Source of the DNA: Squalus acanthias
Taxonomy: Eukaryota
Assembly (NCBI GenBank): GCA_030390025.1
Contig: CM059431.1
Span: 128,776,001-128,840,000 of the forward strand
Length of the DNA: 64,000 nt
Reading direction: 5' to 3'
Shown: positions 1 to 64,000 of the stretch, piece by piece
Position numbering within the stretch: the first letter of the stretch is position 1
Layout: the number at the start of each line of letters is the position of its first letter
The notes under the pieces: model-generated
The model's database searches: none
Told to the model about the DNA's origin: nothing
What the model saw: the letters and a program-made list of their open reading frames with translations, nothing else
Made by a program: the position numbers and the translations under genes

Positions 1-246
1 CATCAAGAGCCCCCCACCCCACCCCCACCACTGTCCAGGAGAAAGAGGAAGACGACTCCTCAGAGCAGCCTCCAGCCTCTGTGGGCGCACCATCACCAGA
101 TATATGCGCACCCAGCACCAGCGCAGATACGCTCACTCGGTGGGTCACAAGCGAGATAGAATAGTGTTGGAACCTGGTGCCCCACAAGTCGCAAGTGAGC
201 AAGAGCAGATGGTGGAATCAGGGACAGCAGTGGAGGCAGCCGGAGG

Positions 247-882
247 GTGCAGGACGCTCCCAGCTCTGCTCAGCTGCATGCAGACGCTGAGCCTCGGGGG
301 CCATCCAGAAAGAGGGTGATCCTGGAGGTACAGCAAGAAGTGCAGGAGGCTTTGACAGGTTTTGTGAGCGCGATGTGTAAAAACGTTCAGAGAATGGAGG
401 AGTCCATCTCCAACATGAGCACCACTGTGTTGCAGGCGATGGCGACTGTAGGCTCTTCCATGGATAGAATGGCCACCTGCATGGAGCAGCTAATGCGCCA
501 CTCACAGGAGCACATAATCCCTATGGAGAACAGATGGCAGAGGTTCATAGACCTCCTATCTAGGAGGGATGTCAGTGTAGACGTGGGTCCTCATGGCCCC
601 ACTGCTTTGCAACAAGGTGCTCCCCAGTTCCTTGCTAGCAGGGAAGTGCGAGTGGCCCATGAGAGGGATGATGATGAGAGGGAACATGCAAGTGGGGGCG
701 CCACTCAGAGCACTTACACTTCTCAACCATTGCCACCCTCTCAGTCAGAGCCCCAGATGACTCCTCAGATAGCGATGGCTGAGTCTGCCCCTGCACAGTT
801 GCAGGAGGAGCAGACTTTGGCGGGGTCATCAGAAGCTCCAAAATCCAGAGGACATCTGCCAAAAGCATCTAAGCATTCGTAG
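247..882 (+). pseudogene. Last exon (coiled-coil and basic tail) of Harbinger Myb/SANT-like protein
   Basis: Homologous to ORFs 26675-27142 and 43052-43963 (SAQLH..P.GPS...LE.QEE.QEAL..FV...V.RMEESI.NMS), which are spliced to Myb/SANT exons. Confidence 0.8.
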
Positions 883-1269
883 TAGGGAAGTGAGCAGTCT
901 GCCTCTACCTCTGCTGAAGCCACAGGGGTAGCACCTTGTAGAAGCACGCATAAGAGAAAGGTGAATCATAAGTAGAATCACAAGGGTAGCCACTTGGGTG
1001 TTTTGTTGAATGATTCTGTAAAGTTTCCATTACTGTAATGTCACACATAACAATCTTCATTTTCACCACTTTCCAATGGACAAATTTGTGAGCACCTTTG
1101 GAAGTGGCTTAGTGAGTTGGAGTGAATGGTGAGACATAACATTACCTCCAGCAATGGTGGTCAGTGTGAAAGAATGGCTTGGTCATTGTAGGGAGGCTTT
1201 ATGGTGTTGCTGTGGGGTGGTGCCAACCTGGCACAGCATGTGGCAGCCATATGGGTGTAATGCATAAAA

Positions 1270-2483
1270 TTAAGTAAATCTGGCCATGATGAGCCCATCC
1301 CTGGCCTCTCGGGCAGTAATGTGCTCGGGTGCTGGTGGGATCTGGACTGCAGGTTCCTCCAGCTCATCCTCCTCTTCATCCTCTGAAGAGGCTGTGTGCT
1401 CAGTGCCTTGCTCCTCATGCAGCGCTAATCCTCACTGCTGTGCTATGTTGTGCAGGGCGCAGCAGACCACGACAATTCTGGAGACCCTGGCCAGTGCGTA
1501 CTGAAGGGCTCCTCCAGATCTGTCAAGGCATCTGAAGCGCATTTTCAGCATGCCTATTGTCTGCTCTATGACACATCTGGTGGAAATTTGGCTTTCATTA
1601 TAGCTCTCCTGTGCCTCAGTACTTGGCCTCCTCAAGGGTCTCATGAGCCACATCTTCAGTGGATCGCCCTTGTCTCCAAGCAGCCAGCCGGAAAGTCTGT
1701 TTGGAGGAACAAAGAGCTGAGGGAGGGTGGACAGGCACAGGACGAAAGAGTCATGACGGACGCCAGGAAATTTTGCGCGCACATGCATGATGATCTTCCT
1801 ATGGTTGCAGACCAGCTGCACATTGAGGGAGTGGAAGCCTCTGTGGTTGACAAAGACTCCTGGGTGATGATGGGATGCCCTGATGACCACATGTGTGCAG
1901 TCGATGATGCCCTGCACCCGTGAGAAGCCAGCCAGAGTGGCAAAGCCGAGCGCCCGCTCAGTAACACTGGCTTCATCAGTGGCAAAGTTGAGATAATTGG
2001 CTGACTTGTCAAACAGGGCATTGGTGACCTGTGTGATGCATCTGTGGCCGGCCGTCTGTGATACGCCACTAATGCCCACTGCAGATCCCTGGAAGGAGCC
2101 TGAGGCGAAGAAGTTGAGAGCGCTGGTGACTTGACAGCCACTGGTCAGGCGTGTCCACCGGCTAATTTGAGCTGCAGGTCTTACTCCAGCAATGTGCAAA
2201 TGTCTGCGATGACCTGACGCGATAGCCTGAGCCTCCTTTTTGCACTGCTGCTCAGTCATGTTGAGGAAGCTCATCCTCTGCCTGTATACCCTGTGTTGGG
2301 TTATTGCCTCCCGCACGGAGCAGCCCTGCGCTGATGCCCTCTGTCCTGTGCAGCATCAGGTGTTTGAGGAGAAGGTTGGTGCTGTTGTTGTTGGTGCTGC
2401 TGTTGTGCCTGGTGCTGCTGGTGTTGGGGCTCATCGTGGTCCGATCCTGAGGACCAAGGTGAGACAGTATAAATGGCACCAAT
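1270..2483 (-). pseudogene. Harbinger DDE transposase (HARBI1-like), frameshifted
   Basis: Motifs [68 protein letters not shown]. The Q/H-rich N-terminus is in another frame. Confidence 0.92.
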
Positions 2484-3158
2484 GCTGATGTAATAGATGG
2501 TAGGTCAAGTAGAGATGACAGAAGCAATCTGTCAATGATGTGATAGATTCTACCAATGAGGTGCCACTGGATGGCGACTTTGCTGGAAACACTTCCAGCC
2601 TCTAGAAAGCTAAATCTGTGCTGGCAATGCAATCAGCAATAGCTTCTGCCTGAGATAAGTGATCAGCTGTGAGGTGGGAGTTTTGAATGTACTTTCCATG
2701 CTGTGCACTGATCAGCTGGATCAATGGCCACTGAGCTTCCACCTCAGGTTGACAGACATGGTTCTCGAGATGCGTGATTCCCATGGTCATCCAGTGAAAT
2801 TTGAAAGGTAGGGTTAAAAAGGATCTGACAAGTACCTAATAATGATTTAAATTAGCTCGCCCGCCCTTGCCGTTCGGGTCACTGCCGCGCTGGCAAATGT
2901 GCCTGAGCGAAAGGCATGTGGGGGCGGGATGATGGCGGGTTCCTGACCCGCTGCAAGATATTTCAAATTTCCCACCCGACCCGCCTCCAATCGCGCCTGC
3001 ACCAACCCCAGAAAATTCTGACCATAGTCTGGGGCAATTCAAAATATCTGGTGTGGGGATTAGACACAGGAAATGAGATTGCTTTCCTCCAGGTAGTAAC
3101 GATTGCGTTCATAGAATTACTGGTCAGAAAATGTATATTTAGCCCACTCTTAGGGATA

Positions 3159-3827
3159 GGGCTAGAAATTGGGTATCTTTGCGCCTCCCATTCATGCCCC
3201 CAGTAGGCATTCACGGGGTGCAGAGGCCCAGCGCCCGGGCGCAGCGCCACTAATGCCTTCCGTGAAATTCAACGGGAGGTTAACGGCGGCGGTAGCTGGT
3301 AGTGCCCGGCTCCGCTGCGCCGGCGATGATGACGTCATCGCCGTGCGCAGATCCCTGTTTACACCCTGGCTGCAAACTTCCCTTGCACCGGGCGATATGT
3401 GCGACAGGATGAGGGGGCGGTTCTGCAGCAGCGGTAGCGGGCGGCGGCACAATTTAAAGGACAGGTGTCCTTTTTTATTTTGGTCAACTGCCAGCACCTG
3501 CCCCCTTTCACATTTGTACGCGGGGTGCCGGCCGCGATCATTCAGCCCGGCACTCCTTTTGAGTGCTGGGCTGTTTCCACGGTACCCCGCTCCCTGGTGG
3601 GCCAGCAGGGCTTCGGTGCGCACAGCGCTAGGCCCCTCCCTTTAATCAGGGGAGGAGGCCTGCAATGACGCGTCACTACATGCCGCCGTGTGTGGTGTGG
3701 CTTCCAGTTGCGCCACACCTCCTTCTTGGGGTGCTACTACTGAATTTACAGAGTAGGGGCGCTAATTTTTTCGGGGCGCTAAAATTAGTGTCCCGACGAG
3801 GTTAGCACCCAACCCAATTTTTCCCCC
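3159..3827. mobile_element. Harbinger-type MITE
   Basis: Imperfect TIRs GGGCTAGAAATTGGG / CCCAATTTTTCCCC; GC/CpG-rich interior rich in GGGGCGCTA motifs. Confidence 0.7.
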
Positions 3828-4576
3828 TATGTGAAACGTTTGCTACTTTCTATGTCACAAAGCGAGTTGAAAAATAAACTGTAATTCATAGCTTATTTTA
3901 TGATTTGTAAAATGAACAGTTATTTGATTTATTTTAATATTACACAGTATAATGCTCCAGTTCATTTAAAACAGCATCATCTTTGATTTATTGTTAGCAA
4001 TTCCATAGGCGGTTCACTAGTATGCAAATATTTCTTTCATAATAATAGCACAAAATACGTGTAAGCCAGACCACCTTATAAAAGTTCCTTCCCATTGATG
4101 CGATCAATATTGATTTGAATTTGAGGGTTTACTATGAGCCCAGTGATGTAGGATAACAATGGCAACATATCCAGTGGCAAGGAAGAACAATGGCAGCGTA
4201 GATAAAGTAGATGAGACAGAAACAGTGGTGGCAGAAAAGCAAGCAAGTGTTGCATGAAGGCCAGTGCGGTAATGAGATCACCCCATTAACAGATTCTCTC
4301 TCGCCCAATGAATCCATCTAGTACAAAGCTGCCCCTAATTGAGCCCTCCAGTGACAGGATTGATATATAAGCTCCATAAGCATCATGTTACAGATTTAGG
4401 ATCTCCTCAGGGAGTCTTGCCCACTGGCAGCACAGACTCAAAATGATATCTTGTGCTCACAAAAGGAAGCAGACATTTGGAATCAAACTTGAAACATTCT
4501 GCAGACAATCTCCTGAGACCTGTTGTTGAAATAGACTGCAAAGCTTTACATGGTATCAGAACCGAGATGGAAATAA

Positions 4577-5289
4577 GGGGGATAAATTGGGTGGCACGCT
4601 GTCATTTGGGGCGCTAAGTTTAAAAAGTTGAAAAAATTAGCACCAGGCGCTAATGTTTTTCAACTTTAAAAAAATTCGGTGTTTGCACTCCACTTCCTGC
4701 CTGGAGCACAACAGGGAGCAGGCGGGGCGGTAGGTGGGCCGAGCAGCGCTGCCACATTGGAAGGCTCCTTCCCTCCCTTAAAGGGAAGGGCCATCGCTGC
4801 AGGCTCTGCAAGAGGAAAACTTACCTGGTCCCCAACAGCAGCCGCGATCCGGCCCGATCAGCCCGATGCACTGCAGCAGAGTGCTGGGCTGATCGATCAC
4901 TGGCAAAAGAAAATGAAAAAAAAACCAGAAAGAGCATTTCACAATTTCTTTCACTTATCTCAGCCACCTCACCTTTCAGTATCGCCCCGAAGCGCCCGGC
5001 CTCCCGATGAACACCTCCTGCAGCTGCCGGTGTTTTCGCCCGGTGATGCTGCGGGGGGTGAAATCGAAATTCGGGTCCGGGGCGCTACCGGCGTGATGCA
5101 CAGGGCAATGACATCATGATCTCCGGGCAAAGGAGATCAGGGCGCAACGCCATACCGCCGCCGTAAACCTCCCGCCGAATATAACGGGAGTCGATCATCT
5201 CGCCGCGCCCGGTCGGCAAGTGCTTAGTGCCCCGTTATCACCCCCTGGAGGCAATAACGGGAGGCGCTAAGAAGGCCAATTTCTAGGCC
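4577..5289. mobile_element. Harbinger-type MITE (one end shared with 58796-59218)
   Basis: TIRs GGGGGATAAATTGG / CCAATTTCTAGGCC; 4609-4690 matches the reverse complement of about 59110-59190. Confidence 0.7.
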
Positions 5290-5299
5290 AGAGGGTTTT

Positions 5300-5640
5300 T
5301 AGCTCCCAGGTCATGAAACTAAAAGCTAATATTGTGGAAGAATGGAAAAAAATGGGAGCAGCTATTTGAAATATATACAAACGCATCTGGCCTAGCAGAC
5401 GAGCCAGACAGCGTGCCAGCCAATACTTTACTTCATACAATATGTGAGGAAGCAATAGAGATGTATAATACATTTGCATCTGGTGAGGGAGAGGATAAAT
5501 GAAGCCTGAAAATGTAATGGACAAGTTTGAAGATACTTCACGCCTTATAAGAAACATGACGTACAAATAAAAATTTGTTTAAACTCAAGGAAAAAGTATT
5601 AGCCAATAATGATTTGACTAAAATATATAAAGCCAAAGCA
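5300..5640 (+). pseudogene. Decayed Gypsy-like gag N-terminus
   Basis: Translates N.VEEWKKW..LF.IY-like. Appears to continue after the CR1 insertion with a protease-like remnant (WTTAFKINNKAV.FKLD) near 7580-7640. Confidence 0.45.
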
Positions 5641-5649
5641 ACACGGCAA

Positions 5650-7467
5650 CAAGTATGTAAAAAGGAAGAGAGTAGCAAAAGTAAACATTGGTCCCTTAGA
5701 GGCTGAGACAGGAGAAATCATTATGGGGAATAAGGAAATGGCAGAAACGTTCAACAAATATATTGTATCTGTCTTCACAGTTGAAGACACAAAAAGCATA
5801 ACAAAAATGGTGGGGATCCAAGCATCTAATGAGGGTGAGGAACTTAACGTAATTAATATAAGTAGAGAAAAAGTACTAGAGAAACTAATGGAAATAAAAG
5901 CCGACAAATCCCCTGGACCTGACGGCCTACATCCTAGGGTTCTAAAAGAGTTGGCTGCAGAGATAGTGGATGCATTGGTTTTCTTCCAAAATTCCCTAGA
6001 TTCTAGAATGGTCCCAGCGGATTGGAAGGTAACAAATGTAACACCGCTATTCAAGAAAGAAGGGAGAGAGAAAACAGGAAACTACAGGCTAGTTAGCCTG
6101 ACATAGGTCATCAGGAAAATACTGGAATCCATTGTTAAGGAAGTGGTATCAGGGCACTTAGAAAATCATAACATGATTAGGCAGAGTCAACATGGTTTTA
6201 TGAAAGGGAAATTGTGTTTGACAAATGTATTAGAGTTTTTTGATGGTATAACTAGCAGGGTAGATAAAGGGGAACCAGTGGATGTAGTATATTTGGATTT
6301 TCAAAAGGCATTCGATCAGGTGCCACATATTAGGTTATTACACAAGATAAGGGCTCATGGGGTTGGGTGTAATATAGTAGCATGGATAGAGAATTGGTTA
6401 ACAGACAGAAAACAGAGAGTAGGGATAAACAGGTCTTTTTCAGGTTGGCATGCTGTAACTAGTGGGGTGCCGCAAGGATCAGTGCTGGGGCCTCAGCTAT
6501 TTACAATCTATATTAATGACCTAGATGAAGGGACCGAGTGTAATGTATCCAAGTTTGTTGACGATACAAAGCTAGGTGGGACAGTAAGCTGTGAGGAGAA
6601 CACAAAGAGTCTGCAAAGGGATATAGATAGACTAAGTGAGTGGGCAGTAAGGTGACAGATGGAGTATAATGTAGGGAAATGTGAGGTTATTCACTTTGAT
6701 AGGAAGAATAGAAAAACAGAATATTTTTTAAATGGTGAGAAACTTTCAAATGTTGGTGTTCAGCGAGATTTGGGTATCCTCATGCAAGAAACACAGAATG
6801 CTAGCATACAGGTATAGCAAGCAATAAGGAAGGCAAATGTCATGTTGGCCTTTATTGCAAGGGGGTTGGAGTATAAGAGTAAGGAAGTCTTGCTACAATT
6901 ATGCAGGGCCTTGGTGAGACCACACCTGGAGTACTGTGCACAGTTTTAGTCTCCTTATCTAAGGAAGGATATACTTGCCTTGGAGGCAGTGCAATGAAGG
7001 TTCACTAGATTGATTCCTGGGATGAGAGGGCTGTCCTATGATGAGAGATTATGTAGAATGGGCCTATACTCTCTGGAGTTTAGAAGAATGAGAGGTGATC
7101 TCATTGAAACATACAAGATTCTGAAGGGGATTGCCAGGGTAGATGCTGAGTGGTTGTTTCCCCTGGCTGGAGTGTCTAGATCTAGGGGGCATAGTCTCAG
7201 GATAAGGGATAGGCCATTTAAGACTGAGATGAGGAGGAATTTATTCACTCAGAGAGTTGTAAATCTTTGGCATTCTCTGCCCCAGAGGGCTGTGGATGCT
7301 GAATCTTTGAGTATATTCAAGGCTGAGTTAGATAGATTTTTGGACTCTAGGGCAATCAAGGGATATGGAGATCGGGCGGGAAAGTGGAGTTGAGGTCGAT
7401 GATCAGCCATGATCTTATTAGGTGCCCGTATGGCCAACTCCTGCTCTTATTTCTTATGTCCTTATGT
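5650..7467 (+). mobile_element. CR1 LINE, 5'-truncated, decayed ORF2 RT
   Basis: [42 protein letters not shown]; 3' tail CTTATTTCTTATGTCCTTATGT. Confidence 0.93.
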
Positions 7468-8049
7468 AACACCATTTTTGTTCGACAAAAAATAAATAAA
7501 AACAGAAATTTCATAAAGTGAAAAAACTAAAAGTGCGAATGTTTTTTATGGCTATGATTCATACAGCAGACGATGTTGAATGGACAACAGCCTTTAAGAT
7601 AAATAATAAAGCTGTTGTTTTAAGCTAGACATGAAAGCTCAATATACTGTGGTTTTCAAAAAATCTACATACAAAATAGTCCAGGTCTAAAGCAAAGATA
7701 ATGATTTACTCTGGCCATAATATTAAGCCAATAGTAATGTGGTGTGTGAATATCAAGATAAATTTCAAAGTCTTGAATTCCCACACCTGGAAAGGTGAGT
7801 ATGGCCAGTTATCGGACTTTGAGCATTCCAGCAGTTTGGATTGATTGAAGGAATTGATGAAGTCACAAGCAATAAATACCTAATAGTGACAGAGAAGTAT
7901 ACTGATGAAGTTAAATGCTAGAGATGCAAAGCAGGAAAGCAGAGCATATGACGAAAACCAGAGGATAAACCAGTCATACATCCACCAAGGGAATTGGCAG
8001 TCGTGCTTTGTAATACAGTTTGTGATGAGCCGTATGCACTGTAAAAACT

Positions 8050-8595
8050 CCATTCCCTTTTCCCCTTTACCTGCCTCTTCTTACCAGTTGATTTGGGGTA
8101 GACAAAATCTCCAATGATTATTATTCTAGATCTTTTACTCATTTCATAGCTTTGCTTACATATTTTTTCCTCCACCTCTCTTCCACTATTATCTAGTCTG
8201 TGGAATACCTCTATTAGCGTGATCAATCCCTTCTTATCTTTTATCTCAACCCGTATGGATTCTGTTTCTATTGTACTGTTAGTTACATTGCTTTTTTCTA
8301 CTGCCATTATGTTATCTGTAATTAGTACAGCTACTCCACTCTCCCTCCTTCCTTCCCTATCCTTTCCAAATATGTTCTAACCTGCAATATTTAATGGCCA
8401 GGACTGTTCTTTCTTTAGCCATGTTTCAGTTATCCCAACTAGATCTGGTTCCTCGCTATGTATTATTGCCTCCAGTTCCCCCATTTTATTTCGGACGCTG
8501 TGCACATTGCTGTACAGGCAATTTAATTCATTTTTATTAGTCGTTCCTCTCACTTTATTTTTAACAGTCTTTTTATACTTCTGTTCTATAACTGT
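8050..8595 (-). mobile_element. CR1 APE endonuclease fragment (target of the LTR element)
   Basis: CLYSNVHSVRNKMGELE, DLVGITETWL, ESIRVEI, IIIGDF.YP. Confidence 0.85.
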
Positions 8596-8745
8596 TGTAA
8601 AATTCGCAATTATCGCGATTCGAAATAACGAGACAAAGCAGATTCGTTTCACCAGCTTTATTTCAACGAAATGCTGTCATGATTAAACAGAAATGAGAAG
8701 TCGCACAACACCAGGCTATAGTCCAACAGATTTATTTAATTTTAC

Positions 8746-8776
8746 AAGCTTTCGGAGCTGTCGCTCCTTCTTCAGG
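8746..8776 (-). ncRNA. Minimal hammerhead ribozyme motif (inverted pLTR copy)
   Basis: Reverse complement reads CCTGAAGA-A-GGAGC-GACA-GCTCC-GAAA-GCTT. Confidence 0.75.
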
Positions 8777-8946
8777 TAGGGTAGCTGTGAGAGAATCTCC
8801 CAGAATTCACAATATAAACACAGAAAAAATGTATTCAAATCAAAATCAAATCAAAACAACGCAACGCCATCCACGCTCTCAAGACCAACCGCAACATCGT
8901 CATCAAACCAGCGGACAAAGGAGGAGCCATCGTTATACAGAACAGA

Positions 8947-10706
8947 ATGGACTATTGCAAAGAAGCATACCGACAACTGGACAACCAGGAACACTACAGA
9001 CAGCTACCCGCAGATCCGACCAAAGAACACACCCGCCAACTCAATAGACTGATCAAGACCTTCGATCCAGACCTTCAAAACATCCTACGCGCTCTCATCC
9101 CACGTACTCCCCGCGTAGGAGACTTTTACTGCCTCCCAAAGATACACAAAGCCAACACACCCAGACGTCCTATCGTATCAGGCAACGGAACCCTGTGTGA
9201 GAACCTCTCTGGGTACGTCGAGGGCATCCTGAAACCCATCGTACAGGGAACCCCCAGCTTCTGTCGCGACACTACAGACTTCTTGCAGAAACTCAGCACC
9301 CATGGACCAGTTGAACCAGGAACACTCCTCGTCACGATGGACGTATCGGCACTCTACACCAATATCCCCCACAATGACGGCATCGCTGCGACAGCCTCAG
9401 TACTCAACACCAACAACAGCCAATCTCCGGATGCCATCCTACAACTCATCCGCTTCATCCTTGACCACAATGTCTTCACCTTCGACAACCATTTTTTTAC
9501 CCAAACACACGGAACAGCCATGGGGACCAAATTCGCACCCCAATACGCCAACATCTTCATGCACAAGTTCGAGCAAGACTTCTTCGCTGCACGGGACCTC
9601 CAAACAACGCTGTACACCAGATACATCGACGACATCTTCTTCCTTTGGACCCATGGCGAAGGATCACTGAAAGGACTACACGATAGCATCAACAGGTTCC
9701 ATCCCACCATCAAACTCACCATGGAGTACTCCTCAGAATTGGTTTCATTCTTGGACACACGAATCTCCATCAAAGACGGACGCCTCAGCACTTCACTCTA
9801 CCGCAAGCCCACGGACAACCTCACGATGCTCCACTTCTCCAGCTTCCACCCTAACCACGTTAAAGAAGCCATCCCCTATGGACAAGCCCTGCGAATACAC
9901 AGGATCTGCTCAGACGAGGAGGAACGCGATGGACACCTACGGACACTGAAAGACGCCCTCGTAAGAACGGGATATGACGCTCGACTCGTCGATCGACAGT
10001 TCCGACGGGCCACAGCGAAAAACCGCATAGACCTCCTCAGAAGACGAACACGGGACACAACCAACAGAGTACCCTACGTCGTCCAGTACTTCCCCGGAGC
10101 GGAAAAACTACGCCATGTTCTTCGCAGCCTTCAACATGTCATCGATGACGACGAACACCTTGCTAAGGCCATCCCCATGCCTCCACTACTCGCCTTCAAG
10201 CAGCCGCCTAACCTCAAAAGTACCATCGTTCGCAGCAGATTACCCATCTTTCAGGAGAACAGCAACCACGACACCACACAACCCTGCCACGGCAACCTCT
10301 GCAAGACATGCCAGATCATGGACACAGATACCATCATCACACGTGAGGACACTACCCACCAGGTACATGGTACATACTCATGTGACTCGGCCAACATTGT
10401 CTACCTGATACGTTGCAGTAAAGGATGCGCCAGAGCATGGTACATCGGCGAGACCATGCAGACACTGAGACAACGTATGAACGGACACCGCGCAACAATC
10501 GCCAGGCAGGAGGGTTGCCTCCCAGTCGGGGAACACTTCAGCAGTCAGGGGCATTCAACCTCGGATCTGCGGGTAAGCGTTCTCCAAGGCGGCCTTCAGA
10601 TACACGACAGCGCAAAATCATAGAGCAGAAACTGATAGCCAAGTTCCGCACTCATGAGGATGGCCTCAATCGCGATATCGGGTTCATGTCACGATACAGA
10701 ACGTGA
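8947..10706 (+). pseudogene. Penelope RT + GIY-YIG endonuclease ORF (5'-truncated, one frameshift near 10600)
   Basis: Upstream in-frame IKPADKGG; LPKIHK, RPIVS, MDVSALYTNIP, GTAMG, RYIDD, FLD; C-terminal CxxC, IVYLIRC..WYIGET, GLN. Confidence 0.95.
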
Positions 10707-10938
10707 CTTGACATCATGGCCGGTCTTTCCAGGTTTTTTTTAAAAAAAACTAACACAAGAACCAACACAAATGGAGAGGATATGCAGCCAGCAGGTGTTT
10801 TGACACGTTGGACCCCCTGGGACACATCTCATTGTCTTGGCTGTGCTCTTAGTGTGTCTTTGATGTAGGGAAAGATTTGAATACATTTTTTCTGTGTTTA
10901 TATTGTAAATTCTGGGAGATTCTCTCACAGCTACCCTA

Positions 10939-10969
10939 CCTGAAGAAGGAGCGACAGCTCCGAAAGCTT
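10939..10969 (+). ncRNA. Minimal hammerhead ribozyme motif in Penelope pLTR
   Basis: CUGANGA core (10940-10946), stem II GGAGC/GCTCC, GAAA core, palindromic AAGCTT in place of stem III. Confidence 0.8.
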
Positions 10970-11971
10970 GTAAAATTAAATAAATCTGTTGGACTATAAC
11001 CTGGTGTTGTGCGACTTCTCATTGTTGTCCACCCCAGTCCAATGCCGGCATCTCCACATCATGATTAAACAGGACACAGAAGCCTGTAAAATGGCCGCCG
11101 CGCCTCGTGGCAGAAGCTTCCAGAATTTTCAGTGGGCAGACAAGATGGCGTTCGAATAAACATTTCAGTATAAGATTGGATAATACGCAGCAAACACTGA
11201 TAAAGACAGGATGCAACCTGTCTGCATTCGACACAATAGCAAAGATATAAGTGCTGGAATCATTTTCCATGCACAAGTAAGGACCATTGTACTGGGCAAT
11301 CGAAGGCCCATCCAGATACATCAATACGCAAATTCCCCACGGCTCTACAATGAGAGAGCCATTCTCGGGTGATTAAGTCAGTATTCGAGGAGGCCCCAAA
11401 ACCAGTCAGGGAGACTCCTAGCCGGTTCGACAATGGGGAAAACATTAATGGATAGTTGGCCAGTTTAAGGTGCTACCGAAATCCATTAAAGGAAAGAATC
11501 GCCCCATGCTGGGAGTTTTGTGCACCAGTATTACACAAAGGACAAACATCAAGATTTGAGCGGGAGATAAGGGAACACAGCATTATAACTATAGTGAACA
11601 AATGTCCATCGCTCTCTTGACTGTTTTATCTCGCTGATGACTGCTGAACTTTTATTCTCCTATTCTGATCCTCGGGTATCGCTCTGCTGGACGAGCTGCT
11701 TTCTGTTTTTCTCTGGACTCTGTTGACTATGTTGGGTGGAGCTCGAACGGAACGAGCCGCCTCGACGAAGGCCAGTGACCGGGTGCACCATCCCGAGAGT
11801 CGGTAAACTTTGTCTGGACCCGAAGAGACGAGACGAGATGAGACGAGAAGAAGAGGAGAAGAATCCACGTACCGCCACGGTCAGTAAACCCCGACCGCGC
11901 CCGAAAATACAAGAAAGAACTGCAGCGAAACGAGCCGAGTGCCTCGTTTAAAATTCTCCGAAGTATCACGA

Positions 11972-11980
11972 GTGGTGAGC
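11972..11980 (+). promoter_or_regulatory. Candidate major splice donor inside the LTR (GTG|GTGAGC)
   Basis: Consensus-like donor between the TATA-like box (about 11584) and AATAAA (12186); the same motif is present in the solo LTR. Confidence 0.5.
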
Positions 11981-12185
11981 ATGTTTCCCGATTCTACAAA
12001 TCTAGATTAGTGTAGGTATTGATAGGGGAGGGTGGTTTTATTAAGGATAAATATAATGTGTTCCCCTTTTTACGATGTGCCGTGCGTTCCTCATTACCCT
12101 AGACCAAGTTTTATGAATGTATGTATACTTGTACTGTCATTAATTTGTGCCTATGACATGTACTTCATGATTTTGGACGTTATGC

Positions 12186-12191
12186 AATAAA
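12186..12191 (+). terminator. LTR polyadenylation signal AATAAA (copy at 19581-19586)
   Basis: Canonical hexamer about 235 nt before the LTR end, followed by GT/T-rich sequence. Confidence 0.65.
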
Positions 12192-12428
12192 GATTTCCAT
12201 TTCGTACTATTCAACTGGGTCTAGTTGAGTTTTTCTCTGCATTACTGCTCTCGCACCTAAGTCCAGTGTTAGAACCGTAAGGGCGAGTGGGTCGAACCAC
12301 TCACAGGTGCTTATTGCAACAAGGCTGGCCGGAGACCAGAGCAAGCAATAGTATTAGGCAACGAAGGCCTAACCCCGCACCAGCACCGGCTGCGATACAA
12401 GCACCGACGACCGAACCCCTTACAGAAA

Positions 12429-14228
12429 ATGGCGACCACGAAGGGACATTGGCAGCGAGAGAGTAATGTTTTAGACCCTGGTGTGAATAGGCGAAATGTG
12501 ATGGATGAGAGGGTAGCCGACTATGTGTTTGGGAAGGTCAACTTGACCAAAAGGTGGATAAGTGACCTACTGATGGATAAGCGTCCGCTAGACGCAGCCA
12601 TCAAATGGACAGACAGCAAAGAGCATAAGAAGTCAGTAGAGAAAGCGGTCTGGCTGATGTGCTACAAGAAGCAAGTCCAACTTTCGGACCAGGTCATTGT
12701 AGCACAGGCAGCTCAGATCAGGGATTTGGAAGTTGAGATGGAGGAAAAGGTCACGGGAGGACAGAAACTCATCGCATTCTTGAGCGCGTTACATCAGGAA
12801 CGCCAGATAGTAGCCAACCACCATGAGGCTAAAATAGATTACCTAGAGTGTCAGGTCACGGAAGCGAAGTTAAACGAGGGTAGGATTAAAGAACGGTGTG
12901 CCCGCCTAGCTAACCAGATAAGAGCCCAAGAAGAAAGCTTGAAGGGAGTTAGGGCGGCATATAAGATGGCCCTCGAAGATAAGCATGAGGGAGTCGACCA
13001 CAGTGTTTGCCAGAAGGAGATAGGGAACCTAAGAGAGGCCCTGAATAAGGCAAACGGCATGGTGTGCCTAATCAGCCCGTCAGCTCAACAGCCACAGGTG
13101 GGTAGGGAATTCCCAAAATCCCTACCAGACAAAGCAGAGGAGGTATTTGCCACTGCACCCTCCGCGCCACCCAGCTATTCGGCAACCTGGGTAAGGGAGG
13201 AAGTGGTGGAAATAGAAGAGGAGGTCCCTGAGGTAGGACAATCCCCAGAGGTAGTGTCGAAGCCGGGACCGTTGTGTCCGCTGACAGGTCACAAGAGGGG
13301 CCCGAACGGAGCCAATGGGGAGAACGGGGATGTCCTGAACCAGCTTGTGTTGCCTCACAGCTCACACCAGCTGAGAGCAATGATTAGTCATGTACGGAAG
13401 CTGTCTGAGTCAGACGACCCTTCCGTACACTTCAGGGAGGTAGAACAGACCGCAGCAATTAATGGCTGCGACGATGCGGAAAAGACTAAAATGTTGCTGT
13501 TCTCGTTAGATAGCTCGATCCTTCAGTGTCTCTCAGACGAGAGCAAGAGGGGAAATAATACCTATGAGGAGTTAAGGGACGAGGTCCTAGAAGTGTTGGG
13601 GGCGGATGACGAAGGTCCGTTCGTTAGATTGGGTCAGACAGTTGAGATGGAGGGAGAACCCCCGAAGGTTTTCGCCGACAGGCTGTGGCCAGTATACCAG
13701 CGTAGCTGCCCAGGTGCGCCAGCGCGCCACCACCTGGACGGTGCTGGTTTAACTCATTGGCTCAGGTGTTTAGTAGCCAACAGTTTGCCAGCCGTCAGGG
13801 AGCAGGCCAAAGCGTGGTTTGATCCCACTAACCCCGCCACAACAGAGGAGTCGGTCCTAAATCGACTCACCATAGGGTATCGGAACACTAGGAGCACGGG
13901 AGCGCGTCCCCTTAAGGGAAAGGTGCATGAGGCACGGCCCGCAGCCCCGGCTCAAAAGGAGTGGCATCAGGAGGGAAACCGCGCCCCACAGGCCAGTGGT
14001 GCTTGTTACGGGTGCGGAAAGATAGGTCACTGGTATAAAAACTGCAGGAATCCCTGGAAGGATTCCAGGGAAAAAGCTCCCGCAGTCCGAACCCAAGCGC
14101 CTGTCTCTGAGAAAGGAGCTGGTGTGCCTATCCATCCCGATGCGATAGAATCAATGTTAGGAGCCATGCGGTCTCTTATGATTTCGCACGGGGAGGTAGC
14201 AACAGCCCCATACAACCCAGACTTCTGA
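12429..14228 (+). CDS. gag: Gag-like polyprotein: long coiled coil, PSAP-like motif, capsid-like region, CCHC zinc knuckle
   Basis: Uninterrupted 599-aa ORF right after the PBS (true start may be ATG 12501); CYGCGKIGHWYKNC knuckle; PSAPPSY late-domain-like motif. Confidence 0.88.
   Translation: MATTKGHWQRESNVLDPGVNRRNVMDERVADYVFGKVNLTKRWISDLLMDKRPLDAAIKWTDSKEHKKSVEKAVWLMCYKKQVQLSDQVIVAQAAQIRDLEVEMEEKVTGGQKLIAFLSALHQERQIVANHHEAKIDYLECQVTEAKLNEGRIKERCARLANQIRAQEESLKGVRAAYKMALEDKHEGVDHSVCQKEIGNLREALNKANGMVCLISPSAQQPQVGREFPKSLPDKAEEVFATAPSAPPSYSATWVREEVVEIEEEVPEVGQSPEVVSKPGPLCPLTGHKRGPNGANGENGDVLNQLVLPHSSHQLRAMISHVRKLSESDDPSVHFREVEQTAAINGCDDAEKTKMLLFSLDSSILQCLSDESKRGNNTYEELRDEVLEVLGADDEGPFVRLGQTVEMEGEPPKVFADRLWPVYQRSCPGAPARHHLDGAGLTHWLRCLVANSLPAVREQAKAWFDPTNPATTEESVLNRLTIGYRNTRSTGARPLKGKVHEARPAAPAQKEWHQEGNRAPQASGACYGCGKIGHWYKNCRNPWKDSREKAPAVRTQAPVSEKGAGVPIHPDAIESMLGAMRSLMISHGEVATAPYNPDF
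12430..12447 (+). other. Primer binding site complementary to tRNA-Arg 3' end
   Basis: TGGCGACCACGAAGGGAC is the reverse complement of ...GTCCCTTCGTGGTCG-CCA (vertebrate tRNA-Arg(TCG)-type 3' end, from recall); lies 5 nt downstream of the LTR. Confidence 0.85.
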
Positions 14229-15307
14229 CTGGAACCGGTGCAGCCTGCCTACCTGTGTCCCCTTGAAAGACGCGCACAGGAGGGGGTCTCCTGTAAGGAG
14301 GCCAGGTTAAAAGAGCAGGCCTTACGGGAGGAGAACGCCCGTTTAATGGGGAAAGTAGACGGGCTGGAATGGCAGCTTAGAGACATAAAAGCAGCCTACA
14401 GGGTAGCCAGGAGCAGGGAGTATGAGGATTTAAAACAAAATAGAAATCTGCAGCCTCCAGCAGGCGAGATTTCACAGAATGCACAAGCAGGGGCGGTGGC
14501 CTGTCTTAGGGGAGGGGCCAGCCCTGCGAGTGGGGACTCTCAGCCCCAAGCAGGACAGCAGGGCACACAAACCGGTAAAGCAGCCTGCTTGAGGGGAGAG
14601 GACATTCTAGGAAAGTGTAAATCTTTTCTTGGGGTTGGGATTCCGATGAGGAAGAGCTCGAGGAGCTCGACCAAGATAGTGACCCGATCGGAGAGGTGCT
14701 GAGATCGGAGGACGAAAGGTTCGTCCTCGACTCAAGCTTAGGGGAGATAGGGATTGCGAGTGGAGATCCACACAGGGTGGAATCAGAAACTGCAGGTCCC
14801 GAGCCCAGGGGGGCAGAGCTAGGGGAGACGGAGCCAGCGGCTGTGGTAGGACCACAGGTCGTGACGGTGGAAGTCTCGGAACCCGGTCCGTCAGCCTTGG
14901 AAGCCTTGCCCTTGGGGGAGGTAGGGATTGCGAGTGGAGGACCACATACTGGGCCAAGTAGGGTGGTACCAGAAACTGCAAATCCCGAGTTCAGGGAGGT
15001 GGAGCCAGGGGAGACGGAGCCAGCGGCTGTGGTGGGACCACAGGCCGCAACGGTGGAAGTCTCGGTACCCGGTCCGTCGGCCCTGGAAATCTTGCCCAAT
15101 GTAGCCCTCCGTAGGTCAAGTCGGACACCCCAGCCCAGGAAGTCATGGTCAAGTCCCCCGTACACCCCCAGGCGTAAGTTCAAGGTCAAGGCAGCCCAGG
15201 GAGATCCCAGTCCCAGCGCAGCAGCGACAGGCTGCGGCAGATCAAAGGAAGGGGTCAGTGCCCTCCCACCGTTGGGAAAAGCTTGTGGCAGCCTTCGCAG
15301 AATTTAG
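14229..15307 (+). pseudogene. Unknown ORF in pol position: Gag-like coiled coil, acidic tandem repeat and basic tail (probable single frameshift near 14630)
   Basis: In frame with gag after TGA. EARLKEQALREENARL..IKAAYRVA resembles Gag EAKLNEGRIKERCARL..VRAAYKMA. No PR, RT, RNase H or IN motifs. Confidence 0.55.
14738..15097 (+). repeat. Two-copy tandem duplication (about 175-185 bp unit)
   Basis: LGE.GIASG.PH...ETA.PE.R..E.GETEPAAVVGPQ..TVEVS.PGPSALE.LP occurs twice. Confidence 0.9.
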
Positions 15308-15592
15308 GTAGGCCACCCTGGGAAAGGGCGGCGCTGTACAGTTTATAAGTTTAGGATAAGGATAAGTTTATAAGTTTAAGTTATAGTTTTATAAGTTTGG
15401 TAAGATTGTAGTTTAATTTTAAAAGTAAGTGGTAAAATGATGGGAGTCAGAGATAGGAATAGTTAAAGTCTATCCAGCATACATGTCGTTATATGTGAGA
15501 CGAGGTCAAGGGACCCGCTCACCCTTCACAAAAGCCAGAGACTCTTGGGAGGCTGGCTACATCATTTTATCTGATCACAGGAACCACGAAAG

Positions 15593-17944
15593 ATGGAACG
15601 GATTCTGCTAGTGCTCGCAGCGATCGGATATGGATTGGCCTATCGGGGCCTTACCAAGGATGTTGTTGTGTTTGGTTGCTCCGGGGACACGGCCCCCATC
15701 ACGACGGATGGGACCGGGAAGCGAAAGGCTGAGGAGACCGCCACCTATTTCCACAAGGGAAGGTGGCCGGGATGGCTGGGAACGAATTCAACGGAATACT
15801 CTAGTGCATCGGGATTTGCCTACAAAGAGACTTCTTTACTGTGCCCCAGAGTGAGGATCATTGCACCCAGAATCAGCGTCACTGTCGGCAAAAGGATTTG
15901 TTTGACATGCAATGGGAAGGTCCCATTGAGCCGATGGTGGTGGTTACGGAAATTGAGCAAGAATATGAGAAATTCCTCGGTCGAGTGGGAGCGGTTGGGT
16001 AACAATACCCATCGGACAATTACGGGGACTAACTGACAATTGAAAGTCTGTTGGGACAAATGGTGGGAACCGGATGAGGGAATATATGTTTGTATGTGGG
16101 GATCGAAGTACGTTTGCACCAAGGGTATATCCATATTTTTCGTAAACCAGTAGCAGGATAACGGGAAAGGGATGAGGTGGGATGTCAGCACCAGGGGGTG
16201 CGGAGCTCCATACTCCCTGATCCCGGTAAACGCCACTGAACTCATCACGCGCCCACGCAAGGCCCCGCCCACGATTCCGGTGGTTTTGGCTCAGGAGGAA
16301 GGGTGCCCTAAAACCACTAAGGGGCCCGGGAATGGTTTGGTATTGGTCCCAACAGACCAGATACTATTTCAGGGGGTACATTACGCGGTGGCCTCGGTGA
16401 TTTTAAATCTCACCAAGGTGCGGTTGCCAGAGTGGTGCCCCAAAGCAACGGAACAATTGTACCAGGTCCTGTTGACAAACATGTTCAGACAATTCTACGA
16501 GTTTGATTTTGCAGAAATTGACAAGACAAGCTTGTACACCACACCACACGAAGTTTTGGGTCAGGTGCGGAGACAAAGGAGGGGCATTGTGAACGATATG
16601 TTCACCGCCTTTAATATAGGAACATCTGTGGTCAACGCTCTAGACAACGTGGAGCTGCAGACCCAGATCAATGGTTTAAAAACACAATTAAAAAGCATCC
16701 TCACAAGAGAAAACAAGGTAGTAGGGTCTGAGTTACAGGAGGACCAGGCCATGACGCTACACTTAAAGGAAATTATAGCAGAGCTGGAGAAGCATGCGAG
16801 AACGGTAAATGCCCTGATTACGGAAGATCGGAATGCATCCGATCAAGCTGCGCAGAACGAGGTGTGCGTACTATACGGGGCGTGGTTACTGGGCGAGGGC
16901 CGCAGTAATTTGGAGGATTTAAAACAAGGTTTGGTCCCATCCTGGATAAGTAACAAACACCTGCAGGCGCTCCACCCTTTTCAGAACGCATTAAGCCCGT
17001 GCCAGCTCAGGCTAGCCTCAGAGGCATACCCAGTCCCCGTGGACTGCGGACGGTCAAACCATACCATCATGGGTATAGTATTACGTATGCCGGTTTTGGG
17101 CGACACAGCAAAGCCTGCCCCGGTGTATCGGGTAGAGAACATTGGTGTCATTCAGGGGGGAGCCCACATTCGCTACGCAGCGGTCCCACCTTACGTCATC
17201 CGCTGGGAGCAAACGATGACAGGTACCAATCTCTCGGGTTGTCGTGGCCGGGGAGCACACATAATCCTGTGTCCCTGGCACTTGAATGCCTTCTTAACAC
17301 CACAATGTGGGTTCAGAACGGCTGGCGCCAAGCCCATGAATTGCACCATGGAGGCAATGACACAAGATCATGTGCCTCCGCAGGTGGCATACATAGGGGG
17401 TGGAACATATTGCGTTACCACTGCAGCGCAACACTACCAGCATGGAAACCGCAGCCGGTGTCCGGTGAGTGACAGCAGTTTCTGTTTTAAACCCAGGGCT
17501 GAAGTTCAAGTGGCACAGCAGCGAATTGTCCCGATCCCTGAACCATCCACTGTTCATCTAACAGTAAAAGAGAATTTCACCGACTTCCAGCGATTCGTCG
17601 CACATTTCGGATACATCATTCCCCCTCTCCCTGAACACCTCACCAAGCTTTTGAAAGCAGTCGCGGTATCGCAAAAACATTTTTACACCCTAGAACAAAA
17701 GACTGTCGAGATAGGGACAGAAATTCTAGACATAGTAATCCCACCGTGGTGGGACGTGTTCACCAATATTGAAGTGCCTTCATGGATCAGAATAGCCTCC
17801 CACATTTTAGTTGTGTGCCAAGTAATAATTGTAGTGTACCTATTGGTCGTGCACTGCAAGAGAGGCAAGTGCCTCACAAAGCAGGAGAACACAGGAGAGT
17901 GGAGAGAACGTTACGTGCGCGTGCACGAGGAAAGCGCCGCGTAA
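15593..17944 (+). pseudogene. env: Envelope glycoprotein: signal peptide, Ig-like domain, class I F-like fusion protein, TM; two in-frame stops (16034 TGA, 16151 TAG)
   Basis: ORFs 15593 and 16172 share a frame. Signal MERILLVLAAIGYGLA; C..W..DEGIYVC; furin site RRQRR/GIVN; heptad repeat; Cys-rich region; TM ILVVCQVIIVVYLLVV; splice acceptor at 15580. Confidence 0.85.
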
Positions 17945-18355
17945 ACGGCCAGGATGACGCCGCTCCATTTTACCATGTGTGTTCTTGTAATTGAAGATAT
18001 GTAACCAAGTTGGGAACTTTGTATTTTAAAAGAGTTGTTTTTGATTATTTTTAACTTTTGTATTTTTAAAATGGTTGTTTGATTATTTTTTTTCCTTGCA
18101 TAATAAAATACATATACAGGTGGTGCGAGAGGCATCGGCCTCTTGCACCTGGAAGACGTATATGCGATGTAAGTTTAAAAGGCAATACTGCCTACGGTTT
18201 TGTCCAAGTTAGATAATGTAATTTTTCCCTGGGAAATGAGGACGGCATGGAGACCCTAGATAGTTTAAGTTAAGGGAGTGTTTGGATGTGGAGAATCGGG
18301 ATAATTTTGCTCACCACCACTTTTAATTGATACGATAAGCGGAGTTATTCGCATC

Positions 18356-18367
18356 AACAGGAGGGAC
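18356..18367 (+). other. Polypurine tract
   Basis: AACAGGAGGGAC immediately before the TG of the 3' LTR. Confidence 0.75.
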
Positions 18368-19819
18368 TGCAAAATTCGCAATTATCGCGATTCGAAATAA
18401 CGAGACAAAGCAGATTCGTTTCACCAGCTTTATTTGAACGAAATGCTGTCATGATTAAACAGGACACAGAAGCCTGTAAAATGGCCGCCGCGCCTCGTGG
18501 CAGAAGCTTCCAGAATTTTCAGTGTGCAGACAAGATGGTGTTCGAATAAACATTTCAGTATAAGATTGGATAATATGCAGCAAACACTGATAAAGACAGG
18601 ATGCAACCTGTCTGCATTCGACACAATAGCAAAGATATAAGTGCTGGAATCATTTTCCATGCACAAGTAAGGACCATTGTAATGGGCCATCGAAGGCCCA
18701 TCCAGATACATCAATACGCAAATTCCCCACGGCTCTACAATGAGAGAGCCATTCTCGGGTGATTAAGTCAGTATTCGAGGAGGCCCCAAAACCAGTCAGG
18801 GAGACTCCTAGCCTTTTTGACAATGGGGAAAACATTAACGGATAGTTGGCCAGTTTAAGGTGCTACCGAAACCCATTAAAGGAAAGAATCGCCCCATGCT
18901 GGGAGTTTTGTGCACCAGTATTACACAAAGGACAAATATCAAGATTTGAGCGGGAGATAAGGGAACACAGCACTATAACTATAGTGAACAAATGTCCATC
19001 ACTCTCTTGACTGTTTTATCTCGCTGATGACTGCTGAACTTTTATTCTCCTATTCTGATCCTCGGGTATCGCTCTGCTGGACGAGCTGCTTTCTGTTTTT
19101 CTCTGGACTCTGTTGACTATGTTGGGTGGAGCTCGAACGGAACGAGCCGCCTCGACGAAGGCCAGTGACCGGGTGCACCATCCCGAGAGTCGATAAACGG
19201 TGTCTGGACCCGAAGGCCCGAAGAGACGAGACGAGATGAGACGAGAAGAAGAGGAGAAGAATCCACGTACCGCCACGGTCAGTAAACCCCGACCGCGCCC
19301 GAAAATACAAGAAAGAACTGCAGCGAAACGAGCCGAGTGCCTCGTTTAAAATTCTCCGAAGTATCACGAGTGGTGAGCATGTTTCCCGAATCTACAAATC
19401 TAGAGTGTAGGTATTGATAGGGGAGGGTGGTTTTATTAAGGATAAATATAATGTGTTCCCCTTTTTACGATGTGCCGTGCGTTCCTCATTACCCTAGACC
19501 AAGTTTTATGAATGTATGTATACTTGTACTGTCATGAATTTGTGCCTATGACATGTACTTCATGATTTTGGACGTTATGCAATAAAGATTTCCATTTCGT
19601 ACTATTCAACCGGGTCTATTTGAGTTTTTCTCTGCATTACTGCTCTCGCACCTAAGTCCAGTGTTAGAACCGTAAGGGCGAGTGGGTCGAACCACTCACA
19701 GGTGCTTATTGCAACAAGGCTGGCCGGAGACCAGAGCAAGCAATAGCATTAGGCAACGAAGGCCTAACCCCACACCAGCACCGTCTGCGATACAAGCACC
19801 GACGCCCGAACCCCTTACA
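18368..19819 (+). repeat. 3' LTR (1452 bp)
   Basis: TGCAAAATTCG...CCCCTTACA followed by TSD CTGT. Confidence 0.95.
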
Positions 19820-19879
19820 CTGTATTTGTTTCTGACTGTTCATGTTATCGTTTTTCTTTACCTTGGTCTGACCTTATAA

Positions 19880-20340
19880 TCTACTACAATGTAGTAGTTT
19901 TGTAATTTAGTAGTATGTTCTGCAATCTTGATGGGGTTTCATTAAGTAGCTTTTTCAGAATCGTCTTGAGGTGTATGATCACACTCCATCACAAAATTTC
20001 TTGCATGCACATACACATTTTTCACCCAAATACTACAACTGCAAGTTCTTTCTCTGAGCATAACTGCGCTGTGAATGCTTGTGAGGTGTGCACTATAGCT
20101 GTGGATTGTTCCTCCGATAGTAATCCTTGCTCACATCTGAACTGGAATCATCAATGCTAATTGTCGCTGGTTTGATCATATCATTGTATTTCAGCACTGG
20201 CATTCCTATCATGGTCATCAGTTCATTGCAATACTTTGTCTTTTTCAAGTAGCTTTCTTAACAGTTAAGTTTTTTCCATTGAACTTAAGTCCTCCTGTTG
20301 CAAATGTGAGTTCAATGTAAATTGAGCTTCCAGTCCTTTA
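19880..20340 (-). pseudogene. Decayed Gypsy RT-connection/RNase H remnant
   Basis: PVLKY.D..KP.TI..D.S, YAQ.EKEL.VV.FG, ECDH.PL, P.RLQ..LL recoverable across frameshifts. Confidence 0.6.
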
Positions 20341-20356
20341 TCTTTAGCTTTACATT

Positions 20357-21100
20357 GGCCCAGAAATTGATCTCGCTCTGTTCCCGCGGGGGTAAGGCTT
20401 CCCCGCGATCTCTCACTCCACTTGTGCTTTTTCAGATCCAGCTCGCACTAACTTGATGTTCCAGACATCAGCTGGGCAGTGCTTGCGTATCCCACCGGCG
20501 TAGTGAATTCGTGCAAGCTGTGGGATCACGTGACTCAGTTAGAGCCAATGGCAGCACACCATCTTCCATTCATAAGTTTCACATACGTGCTGTGAAATCT
20601 ATGAATCTTACACCCCCCCAAAATAACAGCTAAACCTCAATTAAATTTAAAAAAAAAACCATCACATTAATAAAATAAGTATAGTTAAATAAATTAACCA
20701 TTTTAAATAAAAAATTAAATTTTTGAAAACATTTTAAATCTTTTAAAAAGTTATAAAAATAAACTTACCTGTCTTTAAAGTCTCTAAAAAAGATATAGCT
20801 GTTAAAAAAAATTCAAAAAAATACTTAATTCACTACTTACCTTGTTAAAAGTGGGTCTTACTCCTCCTTTTTCCATTTCTAAAATCTTCCGTACTTACCT
20901 GCGCGTCCAAAGCATGAAGTGCACAGCGTGCGCGCAGCCTGTAGCGCGCACGCGATGCACCGAGGAACCGCCCCCTTTTCAAAAGACCAAGTGCCGGTTT
21001 TCAGCGCATGCGCAGGGCATGCAGAAAACCGGCAATTGGAGAGAGAATACGCGAGAGTACGCAGTGCGTACTCTCGCGTCGCGGGATGAATTTTTGGCCC
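20357..21100. mobile_element. Harbinger-type MITE with AT-rich core (related to 52556-53310)
   Basis: TIRs GGCCCAGAAATT / AATTTTTGGCCC; TSD ATT. Confidence 0.8.
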
Positions 21101-21496
21101 ATTATGTTTTCTTCTTCCAATTGTACTTACAAGTAGCCACAATTTGCATCAGACTGAAGATTTTGGCATTTGATAAAAATAGATGGGGGAGGACGGGGGG
21201 AGATTTTACATGGTATCAGAACTGAGATATAACAGCAGCAACAGGCAGCTATTGCTGAATTTAACCACCAGGCCTCAATTAGGTGCCACTGATCCACTTC
21301 CCAGCTGGAACTGACAGTAAGTGGGCTCAGACCAGCTGCTGGCTGCTGAAGAACAGGTGGCCCTTGGCTGCCAACCGGCACACTGTGGATGCAATGTACT
21401 ATTTGCACTGCAACAAATCACCAAGGCTTCTTCGGTAGCACCTCCCAAAACCGTGACATCCACCACCTAGAAGAACAAGGGCAGCAGGGAATGGGA

Positions 21497-24060
21497 TTTT
21501 TTTTTAATTGTTCCTGGGATGTGGACATCGCTGCCAAGGCCAGGATTTATTACCCATCCCTATTTGCCCTTGAGAAGGTGGTGGTGAGCCGCCTTGTTGA
21601 ACCGCTGCAGTCCGTCTGGTGAAGGTACTCCTACAGTGCTGTTAGGTAGGGAGTTCCAGGATTTTGACCCAGCGACGATGAAGGAACAGCAATATATTTC
21701 CAAGTCAGGGTGGTGTGTACCTTGGAGGGGAACTTGGAGATGATGGTGTTCCCATGTGTTTTCTTCCCTTGTCCTTCTAGGTGGAAGAGGTCGCGGGTTT
21801 GAGAGGTGCTTCGAAGAAGCCTTGGCAAGTTGCTGCAGTGCATCTTGTAGATGGTACACACTGCTACCACAGTGCGCCGGTGGTGGAGGAAGTGAATGTT
21901 CAAGGTGGTGGATGGGGTGCCAATCAAGCGGACGGCTTTGTCCTGGATGGTGTCGAGCTTCTTGATTGTTGTTAGAGCTGCACTCATCCAGGCAAGTGGA
22001 GAGTATTCCATCACACTTCTGACTTGTGCCTTGTAGATGGTGGAAAGGCTTTGGGGAGTCAGGAGGTGAGACACTCGCCGCAGAATACCCAGCCTCTGAC
22101 CTGCTCTTGTAGTTACCGTATTTATGTGGCTGATCCGGTTAAGTTTCTGGTCAATGGCGACTCCCAGGATATTGATGGTGGGGGATTCGGCAATGGTTAT
22201 GACATTGAATGTGAAGGGGCGGAGGTTAGATTCTCGCTTGTGGGGTGAATGTTACTTGCCACTTATCGGCCCAAGCCTGAATGTCATCCAGGTCTTGCTG
22301 CATGCGGGCACGGACTGCTTCATTATCTGAGGAGTTGCAAATGGAACTGAATACTGAGCAGTCATCAGCAAACATCCCCACTTCTGACCTTATGATGGAG
22401 GGAAGGTCATTGATGAAGCAGCTGAAGGTGGTTGAGCCCAGGGCACTACTCTGAGGAAATTCTGCAGCGATGTCCTGGGCTGAGCTGATTTACTTCCAAC
22501 AACCACAACCATCTTCTTTTGTGCTAGGTATGACTCCAGCCAGTTTTCACCCGATTCCCATTGACTTCAATTTTATTCGGGCTCCTTGATGCCACACTCG
22601 GTCAAATGCTGCCTTGATAGCAAGAGCCAGTCACTCTCACCTCACCTCTGGAAATTCAGCTCTTTTGTCCATATTTGGTCCAAGGTTGTAATGAGGTCTG
22701 GAGCCAAGTGGTCCTGGCAGAACCCGAACGGAGCATCGGTGAGCAGGTTATTGGTGAGCAAGTTCCTCTTGATAGCACTGTCCATGAGACCTTCCATCAC
22801 TTTGCTGATGATTGAGAGTAGACTGCTGGGGCGGTAATTGGCCAGATGGAATTTGTCCTGCTTTTTGTGGACAGGACATACCTGGGCAGTTTTCCACATT
22901 GTCGGGTAGATTCCAGTATTGTAGCTGTATTGAAACAGCTTGGCTATAGGTGCGGCCAATTCTGGAGCGCAAGTCTTCAGCACAACAGCCGGGATGTTGT
23001 TGGGTTCCATAGCCTTTGCTGTATCCAGTGCGCTCAGCCATTTCTTGATATCACGTGGAGTGAATCGAATTGGCTGAAGACCTGCTTCTGTGATGGTGGA
23101 GACCTCAGGAGGAGGCCAAAATGGATCATCCACATGGCACTTCTGGCTGAAAAAGGTTGCAAATGCTTCAGCCTTGTCTTTTGCTGCAGCATCCCCAGGT
23201 TGGCACCTCATTTTTAGGTACACCTGGTGCTGCACCTGGCATGCTCTTCTCCACTCCTCATTGAACCACGGTTGGTCCCCTGACTTGATGGTAATGGTAC
23301 AGTGAGGGATATGCCGAACTGTGAGGTTACAGATTGTGGTGGAGTACAATTCTGCTGCTGCTTGTTGCCCATAGCGCATCAAGGATGCCCTGTTTTCAGC
23401 TGCTAGATCTGCTCTGAATCTATCCCATTTAGCACGGTGGTAGTGCCACACAACATGATGGAGGGTGTCCTCAGTGTGAAGATGGGACTTTGTTTCCACA
23501 AGGACTGTGTAGTCGTCACTCCTACCAATACTGTCATGGACAGATGCATCTGTGACAGGTAGATTGGTGAGGACAAGGTCAAGCAGGTTTTTCCTTCATG
23601 TTGGTTCTCTCACCACCTGTCTTAGGCCCAGACTGGCAGTTATGTCCTTCAGGACTCGCCCAGCTCGGTCAGTCGTGATGCTACTGAGCCACTCTTGGTG
23701 ATGGACATTCTCCCTCACCCAGAGTACGTTCTGTGCCCTTGCTATCCTCGGTGCTTCTTCCAAGTGGTGTTCAACATGGAGAAGCACTGTTTCATCAGCT
23801 GAGGGAGGGCGGTAGGTGGTAATCAGCAGGAGGTTTCCTTGCCCATGCTTGAACTGAAGCCATGAGACTTCATGGGATCCAGAGTCAATGTTGAGGACTC
23901 CCAGGGCTACTCCCTTCTGGCTGTATACCACTGTGCCACCACCTCTGGTGGGTCTGTCCTGCCCAGGGATGGTGATGGAGGTGTCTGTGACATTGGCTGA
24001 AAGGTGTGATTCTGTGAGTATAACTATGTCAGGCTGTAGTGGTTTTGTACAACTGAGTGG
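21497..24060 (-). mobile_element. APE-type LINE (CR1 group, Zenon-like), internally deleted, EN plus RT remnants
   Basis: QPDIVILTESHL, YRPPS, NYRP.SLLSIISKVME, YKAQVRSVMEYSPLAW; A-rich 3' tail near 21497-21510. Confidence 0.8.
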
Positions 24061-24348
24061 CTTGATAGACCATGTCAGAGGGCAGTTAAGAGTCAACTAC
24101 ATTGCTGAGTGTCTGGAGTCACATATAGGCCTGACCAGATAAGGACAGCAGATTTCATTCCCTAAAGGACATTAGTGAACCAGATGGGTTTTTACAGCAA
24201 TCCGGTAGTTTCATTGTCACCATTACTGATACTAGATTTTTATTCCAGACTTATTTAATTAACTTAATTTAAATTCCCCAGCCATGGATCATTAGTCCAG
24301 GCCTCGTGATTACTAGTCCAGTAAAAAACCCACAATGCTACTGTGCCC
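24060..24348 (-). mobile_element. tRNA-derived SINE-like head joined to the 5' end of the LINE
   Basis: Reverse complement begins GGGCACAGTAGCATTGTGG...ACTGGACTAGTAAT (A-box/tRNA-like) and runs directly into the EN coding sequence. Confidence 0.5.
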
Positions 24349-24590
24349 GAATACCATCATCTCCAAGTTTCTCTCCAAGTCACCCACCATTCTGACTTGG
24401 ACATATATCACCATTCCTTCAGCATCGCTGGATCAAAATCCTGCATTAGGCATTAGGGTGTATGGAAGTATCTTCACCACATGGACTGCAGCTCTTCAAT
24501 GAGAAAGCCCACCACCATCTTCACAAGGGCAACTAGGGACAGACAATAACTGCTGGCCTTGCCAGCGATGCCCATATTCCAGAGAATTAA
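24349..24590 (+). mobile_element. 3' end of an older copy of the same LINE family (its upstream part is at about 21385-21496)
   Basis: Matches the reverse complement of about 21520-21750 and resumes where 21496 stops. Confidence 0.7.
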
Positions 24591-24630
24591 TTAAAAGAAA
24601 AGTAACACTTACTCGATTTTGATTAAACAC

Positions 24631-24698
24631 CGCCCCCGCCACCCCTCACCACCCCCCCCCCCCGCAGCCGCCCCCCCCCCCCCCCCCCCCCCGCCCCC
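24631..24698. repeat. Poly-C/G low-complexity tract
   Basis: Long C runs. Confidence 0.9.
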
Positions 24699-25453
24699 AA
24701 GTGATGTGAGTAGAATTAAAATTGTTTAAATGTCACTACTTCCACCATGGTCCACATTCAAAAATATTCTTGTTTTATGCTTTTATTAATCTTTAGGGTT
24801 GGGGCATATTCTCACTTATGCATTGTTTGGGTTGACTACTGTCACCATATTGCTGACATACTGGTTTGGTTCTTTGACTTTGCCATCAAGTTTGTTCATT
24901 TTATTTAGCAGTATGTAATAAGCCCAACTAGAGAAGAACTACTGCTGAATTTATTAATGTGAAATGAGCCAGAGCAGATAAGGACATATCTAAGACATAG
25001 CGATCACAACAAAATAAGGTTTACGATAAAGATTAAGAAGGACATGAGTAAGATAAAGACCAAATTAATAGACTGGAAAACAGCTGATTTTGATGATAAT
25101 GGAACTAGGGAAAATAAACTGGAAAAAGGTATTGGCAAGTAAAGAGATAGAACAGCAGTGGGAAATATTTTAAAAGGTAATCAATAGAGTTCAGTAGAGA
25201 TATATTCCACTAAAAAGCAAGAACAAGCTAGCCAATAATGTGACACCATGGATGAATAATGAGATAAGGACAAAATTGAAACTAAAAAAATGCAGACACT
25301 AAATAAATAGAAGACAAATGAGAGGATGACAAAAGGGAATACGAAGTGGTTAGGAAATGATTTTGTTAAACCATTAGGAAGGTATAGAGGAACTATGAAA
25401 TTACACTATCAAGGAATATAAAAATAAATAGTCAAGTATTCTACAGACACATA

Positions 25454-28400
25454 GGGCTGGATTTTGATTCAGGGGCAGGCTGGGGTCGTGTAATCCGCAT
25501 TTCGTGTTAGCCACCCGAATCTAAATCGATGTGGGAGATTGATGCGATTTTAACATAATTGGCCAATTGAGTTCCAACGTGTGGGAACCCATGGCCAGTG
25601 AGTTTTTCCAGTCTGAAAGTCACTTCCGATGACGTCATCATTGCTGCAGCATTTAAGGTCTGCAACAAGCCTTGCTTCCTCTGCAGACTGCCAAGCTTCT
25701 GCCTTTGCATGTTAGAGGCACCTGCAGGAAGAATGGCCAGCCAGAGACCTAGGTCTGCACCTCGATTTGATGACATCGCCCTGCAAGCTTTAATTGAGGG
25801 AGCCAGAGCTAATAAGGAGGTGCTCTTCCCTTCTTCAGGGAGGAAGAAGCCTTCCCATAAAACCAAGGCTGTGTGGATGCAGGTGGCAGAGGAGGTCAAC
25901 TCGTTGTCCATAACCTGCAGAACCTGGCTTCAGTGTAGGAAGAGGTTTCATGACCTGCTGCGCACTGGAAAAGTGAGTATGAATTTCCCATCACCCTCAT
26001 TCTGATCCCCATTGCCTCTCCTCACCAGCACTCAGCTTTGACAACCTCTTCCTCCACATCCCATTTGACACTGACATCCCTGCACCCTTACCCATTCCTT
26101 CTCTCTGTATGGTCACATTCACCTAACTATTCGACTATGCAGCCCTCACACTCTCTATCACTGTGATGCTATGAAAACAACTTACAACACACAGGGAGGG
26201 CCCATGGTCTTGCCACCTCACTCCGAATTTGTCTCCTTTTAACCATCAATGATATAGATTCTCTACACTCACTCCTTCATTCTCACTCAAACTCCACTTG
26301 TCTCCCTCATTGCAGGAAAAGAGAGCTCACAATAAGAGGGAAAGAGCGAGGACAGGAGGAGGGCCACCCTCAGTAGCCCAGCTCACCACCTGAGAGGAGG
26401 CGATCCTGGAGATCATGGGAGTGGAGGAGGATGCGCAAGTGGGGGACGGACAGACGGGTGCATCAGAGCAAGCTGGTGACAGAATAGTTTATCATCTCTC
26501 TCATTGACATTGCATGAGTCACTGATAATGATTCTGATCCTCCAGCAGACTGACTTATGATCATCTGCAATATGTAAAGTGCATGTAACCTTGGACTCAC
26601 ATCTCTGACTCTTTCCTTTACTCCCCCCCAGGACCATCGCGAGCAGCTGTCCCCCACCGTCCAGGAGGAAGAGCATGAGCCTCACCACTCCTCAGAGGAA
26701 GCTGCAACCTCTGAGGGCGCCAGCGTCAGCAGAATTCAGCACACCCAGCACCAGCGCAGACACTCACACCTCGGAGGGAACATCGCGAGATAGAGTAGTG
26801 TTGTCACCTGGTGTATCACAGCTCACAAGTGAGCATCAGCAGATAGTGGAGACAGGGACAGCAGTGGAGAGTCCTAGTCAGCGGTCGCAGGACTCTCCTA
26901 GCTCGGCTCAGCTGCATGTCAACCCTCTGCCTCTGGGTCCATCCATAAGATCAGCGGTGCTGGAACTCCAGGAACAGATGCAGGAGTCTCTGGCAAGTTT
27001 TGTCTCCAGGGTCGCTGCGAGTGTGGAGCGAATGGAGGAGTCCATAGCGAACATGAGCAGAGCCTTTGTGGAGTCATTGGCGTATGAACACATTGCCATG
27101 GAAAGGATGGCAACCTCCGTGGAAAGTAAGATTCTCTGTTAATAATAAGATCGTATTTTTTCTCTTTTTAGAACTGTTAACATTGCGATTGACTGATTCA
27201 CCAACTGTAAATTGCATGTCGGTTCTTTTAATAAATCTCTATATATTTTTAGAATTATCTCACATAATTCTCTGTATCAATAACTCGCAAACTCAATTTC
27301 TGTACACTCTTTGGTGAAGAGTTACAGAATTCTGGGGGAGATCTCCAGACCCTCATAATATCCAGGACGTTACAGTCTAGCTAAACTTATTAAAAGCGCT
27401 ATCTGGAGGATGGTAACATTCTTGGGTTGTTCCTTTCCTTTCGGGAGAGATAGTACCGACCTTTAGACCCAATTAAGCATCTTTAGGATTCGGCTACCTC
27501 AAACTTTAGTTGTAAGTGAATGTCTGAGAAATACGCCTGATCCAGGGTAGCTCTAAAGGGGCTAGGACTAGTAAATATCCCTTCAGGATAATGTCCAAAT
27601 TTATTTTGACATTTGTGCTGTCAGTGTTCGACAGCATTGAGGTGCTGCAAACACTGACAATCAGTGCACAAAGGCACAGGGCTGCACCCAGGCTCTCCCA
27701 TGACTCCCTCCATATGCTTATGGGTGGAAGAGACTTCCCCAGGAGATCAACACAGCCGGGTTGCACATTGCAGAGGAGGGCACAAGCAGGGATGTCGTCA
27801 GGAGGACCAGGGTGCAGTGCCGCAAACATTTCAATGATCTCAGTAGATCACAAAACATTAGTACAAAGCCACAAACAAACTCATCCAGCTGTGCCACTCA
27901 TCACATCCCCACCACTCTGCCTTCCCTACCCTACTCCTGCACATCCTTCCTCCACCAACATACCTTGCACCTCCACCCATCCCTCTCTACCTACATTATC
28001 ACATCCCCATCTCACTAACCATCCCTCACACCGCCCTCATCCTAGTGCAATTATATCTACGAACAACACACAAGGGTAGGCACTTGAGTGTTTTATGCAA
28101 TGTTCATGTAAAGTTTCTGTTAATGTGGTGTCAAACATTGAAACCTTTATTTTCAACACTTTGCGTTCTTAGTCAGATTTGTGTACACCTTTGGAACTGG
28201 CTTAGTGAGCTTCAGTAAATGGTGAGACATAACGGTACCCCCCGCCCCCGCACTGGTGATGAGTGTGAAAGGAATGGCTTGGTCATTGTAGGGATGCTTT
28301 ATGGTGTTGGTGTGGGGTGGTGCCAACCTGGTGCATCATGTGGCAGCCAGGGTATACAGCATCAAGTGATGTAAATATGGCCATGGTGAGACCATCCCTG

Positions 28401-29107
28401 GCCTCCCGGGCAGCAATTTGGTCGGGTGCTGATGCCCTCTGTCCTGTGCAGCATCAGTTGATTGCGGAGAAGGTTGGTGTTGTTGGTGCTGCTGGTGTGC
28501 CTGGTGCTGCTGGTGTTGGGGCTGATCGTGGTGGGATTCTGAGGACCAAGATGAGAGAGTATAAAGGGCACACATGCTGATGGAATAGATGGTAGGTGAA
28601 GTAGAGATGACAGAAGCAATCTGTCAATCGTGAGAGAGGTAATGAGGTCAGACTGGATGGAGACTTGTGTAAAGACTTGCAGCATGGTGAATCTGTTGTG
28701 GAAATACAGTGAGGAAGAGCTTGTGCCTGAGGGAAAATATCTCTGTAAGGTGGGAGCTTTTACTTTACATTTGAAGCTGTCAACTCAACAGCTGATTCAA
28801 TGGCCACTGAACTCCCGCCTCAGCTTAACAGACGTGGTCCACAACCAGCGTGGACCCCATGGGTGAGCTGTCATATGCAAAAGGTAAGCGGAAAATCATT
28901 CTTAAGTGGCTCTAAACAAGCCACTAATTACCTGAATTGGGTCACCCGCCGCTGCCTGTCGGGTCTGCTCAATGCTGACAGACCCAACATCGGCAAAGGT
29001 GTGTGGGAGTGAGTTACAGTGGGTTCCCAACCTGCTGTCAAAAATAGCAAATTTCCCACCTGACCCACCACCAATCCTGCCTGCTGACCCCCCGGGAAAT
29101 TCTGGTC
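25454..29107. mobile_element. Composite non-autonomous Harbinger element
   Basis: Termini GGGCTGGATTTT / AAATTCTGGTC; TSD ATA (25451-25453 and 29108-29110). Left arm resembles 42052-45306 and right arm resembles 50067-52515. Confidence 0.8.
25733..27125 (+). pseudogene. Spliced Harbinger Myb/SANT-like gene (exons about 25733-25972, 26316-26475, 26632-27125), truncated
   Basis: APRF.D..L..L, W..VAEEVN, RTW.QCRKRF.DL, TGGGPP; GT-AG introns; stop in exon 2. Confidence 0.85.
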
Positions 29108-29836
29108 ATAAATAATAAAAACAAAATCAGGATAACTAAGGGATGTACAAGACAAGCGCACAGGCAATGACGGGGCAATGGCAGAAATATTGAATAATTA
29201 CTTTGCCTCAGTATTTACCAGGCAGACTAACAAGGTAGAAAATACATTAGATGAAGAGTTCACTAAAGATATAAAGACATTTAAGACAGCAAGGGGGTAG
29301 TTAATTGATAAAATAACCAAACTTAGAAAGGCTAAAACATCGTGTCTGGATGGATTACATCCACGCATATTAAACAAAAGTTAGGGATGAGATAGCAGAG
29401 GCATTATTACATATATATAAAATTTAATTAGAAAAGAGAATAGTGCCAGAGGACTGGCGGATAGCTAATATAATTCATATATTTAAAAAGTGAGGTAGAA
29501 CAAATCCAAGGAACTATAGACCAGTTCATTTAACATTTGTGATAGGAAAGATAATGGTATCTTTACTCAAAGATGTAATGGAAAAACATCTATGAACTGA
29601 AAATAAAGTGAAGAATAGTCAAAAGGGAAGGCCAACGCTACTGAATGCTTTGAAGAAGTAACAGAAAGAGTAGGCAAGGATAATGCAGTAGATGTAATAT
29701 ATTTGAATTTTCAAAAGGGCTTTGATAACTTACCACATAGTCGACTCATGACTAAGGTCAGAGCATGTGTAGTTCGGTGACAAGAAGCAGAATAGATAGC
29801 AAGCTGGCTACAAAAGAGAAAGCAGTGTGTAGGGGT

Positions 29837-30848
29837 TGTAGGGGGTGGTGGTGGTAGGGGTCAGCCTTTCCCCTGACTCAGTGAGCGGTTCGAATCGCTC
29901 CCACGTCCCAGGTTCAAAACCTGGACTTATTTAGGGGTTGTGAATAAAGATGCAGTAGACAACAGGTTCCGATGAAAGAATTTTAGCTTTTATTAAAAAT
30001 AAAAGGTAACAAACTTAAACACACTTCACACTTAAACAGGTTTGGGGAACACACGGTTACAGGTGAGGGAGAATGACAATATACAAGAAAAACCTTTATT
30101 CCCTCCCAAAAATCCCACTATCTAGCTAGGTTTCGGTTTCAGGAGATCAGGGATAATGCTCACCAAACAGGGGTTTTAACAGTACAAAATCCAGCCAGGT
30201 AAGTTGATGGTGGTTCTGGTCATCGAATGTCTTCCTTTAACATGCGGCTTCTGGGCAGAGCTGAGAGGGAGAGTTGTTCCAGCGTTGTCGGCGAGTCCAA
30301 AGAGAAAGAAGTCTTGGGTCCTGCTGCAATTATAGTCCCTTTCGCCCCCCCCGCCCAAAACTCCTCACGAAAACTGGTTTTGTGATGAAGTGATTTGGTT
30401 TCACGTGAGGCCTGTTCATTGTCTTGTTAAATTTTGATGGGCCTTCAACTATGCTAAACCAAATCAAATCCTGGTCAATTGAAAAACCTCGTTACCAGTA
30501 ACGGCTTTTACTGAGTCAAATGGCTTGCGTCCTGTTGATCTGTTGTTTTATGGAAGTTTGCATTGTTCTCATGTTTTGGGTTCCTTGCTGGGCCTAGCAT
30601 TCCTATCTTTATGCGTCTCCTTGAGTGGGTTGTGTGTTTTGGGTGGGGCGGCCTTCTCCCAGGGCCTATTGTCCAAATGTTAATGTTTGCTGTGCTTTGA
30701 ATTCCCAGACAATGCAATCCTCAAGCCTGCTATTTACAGAGGTAGATCCACGTGCTGTACATGTCCAGACATGTTCCTTTAAAGTTCCAAAGTCCTTATT
30801 TTTTTTCCCTTAGATTTTTGGGGATCTGCAAATTTTGGAAACTTTACA
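29837..30848 (-). mobile_element. Solo LTR (1012 bp) of a related ERV-like family
   Basis: TGTA...TACA ends; TSD GGGT (29833-29836 and 30849-30852); minus-strand TATAA (about 30330), GTGAGC donor (30163) and AATAAA (29989-29994). Confidence 0.88.
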
Positions 30849-31851
30849 GGGTTAAGGGTAGCTACTCAGACTGGCAAAAGGTGGGAAGTGGTGTTCTACA
30901 AGGATAAGTTTTGGGGCCACTGTTGTTTCCCATTAACATAACCTATTTGGACTCGGGAATCGGAAGTACAATTTCAAAATTAGCAGACAACACCAAATTG
31001 GGAGGTATAGTTAATACTGAGGAAGACTGCAACACATTGCAAGATATCTTTAATAAACTTGCAGTTTGGGCATGTAAGTGGCAAATTAATTTGAATACAG
31101 ATTACCGTGAGGTGGTGCATTTTGGTAGAAAGACTAAAGAGGCCACGTACTCCTTGGAAAATAAGAGTCTAAATGCGGTTGAGGAGCAGGGGTATCTGGG
31201 AGTACAGATACACAATTCACTAAAAGTAGTGACACAGGTTAATAAGGTCATAAAAAAAGCAAATGAAGTATTGGGGTTAATTTCTAGAGGGGTAGAATTG
31301 AAAAGCAGCAAAGTTATGTTAAACTTATATAGAACCTTTGTTAGACCACACAGCGTACTATTCACAGTTCTGTTCTCCATGCTATAAAAAAGATAAAGAG
31401 GCTCTGGAAAAGGTGCAAAAATATTGACAAGAAAAATACTAGAACTATCAGGTTATACCTATCAGGAATGGCTGAACAGGCTGGGGTCCTTTTCTCTAGA
31501 AAAGAGAAGACTGAGGAGTGACCTGATAGAGGTCTTTAAAATTATGAAGGTGTTTGATAGGGTAGGCATAGAGAAAAAATTCTATTTGTGGGGGAGACCA
31601 AAGTTAGGGGCCATAAATATAAGATAGTCACCAATAAATCCAATAGGGAATTTTGGATAAACTTCTTTACCCAGAGAATGGTAAGAACGTGGAACTCGCT
31701 ACCACAGGGAGTAGTAAAGGCGAATAGCATAGAAGCATTTAAGGGATATCTAGATAAACACACGAGGGAGAAATGAATAGAAGGTTATGCTAATAGGGTT
31801 AGATGAAGAGGGGTGGGAGGAGGCTACTCTGGAACATAAACACCGGCATGG

Positions 31852-32556
31852 ACCTGGTGTCATATTTCAACCTGAAATGAGCTTCCGACCACATATCCGC
31901 AGCATAACTAAGACCATCTATTTCCACCTAAGTAATATCATCCATCTCCGCCCTTGCCTCAGCTCATCCATTACTGAAACCCTCATCCATGCCTTTGTTA
32001 CCTACTCCTGGCTGGCCTCCCACGTTCTACCCTACGTAAACTTGAGGTCATCCAAAACTTGGTTGCCCGTGTCCTAACTTGTGCCAAGTCCCGTTCACCC
32101 ATCACCCCTGTGCTCACTGACCTACATTGCCTTCCAGTTAAGCAATGCCTCAATTTCAAAATTCTCATCCTTGTTTTCAAATCCCTCCATGGCTGCGCCC
32201 CTCCCTATCTCTGTAATCTCCTCCAGTCCCACAACCCCCTGAGATATCTATGCTCCTCTAATTCTGCCCTCTTGAGTATCCCTGATTATAATCACTCAAC
32301 CATTGGTGGCCGTGCCTTCTGTTGCCTAGGCCCTAAGCTCTAGAATTCCCTTCCTAAACCTCTCCGCCTCTCTACCTCTTTTTCCTTCTTTAAGACGCTC
32401 CTTAAAACCTACCTCTTTGACTAAGCTTTTGGTCACCTGCCCTAATTTCCCCTTATGTGGCTCAGTGTCAATTGTTTTGTCTTATAATACTCCTGTGAAA
32501 CGCCTTGGGACGTTTTACTATGTTAAAGGTGCTATATAAATACAAGTTGTTGTTGT
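31852..32556 (+). mobile_element. L2-clade LINE 3' fragment inserted in the CR1 3' UTR
   Basis: ETLIHAFVT, ARVLT...PITPVLTDLH.LPV, FKILILVFKSLHG.APPYL; (TTG)n tail. Confidence 0.88.
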
Positions 32557-33299
32557 CGCTTTTGTTGGGCCGAATGGCCTGTTTCTGTGTTGTACATTCT
32601 ATGTAACTCTATAAGAAAGGTAAAGAGCTCTCTGTAGCCTATAAATTGAGTTGAAACTACTTACCTGAAATCAATGTCAAAGATGATCTGATAATTGTGC
32701 ATTTTTGTGGCACTGCAGGTATCTCACACAAATTGCTGCCACCAGTGTGATGTAATTTTAGGGTACTTACATGAGTTCTTCCCTCACAGTAGCCTTGCTG
32801 TACATCCTGTAAGTAGACCTAATGGTCCCATGCAGCAAAAGGTGCAGCTTTGTATTTTTCTGCATCTGCAGAGACCTCGTATCCTTTATGGTTCGCACAA
32901 TCATAGATTAAAAGTGCCCACTGCACTTTACATTTTTCCAAGCCACTCCGGATGACAATATCAATACACCATACTTAAAAGTGTTCAAGTTTATGAATTA
33001 ACTAAATCTATTTACAGAGTTTGGACAACTGGACACATACAAAACAGTTCAAGATTATGTACAATATCAGCATTGAATGTCTACTAAAAATCTGTAATTT
33101 GCTCCAGCAGTAACTTTCATCCAGGACTGCACTGGTTCTCAGATCTTTCATGCCTCAGCCTTAGAGGCCATGGGCTTAAATGATCCATTGTATGGAAGTT
33201 AAAAACAAATCCACCTTCTGCCAAAGCTAGGCAGCCATCTTAGACTCTCTCCAGCCTCAGCTTGAAATTTATACAAAGCACAATTTCTTCATTTATATT

Positions 33300-34300
33300 T
33301 ACATATAAAGCTGCAAGCAGGATAATGACAGGAACTGAGAACGACCAATCATTACAAAAGTTGAAAGCCCTGATTCTGGAAGGATTTTCAGATACAAAAT
33401 CTGTAACTGATCCTGCCATTCAACAGTATGGGGACTTCTGGCATTAATTAACTATTGAAGTGCGGCTTACCTTCAAGTCACAAATTTCTGGTGCCTACCA
33501 GCCTGAGAAAACTTGTGATGGTAAAAAATACACCAGTCACAATGGAAATTCAAAATTCAAAATTCAAAAAATGTTAGCAAGGACTATCTTGTTCTACTCT
33601 GCCATGTCAAGACAAATTACAGATGTGATTAGCTGATGTTTGACATGCAACACGTTCAGAAATAAAGTGTGCAAAGAGCCAATGAAAGCACATGACATTC
33701 TGAATAGACCATGGCAGAAAGTGCAGCCCAACGTATTTGAATTTCACTCAAATCAATATTTAATACTTTTCAATTTTTTCCAGCTTAATAGGTGAATCAA
33801 TACCATATGTGGTTGCACATTGGAAATGGCAATTTGCTGAACGTGATTTGCCAAATGAAACAATTTTAGATAATGGGCCTCAGTACGGAGCTCAGAAATA
33901 TTAGCAAAACCCAAGGATTCAATCATAACTTTGTCTTCAAAGTATCCACAATCTAATGGGAAATTACATAGAAACCATTCCGTGTTGGTATTAGTTTTTC
34001 ACTTGAGCAGTGCTCCTCATCCCATGTGCCCACTAAGTTCCAATATCTCTTTATTTCCCTTTCCTTCAATCACTTATCTAACCTATTCTTAAATGTTCAC
34101 ATGGTCTCTGCTTCAAAAGCTGACAAAGTTGTTCAAATTGTGCAATATTTAAAGAAAGGAAAATGTCAAGATACATATCTAGCCTTGCTTGCTTATCATA
34201 ACATGTCTGGAGGTGGTACAGCATTGATAGTATAATTGTTGACAAGCCATAGAACAAAACAACACTTCCTATCTCAAAAATAATGATCAGTCCAAGAATC
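33300..34300 (+). pseudogene. Decayed Gypsy integrase remnant
   Basis: DQSLQKLKALILEGF, H...H/C..C zinc-finger region, KEPM..H....RPWQKV, DNGPQY, YPQSNG, LALLAY. Confidence 0.65.
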
Positions 34301-34466
34301 AATGGAGATTCATAACATATCCACCCCAACAAAAGTAAGCAAATAATGCACTATGACTGACGGCCTTGACCTTTGAAACCATGATAACAGGAGTGCATGC
34401 TATCATGGTTTCAAAGAACAGAGATGGAGGATCAGGCAGGTCGGGCAGGAATCCCCAGAGTGCATC

Positions 34467-35140
34467 TTGCTCCCTAACAGGTTCACAGTTCTGGAAACTG
34501 ATGAGGGTGATGGTTCCTCTGGGGAGAGTAGCCAGAGCCAAGATCCCGGCCCCACAGGTGGCTCAGCTGCACGGGGGGTGGGGGGGGGGGGGTGGTGCGG
34601 GGGTGGCGGTGGGGGGAGGAAGAAGATTGGAAGAGCAATAGTGATAGGGGATTCATTAGTTAGGGGAACAGATAGGTGTTTCTGTGGATGCAGGCGTGAC
34701 TCCACGATGGTATGTTACCTCCGTGGTGCCCGGGTCAAGGATGTCACTGAACGGCTGCAGGACACTCTGAGGGGGGAGGGTAAACAGCCAGCGGTCGTTG
34801 TCCATATCGGTACTAACGACACAGGCAGAAAGAGGGATGAGGCCCTGCAGGCAGACTACAGGGAGCTAGGAAAGAGATTAAAAAGCAGGACCTCAAAGGT
34901 AGTAATCTCCGGATTACTCCCGGTGCCACATGCTAGTGAGTACAGGAATAGGAGGATAGAACAGATGAATGCGTAGCTGGAGAGATGGTGCAGGAGGGAG
35001 GGCTTTAGATTCCTGAGGCATTGGGACCATTTCTGGGGAAGGTGGGACCTGTACAAGCCGGACAAGGTTACACCTCAACAGAGCCGGGACCAATATTCTC
35101 GCAGGAAGGTTTGCTAGTGCTGTTGGGAAGGGTTTAAACT
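34467..35140 (+). pseudogene. CR1 ORF1 SGNH/GDSL esterase-like domain
   Basis: NRFTVL, VIGDSLVRG, GARVKDV, VVHIGTND, VVISGLLPV, LHLN. Confidence 0.88.
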
Positions 35141-35463
35141 AGCTTGGCAGGGGGATTGGCACCAGCATATAGGAGTAGAAAGAGGAATAAGGTGCATAAA
35201 AGAGTGAGTGTGTTGAATAGTACTAGAGAAGAAAGTAGTACTAGAAGCGGAAGTAGTAACATATTAGATAGGAGCAGACTAAGAAAGACTACGAAAAATT
35301 CAAAAATGGGTTTAGAATGCATGTACGTAAATGCACAAAGTGTGGTGAATAAGGTTGGTGAGCTACAAGCACAATTAGCCATGTGGCAATATGATGTTGT
35401 GGCAATAATGGAAACGTGGCTTAAAAACGGTGAGGACTGGGCACTTAATATTCAAGATACAAG

Positions 35464-38400
35464 GGGCGCGATCTTACCAGCCCTGGGGAGGCGGGTTTGG
35501 AGGCGGGACTGCTGGGAAAATGGCAGAATCTGGGGGCGGGTACCCATCCCGCCCCCAACCCGCCTCCGTGCCATCTTGCCAGGAGGTGGGTAGCCGACCC
35601 GCGCCGGGTCCCGTCTCCTGGAGGCGGGAAGGGGATTACAGCCACTTAACGGCCTGTTAACAGATAGTTACCAGGCAGTTAAGAGGATTCAATTAGAGGG
35701 TGAGAAGGTTGGATCTCAAACAAGCGTGCTAAGCTTGAATAAAGGAGACTATGAAGGTATGCGAGCGGAATTGAGTAGAGTGGATTGGGAAAATAGATTA
35801 AAGGGTAAGACGACACATGATCAGTGGTGTACATTCAAGGAGTTATTTTACAACTTCCAAAAAAAATATATTCCACTGAAAAGAAAAGGGTGTAAAAGAA
35901 AGGACAGTCATCCGTGGCTAAGTAAAGAAATTAAGGATAGTATTCGACTAAAAACAAAGGCATATAAGGTAGCGAAATCTAGTGGGAGGACAGAGGATTG
36001 GGAAAACTTTAAAAGGCAGCAAAAAATAACAAAAAGATTGATTAAGAAAGGGAAGATAGATTATGAAAGTAAATTAGCAAAAAATATAAAAACAGATAGT
36101 AAGAGTTTTTATAGTTATATAAAAAGAAAAAGGGTGGCTAAAGTAAATGTTGGTCCCTTAGAGGATGAGACCGGGAAATTAATGGTGGGAAATATGGAGA
36201 TGGCAAAAACACTGAATGAATATTTTGTATCAGTCTTTACAGTAGAGGACACTAAGAATATCCCAACACTGGACAAACAGGGGGCTATAGGGGGAGAGGA
36301 GCTAAACACGATCAAAATCACTAAGGAAGTGGTACTCGGTAAAATAATGGGACTCAAGGCGGATAAATCACCTGGACCTGATGGCTTACATCCGAGAGTC
36401 TTGAAGGAAGTGGCGGTAGGGATTGTAGATGCATTGGTAATAATTTTTCAAAACTCCCTGGATTCCGCTAAGGTCCCGGCAGACTGGAAAACTGCTAATG
36501 TAACACCCTTATTTAAAAAGGGCAGTAGACAGAAGGCTGGTAACTATAGACCGGTTAGCCTAACATCTGTGGTAGGTAAAATTTTGGAGTCCATTATTAA
36601 GGAAACAGTAACAGGACATTTGGATAATCATAATTTAATAGGACAAAGTCAGCATGGTTTTACGAAGGGGAAGTCATGTTTGACAAATTTGCTGGAGTTC
36701 TTTGAGGAAGTAACATATAGAGTGGATAAAGGGGAACCAGTGGACGTAGTGTATTTAGACTTCCAAAAGGCATTTGACAAGGTGCCACACAAAAGATTAT
36801 TGCTTAAGGTAAAAAATCACGGGATTGGGGGTAATATTCTGGCATGGATAGAGGATTGGCTATCTAACAGAAAGCAAAGAGTTGGGATAAATGGTTCATT
36901 CTCAGACTGGCAATCAGTAACTAGTGGTGTTCCACAGGGGTCAGTGCTGGGTCCCCAACTCTTCACAATCTATATTAACGATTTGGAGGAAGGGACCAAG
37001 TGTAACATATCAAAATTTGCAAATGATACAAAGATGGGAGGGAAAGTAGTGAGTGAGGAGGACATAAAAAACCTGCAAGGGGACATAGACAGGCTAAGTA
37101 AGTGGGCAGAGATTTGGCAGATGGAATACAACACTGGAAAGTGTGAGGTGATGCACTTTGGCAGGAAAAATCCTAGAGCAATTTATTATCTTAATGGCAA
37201 GAAACTGGAGAGTACTGAAGTGCAAAGGGATCTGGGGGTCCTGGTGCACGAAACTCAAAAGGTTAGTATGCAGGTGCAGCAAGTGATTAAGAAAGCAAAT
37301 GGAATGTTGGCTTTCATTGCTAGGGGGATAGAATATAAAAATAGGGAGGTATTGCTTCAGTTGTACAAGGTATTGGTGAGACCGCACCTGGAATACTGCA
37401 TACAGTTTTGGTGTCCTTACTTAAGGAAAGACATCCTTGCTCTCGAGGCAGTGCAAAAAAGGTTCACTCGGTTAATCCCGGGGATGAGGGGGTGGTCATA
37501 TGAGGAGAGGTTGGGTAGATTGGGACTCTACTCATTGGAGTTCAGAAGAATGAGAGGCGATCTTATTGAAACATATAAGATTGTGAAGGGGTTGGATCGG
37601 GTGGATGCGGGGAGGATGTTCCCGATGACGGGTGAGACGAGAACTAGGGGACATAGTCTTAGAATAAGGGGCTGCTCTTTCAAAACTGAGATGAGGAGGA
37701 ACTACTTCACTCAGAGGGTGGTAGGTCCATGGAATATGCTGCCACAAAAAGCTGTAGAAGCTACAACATTAATTAAATTTAAAACAGAAATAGACAGTTT
37801 CCTAGAAGTAAAGGGCATTAAGGGTTACGGGGAGCGGGCAGGAATTTGGACATGAGTCTAGGTTCGGATCGGTCATGGCCCTGTGGGTAGTGGAGCGGGC
37901 CCAGGGACTGTGTAGCCTGATTCTGCTCCTATTTCGTGTGTGCAATTCTGTTAGAGGCAGGAGATGGTTCTGTGATAGATAGTAGATTGGCGGTTAGGAT
38001 CAGATCAGCCATGATCTTATTGAATGGCGGAGCAGGCTCGAGGGGCCGATTGGCCTACTCCTGCTCCTATTTCTTATGTTCTTATGTTCTTATGTTCTTA
38101 TTCTCTCCATTTTTCCAACAGAGACGCGGGCTTCCCAACGTCGGGAAACCCCGCCAGGGACACCGAGGCGAGCAGTGAGTCTGCGGGGTCCAAAAGTGCA
38201 CTGTGAAGGTAAGTGATGTGGAGAGCTAAGTATGTGAGGTGAGTGGAAAGTGATAGAAAATGTTTACTTACCTTTGTTTCTTCCTGCAGGCTTCAACAGT
38301 TGGGGATGCAGCGAGTCTCGCATCTCACCGGCCGAAATGACAGATGGCTGCTGCATTCTCCGATGCAACAACCATCTAATTTCTACAAAAGAAAGAGGTT

Positions 38401-38684
38401 TGAAGAGACTTGAATACAAGGACTCATCAAACAACATAGAATGTCAGTGATTAACAGTTTCACAGAGCTGTCAAATGATGACAATTCATCAATTTTTGAC
38501 AGATGAAACGTCATACGCTGACGTTCTCTGTAACCGGCTTCCCCATAATTGGCCTGCTAAGCCAGCTGGGCGGGCTTAACAAGGTCAATCAAGGGAAAAT
38601 AGCGTGGGTTGGCCACAAGTCGATGGAGGCGGGACAACCATCCGACAAGCAGCAGTCCCGCCTCCAATACGCAAAATCAACCCC
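35464..38684. mobile_element. Harbinger-type non-autonomous element split by a younger CR1
   Basis: Termini GGGCGCGATCTT / AAAATCAACCCC; TSD AAG (35461-35463 and 38685-38687). Confidence 0.75.
35726..37855 (+). CDS. CR1 ORF2 RT region, uninterrupted 709 aa but 5'-truncated (no endonuclease), FADD changed to FAND
   Basis: All CR1 RT motifs present; element about 35690-38100 with (TATGTTCT)n tail. Confidence 0.93.
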   Translation: MLSLNKGDYEGMRAELSRVDWENRLKGKTTHDQWCTFKELFYNFQKKYIPLKRKGCKRKDSHPWLSKEIKDSIRLKTKAYKVAKSSGRTEDWENFKRQQKITKRLIKKGKIDYESKLAKNIKTDSKSFYSYIKRKRVAKVNVGPLEDETGKLMVGNMEMAKTLNEYFVSVFTVEDTKNIPTLDKQGAIGGEELNTIKITKEVVLGKIMGLKADKSPGPDGLHPRVLKEVAVGIVDALVIIFQNSLDSAKVPADWKTANVTPLFKKGSRQKAGNYRPVSLTSVVGKILESIIKETVTGHLDNHNLIGQSQHGFTKGKSCLTNLLEFFEEVTYRVDKGEPVDVVYLDFQKAFDKVPHKRLLLKVKNHGIGGNILAWIEDWLSNRKQRVGINGSFSDWQSVTSGVPQGSVLGPQLFTIYINDLEEGTKCNISKFANDTKMGGKVVSEEDIKNLQGDIDRLSKWAEIWQMEYNTGKCEVMHFGRKNPRAIYYLNGKKLESTEVQRDLGVLVHETQKVSMQVQQVIKKANGMLAFIARGIEYKNREVLLQLYKVLVRPHLEYCIQFWCPYLRKDILALEAVQKRFTRLIPGMRGWSYEERLGRLGLYSLEFRRMRGDLIETYKIVKGLDRVDAGRMFPMTGETRTRGHSLRIRGCSFKTEMRRNYFTQRVVGPWNMLPQKAVEATTLIKFKTEIDSFLEVKGIKGYGERAGIWT

Positions 38685-38870
38685 AAGGTGTTCAGAAAAG
38701 ATAAGGAAGGAATAAAGGGAAGTGGGGTGGCTGTGCTGATTAAGGAAGACATTGTAGTTTTGGAAAGGGAGGATGTTCTTGAGGGGACAGGGACAGAATC
38801 CATTTGTTTAGAGTTGAGGAGCAAAAATGGTATGATCACGCTATTGGGGGTATTTTACAGGCCTCCAAAT

Positions 38871-39175
38871 TAGACCCCCTGTAACTCCACCTCATTGTCT
38901 CAGTTGTATCTTGCTATGTCTTTGATGTGGTGCCTTCCTGGCTGACCTGATTGCCTTTTGTCACACCTCGGCAGATAAACAGTCAGGATGATTAAATGTA
39001 GTCGTCTGCCATTGTAAGTTACACATGCATTGTTCTCTATCTATATATGCTTTGTCGATTTTGTATTTCTTCACTTCACCTGACGAAGGAGCTACGAAAG
39101 CTCCGAAAGCTTGTGATTTCAAATAAAACTGTTGGACTATAACCTGGTGTTGTGCGACTTCTCATTTTTGTCCAA
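38871..39175 (+). mobile_element. Solo Penelope pseudo-LTR fragment
   Basis: 39078-39170 is highly similar to 10938-11030 (TGTTGGACTATAACCTGGTGTTGTGCGACTTCTCATT). Confidence 0.88.
39076..39116 (+). ncRNA. Minimal hammerhead ribozyme motif
   Basis: TCAC-CTGACGA-A-GGAGCT-ACGAA-AGCTCC-GAAA-GCTT-GTGA: stem I TCAC/GTGA and a 6-bp stem II. Confidence 0.82.
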
Positions 39176-39240
39176 TTAGTGAGAGGGAGGTAGAGGAGCA
39201 AATCTGCAAGGAAATCGCAGAGAGATATGCAAGAACTATA

Positions 39241-40084
39241 GGGGGAGAAATTCAGTATCACCCCATTTGGGGCGCAATTATCGGCCGGGCACAAAGATTA
39301 GCGCCTGGTGCTAATTATCGCCTCCGACTGCAAACTTGGCTTTTATTGCCCCTGGAGGTGATTGGAGCGCTAAATCAGGCGTTTAACAACTGTCTTAAGG
39401 CACAAAGGCCGAGGAGCGAGGCGCTACCTCAGAGCGCTGGCGAAGCTCATGTGATGTCAGTCAGCAATGGAACACACACACAATGGCGCCAGCCAGTTCT
39501 TAAAGGGAAGGGTTGATCTTGCTCTCCACCCACATCCTGCTCATTGCAGCCTTGAATCTCGGCCTGGAGAGACCTGTACATCAAATCTGCTGGAAAGAAC
39601 AATGGAGATACCCAGGGAAAGAGCTCAGAGTAAATCGATACAAGGAAGGGCAAATCAAAATGAACCTGCAAAGTGCTGCTCAGTATCCAAAACTCCTTAA
39701 CACAGCATTGAATCTCTCCAGAAGTCTCTCTCTCTCTCTCTCTCTCAGAATGTGTGGTGCAAAAACGTCACCAACAAAAAAAGGCAGGAAGCGGTCGCCT
39801 TTAAATAGCGCTCCCCCAGTCCCTTCCTGACTGCAAAACGCTCCCCTCAACCTGTCGTTGCTAGCAGCAGGCGGTAAGGCAGGGGGCGCTACTCAATATC
39901 CAGTCCGGGGCGCTACCGGGGCATTGCGCACTCGACTGACGTCACGATCTGCCGGCGCAGGAGATCGTGGCGGTAGTGAGTAGCGCCGCCGCAAAATGTC
40001 TAGTTAATGTCGTGAGCAGCGCAAACATCACCGCGCCCTCTTAAGGCGCTAATGGGAGGCGCAAACCAACTGAATTTTTCCCCC
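39241..40084. mobile_element. Harbinger-type MITE (same family as 47667-48441, opposite orientation)
   Basis: TIRs GGGGGAGAAATTCAG / CTGAATTTTTCCCCC; TSD ATA. Confidence 0.88.
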
Positions 40085-42051
40085 ATAGAGTGGTGATATT
40101 GGGGGACTTTAATTACCCAAATATCGATTGGGATAATGTTAGGGTAAAGGGAAAGAATGGGAAGAAATTTCTGAAATGTGTGCAGGAGAATTTCCTTGAC
40201 CAGTATGTTCTTGGGCCAACTAGGAAGGAGGCATTGCTGGATCTGGTGCTGGGGAATGAGGTGGGCGAGGTCGACCAAGTGTCTGTGGGAGAACACTTGG
40301 GAATGAGTGATCATCGTATCATAAGATTAAGATTAGCAATGGAGAGGAGCAAGAAACAGTCTAGAGTGGAACTTCTAAACTGGAATAGGGCTAATTTCAA
40401 TGGGATGCGAAAAAATCTATCCAGGGTAAAATGGAACCAAAGACTGACAGGAAAAACTGTAACGGAACAATGGGAGATCTTTAAGGAGGAGATGTTCCAA
40501 GTACAGGCTAGGTAGATTCCAACAAGAGGGAAGGGTAAGGGAACCAAAGCAAGGGCTCCTTGGATGACGAGGGAGATAGAGAATATGATGAAATAAAAAA
40601 AGAGGGTGCATGATGCTTGTCAGGTGAATTCTTCAAGGGAGATCTAGACCAAATACAATAAGTTGAGAGGGGAAGTGAAGATGAAAATAAGATTGGCAAA
40701 GAGAGAATATGAGAGTAGAATGGCGGTTTACATAAAAGGGAACCCAAAAATCTTCTACCGGCATGTAAACAGTTAGCGGGTAGTAAGAGGCGGGGTGGGG
40801 CCTATTAGGGATAAAGAAGGTGATATATGCTTAGAGGCGCAGGGAAAGGCTAGAATACTCAATGAGTACTTTGTATCGGTGTTTACTAAGGAGGTGGATG
40901 CTGACAAAATATCGGTAGAAGTGGAAAAGGTAGAAGCAATGGAAGGGGTGAAAATTGATAGACAGGATGTACTAGAAAGGCTGGGTATGCTTAGAGTGGA
41001 TAAGTCGCCTGGTCCAGATGGCTTGCATCCCAGATTGCTAAGGGAATTGGGGGAGGAGATAGCAGAAGGGCTTGCCATAATTTTCCAATCTTCCCTAGAT
41101 GTGGGGGAGGTGCCTGAGGATTGGAAAGTTGCAAATGTGATACCATTGTTCAAGAAAGGGTGTAAGGACAATGCTAGTAACTACAGGCTGGTCAGTTTAA
41201 CATCAGTGGTGGGTAAAGTTTTAGAAACAATAATCAAGGAAAAAATTAACGGGCACTTGGAGAGGTTTAAGCTAATTAAGGAGAGCCAACACGGATTTGT
41301 AAAAGGCAGATCATATTTGACTAATCTAATTGAATTTTTTGATGAAGTAACAGGGAGGATTGATGAAGGGAATGCAATGGATGTTGTCTGCATGGATTGT
41401 CGGAAGGTGTTTGATAAAGTACCACATAGAAGGCTGGCTAACAAAATTGAGGCTCATGGAATAGGTGGGTCAGTGGCAGCTTGGATAAAGAATTGGCTTA
41501 AGGACAGAAAACAGCGAGTTGTGGTAAATGGCTGTTTTTCAGACTGGAGGATGGTAGACAGTGGTGTTCCCCAAGGGTCAGTGCTGAGGCCACTGCTTTT
41601 TTTGATATATATAAATGACCTGGATATTGGAATACAGAGTAGAATTTCTAAATTTGCCGATAACACCAAACTTGGGGGTATGGCAAACAGTGAGGATGAT
41701 ACCAATCGACTGCAACAGGACACAGAAAGGCTAGCAGAATGGGCAGACAAGTGGCAGATGGAATTTAATACAGAGAAGTGTGAGGTGATGTATTTTGGCA
41801 GAAGGAACAGGGAGAGGCAATATACACTTAATGCAGCGAGTGGTGAGGACCTGGAACTCGCTGCCGATAGAAGTGGTGGAAGCGGAGACACTCAATGTTT
41901 TCAAGGGGAGACTGGGTAGGCACTTGAGGGAAATAAACTTGCAGGACTACGGGGATAGAGCGGGGGAATGGGACTGACTGGAATGCTCTACAGAGAGCCA
42001 GCATGGTCTCGATGGGCCGAATGGCCTCCTTCTGTGCTGTTATGACTCTAT

Positions 42052-45000
42052 GCTCGATTTTGCCAAGCCCGAGGAGGCGGGATTGGAGGCGTGTGAGGTG
42101 TTAAAATCGCGAAAAATGGCGGGCGGGCCCGATCCCGCCTCCGAGCAATTTTCCCAAATGCGAGTTTTCTGACCCCGTCTCCATCCCGCCTCCAAGAGGC
42201 GGGATAGGCCCTTAAGGCCCTTAGCAACCTCTATAATCCCATTTTGAGAGGCCTTTCTGTATTTAACACTTTTCCCACAGGTTCACGTCTCCTCTGAAAC
42301 ACGCCAGTGAATCCTGTCGGCCTCACAAGTGGGCTGCTAACTAATAGCTGCAGCTCCACTATTAAAAAGGAGTTTTCAGCAATCATCATTTGCAGGTGGC
42401 AGAACTTTGTTGTCTCAGGTCTGGGGGAACTTTTAGCAGGCATACCCATTGTTGTGGAAGTTTGGAGCCTGACACTCATCTCCAGTGTGACCTCCTGGGA
42501 AACCCCTCTTGCCACCTTGACTGAGCGCTTCCTCAACTGAGGCATATACCAGAAGCATGGGAACCATTTATTTCCTTTCCTCCTGGACATCAGATTCGGA
42601 CGAAGACCAGCCGTGGCAGCAACAGATCCATGAACAACAGCACCACCAACAGCAGCAGCAACAACAGGAGCGCCAAGCTGCTGCTCACCCACCTGAAGCT
42701 GCACAGGCCAGAAGGCGCCAGCGCGCGACCACATTGCTGCCCGGGATGCAAGGGACACACTCCTCTTGGCCAGATTTGCTTAGCCTGCACAATCAAACAC
42801 TTTTGCCTCGCACCTTCTTATCAGTCCATCGACAATGGCCAAGAACCTACGGATTCCTATCACTCTGACCACCATACTGACAATTGCAAGTCATCCTAAG
42901 CCCTCAGTGTGGAAGTCCCATTAGCGATATGACAGTCGCCACAACTGCAACAGTTGCCATCAGAATTTTTTATTTACAATAACCAACTGATGGCTTTTCA
43001 ACATTAAACATGACATTTTATCAAGTGACTACCCTTGTGACTACTTGTGCATTATCTTCCTCTTACGCGTGCTCCTACGTGGTGCTTCCCCTGTGGCTTC
43101 AGCAGATGTGGAGGCCCCTTGTTCACTTTCTTGCTGCTCCTGTCTCGACACCTTTGGCGGGCGTCCTTTGGGGTTGCGAGCTCCTGCTCCTGCGGTTGTG
43201 CAGGGGTTGAGACGCTGATCTCAGTTGGGTGGGGACTCTGGTGGGGCTCTGACCGAGGACTTTGCAGTGGCATGGTCGTGTGAGTGCTTGGAGAGCAGCC
43301 CCCACTTCCTTTTTGACTGCCACCAACATCCTTCTCATGGGTGAGCCCCACTTCAGAGCTGGCAAGTGGCTTGACAGCACCTTGCTGCACTTCAGGGGGG
43401 CCATGAGGACCCGTTTCTGTACTGGAAGTCCTACTCCAGAGGACTTGTCTGAAGGTCTGGTTTGCTTGCTCAATAGCTAACCATCGCTCCTCAAGAGATG
43501 TCAGTCTATTCTGAACAATGACCATGTTTTCCATACCCTGGCGACTAAGCTCCTCGATGGACGTCGCCATCCTTTCCTTTACCGTAGCCATCCTCTCCTC
43601 TGCGGTAGCCAGCCTTACCATGGAGGTAGCCATCCTTTCCACGGAGGTTGCCATCCTTTCCATGGTGATGCGTTCATGCGCCAATGCCGCCACAAAGGCT
43701 CTGCTCATGTTAGCGATGGACTCCTCCATTCGCTCCACACTTGCAGCAAACCTGAAGACAAAACCTGCCAGAGCCTCCTGCACCTCTTCCTGGAGTTCCA
43801 GCACCGCTCTCCTTCTGGATGGACCCGGAGGCAGAGGGTCGACATGCAGCTGAGCCAAGCTGGCAGAGTCCTGCGCCCTCTGACTAGGACTCTCCACTGC
43901 TGTCCCTGTCTCCACCATCTGCTGATGCTCACTTGTGAGCTGTGATACACCAAGTGACAACACTACACTATCTCACAAAGGTACCACCGAGGTGTGAGTG
44001 TCTGCGCTGGTGCTGGGTGTGCTGAATTCTGCTGACGCTGCGCCCTCAGAGGTTGCAGCTTCCTCTGAGGTGTCTGGAGGCTCAGGCTGTTCCTCCTGGA
44101 TAGTGGGGATGGGGGCTTTCGATGGTCCTGTGGGGGAGTAAAGGAAAGAGTCAGAGATGTGAGGCCAAGGTTACATGCACATTGAATATTGCAGATGATC
44201 ATAAGTCAATCTGTTAGAGCATCAGAATCATTATCAGTGACTCATGCAATGTCAGTGAGAGAGATGAAAAACTATTCTGTCACCAGCTTGCTCTGATGCA
44301 CCCGTCTGTCCGTCCCCCACTTGCGCATCGTCCTCCACTCCCATGATCTCCAGGGCCGCCTCCTCCCAGGGGGTGAGCTGGGCTACTGAGGGTGGCCCTC
44401 CTCCTGTCCTCGCTCTTTCCCTCTTATTGTGAGCTCTCTTTTCCTGCAATGAGGGAGACAAGTGGAGTTTGAGTGAGAATGAAGGAGTGAGTGTAGAGAA
44501 TCCATAGCATAGATGCCTAGAAGGAGACAAAGATTCAGTGAGGTGGCAAGACCAAGGGCCCTCCCTGTGTGTTATAATTTGTTTTCATAGCATCACAGCG
44601 ATAGGGAGTGTGAGGGCTGCATAGTCGAATAGTTAGGTGAATGTGACCATACAGAGAGAGGGAATGGGTAAGGGTGCAGGGATGTCAGTGTCAAGTGGGA
44701 TGTGGAGGAAGAGGTTGTCAAAGCTGAGTGCTGGTGAGGAGAGGCAATGGGGATCAGATTGAGGGTGATGGGAAAGTCATACTTACTTTTCCAGTGCGCA
44801 GAAGGTCATGAAACCTCTTCCTGCACTGCAGCCAGGTTCTGCGGCACATAGGTAAGGAGTTGACCTCCTGGGCCACTTGCATCCACACAGCCTTCGTCTG
44901 CTGGGGAGGCTTCTTCCTTTCTGAGGAATGGAAGAGCACCTCCTTATTCCCTCTTGCTCCCTCCACCAGAGCTTGCAGGGCGGCGTCATCAAACCTCGGT

Positions 45001-45306
45001 GCAGACTTAGGTCTACTGCTGGACATTTTGCCTGGAAGAAACTATCAGAGCAAAGGCCAAAAGGTTTGCAGTCTGCAGAAGAAGCAAGGCTGCTTGCAGG
45101 CCTTAAATCCAGTAGCATTGATGATGTCATTGGAGGCGAGTTTCAGAATGGAAAGACTAATTGGGCCAGGGGTTCCCACACGCTGGAAATCAATTGCCCA
45201 ATTAGGGGAAAATCGCATATTTTTCCCACATCAAATTGGAGTCAGGTGGCTAACACGAAAAGCGGATGACACGCCCCCAGCCCGCCCCAATGACAAAATC
45301 GAGCCC
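42052..45306. mobile_element. Non-autonomous Harbinger with near-intact Myb/SANT gene and transposase core deleted
   Basis: TIRs GCTCGATTTTG / CAAAATCGAGC; inserted in the CR1 microsatellite tail, which resumes at 45307. Confidence 0.88.
43052..45026 (-). pseudogene. Three-exon Myb/SANT-like gene (45026-44787, 44443-44284, 44127-43052), single CGA>TGA stop at 43973-43975
   Basis: GT-AG junctions keep frame; Myb/SANT motif, acidic linker, (ERMATSx)n heptads, basic C-terminus. Confidence 0.88.
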
Positions 45307-46569
45307 ATATGACTCTTTGACTATGACTATGTACCTGAGCAATATAAATGGCAATCAGCAATTGCTCTGTGTAAGAATGACAAGGTGAGATCTTATAATT
45401 GGGAAAAAACAAAATAGACCTCTTCAAAACAGCTGAAAATTTGGAGCCAGTGCAGGAACTTGTAGAAGAAACTAAAGAACCACAAGACAAGCTAAACCTC
45501 AAATTAGCAAGGGTGACCAGGACACAGCGATACCCAACCAGAATCCAAAGGCCAACTGTAAAATTAGATTTATAAGGGATAATTTTCCAACTTCACACTC
45601 CTGGTGAGGAGCCTTGCCCGCCAGACCAGATATTGGAAATTTGGGCTGTGCAGCACATGGTTTTCTGACTACTAAATGATTGGAAAATGGCTTGGGAGTG
45701 CCCAATCGAGGAGCCAGCTCTTTTAAGTATCCAGTGAGACAAGAACTGGAACTGTGTCCCAGACTGTCCTGGCCCACTTTAGAGAAAAACCTTGCATGCA
45801 TTCCAACTATTCTACTGAATGATGTTTGGAGGAACTGTTGGAACAAAACCCATCCAAGGAATTTACAGGTATTAACATATTTGTCTGAACATTTCCACGA
45901 GCCAAATTATAAATGGAGCACAAAAGAGAGGTAATGAGGACATTTCAGAAACATTACAACAGGTTCCAAAAGACTGGCAAACTTACATAGCAATGGAGAA
46001 AGATTGATCACTCACTATTCTCGTGCTCAGAGAACTGACTACACTAAGGTATTCATTCTGCTTTTCCATAATCAACAAAATTGAATCACAAACAATGCAT
46101 ATTGTTCTTTTCTTTAAAGCCTTTAGTCAGACTTGCCCTTGCACGTTTAGATTTTAAAAGGTTTTGCGTGGCAAGTTGTCACATTGAAGGAAACCGGACA
46201 TCTGGAACCTGAATGAACAGGGCAAGCAACTGTGCCTCTCCTTAACCAATCAGATTGCAGGATTGTGAAATTAACAGTGCAAGGACTGAGAGGGAAGTGT
46301 AAAATTAGAGTGGGTGAATTCAATGTCAAATCAGGTACAGAAAGATAAACAAAGAGAGGGAAAGAAAGACAGGATTAAGAGAAAAAAAGGAAACAGAAAG
46401 GAAAAGTAAAACATTTTAAATTTTATATTTTACATATTTAAAATCTCCAACAATGATAACCTGAAGGATGGGACTCCACATTTGTAATAGTTCATTTTCA
46501 GTGCCAGAGAAGTGGACCGGCAATAATTAACACTTATTACGTTGTTAAACGGATACTTAGACTTGAAAT

Positions 46570-46760
46570 AGATTACATAGAATTTAAAGCACAGAAACAG
46601 GCCATTCTGTCCAACTGGTCTATGTCAGTGGTTATGCTCCACATGTGCCTCCTCTCACCCTACTTCATCTAACCTTAGCAGCATATTGTTCTATTCCGTT
46701 CTCCCTCATGTACTTATCTAGCTTCCCCTTAAATGCATCTATGGTATTCACCTCAATTAC
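46570..46760 (-). mobile_element. CR1 3' end fragment
   Basis: Reverse complement resembles the CR1 3' UTRs at 31730-31850 and 32565-32610. Confidence 0.65.
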
Positions 46761-47666
46761 TACATGAAATTACTTGGCTTAACTTTCTGTGGCAAGTTTC
46801 ATTCGTACCTACCGTGCAAGTACAGCAAATTCACACTGTTCAATGCATTTCAATGGTGAGGCAGACAGCGAGACACCATTTTGCGAAACTAATGACGCAG
46901 CGGTGCTTCTAGGACAGCAACTTTTGGATTTCCGCATTTAACCTCCCATCTACCCTCGCCTGTAGTTGCGATAGCATTTGCGCATAAATAGCAGCGAGAG
47001 TCATTAGCCTCACCATTATTTTGACAGCAAATTATGGGACAACATTTACTGTCATTGCAACAGTAATGTTAATCCTGTGCCCTTTTTTTTAAAGGCCTGT
47101 TGTGCAAAGTTACACAATGGCCCCTTTGAAAAGCTTTGTGGCTTGGAGCTGTCATTTTTATTCAGTTGGCTGTCTATTACATACAGAAACCCATCCTGAG
47201 AAACACACATCAGCAGAGTTTCCATTTACCTGCTATGGAATGCTTACTCCTTCCTGTAGGGACATACCTCATTTATCTGTCCAGAGAACCAGGCACAAGT
47301 GGGCAAGAACCAAGCCTTAGGGACCTGTAAGTATGTACAGAGGTAGTACTGGAGTTTAACCAGCTAACTCATGCAGCCAGCCAATCAGCACAGATAATTG
47401 AATAACTGCCTGCTGCTTCTCCAACTAGAACCACAATATCGGCACTGGCTTGCAAGCTTCAGTGGATCCAAGTAGGAAGAGTCCTGGCTAACAGTAATAT
47501 CTCTCAGGAATGTTCTCACTAATGATGTTGAGCATTGAGGTCCACAATGAAAAACGTGATGAAAGCTGGATTTGATGTGCTTGATAACAAACTAGGGATA
47601 GATTGAGAAACCTCACAGCAATGCAATGGTCTCTGCACACAGGTCAGTGGCTACTGTGAGAACTCA

Positions 47667-48441
47667 GGGGGAAAAATTTGGTTGGTTAGCACCTCCCATT
47701 AGCGCCTCTGGTGCCCGAGTGTAGCGATTTTCGCGCCGCTCGTGAAATTGACCAGTCGTTTTGCGGCGGCACTAAACACTACCACCATGAGCTCCTGCAC
47801 CCGCAAATCGTGACGTCAGTCAAGCGTGCAATGCCCCAGTAGCGCCCCAGACCAGATATTGAGTCGCGCACCCTGCCTTAACGCCTACCGCAAGCAACGA
47901 CAGGTAGAGGGGAACGTTTTCAAGTCGGGAAGGGGCTGGGGGAATGCTATTTAAAGGCGGGCGCTTCCTGCCTTTTCTTGTCGGCAAAATCTTTGTTTTT
48001 AACGCTGTCCTAAGGAGTTTTGGCCCTCAGCACCACTTTTGAGGTTCCTAAGCGCCGAGCTCTTTCCCTGGGCCTATCCATTACTGCTTCCAACACAATT
48101 GCTTTTGAGATCTCTCCAGGCCGAGATTCAAGGCTGCAATGAGCAGGGAGTGGCCGGCCAGCAAGGTGGCCCCTCTCCTTTAAGAACTGGACGGTGTCAG
48201 TCTGTCTGGCTTCCATGGTAATTGGCATCGCCTGAGCTTCGGTAGCGTTCTGAGGTAGCACCTCGCTCCCTGACGTTTGCACCTTAAGAGAGGTGTGTAG
48301 CGCCTGATTTAGCGCTCAAATCACCTCCAGGGGCGATAGAGGCGAATTTTGCAGTTGGAGGCGATAATTAGCACCGGGCGCTAAACTTTGCGTCCAGCCG
48401 ATATTAGCGCCCCAAAATGGGCGATACCGAATTTTTCCCCC
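47667..48441. mobile_element. Harbinger-type MITE
   Basis: TIRs GGGGGAAAAATT / AATTTTTCCCCC; TSD TCA; reverse-complement similarity to 39241-40084. Confidence 0.88.
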
Positions 48442-48949
48442 TCAACCTCTAGTAGCAGTGTGCATGCAGAAGCAGAGGAGCAAGCGAGTGGATCTCAAAA
48501 ACGGCCAGCCGCTTGCCAGTTCCTGCATCTGAGCAAATATCAGGAGAAGCACCGCAAAACTTGAAATATGATATTCCTGGCATGCACTCTGGGATTATAG
48601 CAAGTAGAGATAGGCAGCCAGCATAATTACAGGTAGGTTCTCTTATCTTCCACACCTACTTTTTTCAATCAGTTCGGAGTAATACATGAAAAAAAACATG
48701 GTGCACGAGTTGACAAAGCAGAATAGCACGGCAGTGGTGTATCCTGTTAAATATTTTGCACATTTGTAGTATATCTTTAATAAAAAGCAAATGCTCAACA
48801 CTTTAGAGACTGTAGTCATTACTGTTTTATTCAGCATAACCAAAACATTTTGGCACATAACTATGAATGTTGTCGTATGTTGAACAAAAAGCAGCTGAGC
48901 AGCTTTAGCTCAAATGTATTTACAAAGTTCCACATTCTCTCCTTTGCAG

Positions 48950-49620
48950 AAAGAGCCATGTGTAGCCTTCAATGCAAAATATTGTTGATCAATGGCTGCC
49001 ATAGCTGTGCCACTTTGGGCACTAGCTGGCGTGCTACAAGGAGTTCTTGTTCCTCTCACCCTTTTCCTGGGGTCAATTTTGTTGCAGCTTCTCTTAAACA
49101 AATATGCTTATGCCTCTTTCCGTGGCTATATTGTGCAGAATGCTACATACTACAAATATTCTGCCACTTTTTTGCATGTAACCTGCCATTCTGTATTCCC
49201 TCACTGAAAATGTGTGTATCATGAGTATTCCCTTAAAGAAAAATAACATTAACTTGCATCATTGTTATGCTGGTAGTCATATACATCTGAACATTGCAAG
49301 AGTAGCAAATCTTTCTGCTATTAAAAGAGTGAGTGAACTGTCTGCAATTGCAGGAATGAAGGCATCAAAGCAATCAATGCACCTTGTACGCAAGAAACGT
49401 CACATATAATGGAAAAAAAATTGTTTGCCTCTCCAGCTGATGATACATACCACTGCTGAACTTGAGTGTAGAAGAAGGAATCCATTACCTCTGTGATGCA
49501 GCTCTGAGTCTGATCCATGCAATGTCTCTTACTGATGCCTGGAAGGATACATAGACATAAAAGTTTAGCGTGATGGTTTCTTTTGCTTCCCTTCGGAGTA
49601 GGTGTGGAAGTGAAAGTGTC
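48950..49620 (-). pseudogene. Very old Harbinger transposase remnant
   Basis: TLNFY...SFQ, CITEV, CVQGA and RIFVVCSILHNIA, in the order expected from 1270-2483. Confidence 0.6.
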
Positions 49621-50066
49621 TTTTATATGTTGTGTCCTGGATGCAGGTTTGTTACCAGGAGCTGACACAGGTTTCAAATCGCAATGGTATCAAGTTGCAG
49701 CCACACTGTATTCCCTAAGATCCAGGTAGATGACATGGGAATGGTACTCATAACTATACCAGGTAGTGGTAGGTCATTTAAGTCTTCCTCCTATGCTGTG
49801 ATCATTTGCTATTTCTACTAATCTGCCTCCAAAATAGCTAGGATTGAAAGACTTCGGCCCCCATATGAACCCGGAGACAGGAACGGAGCGTGTGGGGGCA
49901 GTAGCAGGCGACAAGCCTGCAACATCATGCAACGTGGAAGCCTGGCCGATTTTAACAGCCAGGCATCATTTGAATAACGCTTCTGGGTGTTGCCTCGGCA
50001 TCACGCGTCTGCGCAATTTCCCGGCTACTAATTAAAGCCTTAGTCCAGCTCTGGAAAGGAGGCTGA

Positions 50067-52515
50067 GGCTGAGATTTTCCAGGGGGCTAGAGGGGGCGAT
50101 TGGTGGCGGGTCGGGTGCGAAAGAGTTTTATTCCCCAGCAGGTCGGAACTCCGCTGTGAACCCACCGCCAGGTGCCTTCCCCCGATGTCGGGTCTGTCAG
50201 TGCTGAGTAGATCCAACACGCAGCGGCGGGTTCACAGCTGGGTCCCAATTCAGGTAATTGTTTAGAGCCACTTAAGAATGAATTTCAGCTCAGCTTCTGC
50301 ATTTGACAGCAGGCTCACGGGCTCCACGCTGGTCGCCGGCCACGTCTGTTAAGCTGAAGTGGGAGTTCAGTGGCCATTGAATCAGCTGTTGAGTTGACAG
50401 CTTCAAATGTACAGTAACAGCTCCCACCATACAGAGATATCTTCCCTCAGCCACAAGCTGTTTCTCACTTCATTTCCACAACAGATTCACCATGCTGCAA
50501 GTCTTTACACAAGTCTCCATCCAGTCTGACCTCCTTACCTCTCTCACCATTAACAGATCACTTCTGTCATCTTTACTCCACCTGTCAACTATTCCATCAG
50601 CATAGGTGCCCTTTATACTCTCTCACCTTGGTCCTCAGAATCCCACCACAATCAGCCCCAACACCAGCAGCACCAGGCACACCAGCAGCACCAATAACAG
50701 CACCACCAACCTTCTCCACAATCACCATATGCTGCACAGGACACAGGGCATCAGCACCCGACCAAATTGCTGCCCAGGAGGCCAAGGATGGCCTCACCAT
50801 GGCCAGATTTACTTCAATTGACGCTGTACACCCTGGCTGCCACATGATGCACCAGGTTGGCACCACCCCACACCAACACCATGAAGCATCCCTACAATGC
50901 CCAAGCCATTCCTATCACACTCATCACCATTGCGGTGGGTACCATTATGTCTCACCATTCTTTTATGTTTTATTCGTTTTTTATGGGATGTGGACGTCGC
51001 TGGCAAGGCCAGCATTTATTGCTCATCCCTAATTGCCCTTGAAAAGGTGGTGGTGAGCTGCCTTCTTGAACCGCTGCAGTCCGTGTGGTGAAGGTACTCC
51101 CACAGTGCTGTTAGGTAGGGAGTTCCAGGATTTTGACCCAGCGACGATGAAGGATCGCCGATATATTTCCAAGTCAGGATGGTACGTAACTTGGAGGGGA
51201 ACTTGGAGGTGATGGTGTTCCCATGCACCTGCTGCCCTTGTCCTTCTAATGGAAGAGGTCGCGGGTTTCGGAGGTGCTGCTGAAGAAGTCTTGGCGAGTT
51301 GCTGCAATGCATCTTGTAGATGGTACACACTGCAGCCACGGTACGCCAGTGGTGGAGAGAGTGAATGTTTAAGGTGGTGGATGGGGTGGCAATCAAGCAG
51401 GCTGCTTTGTCCTGGATGGTGTCGAGCTCCTTGAGTGTTGTTGGAGCTGCACTCATCCAAGTAAGTGGAGAGTATCCATCACACTCCTTACTTGTGCCGT
51501 GTAGATGGTGGAAAGACTTTGGGAGTCAGGAGGTGAGACACTCGTCGCAGAATACCTAGTCTCTGACCTGCTCTTGTTGCCACAGTATTTATGTGGCTGG
51601 TCCAGTTAAGTTTCTGGTCAATGGTGACCCCTCACTGCAACTCACTAAGCCACTTCCAAAGGTGCACACAAATCTGTCCAAGAACGCAAAGTGTTGAAAA
51701 TAAAGGTTTTGATGTTTGATACTACATTAACAGAAACTTTAGATGAACATTGGATAAAACACCCAAGTGCCTACCCTTGTGTGTTGTTAGTTGGTATGAT
51801 TGCACTAGGATGAGGGTGAGTGTGAAGGGTGGCTAGTGAGATGGGGATGTGATAATGTACTTAGAGACGGATGGGTGGAGGTGCAAGATAAGTTAGTGTG
51901 AGTAAGGATGTGCAGGAGTAGGGTAGGGAAGGCAGAGTGATGGGGATGTGATGAGAGGCACAGCAGGATGAGGTTGAGTGTGGCTTTTTACTAACGTTTT
52001 GTGATCTACTGAGATCATTAAAACATTTGCGGCATTGCACCCTGGTCCTCCTGATCATATCCCTGCTTGTGCCCTCCTGTGCAATGTGCAACCAGACTAT
52101 GTTGATCTCCTGGGGAGGTCTCTTCCGCCCATGCGAAGGGAAGAGGACCTCCCTGCATGCTGTGACTCCCTCCATAAGCAAATGGAGGGAATCATGGGAG
52201 AGCCTGGGTGCAGCCCTGCACCTCTGTGCAGTGCTTGTCAGTGTTTGCAGTACCTCAATCTTGTAGAACACTGACAGCACAAATGTTAAAATAAAGTTGG
52301 CCATGGTCCCTTTAAGGAAACCAGCTGATGACGCGTCATCAAATGACGTCACCAGACCGGCTTCCTCTAATTGGGCGGCAAGCGCGCTGGGCGGGCTTAA
52401 CAAGCCCAATCAAGGGAAATTCATTTCAGAGGCCGGGATGGAGACAGCAGCAGGGTCGGGACCCACCACTGACGTTGCCCGCCATGGACCCGCCGAGGTT
52501 AGTAAAATTGCGGCC
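50067..52515. mobile_element. Non-autonomous Harbinger (transposase core deleted, Myb exon 1 on minus)
   Basis: Termini GGCTGAGATTTT / AAATTGCGGCC; TSD TGA; homologous to 27590-29107. Confidence 0.85.
50961..51630 (-). mobile_element. 3' fragment of the Zenon-like LINE
   Basis: Highly similar to 21500-22165. Confidence 0.88.
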
Positions 52516-52555
52516 TGAGTGTTTGAAGAAACAAAGTTAAGAACAAATTGGTAAT

Positions 52556-53310
52556 GGCACGTATTTTCCGATCGCAGGCCTCCCGCGGGCGGAGGCCTGC
52601 GATCTGGAAAAATCTACGCCCTTACCTGAGGGCTCCTGGGACGCACACGCTTCCGCTCCTGGACCTCACCAAACTCCAGGTGCGCAGGACCCACGTGTCC
52701 CAGAGGCGCAGATAGTTCGCAGCATCCCTGGGATCACGTAGGCCATGGGGAGCCAATCACGGAAGGGAATCTCCCTTCATACATTTGACAAGAAGACCTG
52801 TCAAATATATGAATGGAGATCAATGAAGAAACATAGTAAAACTTTAAATAATTTTTTTTTAAAAATCACATTTTTAAAATGACTTGAAATTACAATATAT
52901 TAAGTATTTTAAACAAAAATTTAATTTTTTTGAAAAAAATTATTAAAGTATTTTACAGGGCTAAAAATAAATTTACCTTTTTTTAAAGTATTTTTAAATG
53001 ATAAATCAGTGAAATTTAAAAAAACTTTTTTCAACGCTTATCCTGGTAAAAGCAGGCCTTACGCCTGCTTTTACCAGTCATAAGAATTGTAAGGGTTTTC
53101 TGCGGGCGGAGGGTCTCCAAAAAGCGGAACTCTCCGCCCGCAGAGCCCCTTCTCTAGGGCAGCCGGAGGATCTGTCAAGACCATTCTTGACAGATCGGAA
53201 ATGCCGGTTTTCAGCGCATGCGCTGTGCATGCCTGAAACCGGCATTTCCGATGTCCCTACGGGTGGGTACACAGCGTGTACCCACCCGTAGGGATCGGAA
53301 TATCCGGGCC
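52556..53310. mobile_element. Harbinger-type MITE with AT-rich core
   Basis: TIRs GGCACGTATTTTCCGATC / GATCGGAATATCCGGGCC; TSD AAT. Confidence 0.85.
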
Positions 53311-54642
53311 AATATGTCTGCAAAGAGAGGGATGGTTGCTCCCCGTTTCAGTGATGCTTCCCTGGAGATCCTGCCGGGTGCTGTGAGGGCAAGGAGCGAT
53401 GTGGATTCCCCACAACTGGGAAGAGGAAACTAGCTGCCACCATGAAAAAGGCCTGCATCGAGGTGGCAGAAGAAGTGAATAGCAGGAGTGTTACACAAAG
53501 ATCATGGATACAGTGTTGAAAACATTTCAATGACCTGACTTGGTTACTAAAGGTCAGCATACATCCATCTTTACCAATCTCCTGCAATACACCTTCTCCC
53601 ACTCCCATTCACAGTTTTCCTTACCCCTCCATCACTTTCCACAGCACCAATCGTAATGGTTCAATGCATCATGTCTCATCCTGACTCACTTCACACGCCC
53701 ACCTTCCGCTTTCTCCATTCACTACTATCAATAACTCAAATCCTCATCACGTTTCATCTGATCTGATCCACCTGCACCCACTCTCACTATTCCTCATGAA
53801 TTGGCACGGTAGCGCCTTTCATCAAAGGCATGCCATGCCCACTCCTTTTACATCTGCCTGATTCTCACTTTCACTATATGTACTACAGCCAGAGGAGGCG
53901 TACATTCTTGAAAGCCACTCGTAGGTCTGTCATATCCTCTTTGTAAGAGAGTGCAGAATGCCAGGAGAGGGCCAGGACCAGTGGAGGACTACAAGAGATC
54001 ATTGAAGTTGAAGGAGGAGAAGGCACTAGAGATAAGCGGCACCTCCAGTGCCTTGAGCATCGGTGATGGTGAGGTTGGCAGACCAGCGGAGCAGGGTGAC
54101 TGCATTTATCTTTTAGCCTGGCATCGCTCACAAAGATACTTCACCATATCAACAACTGTGGTCAAGTGCTTCATGTGCATATTGACATCTTCTAAGCACC
54201 ATCACTAAATCAAGCAGAGAGTGTCAGAATCACAATCTTAATCAAACTATCAAATCCATAGCGCACAATGAACTAAGAAAGTTCCTCTCAATGCAGCAGC
54301 TTTATTCCAATCTGGCCTCCTTTACTTTAAACATAGCGATGAAGTTGTGAACAAGCCCCACCAGGATTCCCCTGGCGACCTTGCCAATCTGGGTGAAACC
54401 TGTGATGCAGCAGTTCAAATGACATCATAGGACCCCGATTTACATATATTCAGGAGTGTCCCGCCTCTCCATAGTGGGAGAATCAACAACCTTGATACTC
54501 ACCAGCAGCTGGGAATGTGGCGGGTTTGCGGTTTTCAGCATTTTTAACCCCTGTCCCCACCCTTTCCTGTCCATCGGGTGGGGGGTCACAATCGAGACCT
54601 TTATCTCACACCAACGGTGAGGCGATCACTAAAAGATTCTTC

Positions 54643-54752
54643 CATTACAACAGTGACTCCACTTCAAAAGTACTTCATTGGCTGTAAAGCGCTTTGAGAC
54701 GTCCGGTGGTTGTGAAAGGCGCTATATAAATGCAAGTCTATCTTTTCTTTCT
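54643..54752 (+). mobile_element. DeuSINE/L2-type SINE 3' tail
   Basis: CATTACAACAGTGACT..CTTCAAAAGTA..GAAAGGCGCTATATAAATGCAAG. Confidence 0.65.
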
Positions 54753-55029
54753 TTATTAAATACCTCCTGCTCTGCTCACCACTGGACTTCTGCCAGCTTC
54801 CTCTGGTGCTTTATCACCAGCTTTAAAACTAGAAATTATAACAACATGGCAAGAAAGAAAATCATAAGTAAATCTGCAAGTTCAACATTATTTGCTGCCT
54901 AATAACTAGCAGTAAACAAGGAAGAAAAAGTATCAAGTCTTTGTCTTAAAATGCATTGCAAATCTTTACTCCCAGGTGCAATTTTATAAATACGGACAAA
55001 ATATCAACTCACAAAAATTACTACCTCAT

Positions 55030-55512
55030 AAAGCACATTGGAGAGGGTGCAGAGGAGATTCACCAGGATGTTACCTGGGCTGGAGGCTGGGGTTATTTTC
55101 CTTAGAGCAGAGAAGGCTGAGGAGGGACCTGATTGAGGTGTACAAAATTATGAGGGGCATAGATAGGGTAGATAGAAAGGAACTTTTCCCCTTAGTAGAG
55201 GGGTCAATAACCTGGGGGCATAGTTTCAAGGTAAGGGGCAGGAGGTTTAGAGGGGATTTGAGGAAAAACTTTTTCACCCAGAGGGTGGTTGGAATCTGGA
55301 ACTCACTGCCTGAAAGGGTGGTAGAGGCAGGAACCCTCATAACATTCAAGAAGCATTTAGATGAGCATTTGAAACGCCATAGCATACAAGGCTACGGACC
55401 AAGTGCTGGAAAATGGGATTAGAATAGACAGGGCTTGATGGCCGGCACAGACACGATGGGCTGAAGGGTCTCTTTCTGTGCTGTATAACTCTATGACTCT
55501 ATGACTCTATGA
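55030..55512 (+). mobile_element. CR1 3' fragment
   Basis: LGLFSLEQRRLRRDLIEVYKIM, FFTQRVV..WNSLP; (TATGACTC)n tail. Confidence 0.92.
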
Positions 55513-55516
55513 CACA

Positions 55517-56200
55517 GTGGAGTAGTTTCCGCCTTGGGCACAATCGGCAATTCAGGCGCAAATGGTGCCTAAAATTGCACCCAATTAGAAGAGCGTTTTT
55601 CCCCCGAGTTTCCGCTCAAACTCATTTTCATGTCGCTGAACGCAAAATTTGCCAGGAGTCAGCGTAATCGGGCAGCGTTTTTAAATGTAATTTTTTTTTA
55701 AATTTTGCTTTAAAAAATATTCCTTGATATATTTAAGAGTGGTAAAGTTTGATTAATACAGCTGAGAATGGGTATACCACAAAAAATAAACATTTTAAAT
55801 CACAGTGTCAATCCACCACCTGTGAGTAACCCAATTTTAAATGACTGAAAATTACTTTAAAAAAATTATACAAAACTATTTTCTATTTAGATTGGGGTAC
55901 TGTAGACGGTTCCTTAGTAAATTTTAAATAAAAAATAATTCAAAACCTTTCAAAGCGTACCTATTAGTGTACTTGCGCCCTAAAGTTCCGCTGATTAGTT
56001 CACCCTGGGGGCATGGGCACTTTTGTAGGTGGGGCCTGCTTCTCGCGCTATGTTTATAAAACTACCGCGAAAGATCGTGGAAACTTGTGTTGCGCTGAAG
56101 GCAATTTGCACTTAAAATTCCGCGATTTTTCACGCCGGTTACGCTGATATCGGGGGAATTGCGCCGAAAAAACCAGTGCAATCGAGCGGAAACGCCAGGC
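55517..56200. mobile_element. MITE-like element, AT-rich core with GC-rich arms
   Basis: Subterminal inverted GTTTCCGC / GCGGAAAC. Confidence 0.5.
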
Positions 56201-56789
56201 TAGTGTGTACAGTAGTTTCAACCGACAGAGTGAATTAAACCCAAAGTAATCTCTCGAAAATGTAGAAATAGCCTCCGGAGTGAGTAAATTCATCTGGTTG
56301 CTATGTGTTTTGTTAGAATTATTTTGCTGGAAATGCAAAAACAGAGGAAACATTCAATTATTTTAACCAATAGTTTGTGTTTTGTGCCCATGCCCACCAG
56401 AAACAGATTTAAGACCATGAAAACTAATTTCATGTAATACCCTTACAGCCAGAGTGATAAGACTTTCATCTTATCTGTCTGAGCCAGATTTAAAAATGCT
56501 ACCATTGTGACCACTGAATTACAGAGTTAGAATGAATATGTAACAGAGATCCCAAACCTTAATCACTTGTCAATTTTGCTATTGCTTGCAAACATGTAAA
56601 TGAAGAAAAGGAGTCACAAAAGGTACACGAGAGATAAGAAAAAGAGTGTCAATGAAAATATGATGCCGAGGAAAAGGAGAAACAGCCCCAACAGAGAAAG
56701 GATTCTTGATTATGAGAGCGGTGAGTCGGGGACCAGTTGGTGCAGCTTATAACTCTGAGCAGAAGAACTGTGCTAAATCAATTCTTATT

Positions 56790-57230
56790 TATTTTTTAAA
56801 TAAAGGGATAGAATCTTACAAGCATTTGAATGGTGAGAAAACTATCACAAGTGGGTTGACGAAGTTTAGAAGGAGTGTCACCGCACAGTAAAGCACTTAC
56901 TCTGTTTTCACCTGTAGATCTGATGGACAGTGCACGTTATGATATTAGCGATCCTCTATATGAACATCTGAAGTATATAGCCAGAAATGTAAAAGGTTAA
57001 GGAAAGCTAAGGACCATAGTTACAGAGAACTGTTGATATAAATTGATGATGTATTGACATCATGATTAAAGGGGGATATTGTAATGGATTATAAAGAATA
57101 TGCCAACTACTGTTTATTCGATCATTTCTAGAAGTGGCTCCTGATGATTTATAGATATGGTTAACAGAAAAGGATCTCAAAACCATGAGCTGGATGGCCG
57201 AGCAGGCTGATCATATTGTGGCAATCAAAT
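56790..57230 (+). pseudogene. Decayed Gmr1/Gypsy SCAN-like gag remnant
   Basis: RLRK....SYRE, DYKE, PDDL.IWL.EK..KT...MAEQAD. Confidence 0.45.
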
Positions 57231-58069
57231 GCTAGGGATCCAACAAGTGGGTGGGAAGCTGAATACTCCATACCAACCAACCGAGGTGGATGACTCACCA
57301 AAAGAGACGATGATTATCCTGTGAAGCTTTGAAGCAATCAATTACTGGTCTGAAAGAGCATTATCAGGAAGACTGAATGCTGTTTAAAACATGAGACAAT
57401 TTTGTGTGTCGTGACCATGGATACATAAAATCGACCAATGTACTTGTGCCCAGTCACAATGAACAATGGCTAAATGGCTTTCATGATACAGAATGCAATT
57501 TAACAAAATCTGGTGTGGACTGATCAGTACATGAAGGATAGGAGTGTTCTCATTTGAAGGTAGTAGCTGTACCCTAGCCCATGGTATGGCTAAAGTATTT
57601 GGATGTAAAAGTAGAAGTTTCAGCATTCATAATTTGTTACGTAAAGTTTAAATGATGAGAATTTTGTGGCCAATTTAATGAAGAGGCTATGATAAAATAA
57701 TTAAGCCCTTTCAAAACCTGCACAGCTGACAGAAGCTAATGTGACAGCATTGGTGCTTCACCAACCAGAACAAGGTCAGGGGCTAGATTATCCAGGGCAC
57801 GGGGCCTGTTGCATTAAGTTTGAGCACAATGGAAGCATGCAGAATAGCAGTGAGTCACCTGCAGAGTACTGGGGCACTGGCTGTAGCACGCTAACAATTC
57901 TGCTCTCATACCTCATCTTATCTGTCTTGCCTTTTCAAGAGAAAGATGCAGGATCATATGTATTGCACACTAGCTGGGAGCACAGCAAGCTCCTTAGGCT
58001 GGGGAGAGAAACTGCCTTAGCTATACAGCATTCATATGCTTAAGAACAGCAAGTGTGAAGCTGTCAAGA

Positions 58070-58300
58070 AAGAAATAACTTGTATTAATATAGTGCCTTT
58101 CACAAGCTCGGACATCACAGAGTGCTTCAAAGTCCATAAATTACTTTTGAAGTGTAGTCACTGTTGTAATGTAAGGAAACACACCAGCCAATTTGTGCAC
58201 AGCAAGATCCCACAAACAGCAATGAGATGAATGACCAGATAATTTCTTTTTATTAATGTTGGTTGAAAGAAAAATATTGGTGAAAACACCAGGAGTACTT
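58070..58300 (-). mobile_element. DeuSINE-like SINE fragment
   Basis: Reverse complement of the tail at 54643 plus CATTGCTGTTTGTGGGATCTTGCTGTGCACAAATTGGC. Confidence 0.65.
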
Positions 58301-58795
58301 CCCTGCGCCCCTCCACTACCACTGAGCCAAGGCTGACACCAGTCACCAGACATAGCTGGCTACATGAGACCAAAGGGTGAATGAATATAGGCAATGTGAT
58401 GGCAGCTAGTCAATGCCTGTGCCCCTTACTGCCACGGACGTGCAGGAACTGTAAGTGCTGTTCTCAAATCAGATTCTACGGGGGAATTTTAACCTCCAAA
58501 AACGGGCGGGTTGGGGGAGGGTGGGGAGTTAAAATTAATGATTTTTTGATCGTGAACGCAACCCGGCTCCAAACTTCCAGGTTTAATGGAGGCTCGCTTG
58601 GATGCCTGCGAGTAACCTATTCACTGAAGTCGAGGCTTTAATTATTGCAGGTAGTTATTGGTGCAATTTACGTCCTTGGGAGATATTAGAAATGTTCTTA
58701 AGTTGAATTTAACTCCAGCACAGGTTTCCCGGGACTCGGGAAACTGACCAGTGAAACGGAGGTGAGATTGAGCCGCCAGTTCAGGTAGGTATTCA

Positions 58796-59218
58796 GGGGG
58801 CGAAATTGGGTGCCTTTGCGCCCGACGGGCGCTAACGGGGTGCAAATGGCTTTGCGACCGGGCACGGCGCTGACATTGACTCCTGCCATACTCGGCGGGA
58901 GTTTTGCACCAGTGCTATGGCATTGCGCCCCGATCTCCTTCGCTCAGCCCAGCACTCTGCTTGAGTGGATCACGGCTGCCTTGGTGGTCCAGGTAGATAC
59001 TTTTTCTACTGCAGAGCCTGCAGCGATGGCCCTTCCCTTTAAGGGAGGGAAGGAGCCTTTGAACGCGGCAGCGCTGCACGGCTTGATTTAGTGCTCCACT
59101 TCCTTCTTGGAGTGCAAAAACGAATTTTTCAAAAGTTTAGAAACATTGGCGCCTGGCACTAATTTTCTCAACTTTTAAAAGTTAGCACCCCAAACGGAGC
59201 TATAATGAATTTCTCCCC
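58796..59218. mobile_element. Harbinger-type MITE
   Basis: TIRs GGGGGCGAAATT / AATTTCTCCCC. Confidence 0.75.
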
Positions 59219-59366
59219 TTTAAACTTGTCATTACCCCATCTGATTAAAACCTCTCTGATTAAAGCTGGTGCCCCAGTTCCATCATGCATATATTTGACA
59301 GGAGCTCTTGTGTGGATACAGCTTTTTTTTCTCTATTTTGGAGACTTTCAAACTGACAAGATCTGG

Positions 59367-60792
59367 ATGAGAGGCACGTTGGATGTGTTTGACCGCACAT
59401 CGGAAGAGGAAGAACATCATCATCCACGGTAGCGACAAAATGCAGTGGTGGGATCAGCATGTGCACAGGAGGGAGGTGCATAGGAGAGACATGCACAGGA
59501 GAGAGGTGCACAGGAGAGTGCCAAGGTCACAGGATGTACTAGCCATGTCACAGGGTTTACAGATAGAGCCTTTGCTTCCTTGACCTCTCAGAAGAGCAGT
59601 GCTTTCGCAGGCTGATGTCGTCATCTCAGGTGGTGGCAGCACGGTGGCATAGTGGTTAGCACTGTTGCCTCACAGCGCCAGGGACCCGGGTTCGAATCCG
59701 GCCACGGGTGACTGTCTGTGTGGAGTTTGCACATTCTCCCCGTGTCTGCGTGGGTTTCCTCCGGGTGCTCCGGTTTCCTCCCACAGTCCAAAGATGTGCG
59801 GGTTAGGTTGATTTGGCTATGATAAATTGACCCTTAGTGTTAGGGGGGATTAAATACGTGGGGTTACGGGGATAGGGTGGGATATGTGTTGGTGCAGGCT
59901 CGATGGGCCGAAATGGCCTCTATCTGCACTGTGGGGATTCTGTGATTCTGTGACATCTGCAGCCTCCTACAGAAAGATGTGCTCCCGCTGGTTCCTTCCA
60001 GGGTTCTACTGGAGACATCTCAAGGGTCTTGCAGCCCGCTGCACATAAATGCATAAGTCAGGTGTCGGACGGATAGTTTGCCAGGGCTGGGAGTTATATA
60101 AACTTCTCCTGTGATGACGATAGCCAGAATGAGTGGGCATTCAGATGCGCCTCTCTGGCTAGGTTCCCACAGATGCAGGGTGCCACCGAATGCACACACG
60201 TGGCAATCCAAACATAACGCAACAACCAGGAGTTTTTATCAACCACAAGGGATATTTGTCCATCAATGTGCAGCTGGTATGCAACCACAAGAAGATGTTC
60301 ATGCAGGTCCGCGCCAAATTCCTTGGGAACTGTCATGATGCATTCATACTGTGGCAGTCCAACATCCCAATCCTTTTTGTTCCAGGAAGAAGACTCAGGA
60401 CAGAAGCGTAAGAGACATGGGATACCCCCTTCAAACTTGGCTCATGACACCAATGAGGCCAAGGAGCACTACAAAGAGAGCCGCATGACCAAGCCATCGG
60501 TATGTTGAAGATACGCTTCAGGTGTTGCGATAGGTCTGGAGGCGCGCTTCAGTACTCGCCAGTGAGGGCGTCCAGAATAATAGTGGTGTGCTGCTTCATG
60601 CACAAAATCGCGCAGTAGAGAGGTTTGTAGGTTGAGGAGGACTAAGGGGCTCATCACTCATCTTCGGATGAGGAGAACATAGAGAAGGAGCAGGAGGAGG
60701 AGGAGAAAGATGTGGCACCTATCGCTAGACCAGACGCTTACACTGCTGCCCGGAATGCCAGGGATGCCCTAATATTGCAACGGTTCACCTAG
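59367..60792 (+). pseudogene. Harbinger transposase, decayed, interrupted by a SINE
   Basis: GSFQGSTGDIS, QG..ECTHVAI, FINHKGYLSINVQLVC, HDAFIL, GMLKIRFRC, IVVCCFMH, acidic tail, RFT*. Confidence 0.85.
59635..59953 (+). mobile_element. tRNA-derived V-SINE (shark HE1-like)
   Basis: A box TGGCATAGTGG, B box GGTTCGAATCC, V-domain TGTGTGGAGTTTGCAC..GGGTTTCCTCCGGGTGCTCCGGTTTCCTCCCAC, CR1-type tail GATTCTGT. Confidence 0.92.
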
Positions 60793-61104
60793 TGTAAAAC
60801 ATAAGAAATGAAATCCTACAGTCTGCTCCCACCACCTGGACCACCCCCCCCCCCCCCCCAACCCCCTCCCTTCGCTCTAAACAGTCCTTCAACCAGTCAT
60901 CCACCCGTTGCACATCCACCCAATGGGTCCCATCATGCATTGACATTCATCATAAAAAAAGTGAAGAGGCAAGTGGCATTCGGGATGCATTAATGGGCAA
61001 GAGGCGGAAGTGGTGCTAATCAATAAATTTTATGTGGCATTATAAAAAAGGAATCTTAACAACATAACATTTTGTCAAACATACATGTACATACACTTGG
61101 TGAA

Positions 61105-62641
61105 TTACAATATCTTAAACTTACGCTTCCTACCGCTTCTACATGGCCCAGCCTGTGTGGCTTCAGCAGAGGTAGAGGCAGACTGCTCAGATCCCTGCCC
61201 TGACTTCTGAGATGCTTTTGGCCTATGCCTTCTGGGCCTTGAGGGCCCCACCGAAGACTGCTCCACCTGCACATGTGCAGGGGCAGACCTGACCATTGGG
61301 AGAAGAGGCAATGTCAGGTACTGGCTGGGGGTGGAGTGGGATGCGGCGGGGGGAGGGGTGGGTGTCAACGGGTGAGAAGCGGGAGTGCTTTGAGTGGAGT
61401 TCCCACTTCCATGTTCCCTTTTGTCATCATCCCTCTCCTGAGCCAGCGCCACATCACTCCTACCACTCTGCTGGAAAGCAGCTTGGTGCAGATCAGTGGT
61501 GCAATGTAAAGCCGTGAATACAGTGTCTGTCATCCAATCATCCCCGTAATTTTTTGGGGGGCCACGTGACCCCTTTAACGGGCTGCACAGCCCATTCAAA
61601 AGTCCGTGCATGCGTGGTGTTTTCAATTGAAAAGCTGGCTCACCGGCTGCGCGGGACCCCTGAACATGACTGCACTGCTTAAAAGGAACACTGCTGTCAT
61701 CCTGTTTAAGGTGGCAGACATTCCTTGCATGGCCGTGGTCATTTGAGAGTCATGCTTGAAGTTCCAAGGAGGTGGCCACACTCTCCAAACAGACATTCTT
61801 ACAATTCCCTGCACTACTAATCCACTAACATCGAGCTTGACTCCTCCATGCTCAAGGGAAAGTGGAGTTGAGGTAGAAGATCAGCCATGATCTTATTGAA
61901 TGGCGGAGCAGGCTCGAGGGGTTGTATGGCCGACTCTTGCTCCTAATTCTTATGATCTTATATTCTCTCCACTTTTGTGGAGAATGTACGTGGCCCATCT
62001 GTCAGTACGTGGGTAAGTAGCTGATGCACCGCTAGCATTCTCCTTTGCAACAATATCCCCCAGGGTTCAACATCTGTGTCCAGCTGAGCAGAGCTTGGAC
62101 AGCATTGCTCCCCCCGACTCAGACTCTCCACAGCAGTCCCTGCTACCAGTGTCTGCTCGTGCTCATTTGCAAGCTGTGAATCACCAGTTGAAAACCCAAC
62201 TAACTGTCTAAGTGGACTGAAATGCGAGTATTTGAGTTGGAGCATGGCTGTACGTTCTATGATGGTGCAACCTCTGAAGGAATGAGATCCTCTGAGGAAT
62301 TATCCTCATAGATGTCCTGTGACACGTGCTTTACACGTGAAGTCCCTGGAAGTCAATAGAAAGGGGTATGATTTAGTCATGGCAAAGTCACAATCTTGAC
62401 AATCTCCATACTCAGTCTTCTCATAGTTCAGTCATTGATGAAATTAAGTCAGCATATGTGTGTCAGAGATATTTGTAATTCTGTCACCAGCTAACTGCGA
62501 GCTCCCTGTCTCTCCATGTCCAACTGAGAGGGATGCAGATATGACACTTATCTTCAGGACTTCCTCCTCTGTGAGCTGGATTATTTGTGGTGGGCCACCT
62601 CCAGTTCTCTCCCTCTCCCTTGTGTTTTGCACTCTTTTCTC
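61105..62641 (-). pseudogene. Harbinger Myb/SANT-like gene exons 2-3, decayed (CR1 tail fragment inserted about 61815-61960)
   Basis: RERERTGGGPP, SSAQL, ERDDD.REH, C-terminal RSGRKRK; homologous to 247-882. Confidence 0.75.
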
Positions 62642-62829
62642 CTACTAGTGGTGAAAAAACAGACCTGTGAGTGAGTGAAGGTTAGGTATTCACCCGATGG
62701 ATGCAGTGCATTCGGTGAGGGTGACTATGAGACAGATGAATCACATTGCATAAGGATTGGGGTGAGTAGCAACGGTGGATGGATAAATGAGGAGATGATG
62801 AAGTGCATAGAAAATGAAGGCTTGTTGCT

Positions 62830-63625
62830 GCTTGAAAAAATGTTTCCCCGTGTTGCCTCTGGTTCTGTTGCCAATCACATTAAATCTGTTCCCTCTGGCA
62901 ATCGACCCTTCAGCCATTGGAAACAGTTTCTCTTTATTTACTCTTTCTAAACCCTTCGTGATTTTAAACACCTCTACTAAATCTCTTCTTAGCCTTCTCT
63001 GCTTCAAGGAAAACAACTCCAGCTTCCCCAGTCTATCCACGTAACTGTATTCCCTCATCCCTGGAACCATTCTAGTAAATGTCTTCTGTACCCACTCCAA
63101 AGTGTGGTGCCCAGAATTGGGCACAATTCTCCAGCTGGGGCCAAACTAGTGTTTTATACAGGCTTAACATAATTTCTTGGCTTTTGTACTCTATGCCTCT
63201 ATTTATAAAACTCAGGATCCCAAATACTTTAGTAACCTGCTTTGTTAACCTGTCCTGCCACTTTCAAAGATTTCTGCACAAACACTCCCAGGTCTCTCTG
63301 TTCTTGCACCCACTTTTAAATTGTACCATTTAGCTTGTATTGTCTCTCCTCATTCATTCTTCCTGCCAAAATGTATCAACTCACATTTTCCTGCATTGAA
63401 TTTCATCTACCATGTGTCCGCCCATTCCACCAGCATGTCTATGTCCTCTTGAAGTCTATTACTATCTTCCTCACTGTTTACTACACTTCCAAGATTTGCG
63501 TCATCTGCAAATTTCAAAATTGTGCCCTGTACCCCCAAGTCCAAGTCATTAATGTATATCAAAAACAGCAGTGGCCCTAGTACTGAACCTTGGGGAACTC
63601 CACAGTATACCACCTTCCAGTCCAA
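62830..63625 (-). mobile_element. CR1 RT fragment
   Basis: [38 protein letters not shown]. Confidence 0.9.
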
Positions 63626-63629
63626 ATGA

Positions 63630-63910
63630 GCAGATAATCTGTTTTTAGTGGTGTTGGTTGAGGAATAAATATTGGCCAGGATGCTGGGGAGAATTCCCCA
63701 GCTCTTCTTCAAAACAGTGCCACGGGATCTTTTAAGTCCGCGTGAGAGGGCAGACAGGAGCTCACTTTAACATCTCATCCAAAAGAATTCCACTGAGCAC
63801 TTCCTCATTACTGCAGAGTCAACCTAGATTTTGTGCTCAATTATTTGAAGTGGGACTTAAACCTACAACTTCCTGACTCAGAGGTGAGAGTGCTGCCACT
63901 GAGCTACAGC
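63630..63910 (-). mobile_element. DeuSINE-like tRNA-derived SINE fragment
   Basis: Similar to 58210-58300, with a tRNA-like head (TAGCTCAGTGG...TCTGAGTCAGGAAGTTGTAGGTTTAAGTCCCAC) on minus. Confidence 0.55.
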
Positions 63911-64000
63911 TGACATAAACACTCAGAACTGACTGGCCAAGTCAAAAGTACTTACAATAGTGCTGCATAAGTAGATAGACCCTTGTAACCATTATAAATT

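Follow-up and report, generated by a model that had tools for sequence, protein, structure and literature searches.

Endogenous retroviruses (ERVs) that are defective and copied by a helper are well known, and in the sources available to us the described ones lose their genes wholesale or keep gag alone. The available text of PMC10924933 names several trans-complemented pairs, in which the ERVK[2-1-LTR] D-type of cattle goes with a C-type, ETn with MusD, IAP I-delta-1 with IAP, and recKoRV with KoRV-A. Also close are the lokiretroviruses, which carry gag, pol, and env, a dual RNase H, and an Env of the paramyxovirus F kind with a furin-type site (available text of PMC7947760 and PMC9040795). 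We analyzed a 64,000-nucleotide stretch of Squalus acanthias DNA (the window) and found a provirus that keeps gag and env but holds no pol domain. The explanation that we favor as a whole, with a probability of about 0.8, is that this locus holds an old copy, by now dead, of a non-autonomous ERV family, here called the satellite, which borrows its enzymes from a pol-bearing relative in the same genome, here called the helper.

The provirus occupies positions 8596 to 19819 of the window, on the plus strand, and consists of two 1.45-kb long terminal repeats (LTRs), gag, a slot filled by an open reading frame that we call ORF-X, and env. The first 95 bases of the 5' LTR (start of U3, TG...) lie at 8596-8690 and match 18368-18462, and the remainder (U3-R-U5, ending ...CCCCTTACA) lies at 11059-12424. 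The 3' LTR lies at 18368-19819 (1,452 bp, TG...CA). Aligned over 1,444 bases, the two LTRs show 27 substitutions (1.9%), of which one may be a slicing artefact. Outside them lies a 4-bp target-site duplication (TSD), CTGT, at 8592-8595 and again at 19820-19823. The primer-binding site (PBS) TGGCGACCACGAAGGGAC at 12430-12447 is complementary to tRNA-Arg(TCG): the gene for this tRNA in the same genome (C24, locus L067, found by ARAGORN) has the 3' end ...GTCCCTTCGTGGTCG, which, once CCA is added, is complementary to all 18 nt of the PBS. The gag start codon, at 12429, overlaps the PBS. A short purine run, AGGAGGGA, at 18359-18366, 1 base ahead of the 3' LTR, was read from the sequence as a candidate polypurine tract (PPT). 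The original prediction had named all of these parts, together with an open 599-amino-acid gag and a disabled env, and each was found again, the PPT as a short candidate.

The 5' LTR is split by a later insertion that does not belong to the provirus proper, a 2,368-bp Penelope-like element at 8691-11058 on the plus strand (RVT_1, E 5.3e-09). This element has a 601-aa reading frame at 8818-10623, with a reverse transcriptase and a C terminus that looks GIY-YIG-like by eye, as well as inverted terminal repeats, and it is flanked by a 14-bp duplication, TCATGATTAAACAG, at 8677-8690 and 11059-11072. Neither this split nor the 1-base frameshift in ORF-X was part of the original prediction. The decay of the window copy thus comprises the insertion, the frameshift, and two nonsense codons in env.

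Gag is encoded at 12429-14228 (plus strand, 599 aa) by an open frame that ends in TGA. It has a single CCHC knuckle at 14004-14045, for which a Pfam E value of 0.0014 was measured on another copy (L053). Structure prediction suggests long helices at the N terminus (aa 20-215), then a disordered linker and a helical capsid-like region (aa 312-488), in a model of poor quality (pLDDT 51.7). A Foldseek search with this model gave no match at E <= 0.001, and the weak rows above that value, to PNMA2, Ty1, dArc, MLV, and HTLV capsids, are a hint only.

The env frame, at 15593-17944 (plus strand, 783 codons), has two in-frame stops (TGA at 16034-16036 and TAG at 16151-16153) and no frameshift. The encoded protein has a signal peptide; its furin-type site is RRQRR (16568-16582), the fusion peptide starts at 16583, and 17792-17851 encode a membrane anchor. 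Env is predicted to have an F-type class I fusion fold like that of paramyxovirus F, based on an AlphaFold model of residues 188-783 (pLDDT 69.6). The top Foldseek matches of this model in the PDB were all paramyxovirus or pneumovirus F proteins (best E 2.7e-10, with 244 matches at E <= 0.001). Matches in BFVD were mononegavirus glycoproteins, F0, and baculovirus F, and also epsilonretrovirus Env, so the fold is not exclusive to lokiretroviruses. By sequence, the F-protein family PF00523 was matched neither by the pieces of the window Env (E up to 0.1), nor by the first 533 aa of the Env of copy L053 (E up to 1), nor by any of 15 Env relatives (E up to 0.01), one of which gave a weak Baculo_F match (E 0.0011).

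The slot between gag and env holds ORF-X (14229-15307, plus strand), which a 1-base frameshift splits in the window into 14229-14702 and 14621-15307 and which is intact, at 358 to 359 aa, in 23 of 30 other copies. A Pfam search of 14229-15307 gave no match to protease, reverse transcriptase (RT), RNase H, or integrase, in keeping with the earlier statement that the slot lacks enzyme motifs, nor did Pfam find these domains in L053, where ORF-X is intact. A PDB sequence search with ORF-X gave 0 hits, and the ESM Atlas matches of ORF-X were low scoring and uninformative. Its codons 1 to 18 match the N terminus of the helper Pol, codons 24 to 111 are a gag-like coiled-coil piece, and from about 14513 on it matches the C-terminal tail of Pol; it also contains a 186-bp tandem repeat (14774-14911 and 14960-15097). 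Because it is built of these parts, ORF-X is a rearranged deletion scar that stayed open, and not a foreign gene. The proposal that the slot holds a largely open reading frame therefore stands, while the proposal that this is a different gene gives way to a chimeric, in-frame pol remnant with a gag-like piece.

We found the same junction elsewhere in the genome. The whole 1.8-kb gag-slot-env junction is present in 38 other copies at 92 to 96% identity, among 40 scored candidates, and a junction 30-mer has 439 matches in the 3.7-Gb genome (<=3 mismatches). Since the architecture recurs at hundreds of places while reversed controls give 0, it is beyond chance. The idea that pol was deleted once, after insertion, from the window provirus alone is refuted: this junction, gag-like insert included, is found 439 times in the genome, and the border sequence is common to all 30 copies read, with the gag TGA followed by CTGGAA in 29 of them. 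The pol-less gag and env structure is thus a multi-copy family of several hundred copies, as had been proposed.

These copies could in principle have spread as DNA, by segmental or tandem duplication instead of reverse transcription. Six junction matches on chromosome C3 lie about 6,417 bp apart, five of these units being near-identical loci, and further evenly spaced sets occur on C1 and C12. The copies are nevertheless found on many chromosomes. On C8 lies a second complete provirus, with a TSD of its own (CTAA) and an LTR divergence of 1.8%, and 13 of the 24 LTRs for which both ends were located are solo LTRs with matching 4-bp flanks, each different from the others. These two proviruses and 13 solo LTRs, each with its own duplication, lie in unrelated flanks. 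Spread at the DNA level is therefore very improbable as a general explanation, and the distinct TSDs bear out the view of a family whose junction is not unique to the window. In assemblies from skates and sharks, relatives bear the gene annotation "uncharacterized protein LOC...," as might be expected if gag and env were host genes, domesticated and merely resembling a provirus. Yet there are hundreds of copies, with LTRs, PBS, and TSDs, and about half of them carry disabling mutations, so that domestication seems even less credible than spread as DNA.

The original prediction had further supposed a helper with a similar LTR and PBS, and such a relative is present in about 1,000 pol-bearing copies. 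We described it from one copy (C1:170405301-170414200, the 5' 8.9 kb; loci L065, L063, and L064), which has gag, an in-frame TGA, a 1,334-aa Pol frame in the same frame, and then the start of env. Pfam finds RVP, RVT_1, RT_RNaseH_2/RT_RNaseH, RNase_H, Integrase_H2C2, rve, and SH3_Tf2-1 in its Pol. Its PBS is identical to that of the satellite (18/18), the LTR end ...CCCCTTACA is common to both, and the last ~410 bases of the LTR (R-U5) are 83% identical. The two are 87% identical in DNA across gag (a 13% difference, with 18% in protein) and 87% identical from the pol tail to the env start, and the helper Env protein is 96% identical to the window Env (95 to 96% over the helper copies). The helper U3 does not align with the satellite U3, and the C terminus of the satellite Gag differs from that of the helper and is the satellite's own.

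A protease 30-mer of the helper has 1,005 matches (control, 0), and of 103 scored RNase H places, 14 are within open frames 1,460 to 1,508 aa long. In DNA, all 40 scored pol matches, the C1 copy itself included, are 97 to 100% identical. Two LTRs on C9 with 11.8 kb between them were rejected as a helper, the interior being LINE and Penelope-like reading frames and no provirus. The length of the open env frame (789 versus 826 to 836 aa) was likewise rejected as a marker of satellite and helper, as a pol-bearing copy (C4:54550038) has 789 aa.

The satellite goes back to an autonomous retrovirus of this genome (gag-pro-pol-env) and arose from it by one internal rearrangement, in which protease, RT, integrase, and the two RNase H domains were lost and the frame stayed open. 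The actual progenitor, or partner, may belong to another subfamily than the helper that we read. Helper copies are more uniform (97 to 99%) than satellite copies (92 to 96%), and the bursts of the two may not have been simultaneous.

Pairwise dN/dS over 17 colinear copies is 0.33 for gag, 0.57 for ORF-X, and 0.18 for env, and for variants present in at least 2 copies it falls to 0.22, 0.49, and 0.09, respectively. In addition, env is open in 60 of 73 scored matches (no stop in 596 aa). We conclude that gag and env are under purifying selection, although these ratios could partly reflect recombination with the helper or a transition/CpG bias.

Similar ratios might arise if the satellite were an ordinary, co-packaged deletion mutant that gains nothing from its gag and env and owes its low dN/dS to helper recombination or shared ancestry. 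The helper Env protein is as near to the window Env as are those of satellite copies, singleton variants also give ratios below 1, which hints at a bias in the measure, and the proportion of disabled copies, about half, fits a passive element as well. Against this, in a rough check for env exchange between helper and satellite, the best 40 env DNA matches, the window included, are 96 to 100% identical, and none of the six cross-matched helper copies is among them; the helper gag and env start fall outside the satellite diversity, at 87 to 93% versus about 96%. With a U3 and a Gag C terminus of its own, the satellite is a distinct and long-lived lineage, as opposed to a succession of new deletions. 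We therefore regard a passive derivative as unlikely.

Our preferred reading, a family that keeps structural and entry genes and borrows enzymes, is supported by the junction copies and by the pol-bearing relative with the same PBS. Trans-complementation by the helper is suggested by anatomy: the satellite has kept cis signals required by the enzymes of the helper, with a PBS for tRNA-Arg identical to the helper's, an R-U5 that is related and has the same LTR end, and a PPT candidate. The satellite U3 is probably its own promoter, since it does not align with that of the helper. In cells that also express the helper, satellite RNA would be packaged into particles with helper Gag-Pol, reverse transcribed from the tRNA-Arg primer, and integrated with a 4-bp duplication. 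The satellite Gag and Env would take part in particle formation and entry, which would explain purifying selection on both genes during diversification. Cross-packaging of helper and satellite is assumed only, given how far the two gag genes differ. Four contig sets presumed to be RNA contained short fragments at 90 to 100% identity with no leader-to-env joint and were uninformative on expression.

ORF-X follows the gag TGA in frame, in the position that Pol has in the helper, and a Gag-X read-through protein would therefore be expected. The 121 nt 3' of the gag stop fold no better than shuffled sequences (z -0.42), and with no stable structure after the stop codon, read-through into ORF-X is without support from a known signal. 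More tentatively, and as a possibility that we rate well below our main reading, the satellite could be a long-lived, separately evolving "half virus" with its own capsid, F-type envelope, and promoter, taking the enzymes alone from the helper in a two-component retroviral system in which Gag-X, carrying both ends of Pol and none of the enzymes, stands in for Gag-Pol in the particle. If so, Gag-X could recruit helper Gag-Pol or compete with it.

The affinity of the satellite and helper was predicted to be lokiretrovirus-like. The dual RNase H of the helper, a tether domain ahead of a second RNase H (RT_RNaseH_2, E 1.7e-21, and RT_RNaseH, E 2.2e-18, then RNase_H PF00075, E 5e-09), and the predicted F-type fold of Env agree with this; PF00523, by which lokiretrovirus Env is detectable, is unmatched by sequence here. 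Of 28 RT rows, 3 had too short a cover, and a tree was built from the other 25. In it, the helper and P0067, its nearest relative at 85% identity, fall in a poorly resolved group with frog and coelacanth relatives, and a 100/100 branch splits this group from six gypsy or plant rows, chromodomain gypsy among them. A Ty3/gypsy errantivirus, with its RT inside Ty3/gypsy and a single RNase H, does not fit this branch or the second, PF00075-type RNase H. The nearest named Pol relatives are annotated as "NYNRIN-like" or "Gypsy retrotransposon integrase-like 1." In the helper integrase, Pfam found SH3_Tf2-1 and not MLVIN_C, and the best PDB integrases are those of PFV (121 bits) and Ty3 (111 bits). 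The lokiretrovirus integrase is nearer the gypsy/CGIN1 type than the gamma- or epsilonretrovirus type, which the helper integrase may share on this indirect evidence, and coelacanth and frog relatives occur there too (available text of PMC7947760 and PMC9040795). Among PDB RTs the best match is MLV/XMRV (219 bits), followed by foamy virus (184) and Ty3 (139), and the in-frame TGA between gag and pol is a gamma- or epsilonretrovirus-type trait; the MLV-type integrase C terminus of that class was not found. A lokiretrovirus affinity is plausible, and the RT tree, made without labelled lokiretrovirus or exogenous retrovirus references, did not place the helper.

Within the available text of the founding lokiretrovirus paper (PMC7947760), none of the terms shark, cartilaginous, and Chondrichthyes appears, and a pol-less gag and env form is not found. 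No described gag and env, pol-less family of this lineage was found in the passages of the literature that were searched. A partial parallel is an alpharetrovirus-related avian ERV copy, which like the satellite has LTRs and gag and env sequence with no pol; in the text available, its gag and env are partial, and neither an in-frame pol remnant nor selection on both genes is described. The zebrafish element BHIKHARI-1 (available text of bioRxiv 10.1101/2024.03.25.586437) is likewise a non-autonomous lokiretrovirus relative with recent multi-copy insertions, and its long ORF is, as in the satellite, a Gag of about 600 aa that has a coiled coil at the N terminus as well as a CA domain. Unlike the satellite, it has this single ORF and no env, carries a glycine-rich tail in place of the CCHC knuckle, and is present in dozens of copies in a teleost, compared with hundreds here.

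The defective morphs of PMC10924933, in its available text, resemble the satellite in that a central segment is replaced or deleted, the flanks with cis signals are kept, and copy number is high beside competent kin. They differ in three respects. The bovine D-type is without any functional genes, whereas the satellite has gag and env open and constrained and lacks the enzymes alone; the satellite slot retains an in-frame pol remnant; and the satellite does not outnumber the competent form (about 439 versus about 1,005 by 30-mer counts). The split here separates the genes for structure and entry, retained under constraint, from the enzymes, all of them lost. The satellite lets one ask, in a natural setting, which retroviral functions have to be supplied in cis and which may come from elsewhere, and it is a case in which a family with a retained env has spread to hundreds of copies. 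Together with its helper, it is evidence for recent high activity of retroviruses with F-type Env and dual RNase H in a cartilaginous-fish genome.

Direct reading of the sequence, together with its repeats and open reading frames (ORFs), confirmed a provirus at positions 8596-19819 of the window, with gag and env and, as originally predicted, no pol. The 3' LTR (18368-19819) is 1,452 bp long and runs TG...CA. The 5' LTR now comprises 8596-8690 and 11059-12424, having been split by the later insertion of a Penelope-like element (8691-11058; 2,368 bp) with inverted terminal repeats, a 14-bp duplication at its flanks, and an open 601-aa ORF matching RVT_1 in Pfam (E = 5.3e-09). The predicted target site duplication (TSD) is present as CTGT on each side of the provirus. 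The LTR pair differs by 27 substitutions in 1,444 bases (1.9%), so the insertion is not recent. Another copy of the same family (L020, C6:102659912-102664235) carries a ~243-bp insert from the ends of the Penelope-like element at LTR bases ~82-95, the same position as in the window, so either this site is a favoured target or the insertion was inherited. One LTR subfamily (loci L030, L061, L062) has ~230 bp extra between LTR positions 940 and 951, and ~18 bases near the U5 end of the window LTR are absent from most LTRs. Further mobile elements in the window, at 1432-2355 (minus strand), 6107-6655, 34377-37855, and 40777-41919, comprise a DDE_Tnp_4 transposase ORF and three non-LTR-type RT ORFs, one of them preceded by a GDSL-lipase/OSK-like ORF match.

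The primer binding site (PBS; 12430-12447) is perfectly complementary to the 3' end, with CCA added, encoded by a tRNA-Arg(TCG) gene, in line with the predicted tRNA-Arg primer; a pattern search of the host genome turned up this gene, and ARAGORN confirmed it. Because the start codon of gag (12429) overlaps it, the PBS encodes the first Gag residues, MATTKG, and the N terminus MATTKGHWQ also occurs in skate relatives of 59-61% overall identity. As predicted, gag (12429-14228) is fully open, encoding 599 aa with one CCHC knuckle, and env (15593-17944) is disabled by two in-frame stops among its 783 codons. Pfam searches of the interval between them matched neither protease nor RT, RNase H, or integrase. 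Gag is predicted, in a poor model, to contain a CA-like helical region in addition to long helices at the N terminus, and a fold search with that model returned nothing significant.

The pol-less structure recurs across the host genome (3.7 Gb, 3,882 contigs), as expected for the "satellite" family that the original prediction proposed. The 1.8-kb junction stretch, from the end of gag through the gag-env interval (the slot) to the start of env, was found over all or nearly all of its length at 38 other places with 92-96% identity, and rearranged in one further copy, among 40 candidates scored of 5,119 from a first look. Across the whole genome, a satellite-specific slot 30-mer had 439 matches at up to 3 mismatches (0 for the reversed control) and a satellite-type gag-end 30-mer had 351 (control, 0). 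TSDs were distinct: identical 4-bp flanks, each different, were present at 13 of the 24 LTR loci where a script found both ends, the other 11 being mostly provirus LTRs or ends that the script misplaced. The provirus on C8 (L026, L044, L025) is a second complete copy built in this way, with CTAA as its TSD and 1.8% divergence between its LTRs. Six junction matches on C3 lie ~6,417 bp apart. This region (C3:64285925-64318037; L039, L040, L042, L043, L045) consists of six head-to-tail satellite units with that period, each with the same ~870-bp env deletion, and evenly spaced sets resembling it occur on C1 (~19.4 kb apart) and C12. Some copies are thus also amplified at the DNA level, on top of retrotransposition; the five near-identical C3 loci were counted once where it mattered.

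A pol-bearing relative was reached through P0023, an Env relative from a whale-shark gene model that also carries RNase H. Its RNase H scored at 103 places in the host genome at ~70% identity, a set that may include related families; on the same proviso, 14 of the 103 have open frames of 1,460-1,508 aa. One of these places has an env match 3.4 kb downstream and was read as C1:170405301-170414200 (L065, L063, L064). In this copy, gag is 87% identical in DNA to the window gag and ends in TGA followed by CTAG. TGA-CTAG is a leaky stop context. A 1,334-aa ORF in the same frame matches RVP, RVT_1, RT_RNaseH_2/RT_RNaseH, RNase_H, Integrase_H2C2, rve, and SH3_Tf2-1, a full PR-RT-RNase H-IN complement, and the tail, repeats, and env start that follow are 87-93% identical to the satellite. 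The PBS is the same at 18/18 bases, and the last ~410 LTR bases are 83% identical with the same end (...CCCCTTACA). The helper with similar LTR and PBS that had been postulated therefore exists. Upstream of those ~410 bases, this one helper copy did not align with the satellite U3. A 318-bp repeat (L065 18-335), 81% identical to window 34618-34935, lies upstream of the helper R-U5, so the helper LTR may be interrupted or begin later than assumed. All 40 scored matches to helper pol DNA, the C1 copy included, were 97-100% identical, and a helper protease 30-mer had 1,005 matches genome-wide (control, 0). We infer that the satellite is mobilised in trans.

The slot ORF, ORF-X (14229-15307), is split by a 1-base frameshift in the window. 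In 23 of the 30 loci read (19 of 26 with the C3 array counted once), it is a single open frame of 358-359 aa starting directly after the gag stop. The border reads TGA then CTGGAA in 29 of 30 copies, with TCA in the remaining one. Read-through from gag into ORF-X may occur. ORF-X had no match in Pfam or the PDB and only low-scoring, uninformative matches in the ESM Atlas. Against the helper, residues 1-18 match the start of Pol (67%) and residues 96-359, including a 62-aa tandem repeat, match the C-terminal tail of Pol and its continuation (68-79%); in a pairwise search, residues 24-111 resemble the coiled-coil part of Gag, residues 145-227 (30%, E = 4e-5). Judged by this comparison of sequences, ORF-X is an in-frame pol remnant with a gag-derived insert, not a foreign gene. 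The predicted open frame in the slot thus stands, but its reading as a different gene does not. The Pol tail retained by the satellite extends ~265 aa past the integrase SH3-like domain (L064 1500-2200; window 14513-15307) and contains two 62-aa repeats as well as an acidic stretch, with basic sequence at its end; it resembles no known family.

Helper and satellite env were sorted by cross-matching the coordinates of 73 env matches with those of pol DNA, protease 30-mer, and junction 30-mer matches. At least six lie ~5.3 kb behind helper pol, identified by pol DNA (C1:170.41M, C22:17.81M, C1:55.38M, C22:54.81M) or by the protease 30-mer (C4:54.55M, C1:184.78M), and at least seven lie ~1.85 kb behind a satellite junction. 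Env proteins of both types are 95-97% identical to the window Env. None of the six helper copies is among the best 40 env DNA matches (96-100%, window included), so helper and satellite seem, at the sequence level, to be distinct lineages with a strongly conserved env.

We measured selection in 17 satellite copies colinear over 4.8 kb; for env, the first 533 codons were used. Compared pairwise (136 pairs), dN/dS was 0.33 for gag, 0.57 for ORF-X, and 0.18 for env; variants common to at least two copies gave 0.22, 0.49, and 0.09, and singletons gave 0.44, 0.66, and 0.36. Singleton ratios below 1 are a warning that the measure runs too low or that many singletons predate the insertions. Among these copies, gag was open in 10, ORF-X in 12, and the env part in 8. 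Of 73 scored env matches, 60 lacked a stop over 596 aa, and by our own count 46 lie in open frames of at least 789 aa. Satellite Gag and Env may contribute to particle assembly and cell entry.

Env relatives numbered 4 by word-index search and 44 by exhaustive search, those named being from sharks, a skate, coelacanth, and frogs. In gene models P0003, P0011, and P0034, Env pieces are fused to Niban 1-like, cadherin-related 5-like, and fbxo15 host genes, probably annotation chimeras over ERV insertions. The Env sequence did not match Pfam PF00523. We modelled residues 188-783 from a 39-row alignment (the query, 36 of the 44 relatives, P0001, and P0063), leaving out eight chimeric or short rows. 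With this model (pLDDT 69.6), the top Foldseek matches in the PDB were paramyxovirus and pneumovirus F only (best E = 2.7e-10; 244 matches at E ≤ 0.001), and those in BFVD were mononegavirus glycoproteins, F0, and baculovirus F as well as the Env of a walleye epsilonretrovirus, pointing to a predicted F-like fold. Among named relatives of helper Pol, the nearest are "NYNRIN-like" proteins of frogs and "GIN1-like" proteins of coelacanth (42-50% identity). In the PDB, helper RT scored highest with MLV/XMRV (219 bits), with foamy virus (184), Ty3 (139), and HIV (61) following in that order, and helper integrase was nearest to PFV (121 bits) and Ty3 (111 bits).

Lokiretroviruses, in the portion of the account drawn on here, have dual RNase H, an F-like Env, and an integrase grouping with CGIN1 (PMC7947760). 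These traits fit the helper and satellite and make an affinity with lokiretroviruses, which are defined by the placement of their RT, plausible. That competent relatives can copy defective ERV morphs is well documented, with examples, in the sections of the sources used here, in ETn/MusD, IAP I-delta-1, recKoRV, and bovine ERVK C/D (PMC10924933). Also known are a pol-less EAV-HP copy in chicken (PMC3554524) and, in zebrafish, the gag-only lokiretrovirus relative BHIKHARI-1 (bioRxiv 10.1101/2024.03.25.586437). The satellite differs from these in its clean loss of all enzymes, in keeping both gag and env under constraint, in the in-frame pol remnant at the Gag-Pol position, in having its own U3, and in its few hundred copies alongside ~1,000 helpers.

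Follow-up and report, generated by a model that had tools for sequence, protein, structure and literature searches.

A candidate F-type envelope protein with a probable immunoglobulin-like domain in a decayed endogenous retrovirus of Squalus acanthias

In the F topology, a short N-terminal subunit is followed by a furin-type site, a fusion peptide, heptad A, a large cysteine-rich region, heptad B and a membrane anchor, and paramyxovirus fusogens of this type rely on a separate attachment protein. Among retroviruses, the receptor-binding domain of Friend MLV is reportedly built on a beta-sandwich core. Lokiretrovirus Env is similar to the Pfam family PF00523 with an E-value of 2.2e-7 (Wang and Han, 2021, PMC7947760). 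In the available part of that paper, the Env model has no N-terminal extra domain and no receptor-binding part is named; the hosts named in its abstract do not include cartilaginous fishes, and the word 'cartilaginous' occurs zero times in the text.

The locus described here lies in a 64,000-nucleotide stretch of the Squalus acanthias genome (GCA_030390025.1, contig CM059431.1, positions 128,776,001 to 128,840,000), hereafter the window. Its env has in common with lokiretrovirus Env, as far as the available text of PMC7947760 describes the latter, a signal peptide (a likely one here), a basic R-x-K/R-R site, a fusion peptide, a coiled-coil region and an anchor, and PF00523 F0 clusters are its nearest language-model neighbors. 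Unlike lokiretrovirus Env, it gives no Pfam F match at E≤1. The explanation that we favor overall, and hold to be probable, is that the window contains a decayed, pol-less endogenous retrovirus (ERV) copy whose single env carries a selected Ig-like domain ahead of an F-like body.

On the plus strand, to which all coordinates below refer, window positions 15593–17944 form a single env frame of 783 codons plus a terminal stop. The frame is broken at two sites only, codon 148 (TGA, 16034–16036), within the segment assigned below to an Ig-like domain, and codon 187 (TAG, 16151–16153), near the C-terminal edge of that segment; the ORF list accordingly divides it into 15593–16036 and 16172–17944. 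An earlier note on this DNA had claimed that these stops split one same-frame env and had looked to sibling copies for a decision between one gene and two, and both the frame and the siblings bear it out. A search of the same genome with the env DNA returned 3145 first-look candidates, of which 40 were scored and 30 extracted as loci, the window itself included. The 29 siblings are 96–98% identical to the window copy across the env DNA compared, and all 29 have a sense codon in place of each stop, so the window stops are private damage and not a gene boundary. The first 203 codons are free of stops in 22 of the 29 siblings, and five remain open over all 769 codons compared, one of these lacking an ATG. 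The window env is one gene, with chance ruled out.

Read through both stops, env would encode one class I fusion glycoprotein precursor. The hydrophobic N-terminus (residues 1–17, 15593–15643; mean Kyte-Doolittle value 2.2 over residues 4–17) is, from its sequence and hydropathy, likely a signal peptide. It precedes a segment of about 70 residues (residues 18–88, 15644–15856), with a conserved Cys29, an RWPGWLG-NST motif and Cys84, for which the AlphaFold2 model gives pLDDT values below 50. The putative Ig-like beta-sandwich would follow at about residues 89–190 (15857–16162), and then an F2-like segment of the surface subunit (residues 191–330, 16163–16582) that ends in the basic site RQRR (residues 327–330, 16571–16582); R327, R329, R330 and G331 are invariant in a 7-sequence env alignment (A3). 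Directly after this predicted cleavage site lies a conserved, fusion-peptide-like hydrophobic stretch (residues 331–350, 16583–16642), followed by a first helical, heptad-like region read from the sequence (residues 351–450, 16643–16942), in which Cys425 falls, and by a long cysteine-rich region (residues 451–660, 16943–17572) with nine cysteines between residues 470 and 631, an arrangement that F1 has and gamma-type TM lacks. A membrane-proximal heptad region (residues 661–730, 17573–17782), for which a crude heptad scan peaks at residues 656–676, leads to the predicted transmembrane segment at the hydropathy maximum (residues 731–753, 17783–17851) and a short cytoplasmic tail that runs to 17941. 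Helical-bundle-type Pfam matches over residues 311–427 were taken as chance.

The window env thus presents a furin site, a fusion peptide, heptad A, a large globular region, heptad B and an anchor in the same order as paramyxovirus and pneumovirus F (PF00523) and the baculovirus and errantivirus F-type Env (PF12259), and like them it spans about 400 residues from fusion peptide to anchor, an interval that holds ten cysteines here (425 to 631). The ESM Atlas neighbors of the env body include PF00523 clusters at 0.91 (198 features in common) and 0.89 and a PF12259 cluster at 0.91. An alignment-based match to these F proteins is absent: neither PF00523 nor PF12259 matches the window env, a sibling env or an other-lineage env at E≤1, and no F chain appears among the matches of phmmer and profile searches of the PDB. 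The earlier note's placement of env among F-type fusogens therefore holds for feature order and Atlas neighbors but not for the Pfam and PDB searches, and we treat an F-type body as a lead given by those first two observations only. These F proteins also lack the roughly 190 extra residues, the Ig-like domain included, that separate the signal peptide from the F2-like part here.

With gamma-type retroviral Env, the window env would have in common an N-terminal receptor-binding module, putative here, in a class I surface subunit. It differs in that neither CX6CC nor CX6C occurs anywhere in the window env, in that its sole CxxC is the CLTC inside the Ig-like domain, with no CWLC-like motif, and in a transmembrane subunit of about 450 residues, compared with the roughly 180–200 residues reportedly typical of the gamma type.

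The segment around residues 89–190 is most likely an Ig-like beta-sandwich, a reading on which four independent, individually weak lines (Pfam, Foldseek, ESM Atlas and hhalign) agree and for which the landmarks are conserved across lineages, as the claim of an Ig domain had anticipated. The motifs from which that claim started are all in place: CLTC occupies residues 103–106 (15899–15910), WWWLRK residues 115–120 and DEGIYVC residues 161–167 (16073–16093). Cys106 and Cys167 lie 61 residues apart and, by this spacing (about 55–75 expected), would be the B-strand/F-strand pair, joined by a putative disulfide; a tryptophan also stands within the 11–15 residues or so past the B-strand cysteine at which the C-strand Trp of Ig domains is expected. 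Both cysteines are invariant in the 7-sequence alignment and at least 90% conserved in a 23-sequence alignment (A2), and W116 and W117 are invariant in both, W117 aligning with the V-set Trp in hhalign. The full set of invariant positions in this region of the 7-sequence alignment comprises C103, C106, W116, W117, C153, G163, Y165 and C167. Within DxGxYxC, the window lineage and skate have the Asp, for which other lineages have E or S; G, Y and C do not vary. These Cys, Trp and GxYxC landmarks are shared with the single-V innate receptors NKp44, TREM-1/2, TLT-1 and pIgR and with Pfam Ig_3.

Ig_3 is also the sole Pfam family to match the region, over residues 92–167, with Cys106, Trp117 and Cys167 inside the match and model positions 7–74 of 78 covered (68 positions). 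It matches 18 of the 23 members of the larger alignment at E≤1, with a best E-value of 6e-4, at sub-threshold scores: 15.9 bits for the window fragment, 14.2 for the first member of that alignment and 14.0 for the env of the pol-bearing relative described below, against a cut-off of 30. The gathering threshold of no Ig-clan model is reached by the window env, the members of the 23-sequence alignment or the relative's env.

AlphaFold2 run on the natural 23-sequence alignment yields 7–8 strands with pLDDT 53–63 over model residues 71–160, in a model whose mean pLDDT is 45.2 and in which no residue reaches 70; a single-sequence model of residues 1–260 (pLDDT 31) is unusable. The best structural neighbors of the alignment-based model are NKp44, TREM-1/2, TLT-1 and pIgR domains, and nearly all of the 50 PDB matches listed by Foldseek are, by entry title, antibody V domains, nanobodies, shark VNARs or IgSF receptors, a share inflated by the abundance of antibodies in the PDB. 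The best Foldseek E-value is 0.057 and none is ≤0.001. Against the viral BFVD library, Foldseek gives no match at E≤0.001, and the non-significant top rows mix herpesvirus and poxvirus IgSF proteins with unrelated phage proteins. In the ESM Atlas, residues 85–195 have ig, V-set and I-set clusters as neighbors, at 0.93 and with 164–176 of 256 features in common.

Profile alignment by hhalign to 20 host V-set exons, which are short, places the B-strand Cys, the C-strand Trp, the E strand and GxYxC all in register. The global score of 17.1 exceeds those of all 60 column shuffles (mean 2.2, sd 1.9, maximum 10.2), at an hhalign probability of 4.5% in global and 7.8% in local mode. Sequence searches of the PDB contribute no Ig chain: phmmer with a sibling env gives 0 matches at E≤10, the profile of the 23-sequence alignment gives 0 matches, and that of the 7-sequence alignment finds two ferredoxins only (E 0.42 and 0.79), which were taken as chance.

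In their N-terminal part, three deeply diverged env lineages of the genome show 46–64% identity to that of the window, and relatives elsewhere include skate proteins at 75–77% and sawshark proteins at 54–67% identity. The N-terminal region stands in frame ahead of the fusion part in all of them. Other lineages include env frames of 802–870 aa from stop to stop, and the five that were fetched are open over 802–844 codons. For the Ig-like part, dN is 0.15–0.30 and dS is 2.4 or saturated, values that show purifying selection on the predicted domain, and its sequence conservation equals that of the F2-like part. The putative domain is older than the divergence of lineages that have reached saturation at synonymous sites. 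It would be an old, selected, integral piece of the surface subunit rather than a gene of its own or a recent acquisition.

The earlier note had called the domain captured and had asked for its closest host IgSF donor. In an exhaustive phmmer search over 1.84 billion representatives, no host protein was found at the cut-off of E≤0.001; only env-like relatives and one dubious repeat protein were returned. The latter, of 5014 aa, matches residues 22–88 in 16 stretches (E 1e-21) and was rejected as donor or homologue: its near-identical repeats inflate the summed score, and single repeats reach only about 32–35 bits in one-to-one BLASTP. With no host donor found, capture from the host is unsupported, and the 4.5% hhalign probability for host V-set exons, together with the age of the domain, does not favor that part of the claim.

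Several other accounts of these data have to be weighed against an Ig-like domain integral to env. From the split in the window copy's ORF list and the ATG at 16172 one could read two genes, an upstream accessory ORF at 15593–16036 and a shorter env from 16172; the sibling copies, 29 of 29 of which read through both positions, and the fetched frames of other lineages, open across 802–844 codons, refute this reading, the junction is spanned by annotated skate proteins as well, and we give it practically no weight. It is unlikely, though with a real share of the probability, that a beta-rich receptor-binding domain without IgSF homology makes up the N-terminal region, its Cys-Trp-Cys spacing and GxYxC having arisen by convergence. 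Every Ig score is sub-threshold, the PDB profile searches are empty of Ig, the 1.84 billion representatives hold no non-env relatives save the dubious repeat protein, the stretch between the E and F strands has about 11 extra residues (with a conserved VCWDKWW) that are absent from the host V-set profile, and other viral attachment domains show an Ig-like topology that did not come from the IgSF. Against convergence, four different methods settle on the Ig clan and on nothing else, the landmarks fall in register with the host V-set profile above all 60 shuffles, and the Ig_3 alignment takes in 68 of 78 model positions.

If the Ig-like domain is real, it might still serve immune evasion or modulation, as a decoy, a shield or a means of engaging a host immune receptor, with attachment located elsewhere in env or not needed. 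Such uses of captured IgSF domains are established in large DNA viruses, the best structural neighbors here come from the NKp44/TREM/pIgR type of innate immune receptor, and IgSF proteins of poxviruses and herpesviruses appear among the BFVD rows, at E-values short of significance. We nevertheless regard this role as improbable, since in every lineage the domain stands at the N-terminus of the surface subunit and is as well conserved as the F2-like part, which suits a role in entry better than a fast-evolving decoy. Recent capture of a host IgSF exon by the ERV lineage of the window is disfavored and very improbable: ERV gene capture is reported in the title of PMC4299795 and V-set exons abound in the host genome (2831 first-look candidates), but the domain is found in three env lineages of the same genome with saturated synonymous sites and in skate and sawshark relatives, and host proteins give no match at E≤0.001 and an hhalign probability of 4.5% for V exons.

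Returning to an old Ig-like domain integral to env, we infer that it is likely a receptor-binding module on a paramyxovirus-F-like fusion protein. It would sit membrane-distal on an F-like trimer, and one env protein would carry out both attachment and fusion, jobs that paramyxoviruses divide between HN/H/G and F. An Ig-like module, conserved and under selection, that precedes the F2-like segment would show one route to self-sufficient entry and would extend F-type-Env retroviruses to cartilaginous fishes; at about 100–190 residues it is a small, defined domain suited to expression and structure solution. That the earlier note knew of no such described retroviral env fits the literature searched: no title or abstract opening returned by a full-text literature search describes a retroviral env with an Ig domain, and 'immunoglobulin' occurs zero times in the available texts of the lokiretrovirus paper (PMC7947760), an errantivirus env preprint and a 2026 review of ERV structure. 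A bolder reading, possible but rather doubtful in our estimate, is that these elements form an undescribed, highly amplified chondrichthyan branch with F-type (lokiretrovirus-like) Env, whose fusion protein anciently gained a true IgSF domain akin to the single-V receptors NKp44, TREM and pIgR, combining attachment and fusion in a single chain, unreported for retroviral or mononegaviral F-type fusogens.

The element around env is bounded by long direct repeats. The 5' copy (LTR plus leader, 11059–12424) has its first 95 nt at 8596–8690, separated by an insertion, and the 3' copy (LTR, 18368–19819, end approximate) is identical to it at 1339 of 1363 aligned bases; the exact LTR ends are not fixed because the direct repeat ends no more than 5 nt short of the gag ATG. 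A gag-like ORF of 599 aa with one CCHC knuckle (12429–14228) shares 51% identity with the pol-bearing relative's gag over 317 aa. At the place expected for pol there are spacer ORFs with internal repeats and without pol domains (14238–15307). Next to env, the window copy and a copy of a second lineage (L066) yield gag-like and unassigned ORFs only; pol was found in a third copy, the relative L067+L042, which encodes zf-CCHC, RVP, RVT_1, RT_RNaseH_2, PF00075 (E 3.5e-7), Integrase_H2C2 and rve and then env, with pol broken into several frames. This relative's LTR layout, with gag, PR and RT first, then a degraded and a further RNase H, and last IN and env, is common to lokiretroviruses as presented in the available text of PMC7947760. 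By domain order we call the relative's gag-pol-env layout lokiretrovirus-like.

The window would hold a decayed copy, with gag, spacer and env but no pol, from an abundant family of retrovirus-like ERVs in cartilaginous fishes. The family numbers thousands of first-look candidates, pol-less gag-env derivatives among them, and such derivatives bear on the spread of non-autonomous ERVs. Public skate and sawshark gene models contain env fragments fused to host genes, which matters for genome annotation.

Translation places env in a single forward-strand frame of 783 codons and a terminal stop (15593-17944), as the earlier note had claimed in describing one frame broken by TGA at 16034 and TAG at 16151. 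Its only internal stops are codons 148 (16034-16036) and 187 (16151-16153), and because of them the ORF list of the window cuts env into two pieces, 15593-16036 and 16172-17944. The same frame carries, where that note had put them, CLTC (residues 103-106), WWWLRK (115-120) and DEGIYVC (161-167), with 61 residues between Cys106 and Cys167. A DNA search of the Squalus acanthias genome (3.7 Gb) with env returned 3145 first-look candidates, of which 40 were scored; the 30 loci excised include the window itself and hence yield 29 siblings, 96-98% identical to the window across the env DNA compared. The proposal that both stops are lesions in one gene holds up in these copies, all 29 of which have a sense codon at both positions. 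The first 203 env codons are stop-free in 22 siblings, and five are stop-free across the 769 env codons compared, one of the five without an ATG. The stops at codons 148 and 187 are private decay of the window copy, and env here is certainly one gene.

More divergent copies come from a protein search of the same genome using a 50%-identical relative as query (5830 first-look candidates, 150 matches scored), and open env frames of up to 870 amino acids occur among the 150 matches listed. A frame with the Trp-rich motif was recovered from 28 of the 30 loci excised in this search. These frames form lineages that share 46-64% identity with the window lineage, and every frame that is long enough runs on in frame to the F2-like part; five env frames fetched from other lineages are open for 802-844 codons, stop to stop. 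C103, C106, W116, W117, C153, G163, Y165 and C167 are invariant across a seven-sequence env alignment. Between lineages the Ig-like part has a dN of 0.15-0.30 versus a dS of 2.4 or past the correction limit, and the remainder of env gives the same picture. With dN this low against a saturated dS, the Ig-like part was coding and constrained during lineage divergence. On these comparisons, the N-terminal region is an integral, old and selected part of env.

Four different kinds of evidence agree that this region is Ig-like, none of them conclusive singly. Ig_3 is the sole Pfam family to match it, covering about positions 6-74 of the 78-position model in the window fragment (E 0.019; 15.9 bits versus a cut-off of 30) and reaching E<=1 in 18 of the 23 members of an N-terminal alignment, with a best E of 6e-4. 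Structure prediction from the single sequence gives a pLDDT of 31; from the 23 natural sequences the mean is 45.2, with 7-8 strands predicted, blocks across model residues 71-160 averaging 53-63 and residues 18-88 below 50. Judged by title, almost all of the 50 Foldseek PDB matches listed for the latter model are antibody V domains, nanobodies, shark VNARs or IgSF receptors; the best match has E 0.057 and none reaches <=0.001; a search of the BFVD library with the model gave no significant match, and sequence-profile searches of the PDB found no Ig chain. In the ESM Atlas, residues 85-195 have clusters of the ig, V-set and I-set families as neighbours, at 0.93, and the ten best family-bearing matches all fall in one family or clan. 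Finally, when hhalign compares the env-domain alignment with a profile built from 20 V-set exons of the host genome, C106 (the B-strand Cys), W117 (the C-strand Trp), an E-strand segment and the GxYxC motif (C167) fall in register. Its probability is only 4.5%, and its global score is 17.1 versus a mean of 2.2 (sd 1.9, maximum 10.2) for 60 column shuffles.

We regard an Ig-like fold as probable, and descent from the IgSF as somewhat less so. The Ig domain of the earlier note is to this extent upheld; counting against it are the BFVD and PDB-profile results, a Pfam score below the cut-off and the Asp of its DxGxYxC signature, which is not conserved between lineages. From strand alternation, C103 and C153 would face outward on the adjacent strands B and E and may form an extra disulfide.

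The remainder of env, also on the forward strand, contains an RQRR basic site (residues 327-330), directly after which come a hydrophobic peptide (331-350) and then a helical region. Ten Cys, between residues 425 and 631, lie in the ectodomain of this post-cleavage subunit, with a heptad peak at 656-676 and a membrane anchor at 731-753; no CX6CC motif was found in env. This order of features is that of F1 in F proteins, whereas a gamma-type TM is short, unlike the env body. For residues 205-735 the ESM Atlas neighbours are two PF00523 clusters, at 0.91 (198 shared features) and 0.89, together with one of PF12259 Baculo_F, also at 0.91. Because Pfam and PDB sequence searches of env returned no F-family match, the F-type fusogen put forward earlier is a well-motivated lead rather than a demonstrated membership.

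A relative that retains pol (L067+L042; gag 51% identical to the window gag across 317 aa) encodes RVP, RVT_1, RT_RNaseH_2, a second RNase H (PF00075, 30.9 bits, E 3.5e-7), Integrase_H2C2 and rve, split among several frames, with env directly after. Two RNase H domains in succession, the first of them degraded, together with env are the layout described for retroviruses and lokiretroviruses (PMC7947760; PMC9040795), and L067+L042 likewise has the RNase H pair and env. PMC7947760 names no extra N-terminal domain in its lokiretrovirus Env model and contains neither 'immunoglobulin' nor 'cartilaginous'. An errantivirus F-type env preprint has no occurrence of 'immunoglobulin' or 'shark', and a 2026 ERV structure review none of 'Ig-like' or 'immunoglobulin'. 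Titles and abstract openings from full-text literature searches describe no such env. The novelty lies in a probable Ig-like module added to a putatively F-type, lokiretrovirus-like Env within a new host class.

Env is encoded as one precursor, in which a basic cleavage site and a class I fusion layout accompany a conserved N-terminal module of the surface subunit. Once the precursor is cut, its F2-like chain would retain the Ig-like module at the end farthest from the membrane, where the module could bind a host surface molecule and trigger or position the F-like machine, joining attachment and fusion in one protein. A role as decoy or immune modulator is a lesser rival to receptor binding. 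The earlier note proposed a captured domain; a recent capture from the host is disfavoured: among 1.84 billion representatives no host relative appears, the 10 matches being env-like except for one repeat protein, and the domain is older than lineages with saturated dS. Labelled protein relatives of env come from skate and sawshark only, apart from single records in EukProt and Logan, in line with a cartilaginous-fish host. Three skate or sawshark gene models (P0004, P0005 and P0008; Niban 1-like, ZFP2-like and 'uncharacterized') join env fragments to host or repeat sequence and are probably chimeras spanning ERV insertions. A 5014-aa repeat protein (P0010) resembles env over residues 22-88 (window 15656-15856), with 16 repeated stretches that match at ~31% identity; its whole-protein E is 1e-21, single repeats reach just ~32-35 bits, and the match is probably repeat-inflated chance.

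Two long direct repeats, at 11059-12424 and 18449-19819, enclose env and agree at 1339 of 1363 aligned bases; the repeat extends 5' to 8596-8690 and 18368-18462. Between them lie a gag-like ORF with one CCHC knuckle (12429-14228) and, up to env, spacer ORFs (14238-15307) in which a domain search found no pol domains. Within the spacer, 14737-15097 comprises two copies of a ~175-187-nt unit, 81-86% identical, encoding a repeated Pro/Glu/Gly-rich peptide for which no family match was found. Upstream of env, 18 of the 29 siblings share 90% or more of the 1500 nt, so the pol-less form was itself amplified; the amplified form of the window lineage is a pol-less gag-spacer-env (12309-18367). Elsewhere in the genome, six matches lie head to tail ~6.4 kb apart on contig C3 (64287249-64320138), an arrangement that suggests a tandem array of the element. 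Across 19704-19819 the 3' repeat does not halt at a plausible LTR end and keeps matching the leader to within 5 nt of the gag ATG (position 12424 of the 5' copy); it is either an unusually long LTR that leaves no space for a primer-binding site, or a truncated tandem unit. Interrupting the 5' repeat is a 2.3-kb insertion (8692-11023). Its inverted termini of 150 bp, at 8692-8841 and 10874-11023, are 98.7% identical, and it contains a 558-aa RT ORF (8947-10623) whose RVT_1 match is weak (E 4.8e-9). A stretch of about 14 bases (18449-18462) is present in duplicate either side of this insertion, and 39078-39174 holds a related fragment. A 170-aa ORF (6143-6655) that lies upstream of the element and is unrelated to the env finding matches RVT_1 clearly (E 1.7e-20).

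Follow-up and report, generated by a model that had tools for sequence, protein, structure and literature searches.

A broken env gene with a predicted F-type fusion core and a likely immunoglobulin-like head in a young, pol-less LTR element of Squalus acanthias

A 64,000-nucleotide stretch of Squalus acanthias DNA (the window) contains an env gene interrupted by two stop codons. We consider it probable that this is the broken env of a young LTR element that has gag and env and no pol, that the core of its product is, as predicted, a fusogen of the F type (class Ib), and that the unbroken protein likely carried an Ig-like receptor-binding head. An earlier note on the same DNA had described an open portion of the gene as a fusogen of the paramyxovirus/pneumovirus F type.

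A young LTR element with gag and env

The LTR element spans positions 8596-19819 of the window, and its LTRs end in TG...CA; all features of the element described below are on the plus strand. The element is flanked by a 4-bp target duplication (8592-8595 / 19820-19823). The 5' LTR (8596..12424) was delimited by its ends, by the target duplication and by comparison with the 3' LTR, and it is split by a later insertion. The 3' LTR (18368..19819; 1452 bp), also delimited by LTR comparison, has a purine-rich tract just before it. The two LTRs differ by 26 mismatches over 1444 sites, and with this K2P divergence of 1.8% the element is young.

The insertion in the 5' LTR is a Penelope-like retroelement (8691..11058) with inverted ends and an RT ORF at 8818-10623 (PF00078, E 5e-9), and it is flanked by a 14-bp duplication (8677-8690 / 11059-11072). 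Its C-terminus appeared by eye to be GIY-YIG-like, and the Penelope label is likewise a reading by eye. Since this retroelement, with an open RT frame of 601 aa, sits inside the 5' LTR, it must be younger than the young LTR element that received it. Elsewhere in the window we noted a DDE_Tnp_4 transposase ORF on the minus strand (1432-2355), and two LINE-type RT ORFs (35594-37855 and 40777-41919), all of them ordinary repeats.

A primer-binding site (12430..12447) begins 5 nt after the 5' LTR and is exactly complementary to a tRNA 3' end, which we presume to be that of the host tRNA-Arg(UCG). The one match to the site in the tRNA scan was a phage tRNA-Asp gene, which does not identify the host primer. 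The gag frame (12273..14228; first ATG at 12429) is open. It encodes a single CCHC knuckle, matches a retroviral nucleocapsid profile (E 4e-5) and is 59% identical to a ray protein; comparison of Gag with phages gave no match. By eye, the N-terminal half of Gag is coiled-coil-like and its middle is capsid-like. The primer-binding site starts within the first in-frame ATG of gag (12425-12447), and the ray Gag opens with the same nine residues.

The interval between gag and env (14229..15592) comprises 1364 nt and holds low-complexity ORFs, a repeat with a spacing of 186 bp and no pol. RT, RNase H, protease and integrase families were all absent from the three ORFs of at least 150 aa in this interval. 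As no pol family lies between gag and env, this copy is non-autonomous. One of the ORFs (14621-15307) encodes 228 acidic, Pro/Gly-rich residues, contains a 62-codon repeat and has no match in Pfam. Its end resembles what we take to be the basic tail with which many pol genes end, and the ORF may presumably be a pol remnant. In the frame directly after the gag stop (14229-14450) we also noticed, by eye, a stretch resembling the coiled-coil region of Gag itself.

Contigs of four sequencing runs from two organisms covered the element in 30 of 30 bins in every run (4/4) and contained 750 variant places; their depth gives no copy number. Such complete coverage, combined with so many variant places, indicates a multi-copy family. 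In the contig rows listed, neither joints nor loose ends gave a sign of a copy with pol. The family may spread by complementation, with RT and integrase lent by a helper. The accessible text of PMC10435555 gives complementation in trans as a known possibility, and the retention of env by a pol-less element points to spread via complemented particles.

The env reading frame and its fusion core

The open frame described in the earlier note, from ATG 16172 to the stop at 17944, does encode 590 aa and lies within a 596-codon stop-to-stop frame that begins at 16154. What that reading overlooked was the front of the gene. The env frame begins at ATG 15593, in the same frame as the 590-aa portion, so that this portion is open but the whole env, with its signal and head, is not. 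The gene is broken at two places, 16034-16036 and 16151-16153. Each of these is an in-frame stop, which excludes a frameshift near 16036 as the cause of the break. Two ray proteins, which are 75% identical to the front part of env, read through both stop places. At 16034-16036 the contigs of 4/4 runs carry another reading, and this stop is therefore private to this copy or to a minor lineage; the stop at 16151-16153 was not among the variant places listed (40 of the 750). Because the two stops sever the signal and the head from the rest, the open 590 aa are a headless remnant.

The start of env encodes a predicted signal peptide (15593..15640), whose best 9-residue KD value is 3.09 as against 1.06 behind ATG 16172. 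It is followed by a first part of the head (15641..15853; about 70 aa), conserved in the ray proteins P0005 and P0007, and by a likely Ig V/I-type domain (15854..16150), which is interrupted by the stop at 16034-16036. Beyond the second stop (16151..16153), placed by reading the frame, a Pro/Thr-rich linker (16154..16303) was modelled with low confidence (pLDDT <50 for residues 1-45). The F2-like part of the N-subunit (16304..16582) comes next and ends in the furin site RRQRR (16568-16582), exactly where the earlier note had placed its end.

The model, its fold matches, the heptads and the conserved cysteines all delimit an F1-like ectodomain at 16583..17731. This comprises a putative fusion peptide (16583-16648), helices after it (to 16924), a Cys-rich beta core (17021-17527) and a second heptad (17633-17731). 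Most of what had been noticed in this subunit was borne out. Its length after cleavage, given as about 450 aa, is 453 aa. In the heptad repeats, 67-82% of the a/d positions are hydrophobic compared with 24-28% elsewhere (three segments, best register chosen). In the Cys-rich region, cysteines 238, 363, 373, 385, 397, 420, 436 and 444 are retained in 75-86% of the aligned relatives covering them (C238 in 22/26 and C397 in 25/29). A transmembrane helix (17780-17854), placed by hydropathy and by the model, forms the one strong TM peak (KD 2.64) and is followed by a 29-aa tail and the stop (17780..17944 in all). The fusion-peptide-like stretch is indeed present after the furin site, but its hydrophobicity is no more than moderate (KD 0.83 across the first 19 residues). 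A motif search of the open frame found neither the LQNR-like immunosuppressive pattern nor CX6CC, again as the note had it. Thus, compared with a gamma-type (syncytin-like) Env, the protein has no ISD, no CX6CC and a C-subunit of 453 aa instead of a short TM subunit.

We modelled the open frame as a monomer with AlphaFold from a 37-row alignment (mean pLDDT 71, pTM 0.53); the fusion peptide region had a pLDDT <50. The predicted model of the core has an F-like fold with nested domains I-III, and the order of class Ib is present: furin site, moderately hydrophobic fusion peptide, HRA, HRB and TM. Foldseek, a check that the earlier note had proposed, returned hPIV3 F as the best PDB match (E 1.1e-11), and 37/37 among the matches listed were F proteins of paramyxoviruses or pneumoviruses. 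The TM-scores of these matches were low (0.21-0.36) and the rmsd high, which may stem from a monomer model that lies between conformations. In a wide structural search (VIA), 14 F and 2 foamy virus Env chains made up the top 16 (Z 11.5-5.8), with 335 residues aligned to NDV F; rows 17 onward were short coiled coils with Z 5.5 or less. A best match to an orthoretroviral TM, named beforehand as the contrary outcome, did not occur, the sole such row being a 55-residue helix (Z 5.0) among generic coiled coils.

Atlas, a language-model search, gave PF00523 as its top cluster (score 0.94, 209/256 features) and had errantivirus/Baculo_F clusters at ranks 3 and 5. In a library of predicted viral structures the best matches were lispivirus-type and baculovirus F, with paramyxovirus F from rank 12 and the Envs of walleye epidermal hyperplasia virus, walleye dermal sarcoma virus and feline foamy virus at ranks 22, 42 and 45. 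Since lispivirus-type and baculovirus F outrank them in this library, all at 8-15% identity, the special tie to paramyxoviruses and pneumoviruses that the note had drawn was not upheld. Sequence searches gave no PF00523 or Baculo_F match for the window protein, nor for 37/37 aligned members at E 0.05; one relative weakly matches Baculo_F (PF12259, E 0.0011). The PDB sequence search with the open part found no match, and the 37-row profile reached E 0.09 or worse against PDB, with no F protein. On the strength of the model, we predict that the core is an F-type (class Ib) fusogen and not a gamma-type TM. The opposition to an SU/TM env in the note has to be dropped all the same: the open frame belongs to the env of an LTR element, and an F fold has been published for retroviral Envs (PMC11468914 and PMC7947760, in their accessible parts).

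The open portion had also been put forward as raw material for co-option by the host. This portion has neither signal peptide nor head, and at this age it would stay open by chance about half the time; past or ongoing co-option of the 590-aa part is, in our judgement, highly improbable. The one observation in its favour is that 596 codons are open, yet the 187 codons in front of them carry two stops, where 0.26 would be expected at 0.9% divergence. Counting point mutations alone, however, the open part would escape stops with a probability of 0.52 at 0.9% divergence (the change per LTR) and of 0.28 at 1.8%, and gag has stayed open as well. Further, there is no signal-like stretch behind ATG 16172, and the element is young and still has both LTRs and gag. 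Codon positions 1-2 account for 8/15 env differences from the run contigs, a weak indication drawn from the 40/750 variant places listed. Set beside a syncytin-type gene, this one has its signal cut off by two stops and retains its proviral context. A remnant without signal peptide that had roughly a 50% chance of staying open does not support co-option. We conclude that this copy is dead for Env and very probably not co-opted.

The head domain in the window and in relatives

The head region at 15854-16150 contains a cysteine at 15908, a tryptophan cluster around 15938 and a D-x-G-x-Y-x-C motif ending with the cysteine at 16091. The Cys-Trp-DxGxYxC spacing is 64 residues, which is canonical for the Ig V/I-set. 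With phmmer, 19/20 PDB matches were Ig V domains aligned to the same stretch of the head (E 0.17-1.2), a result to be read in the light of the over-representation of antibodies in PDB; in the PDB sequence search the head aligned to light chains. A profile of five head rows, picked by eye for the Ig pattern, yielded Ig-superfamily chains in 60/60 of the matches listed; the best single-domain value was that of NCAM2 (E 1.4e-4), and shark VNAR was among the matches (E 3.6e-4). Atlas assigned the ray copy of the head to Ig families (0.91-0.92), and Pfam returned Ig_3 at E 0.1. An AlphaFold model of the head from a 3-row alignment had a mean pLDDT of 34.9. Each of these lines is individually weak; the fold of the head is nevertheless very likely that of Ig, as predicted.

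A representative search retrieved 44 relatives of the Env. Thirty of them were looked up, and the named ones come from sharks, rays, frogs and the coelacanth; the named proteins nearest to those of the element are from a sawshark and a ray (59-77% identity), which points to a cartilaginous-fish host. Viral and metagenome contigs searched with Env and Gag contained no relatives. Several relatives are automatic gene models that may be mis-joined. P0006, a chimeric gene model, was excluded from the comparison of heads, for which the start of F2 was placed by pattern in 11 relatives and by eye in P0031. Host gene models hold env pieces in three cases (P0006, P0014 and P0037, annotated as Niban 1-like, cadherin-related 5-like and fbxo15); these pieces may be exonised ERV sequence or mere errors of annotation.

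The window Env and two ray proteins share a 230-aa Ig head, and in the ray relatives head and core are contiguous. Ig-like heads were also found in one bamboo-shark protein and in two frog proteins, and P0034 (cluster mate P0051) has a V-set-like head that is without the first cysteine (E 0.045). The window head bears a weak resemblance to the other Ig-like heads (z -0.8 to 3.3). The shark proteins P0015, P0024 and P0031 have a Cys-rich head instead, with z values of 20-53 among themselves and of -0.4 to 0.5 against the window head. P0035 and P0046 have no head. To judge by these two headless sequences, the head is apparently not required in the wider family. One of the relatives, P0045 from the frog Mantella aurantiaca, stands for a cluster of 16 members on many contigs, of which 12 of the 15 listed are 677 aa long; this frog family was amplified recently, and its proteins combine an F core with an Ig-like head.

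We computed a tree of the F core from 13 rows, with a midpoint root, no outgroup and two long branches. The clade of the window Env and the Cys-rich-head clade are sisters in this tree (100/100), and P0034 forms a pair with the headless P0035 (98/98). The sister clade of P0015, P0024 and P0031 has a Cys-rich domain (about 130 aa) where the window clade has its Ig head. Since head types vary within supported clades of the F core, heads have been gained, lost or swapped more than once. A change of head type within supported clades fits a receptor-binding module, as expected.

By analogy with F proteins and foamy virus Env, the signal peptide of an unbroken copy would route the Env into the ER, and the protein would form trimers. 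Furin would cut it into an N-subunit (head, linker and F2) and a C-subunit (fusion peptide, HRA, beta core, HRB and TM) that would stay joined in domain III by an F2-F1 disulfide, likely Cys95-Cys238 of the open frame. The head would bind to a receptor on the cell, after which the C-subunit would refold into a six-helix bundle. F proteins normally depend on a second protein for attachment; the element encodes none, which makes the head the likeliest attachment module. The accessible text of PMC11468914 describes that the F scaffold accepts receptor-binding modules at its N-terminus or between its subunits, and the capture of a host IgV domain as RBD by a gamma-type Env provides a precedent (10.1101/2024.03.17.585361, available part).

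The head might instead be an immune decoy or shield that mimics a host Ig-superfamily receptor and leaves attachment to the F core or to glycans, a reading that we find doubtful. Headless relatives exist (P0035 and P0046), and published lokiretrovirus Envs start their F2 motif right after the signal peptide (by eye), from which it appears that the core can work alone. The position of the head, on a flexible linker at the N-terminus of an F scaffold, nevertheless agrees with known sites of RBDs (PMC11468914, accessible text), and at this very place unrelated head types substitute for each other.

Lineage and comparison with known systems

As to the lineage of the element, we see it as an even call whether it is related to SnRV (class III-like) or another basal retrovirus with an F-type Env, like those of foamy and walleye viruses. 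In favour of this placement, a retroviral-type RNase H (PF00075, E 4e-5) and an env piece 52% identical to the present one occur together in one gene model of the whale shark, although this model may be chimeric and its RNase H reached E 0.5-0.9 against PDB (MLV), which is too weak for placement. The foamy and walleye virus Envs among the fold matches and the CCHC knuckle of Gag point the same way. Most RTs of cartilaginous-fish ERVs belong to clade III, as stated in the accessible text of PMC11089739, but the element has no RT of its own.

We think it unlikely that the element is instead a lokiretrovirus, of a kind so far missed in cartilaginous fish. By eye, the Env shares with published Loki Envs the GP-x-x-G motif that opens F2, along with several motifs of the core, and Gag is similar to the Gags of Loki and Bhikhari in its capsid-like motif and its N-terminal coiled coil; pol-less Loki families are known as well. 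The relation of the Env to Mononegavirales F, seen in the predicted fold, is shared with other lineages and so is not diagnostic. On the other hand, 0/3 chondrichthyan genomes screened had lokiretroviruses (PMC7947760, accessible text), the visible parts of three Loki Gags have no CCHC knuckle, the fusion peptides of Loki Envs are more hydrophobic, and the Xenopus relatives found here differ from the published Loki-Xtr/Xla Env. An errantivirus-like, env-bearing Ty3/gypsy element is improbable. This element has a target duplication of 4 bp and a spacer ahead of its primer-binding site, both typical of gypsy elements, and errantivirus/Baculo_F clusters stand at Atlas ranks 3 and 5. The RNase H joined to a relative is, however, of the retroviral type, and a systematic survey reports, in its accessible text, no intact vertebrate homologues of invertebrate errantiviruses (10.1101/2023.10.26.564294).

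F-type Envs on retroelements have already been published (PMC7947760, PMC11468914 and 10.1101/2023.10.26.564294, in the parts accessible), and such an Env is in itself ordinary; what matters is the added head. Our search of the openly accessible literature found no paper describing an Ig-headed F-type Env. We tentatively propose, though we lean slightly against it ourselves, that the element represents an undescribed, recently active retroviral lineage of cartilaginous fish and frogs. Its F-type Env would be a plug-in platform on which host-derived Ig domains (possibly captured repeatedly), an unrelated Cys-rich domain or nothing at all occupy one N-terminal site and set receptor use. If this is true, the family is a living model of a bare F core acquiring an attachment head, a step that others have proposed in the emergence of the coronavirus spike and of foamy virus Env. 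The proposed modular model of class Ib, with receptor-binding modules on a minimal F scaffold, would extend to a family that allows direct comparison of forms with an Ig head, with a Cys-rich head and with no head. Where screens for syncytin-like Envs in sharks demand an ISD and CX6CC, as in the available part of 10.64898/2026.05.06.723177, they miss the whole class.

Among known systems, the lokiretrovirus Env of Wang and Han (PMC7947760, in the text available) is likewise encoded by LTR elements of aquatic vertebrates. It shares the signal, an R-x-x-R site, a fusion peptide, a coiled coil and a TM, together with F similarity at the level of PF00523 and, by eye, GP-x-x-G at the start of F2. 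In its readable starts, F2 follows directly on the signal, whereas here the two are separated by about 220 aa that include an Ig-like domain; the present element further differs from lokiretroviruses in having no pol and a Gag with CCHC. Foamy virus Env gp130 (PDB 8RM0/8RM1; VIA Z 8.4 and 8.3) also combines an F scaffold with a built-in receptor-binding module, according to the accessible part of PMC11468914. The foamy RBD, however, has a fold of its own, sits between F2 and the furin site and goes with an N-terminal membrane-anchored leader, whereas our Ig-like module is N-terminal to F2 (PMC11468914, same part). The F proteins of paramyxoviruses and pneumoviruses (hPIV3 1ZTM, NDV 3MAW, RSV and hMPV) share the predicted domain order and fold over residues 58-505. 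They differ in having a separate attachment protein and no N-terminal head, and their identity to the core is 7-15%.

The F-type Env of errantiviruses (Chary and Hayashi, 10.1101/2023.10.26.564294), here considered together with baculovirus F, is another F-type Env on an LTR retroelement, as far as the accessible text goes. Its hosts are invertebrates, and the main text of that paper, in the part available, is without the words 'immunoglobulin' and 'receptor'. The SIRP-like IgV RBD on an alpharetrovirus-like Env (Hotzel, 10.1101/2024.03.17.585361, accessible part) resembles our case in its N-terminal IgV on a retroviral Env and in the transfer of RBDs between Envs. There, the Env is gamma-type and mammalian and the host donor is clear, whereas here the core is F-type and the hosts are fish and frogs. 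Finally, Bhikhari of zebrafish (Bik-1/2; 10.1101/2024.03.25.586437, available text) is likewise an LTR family that is young, multi-copy and non-autonomous and has a coiled-coil Gag; Bik-2 lacks pol and env alike, whereas the present element retains env.
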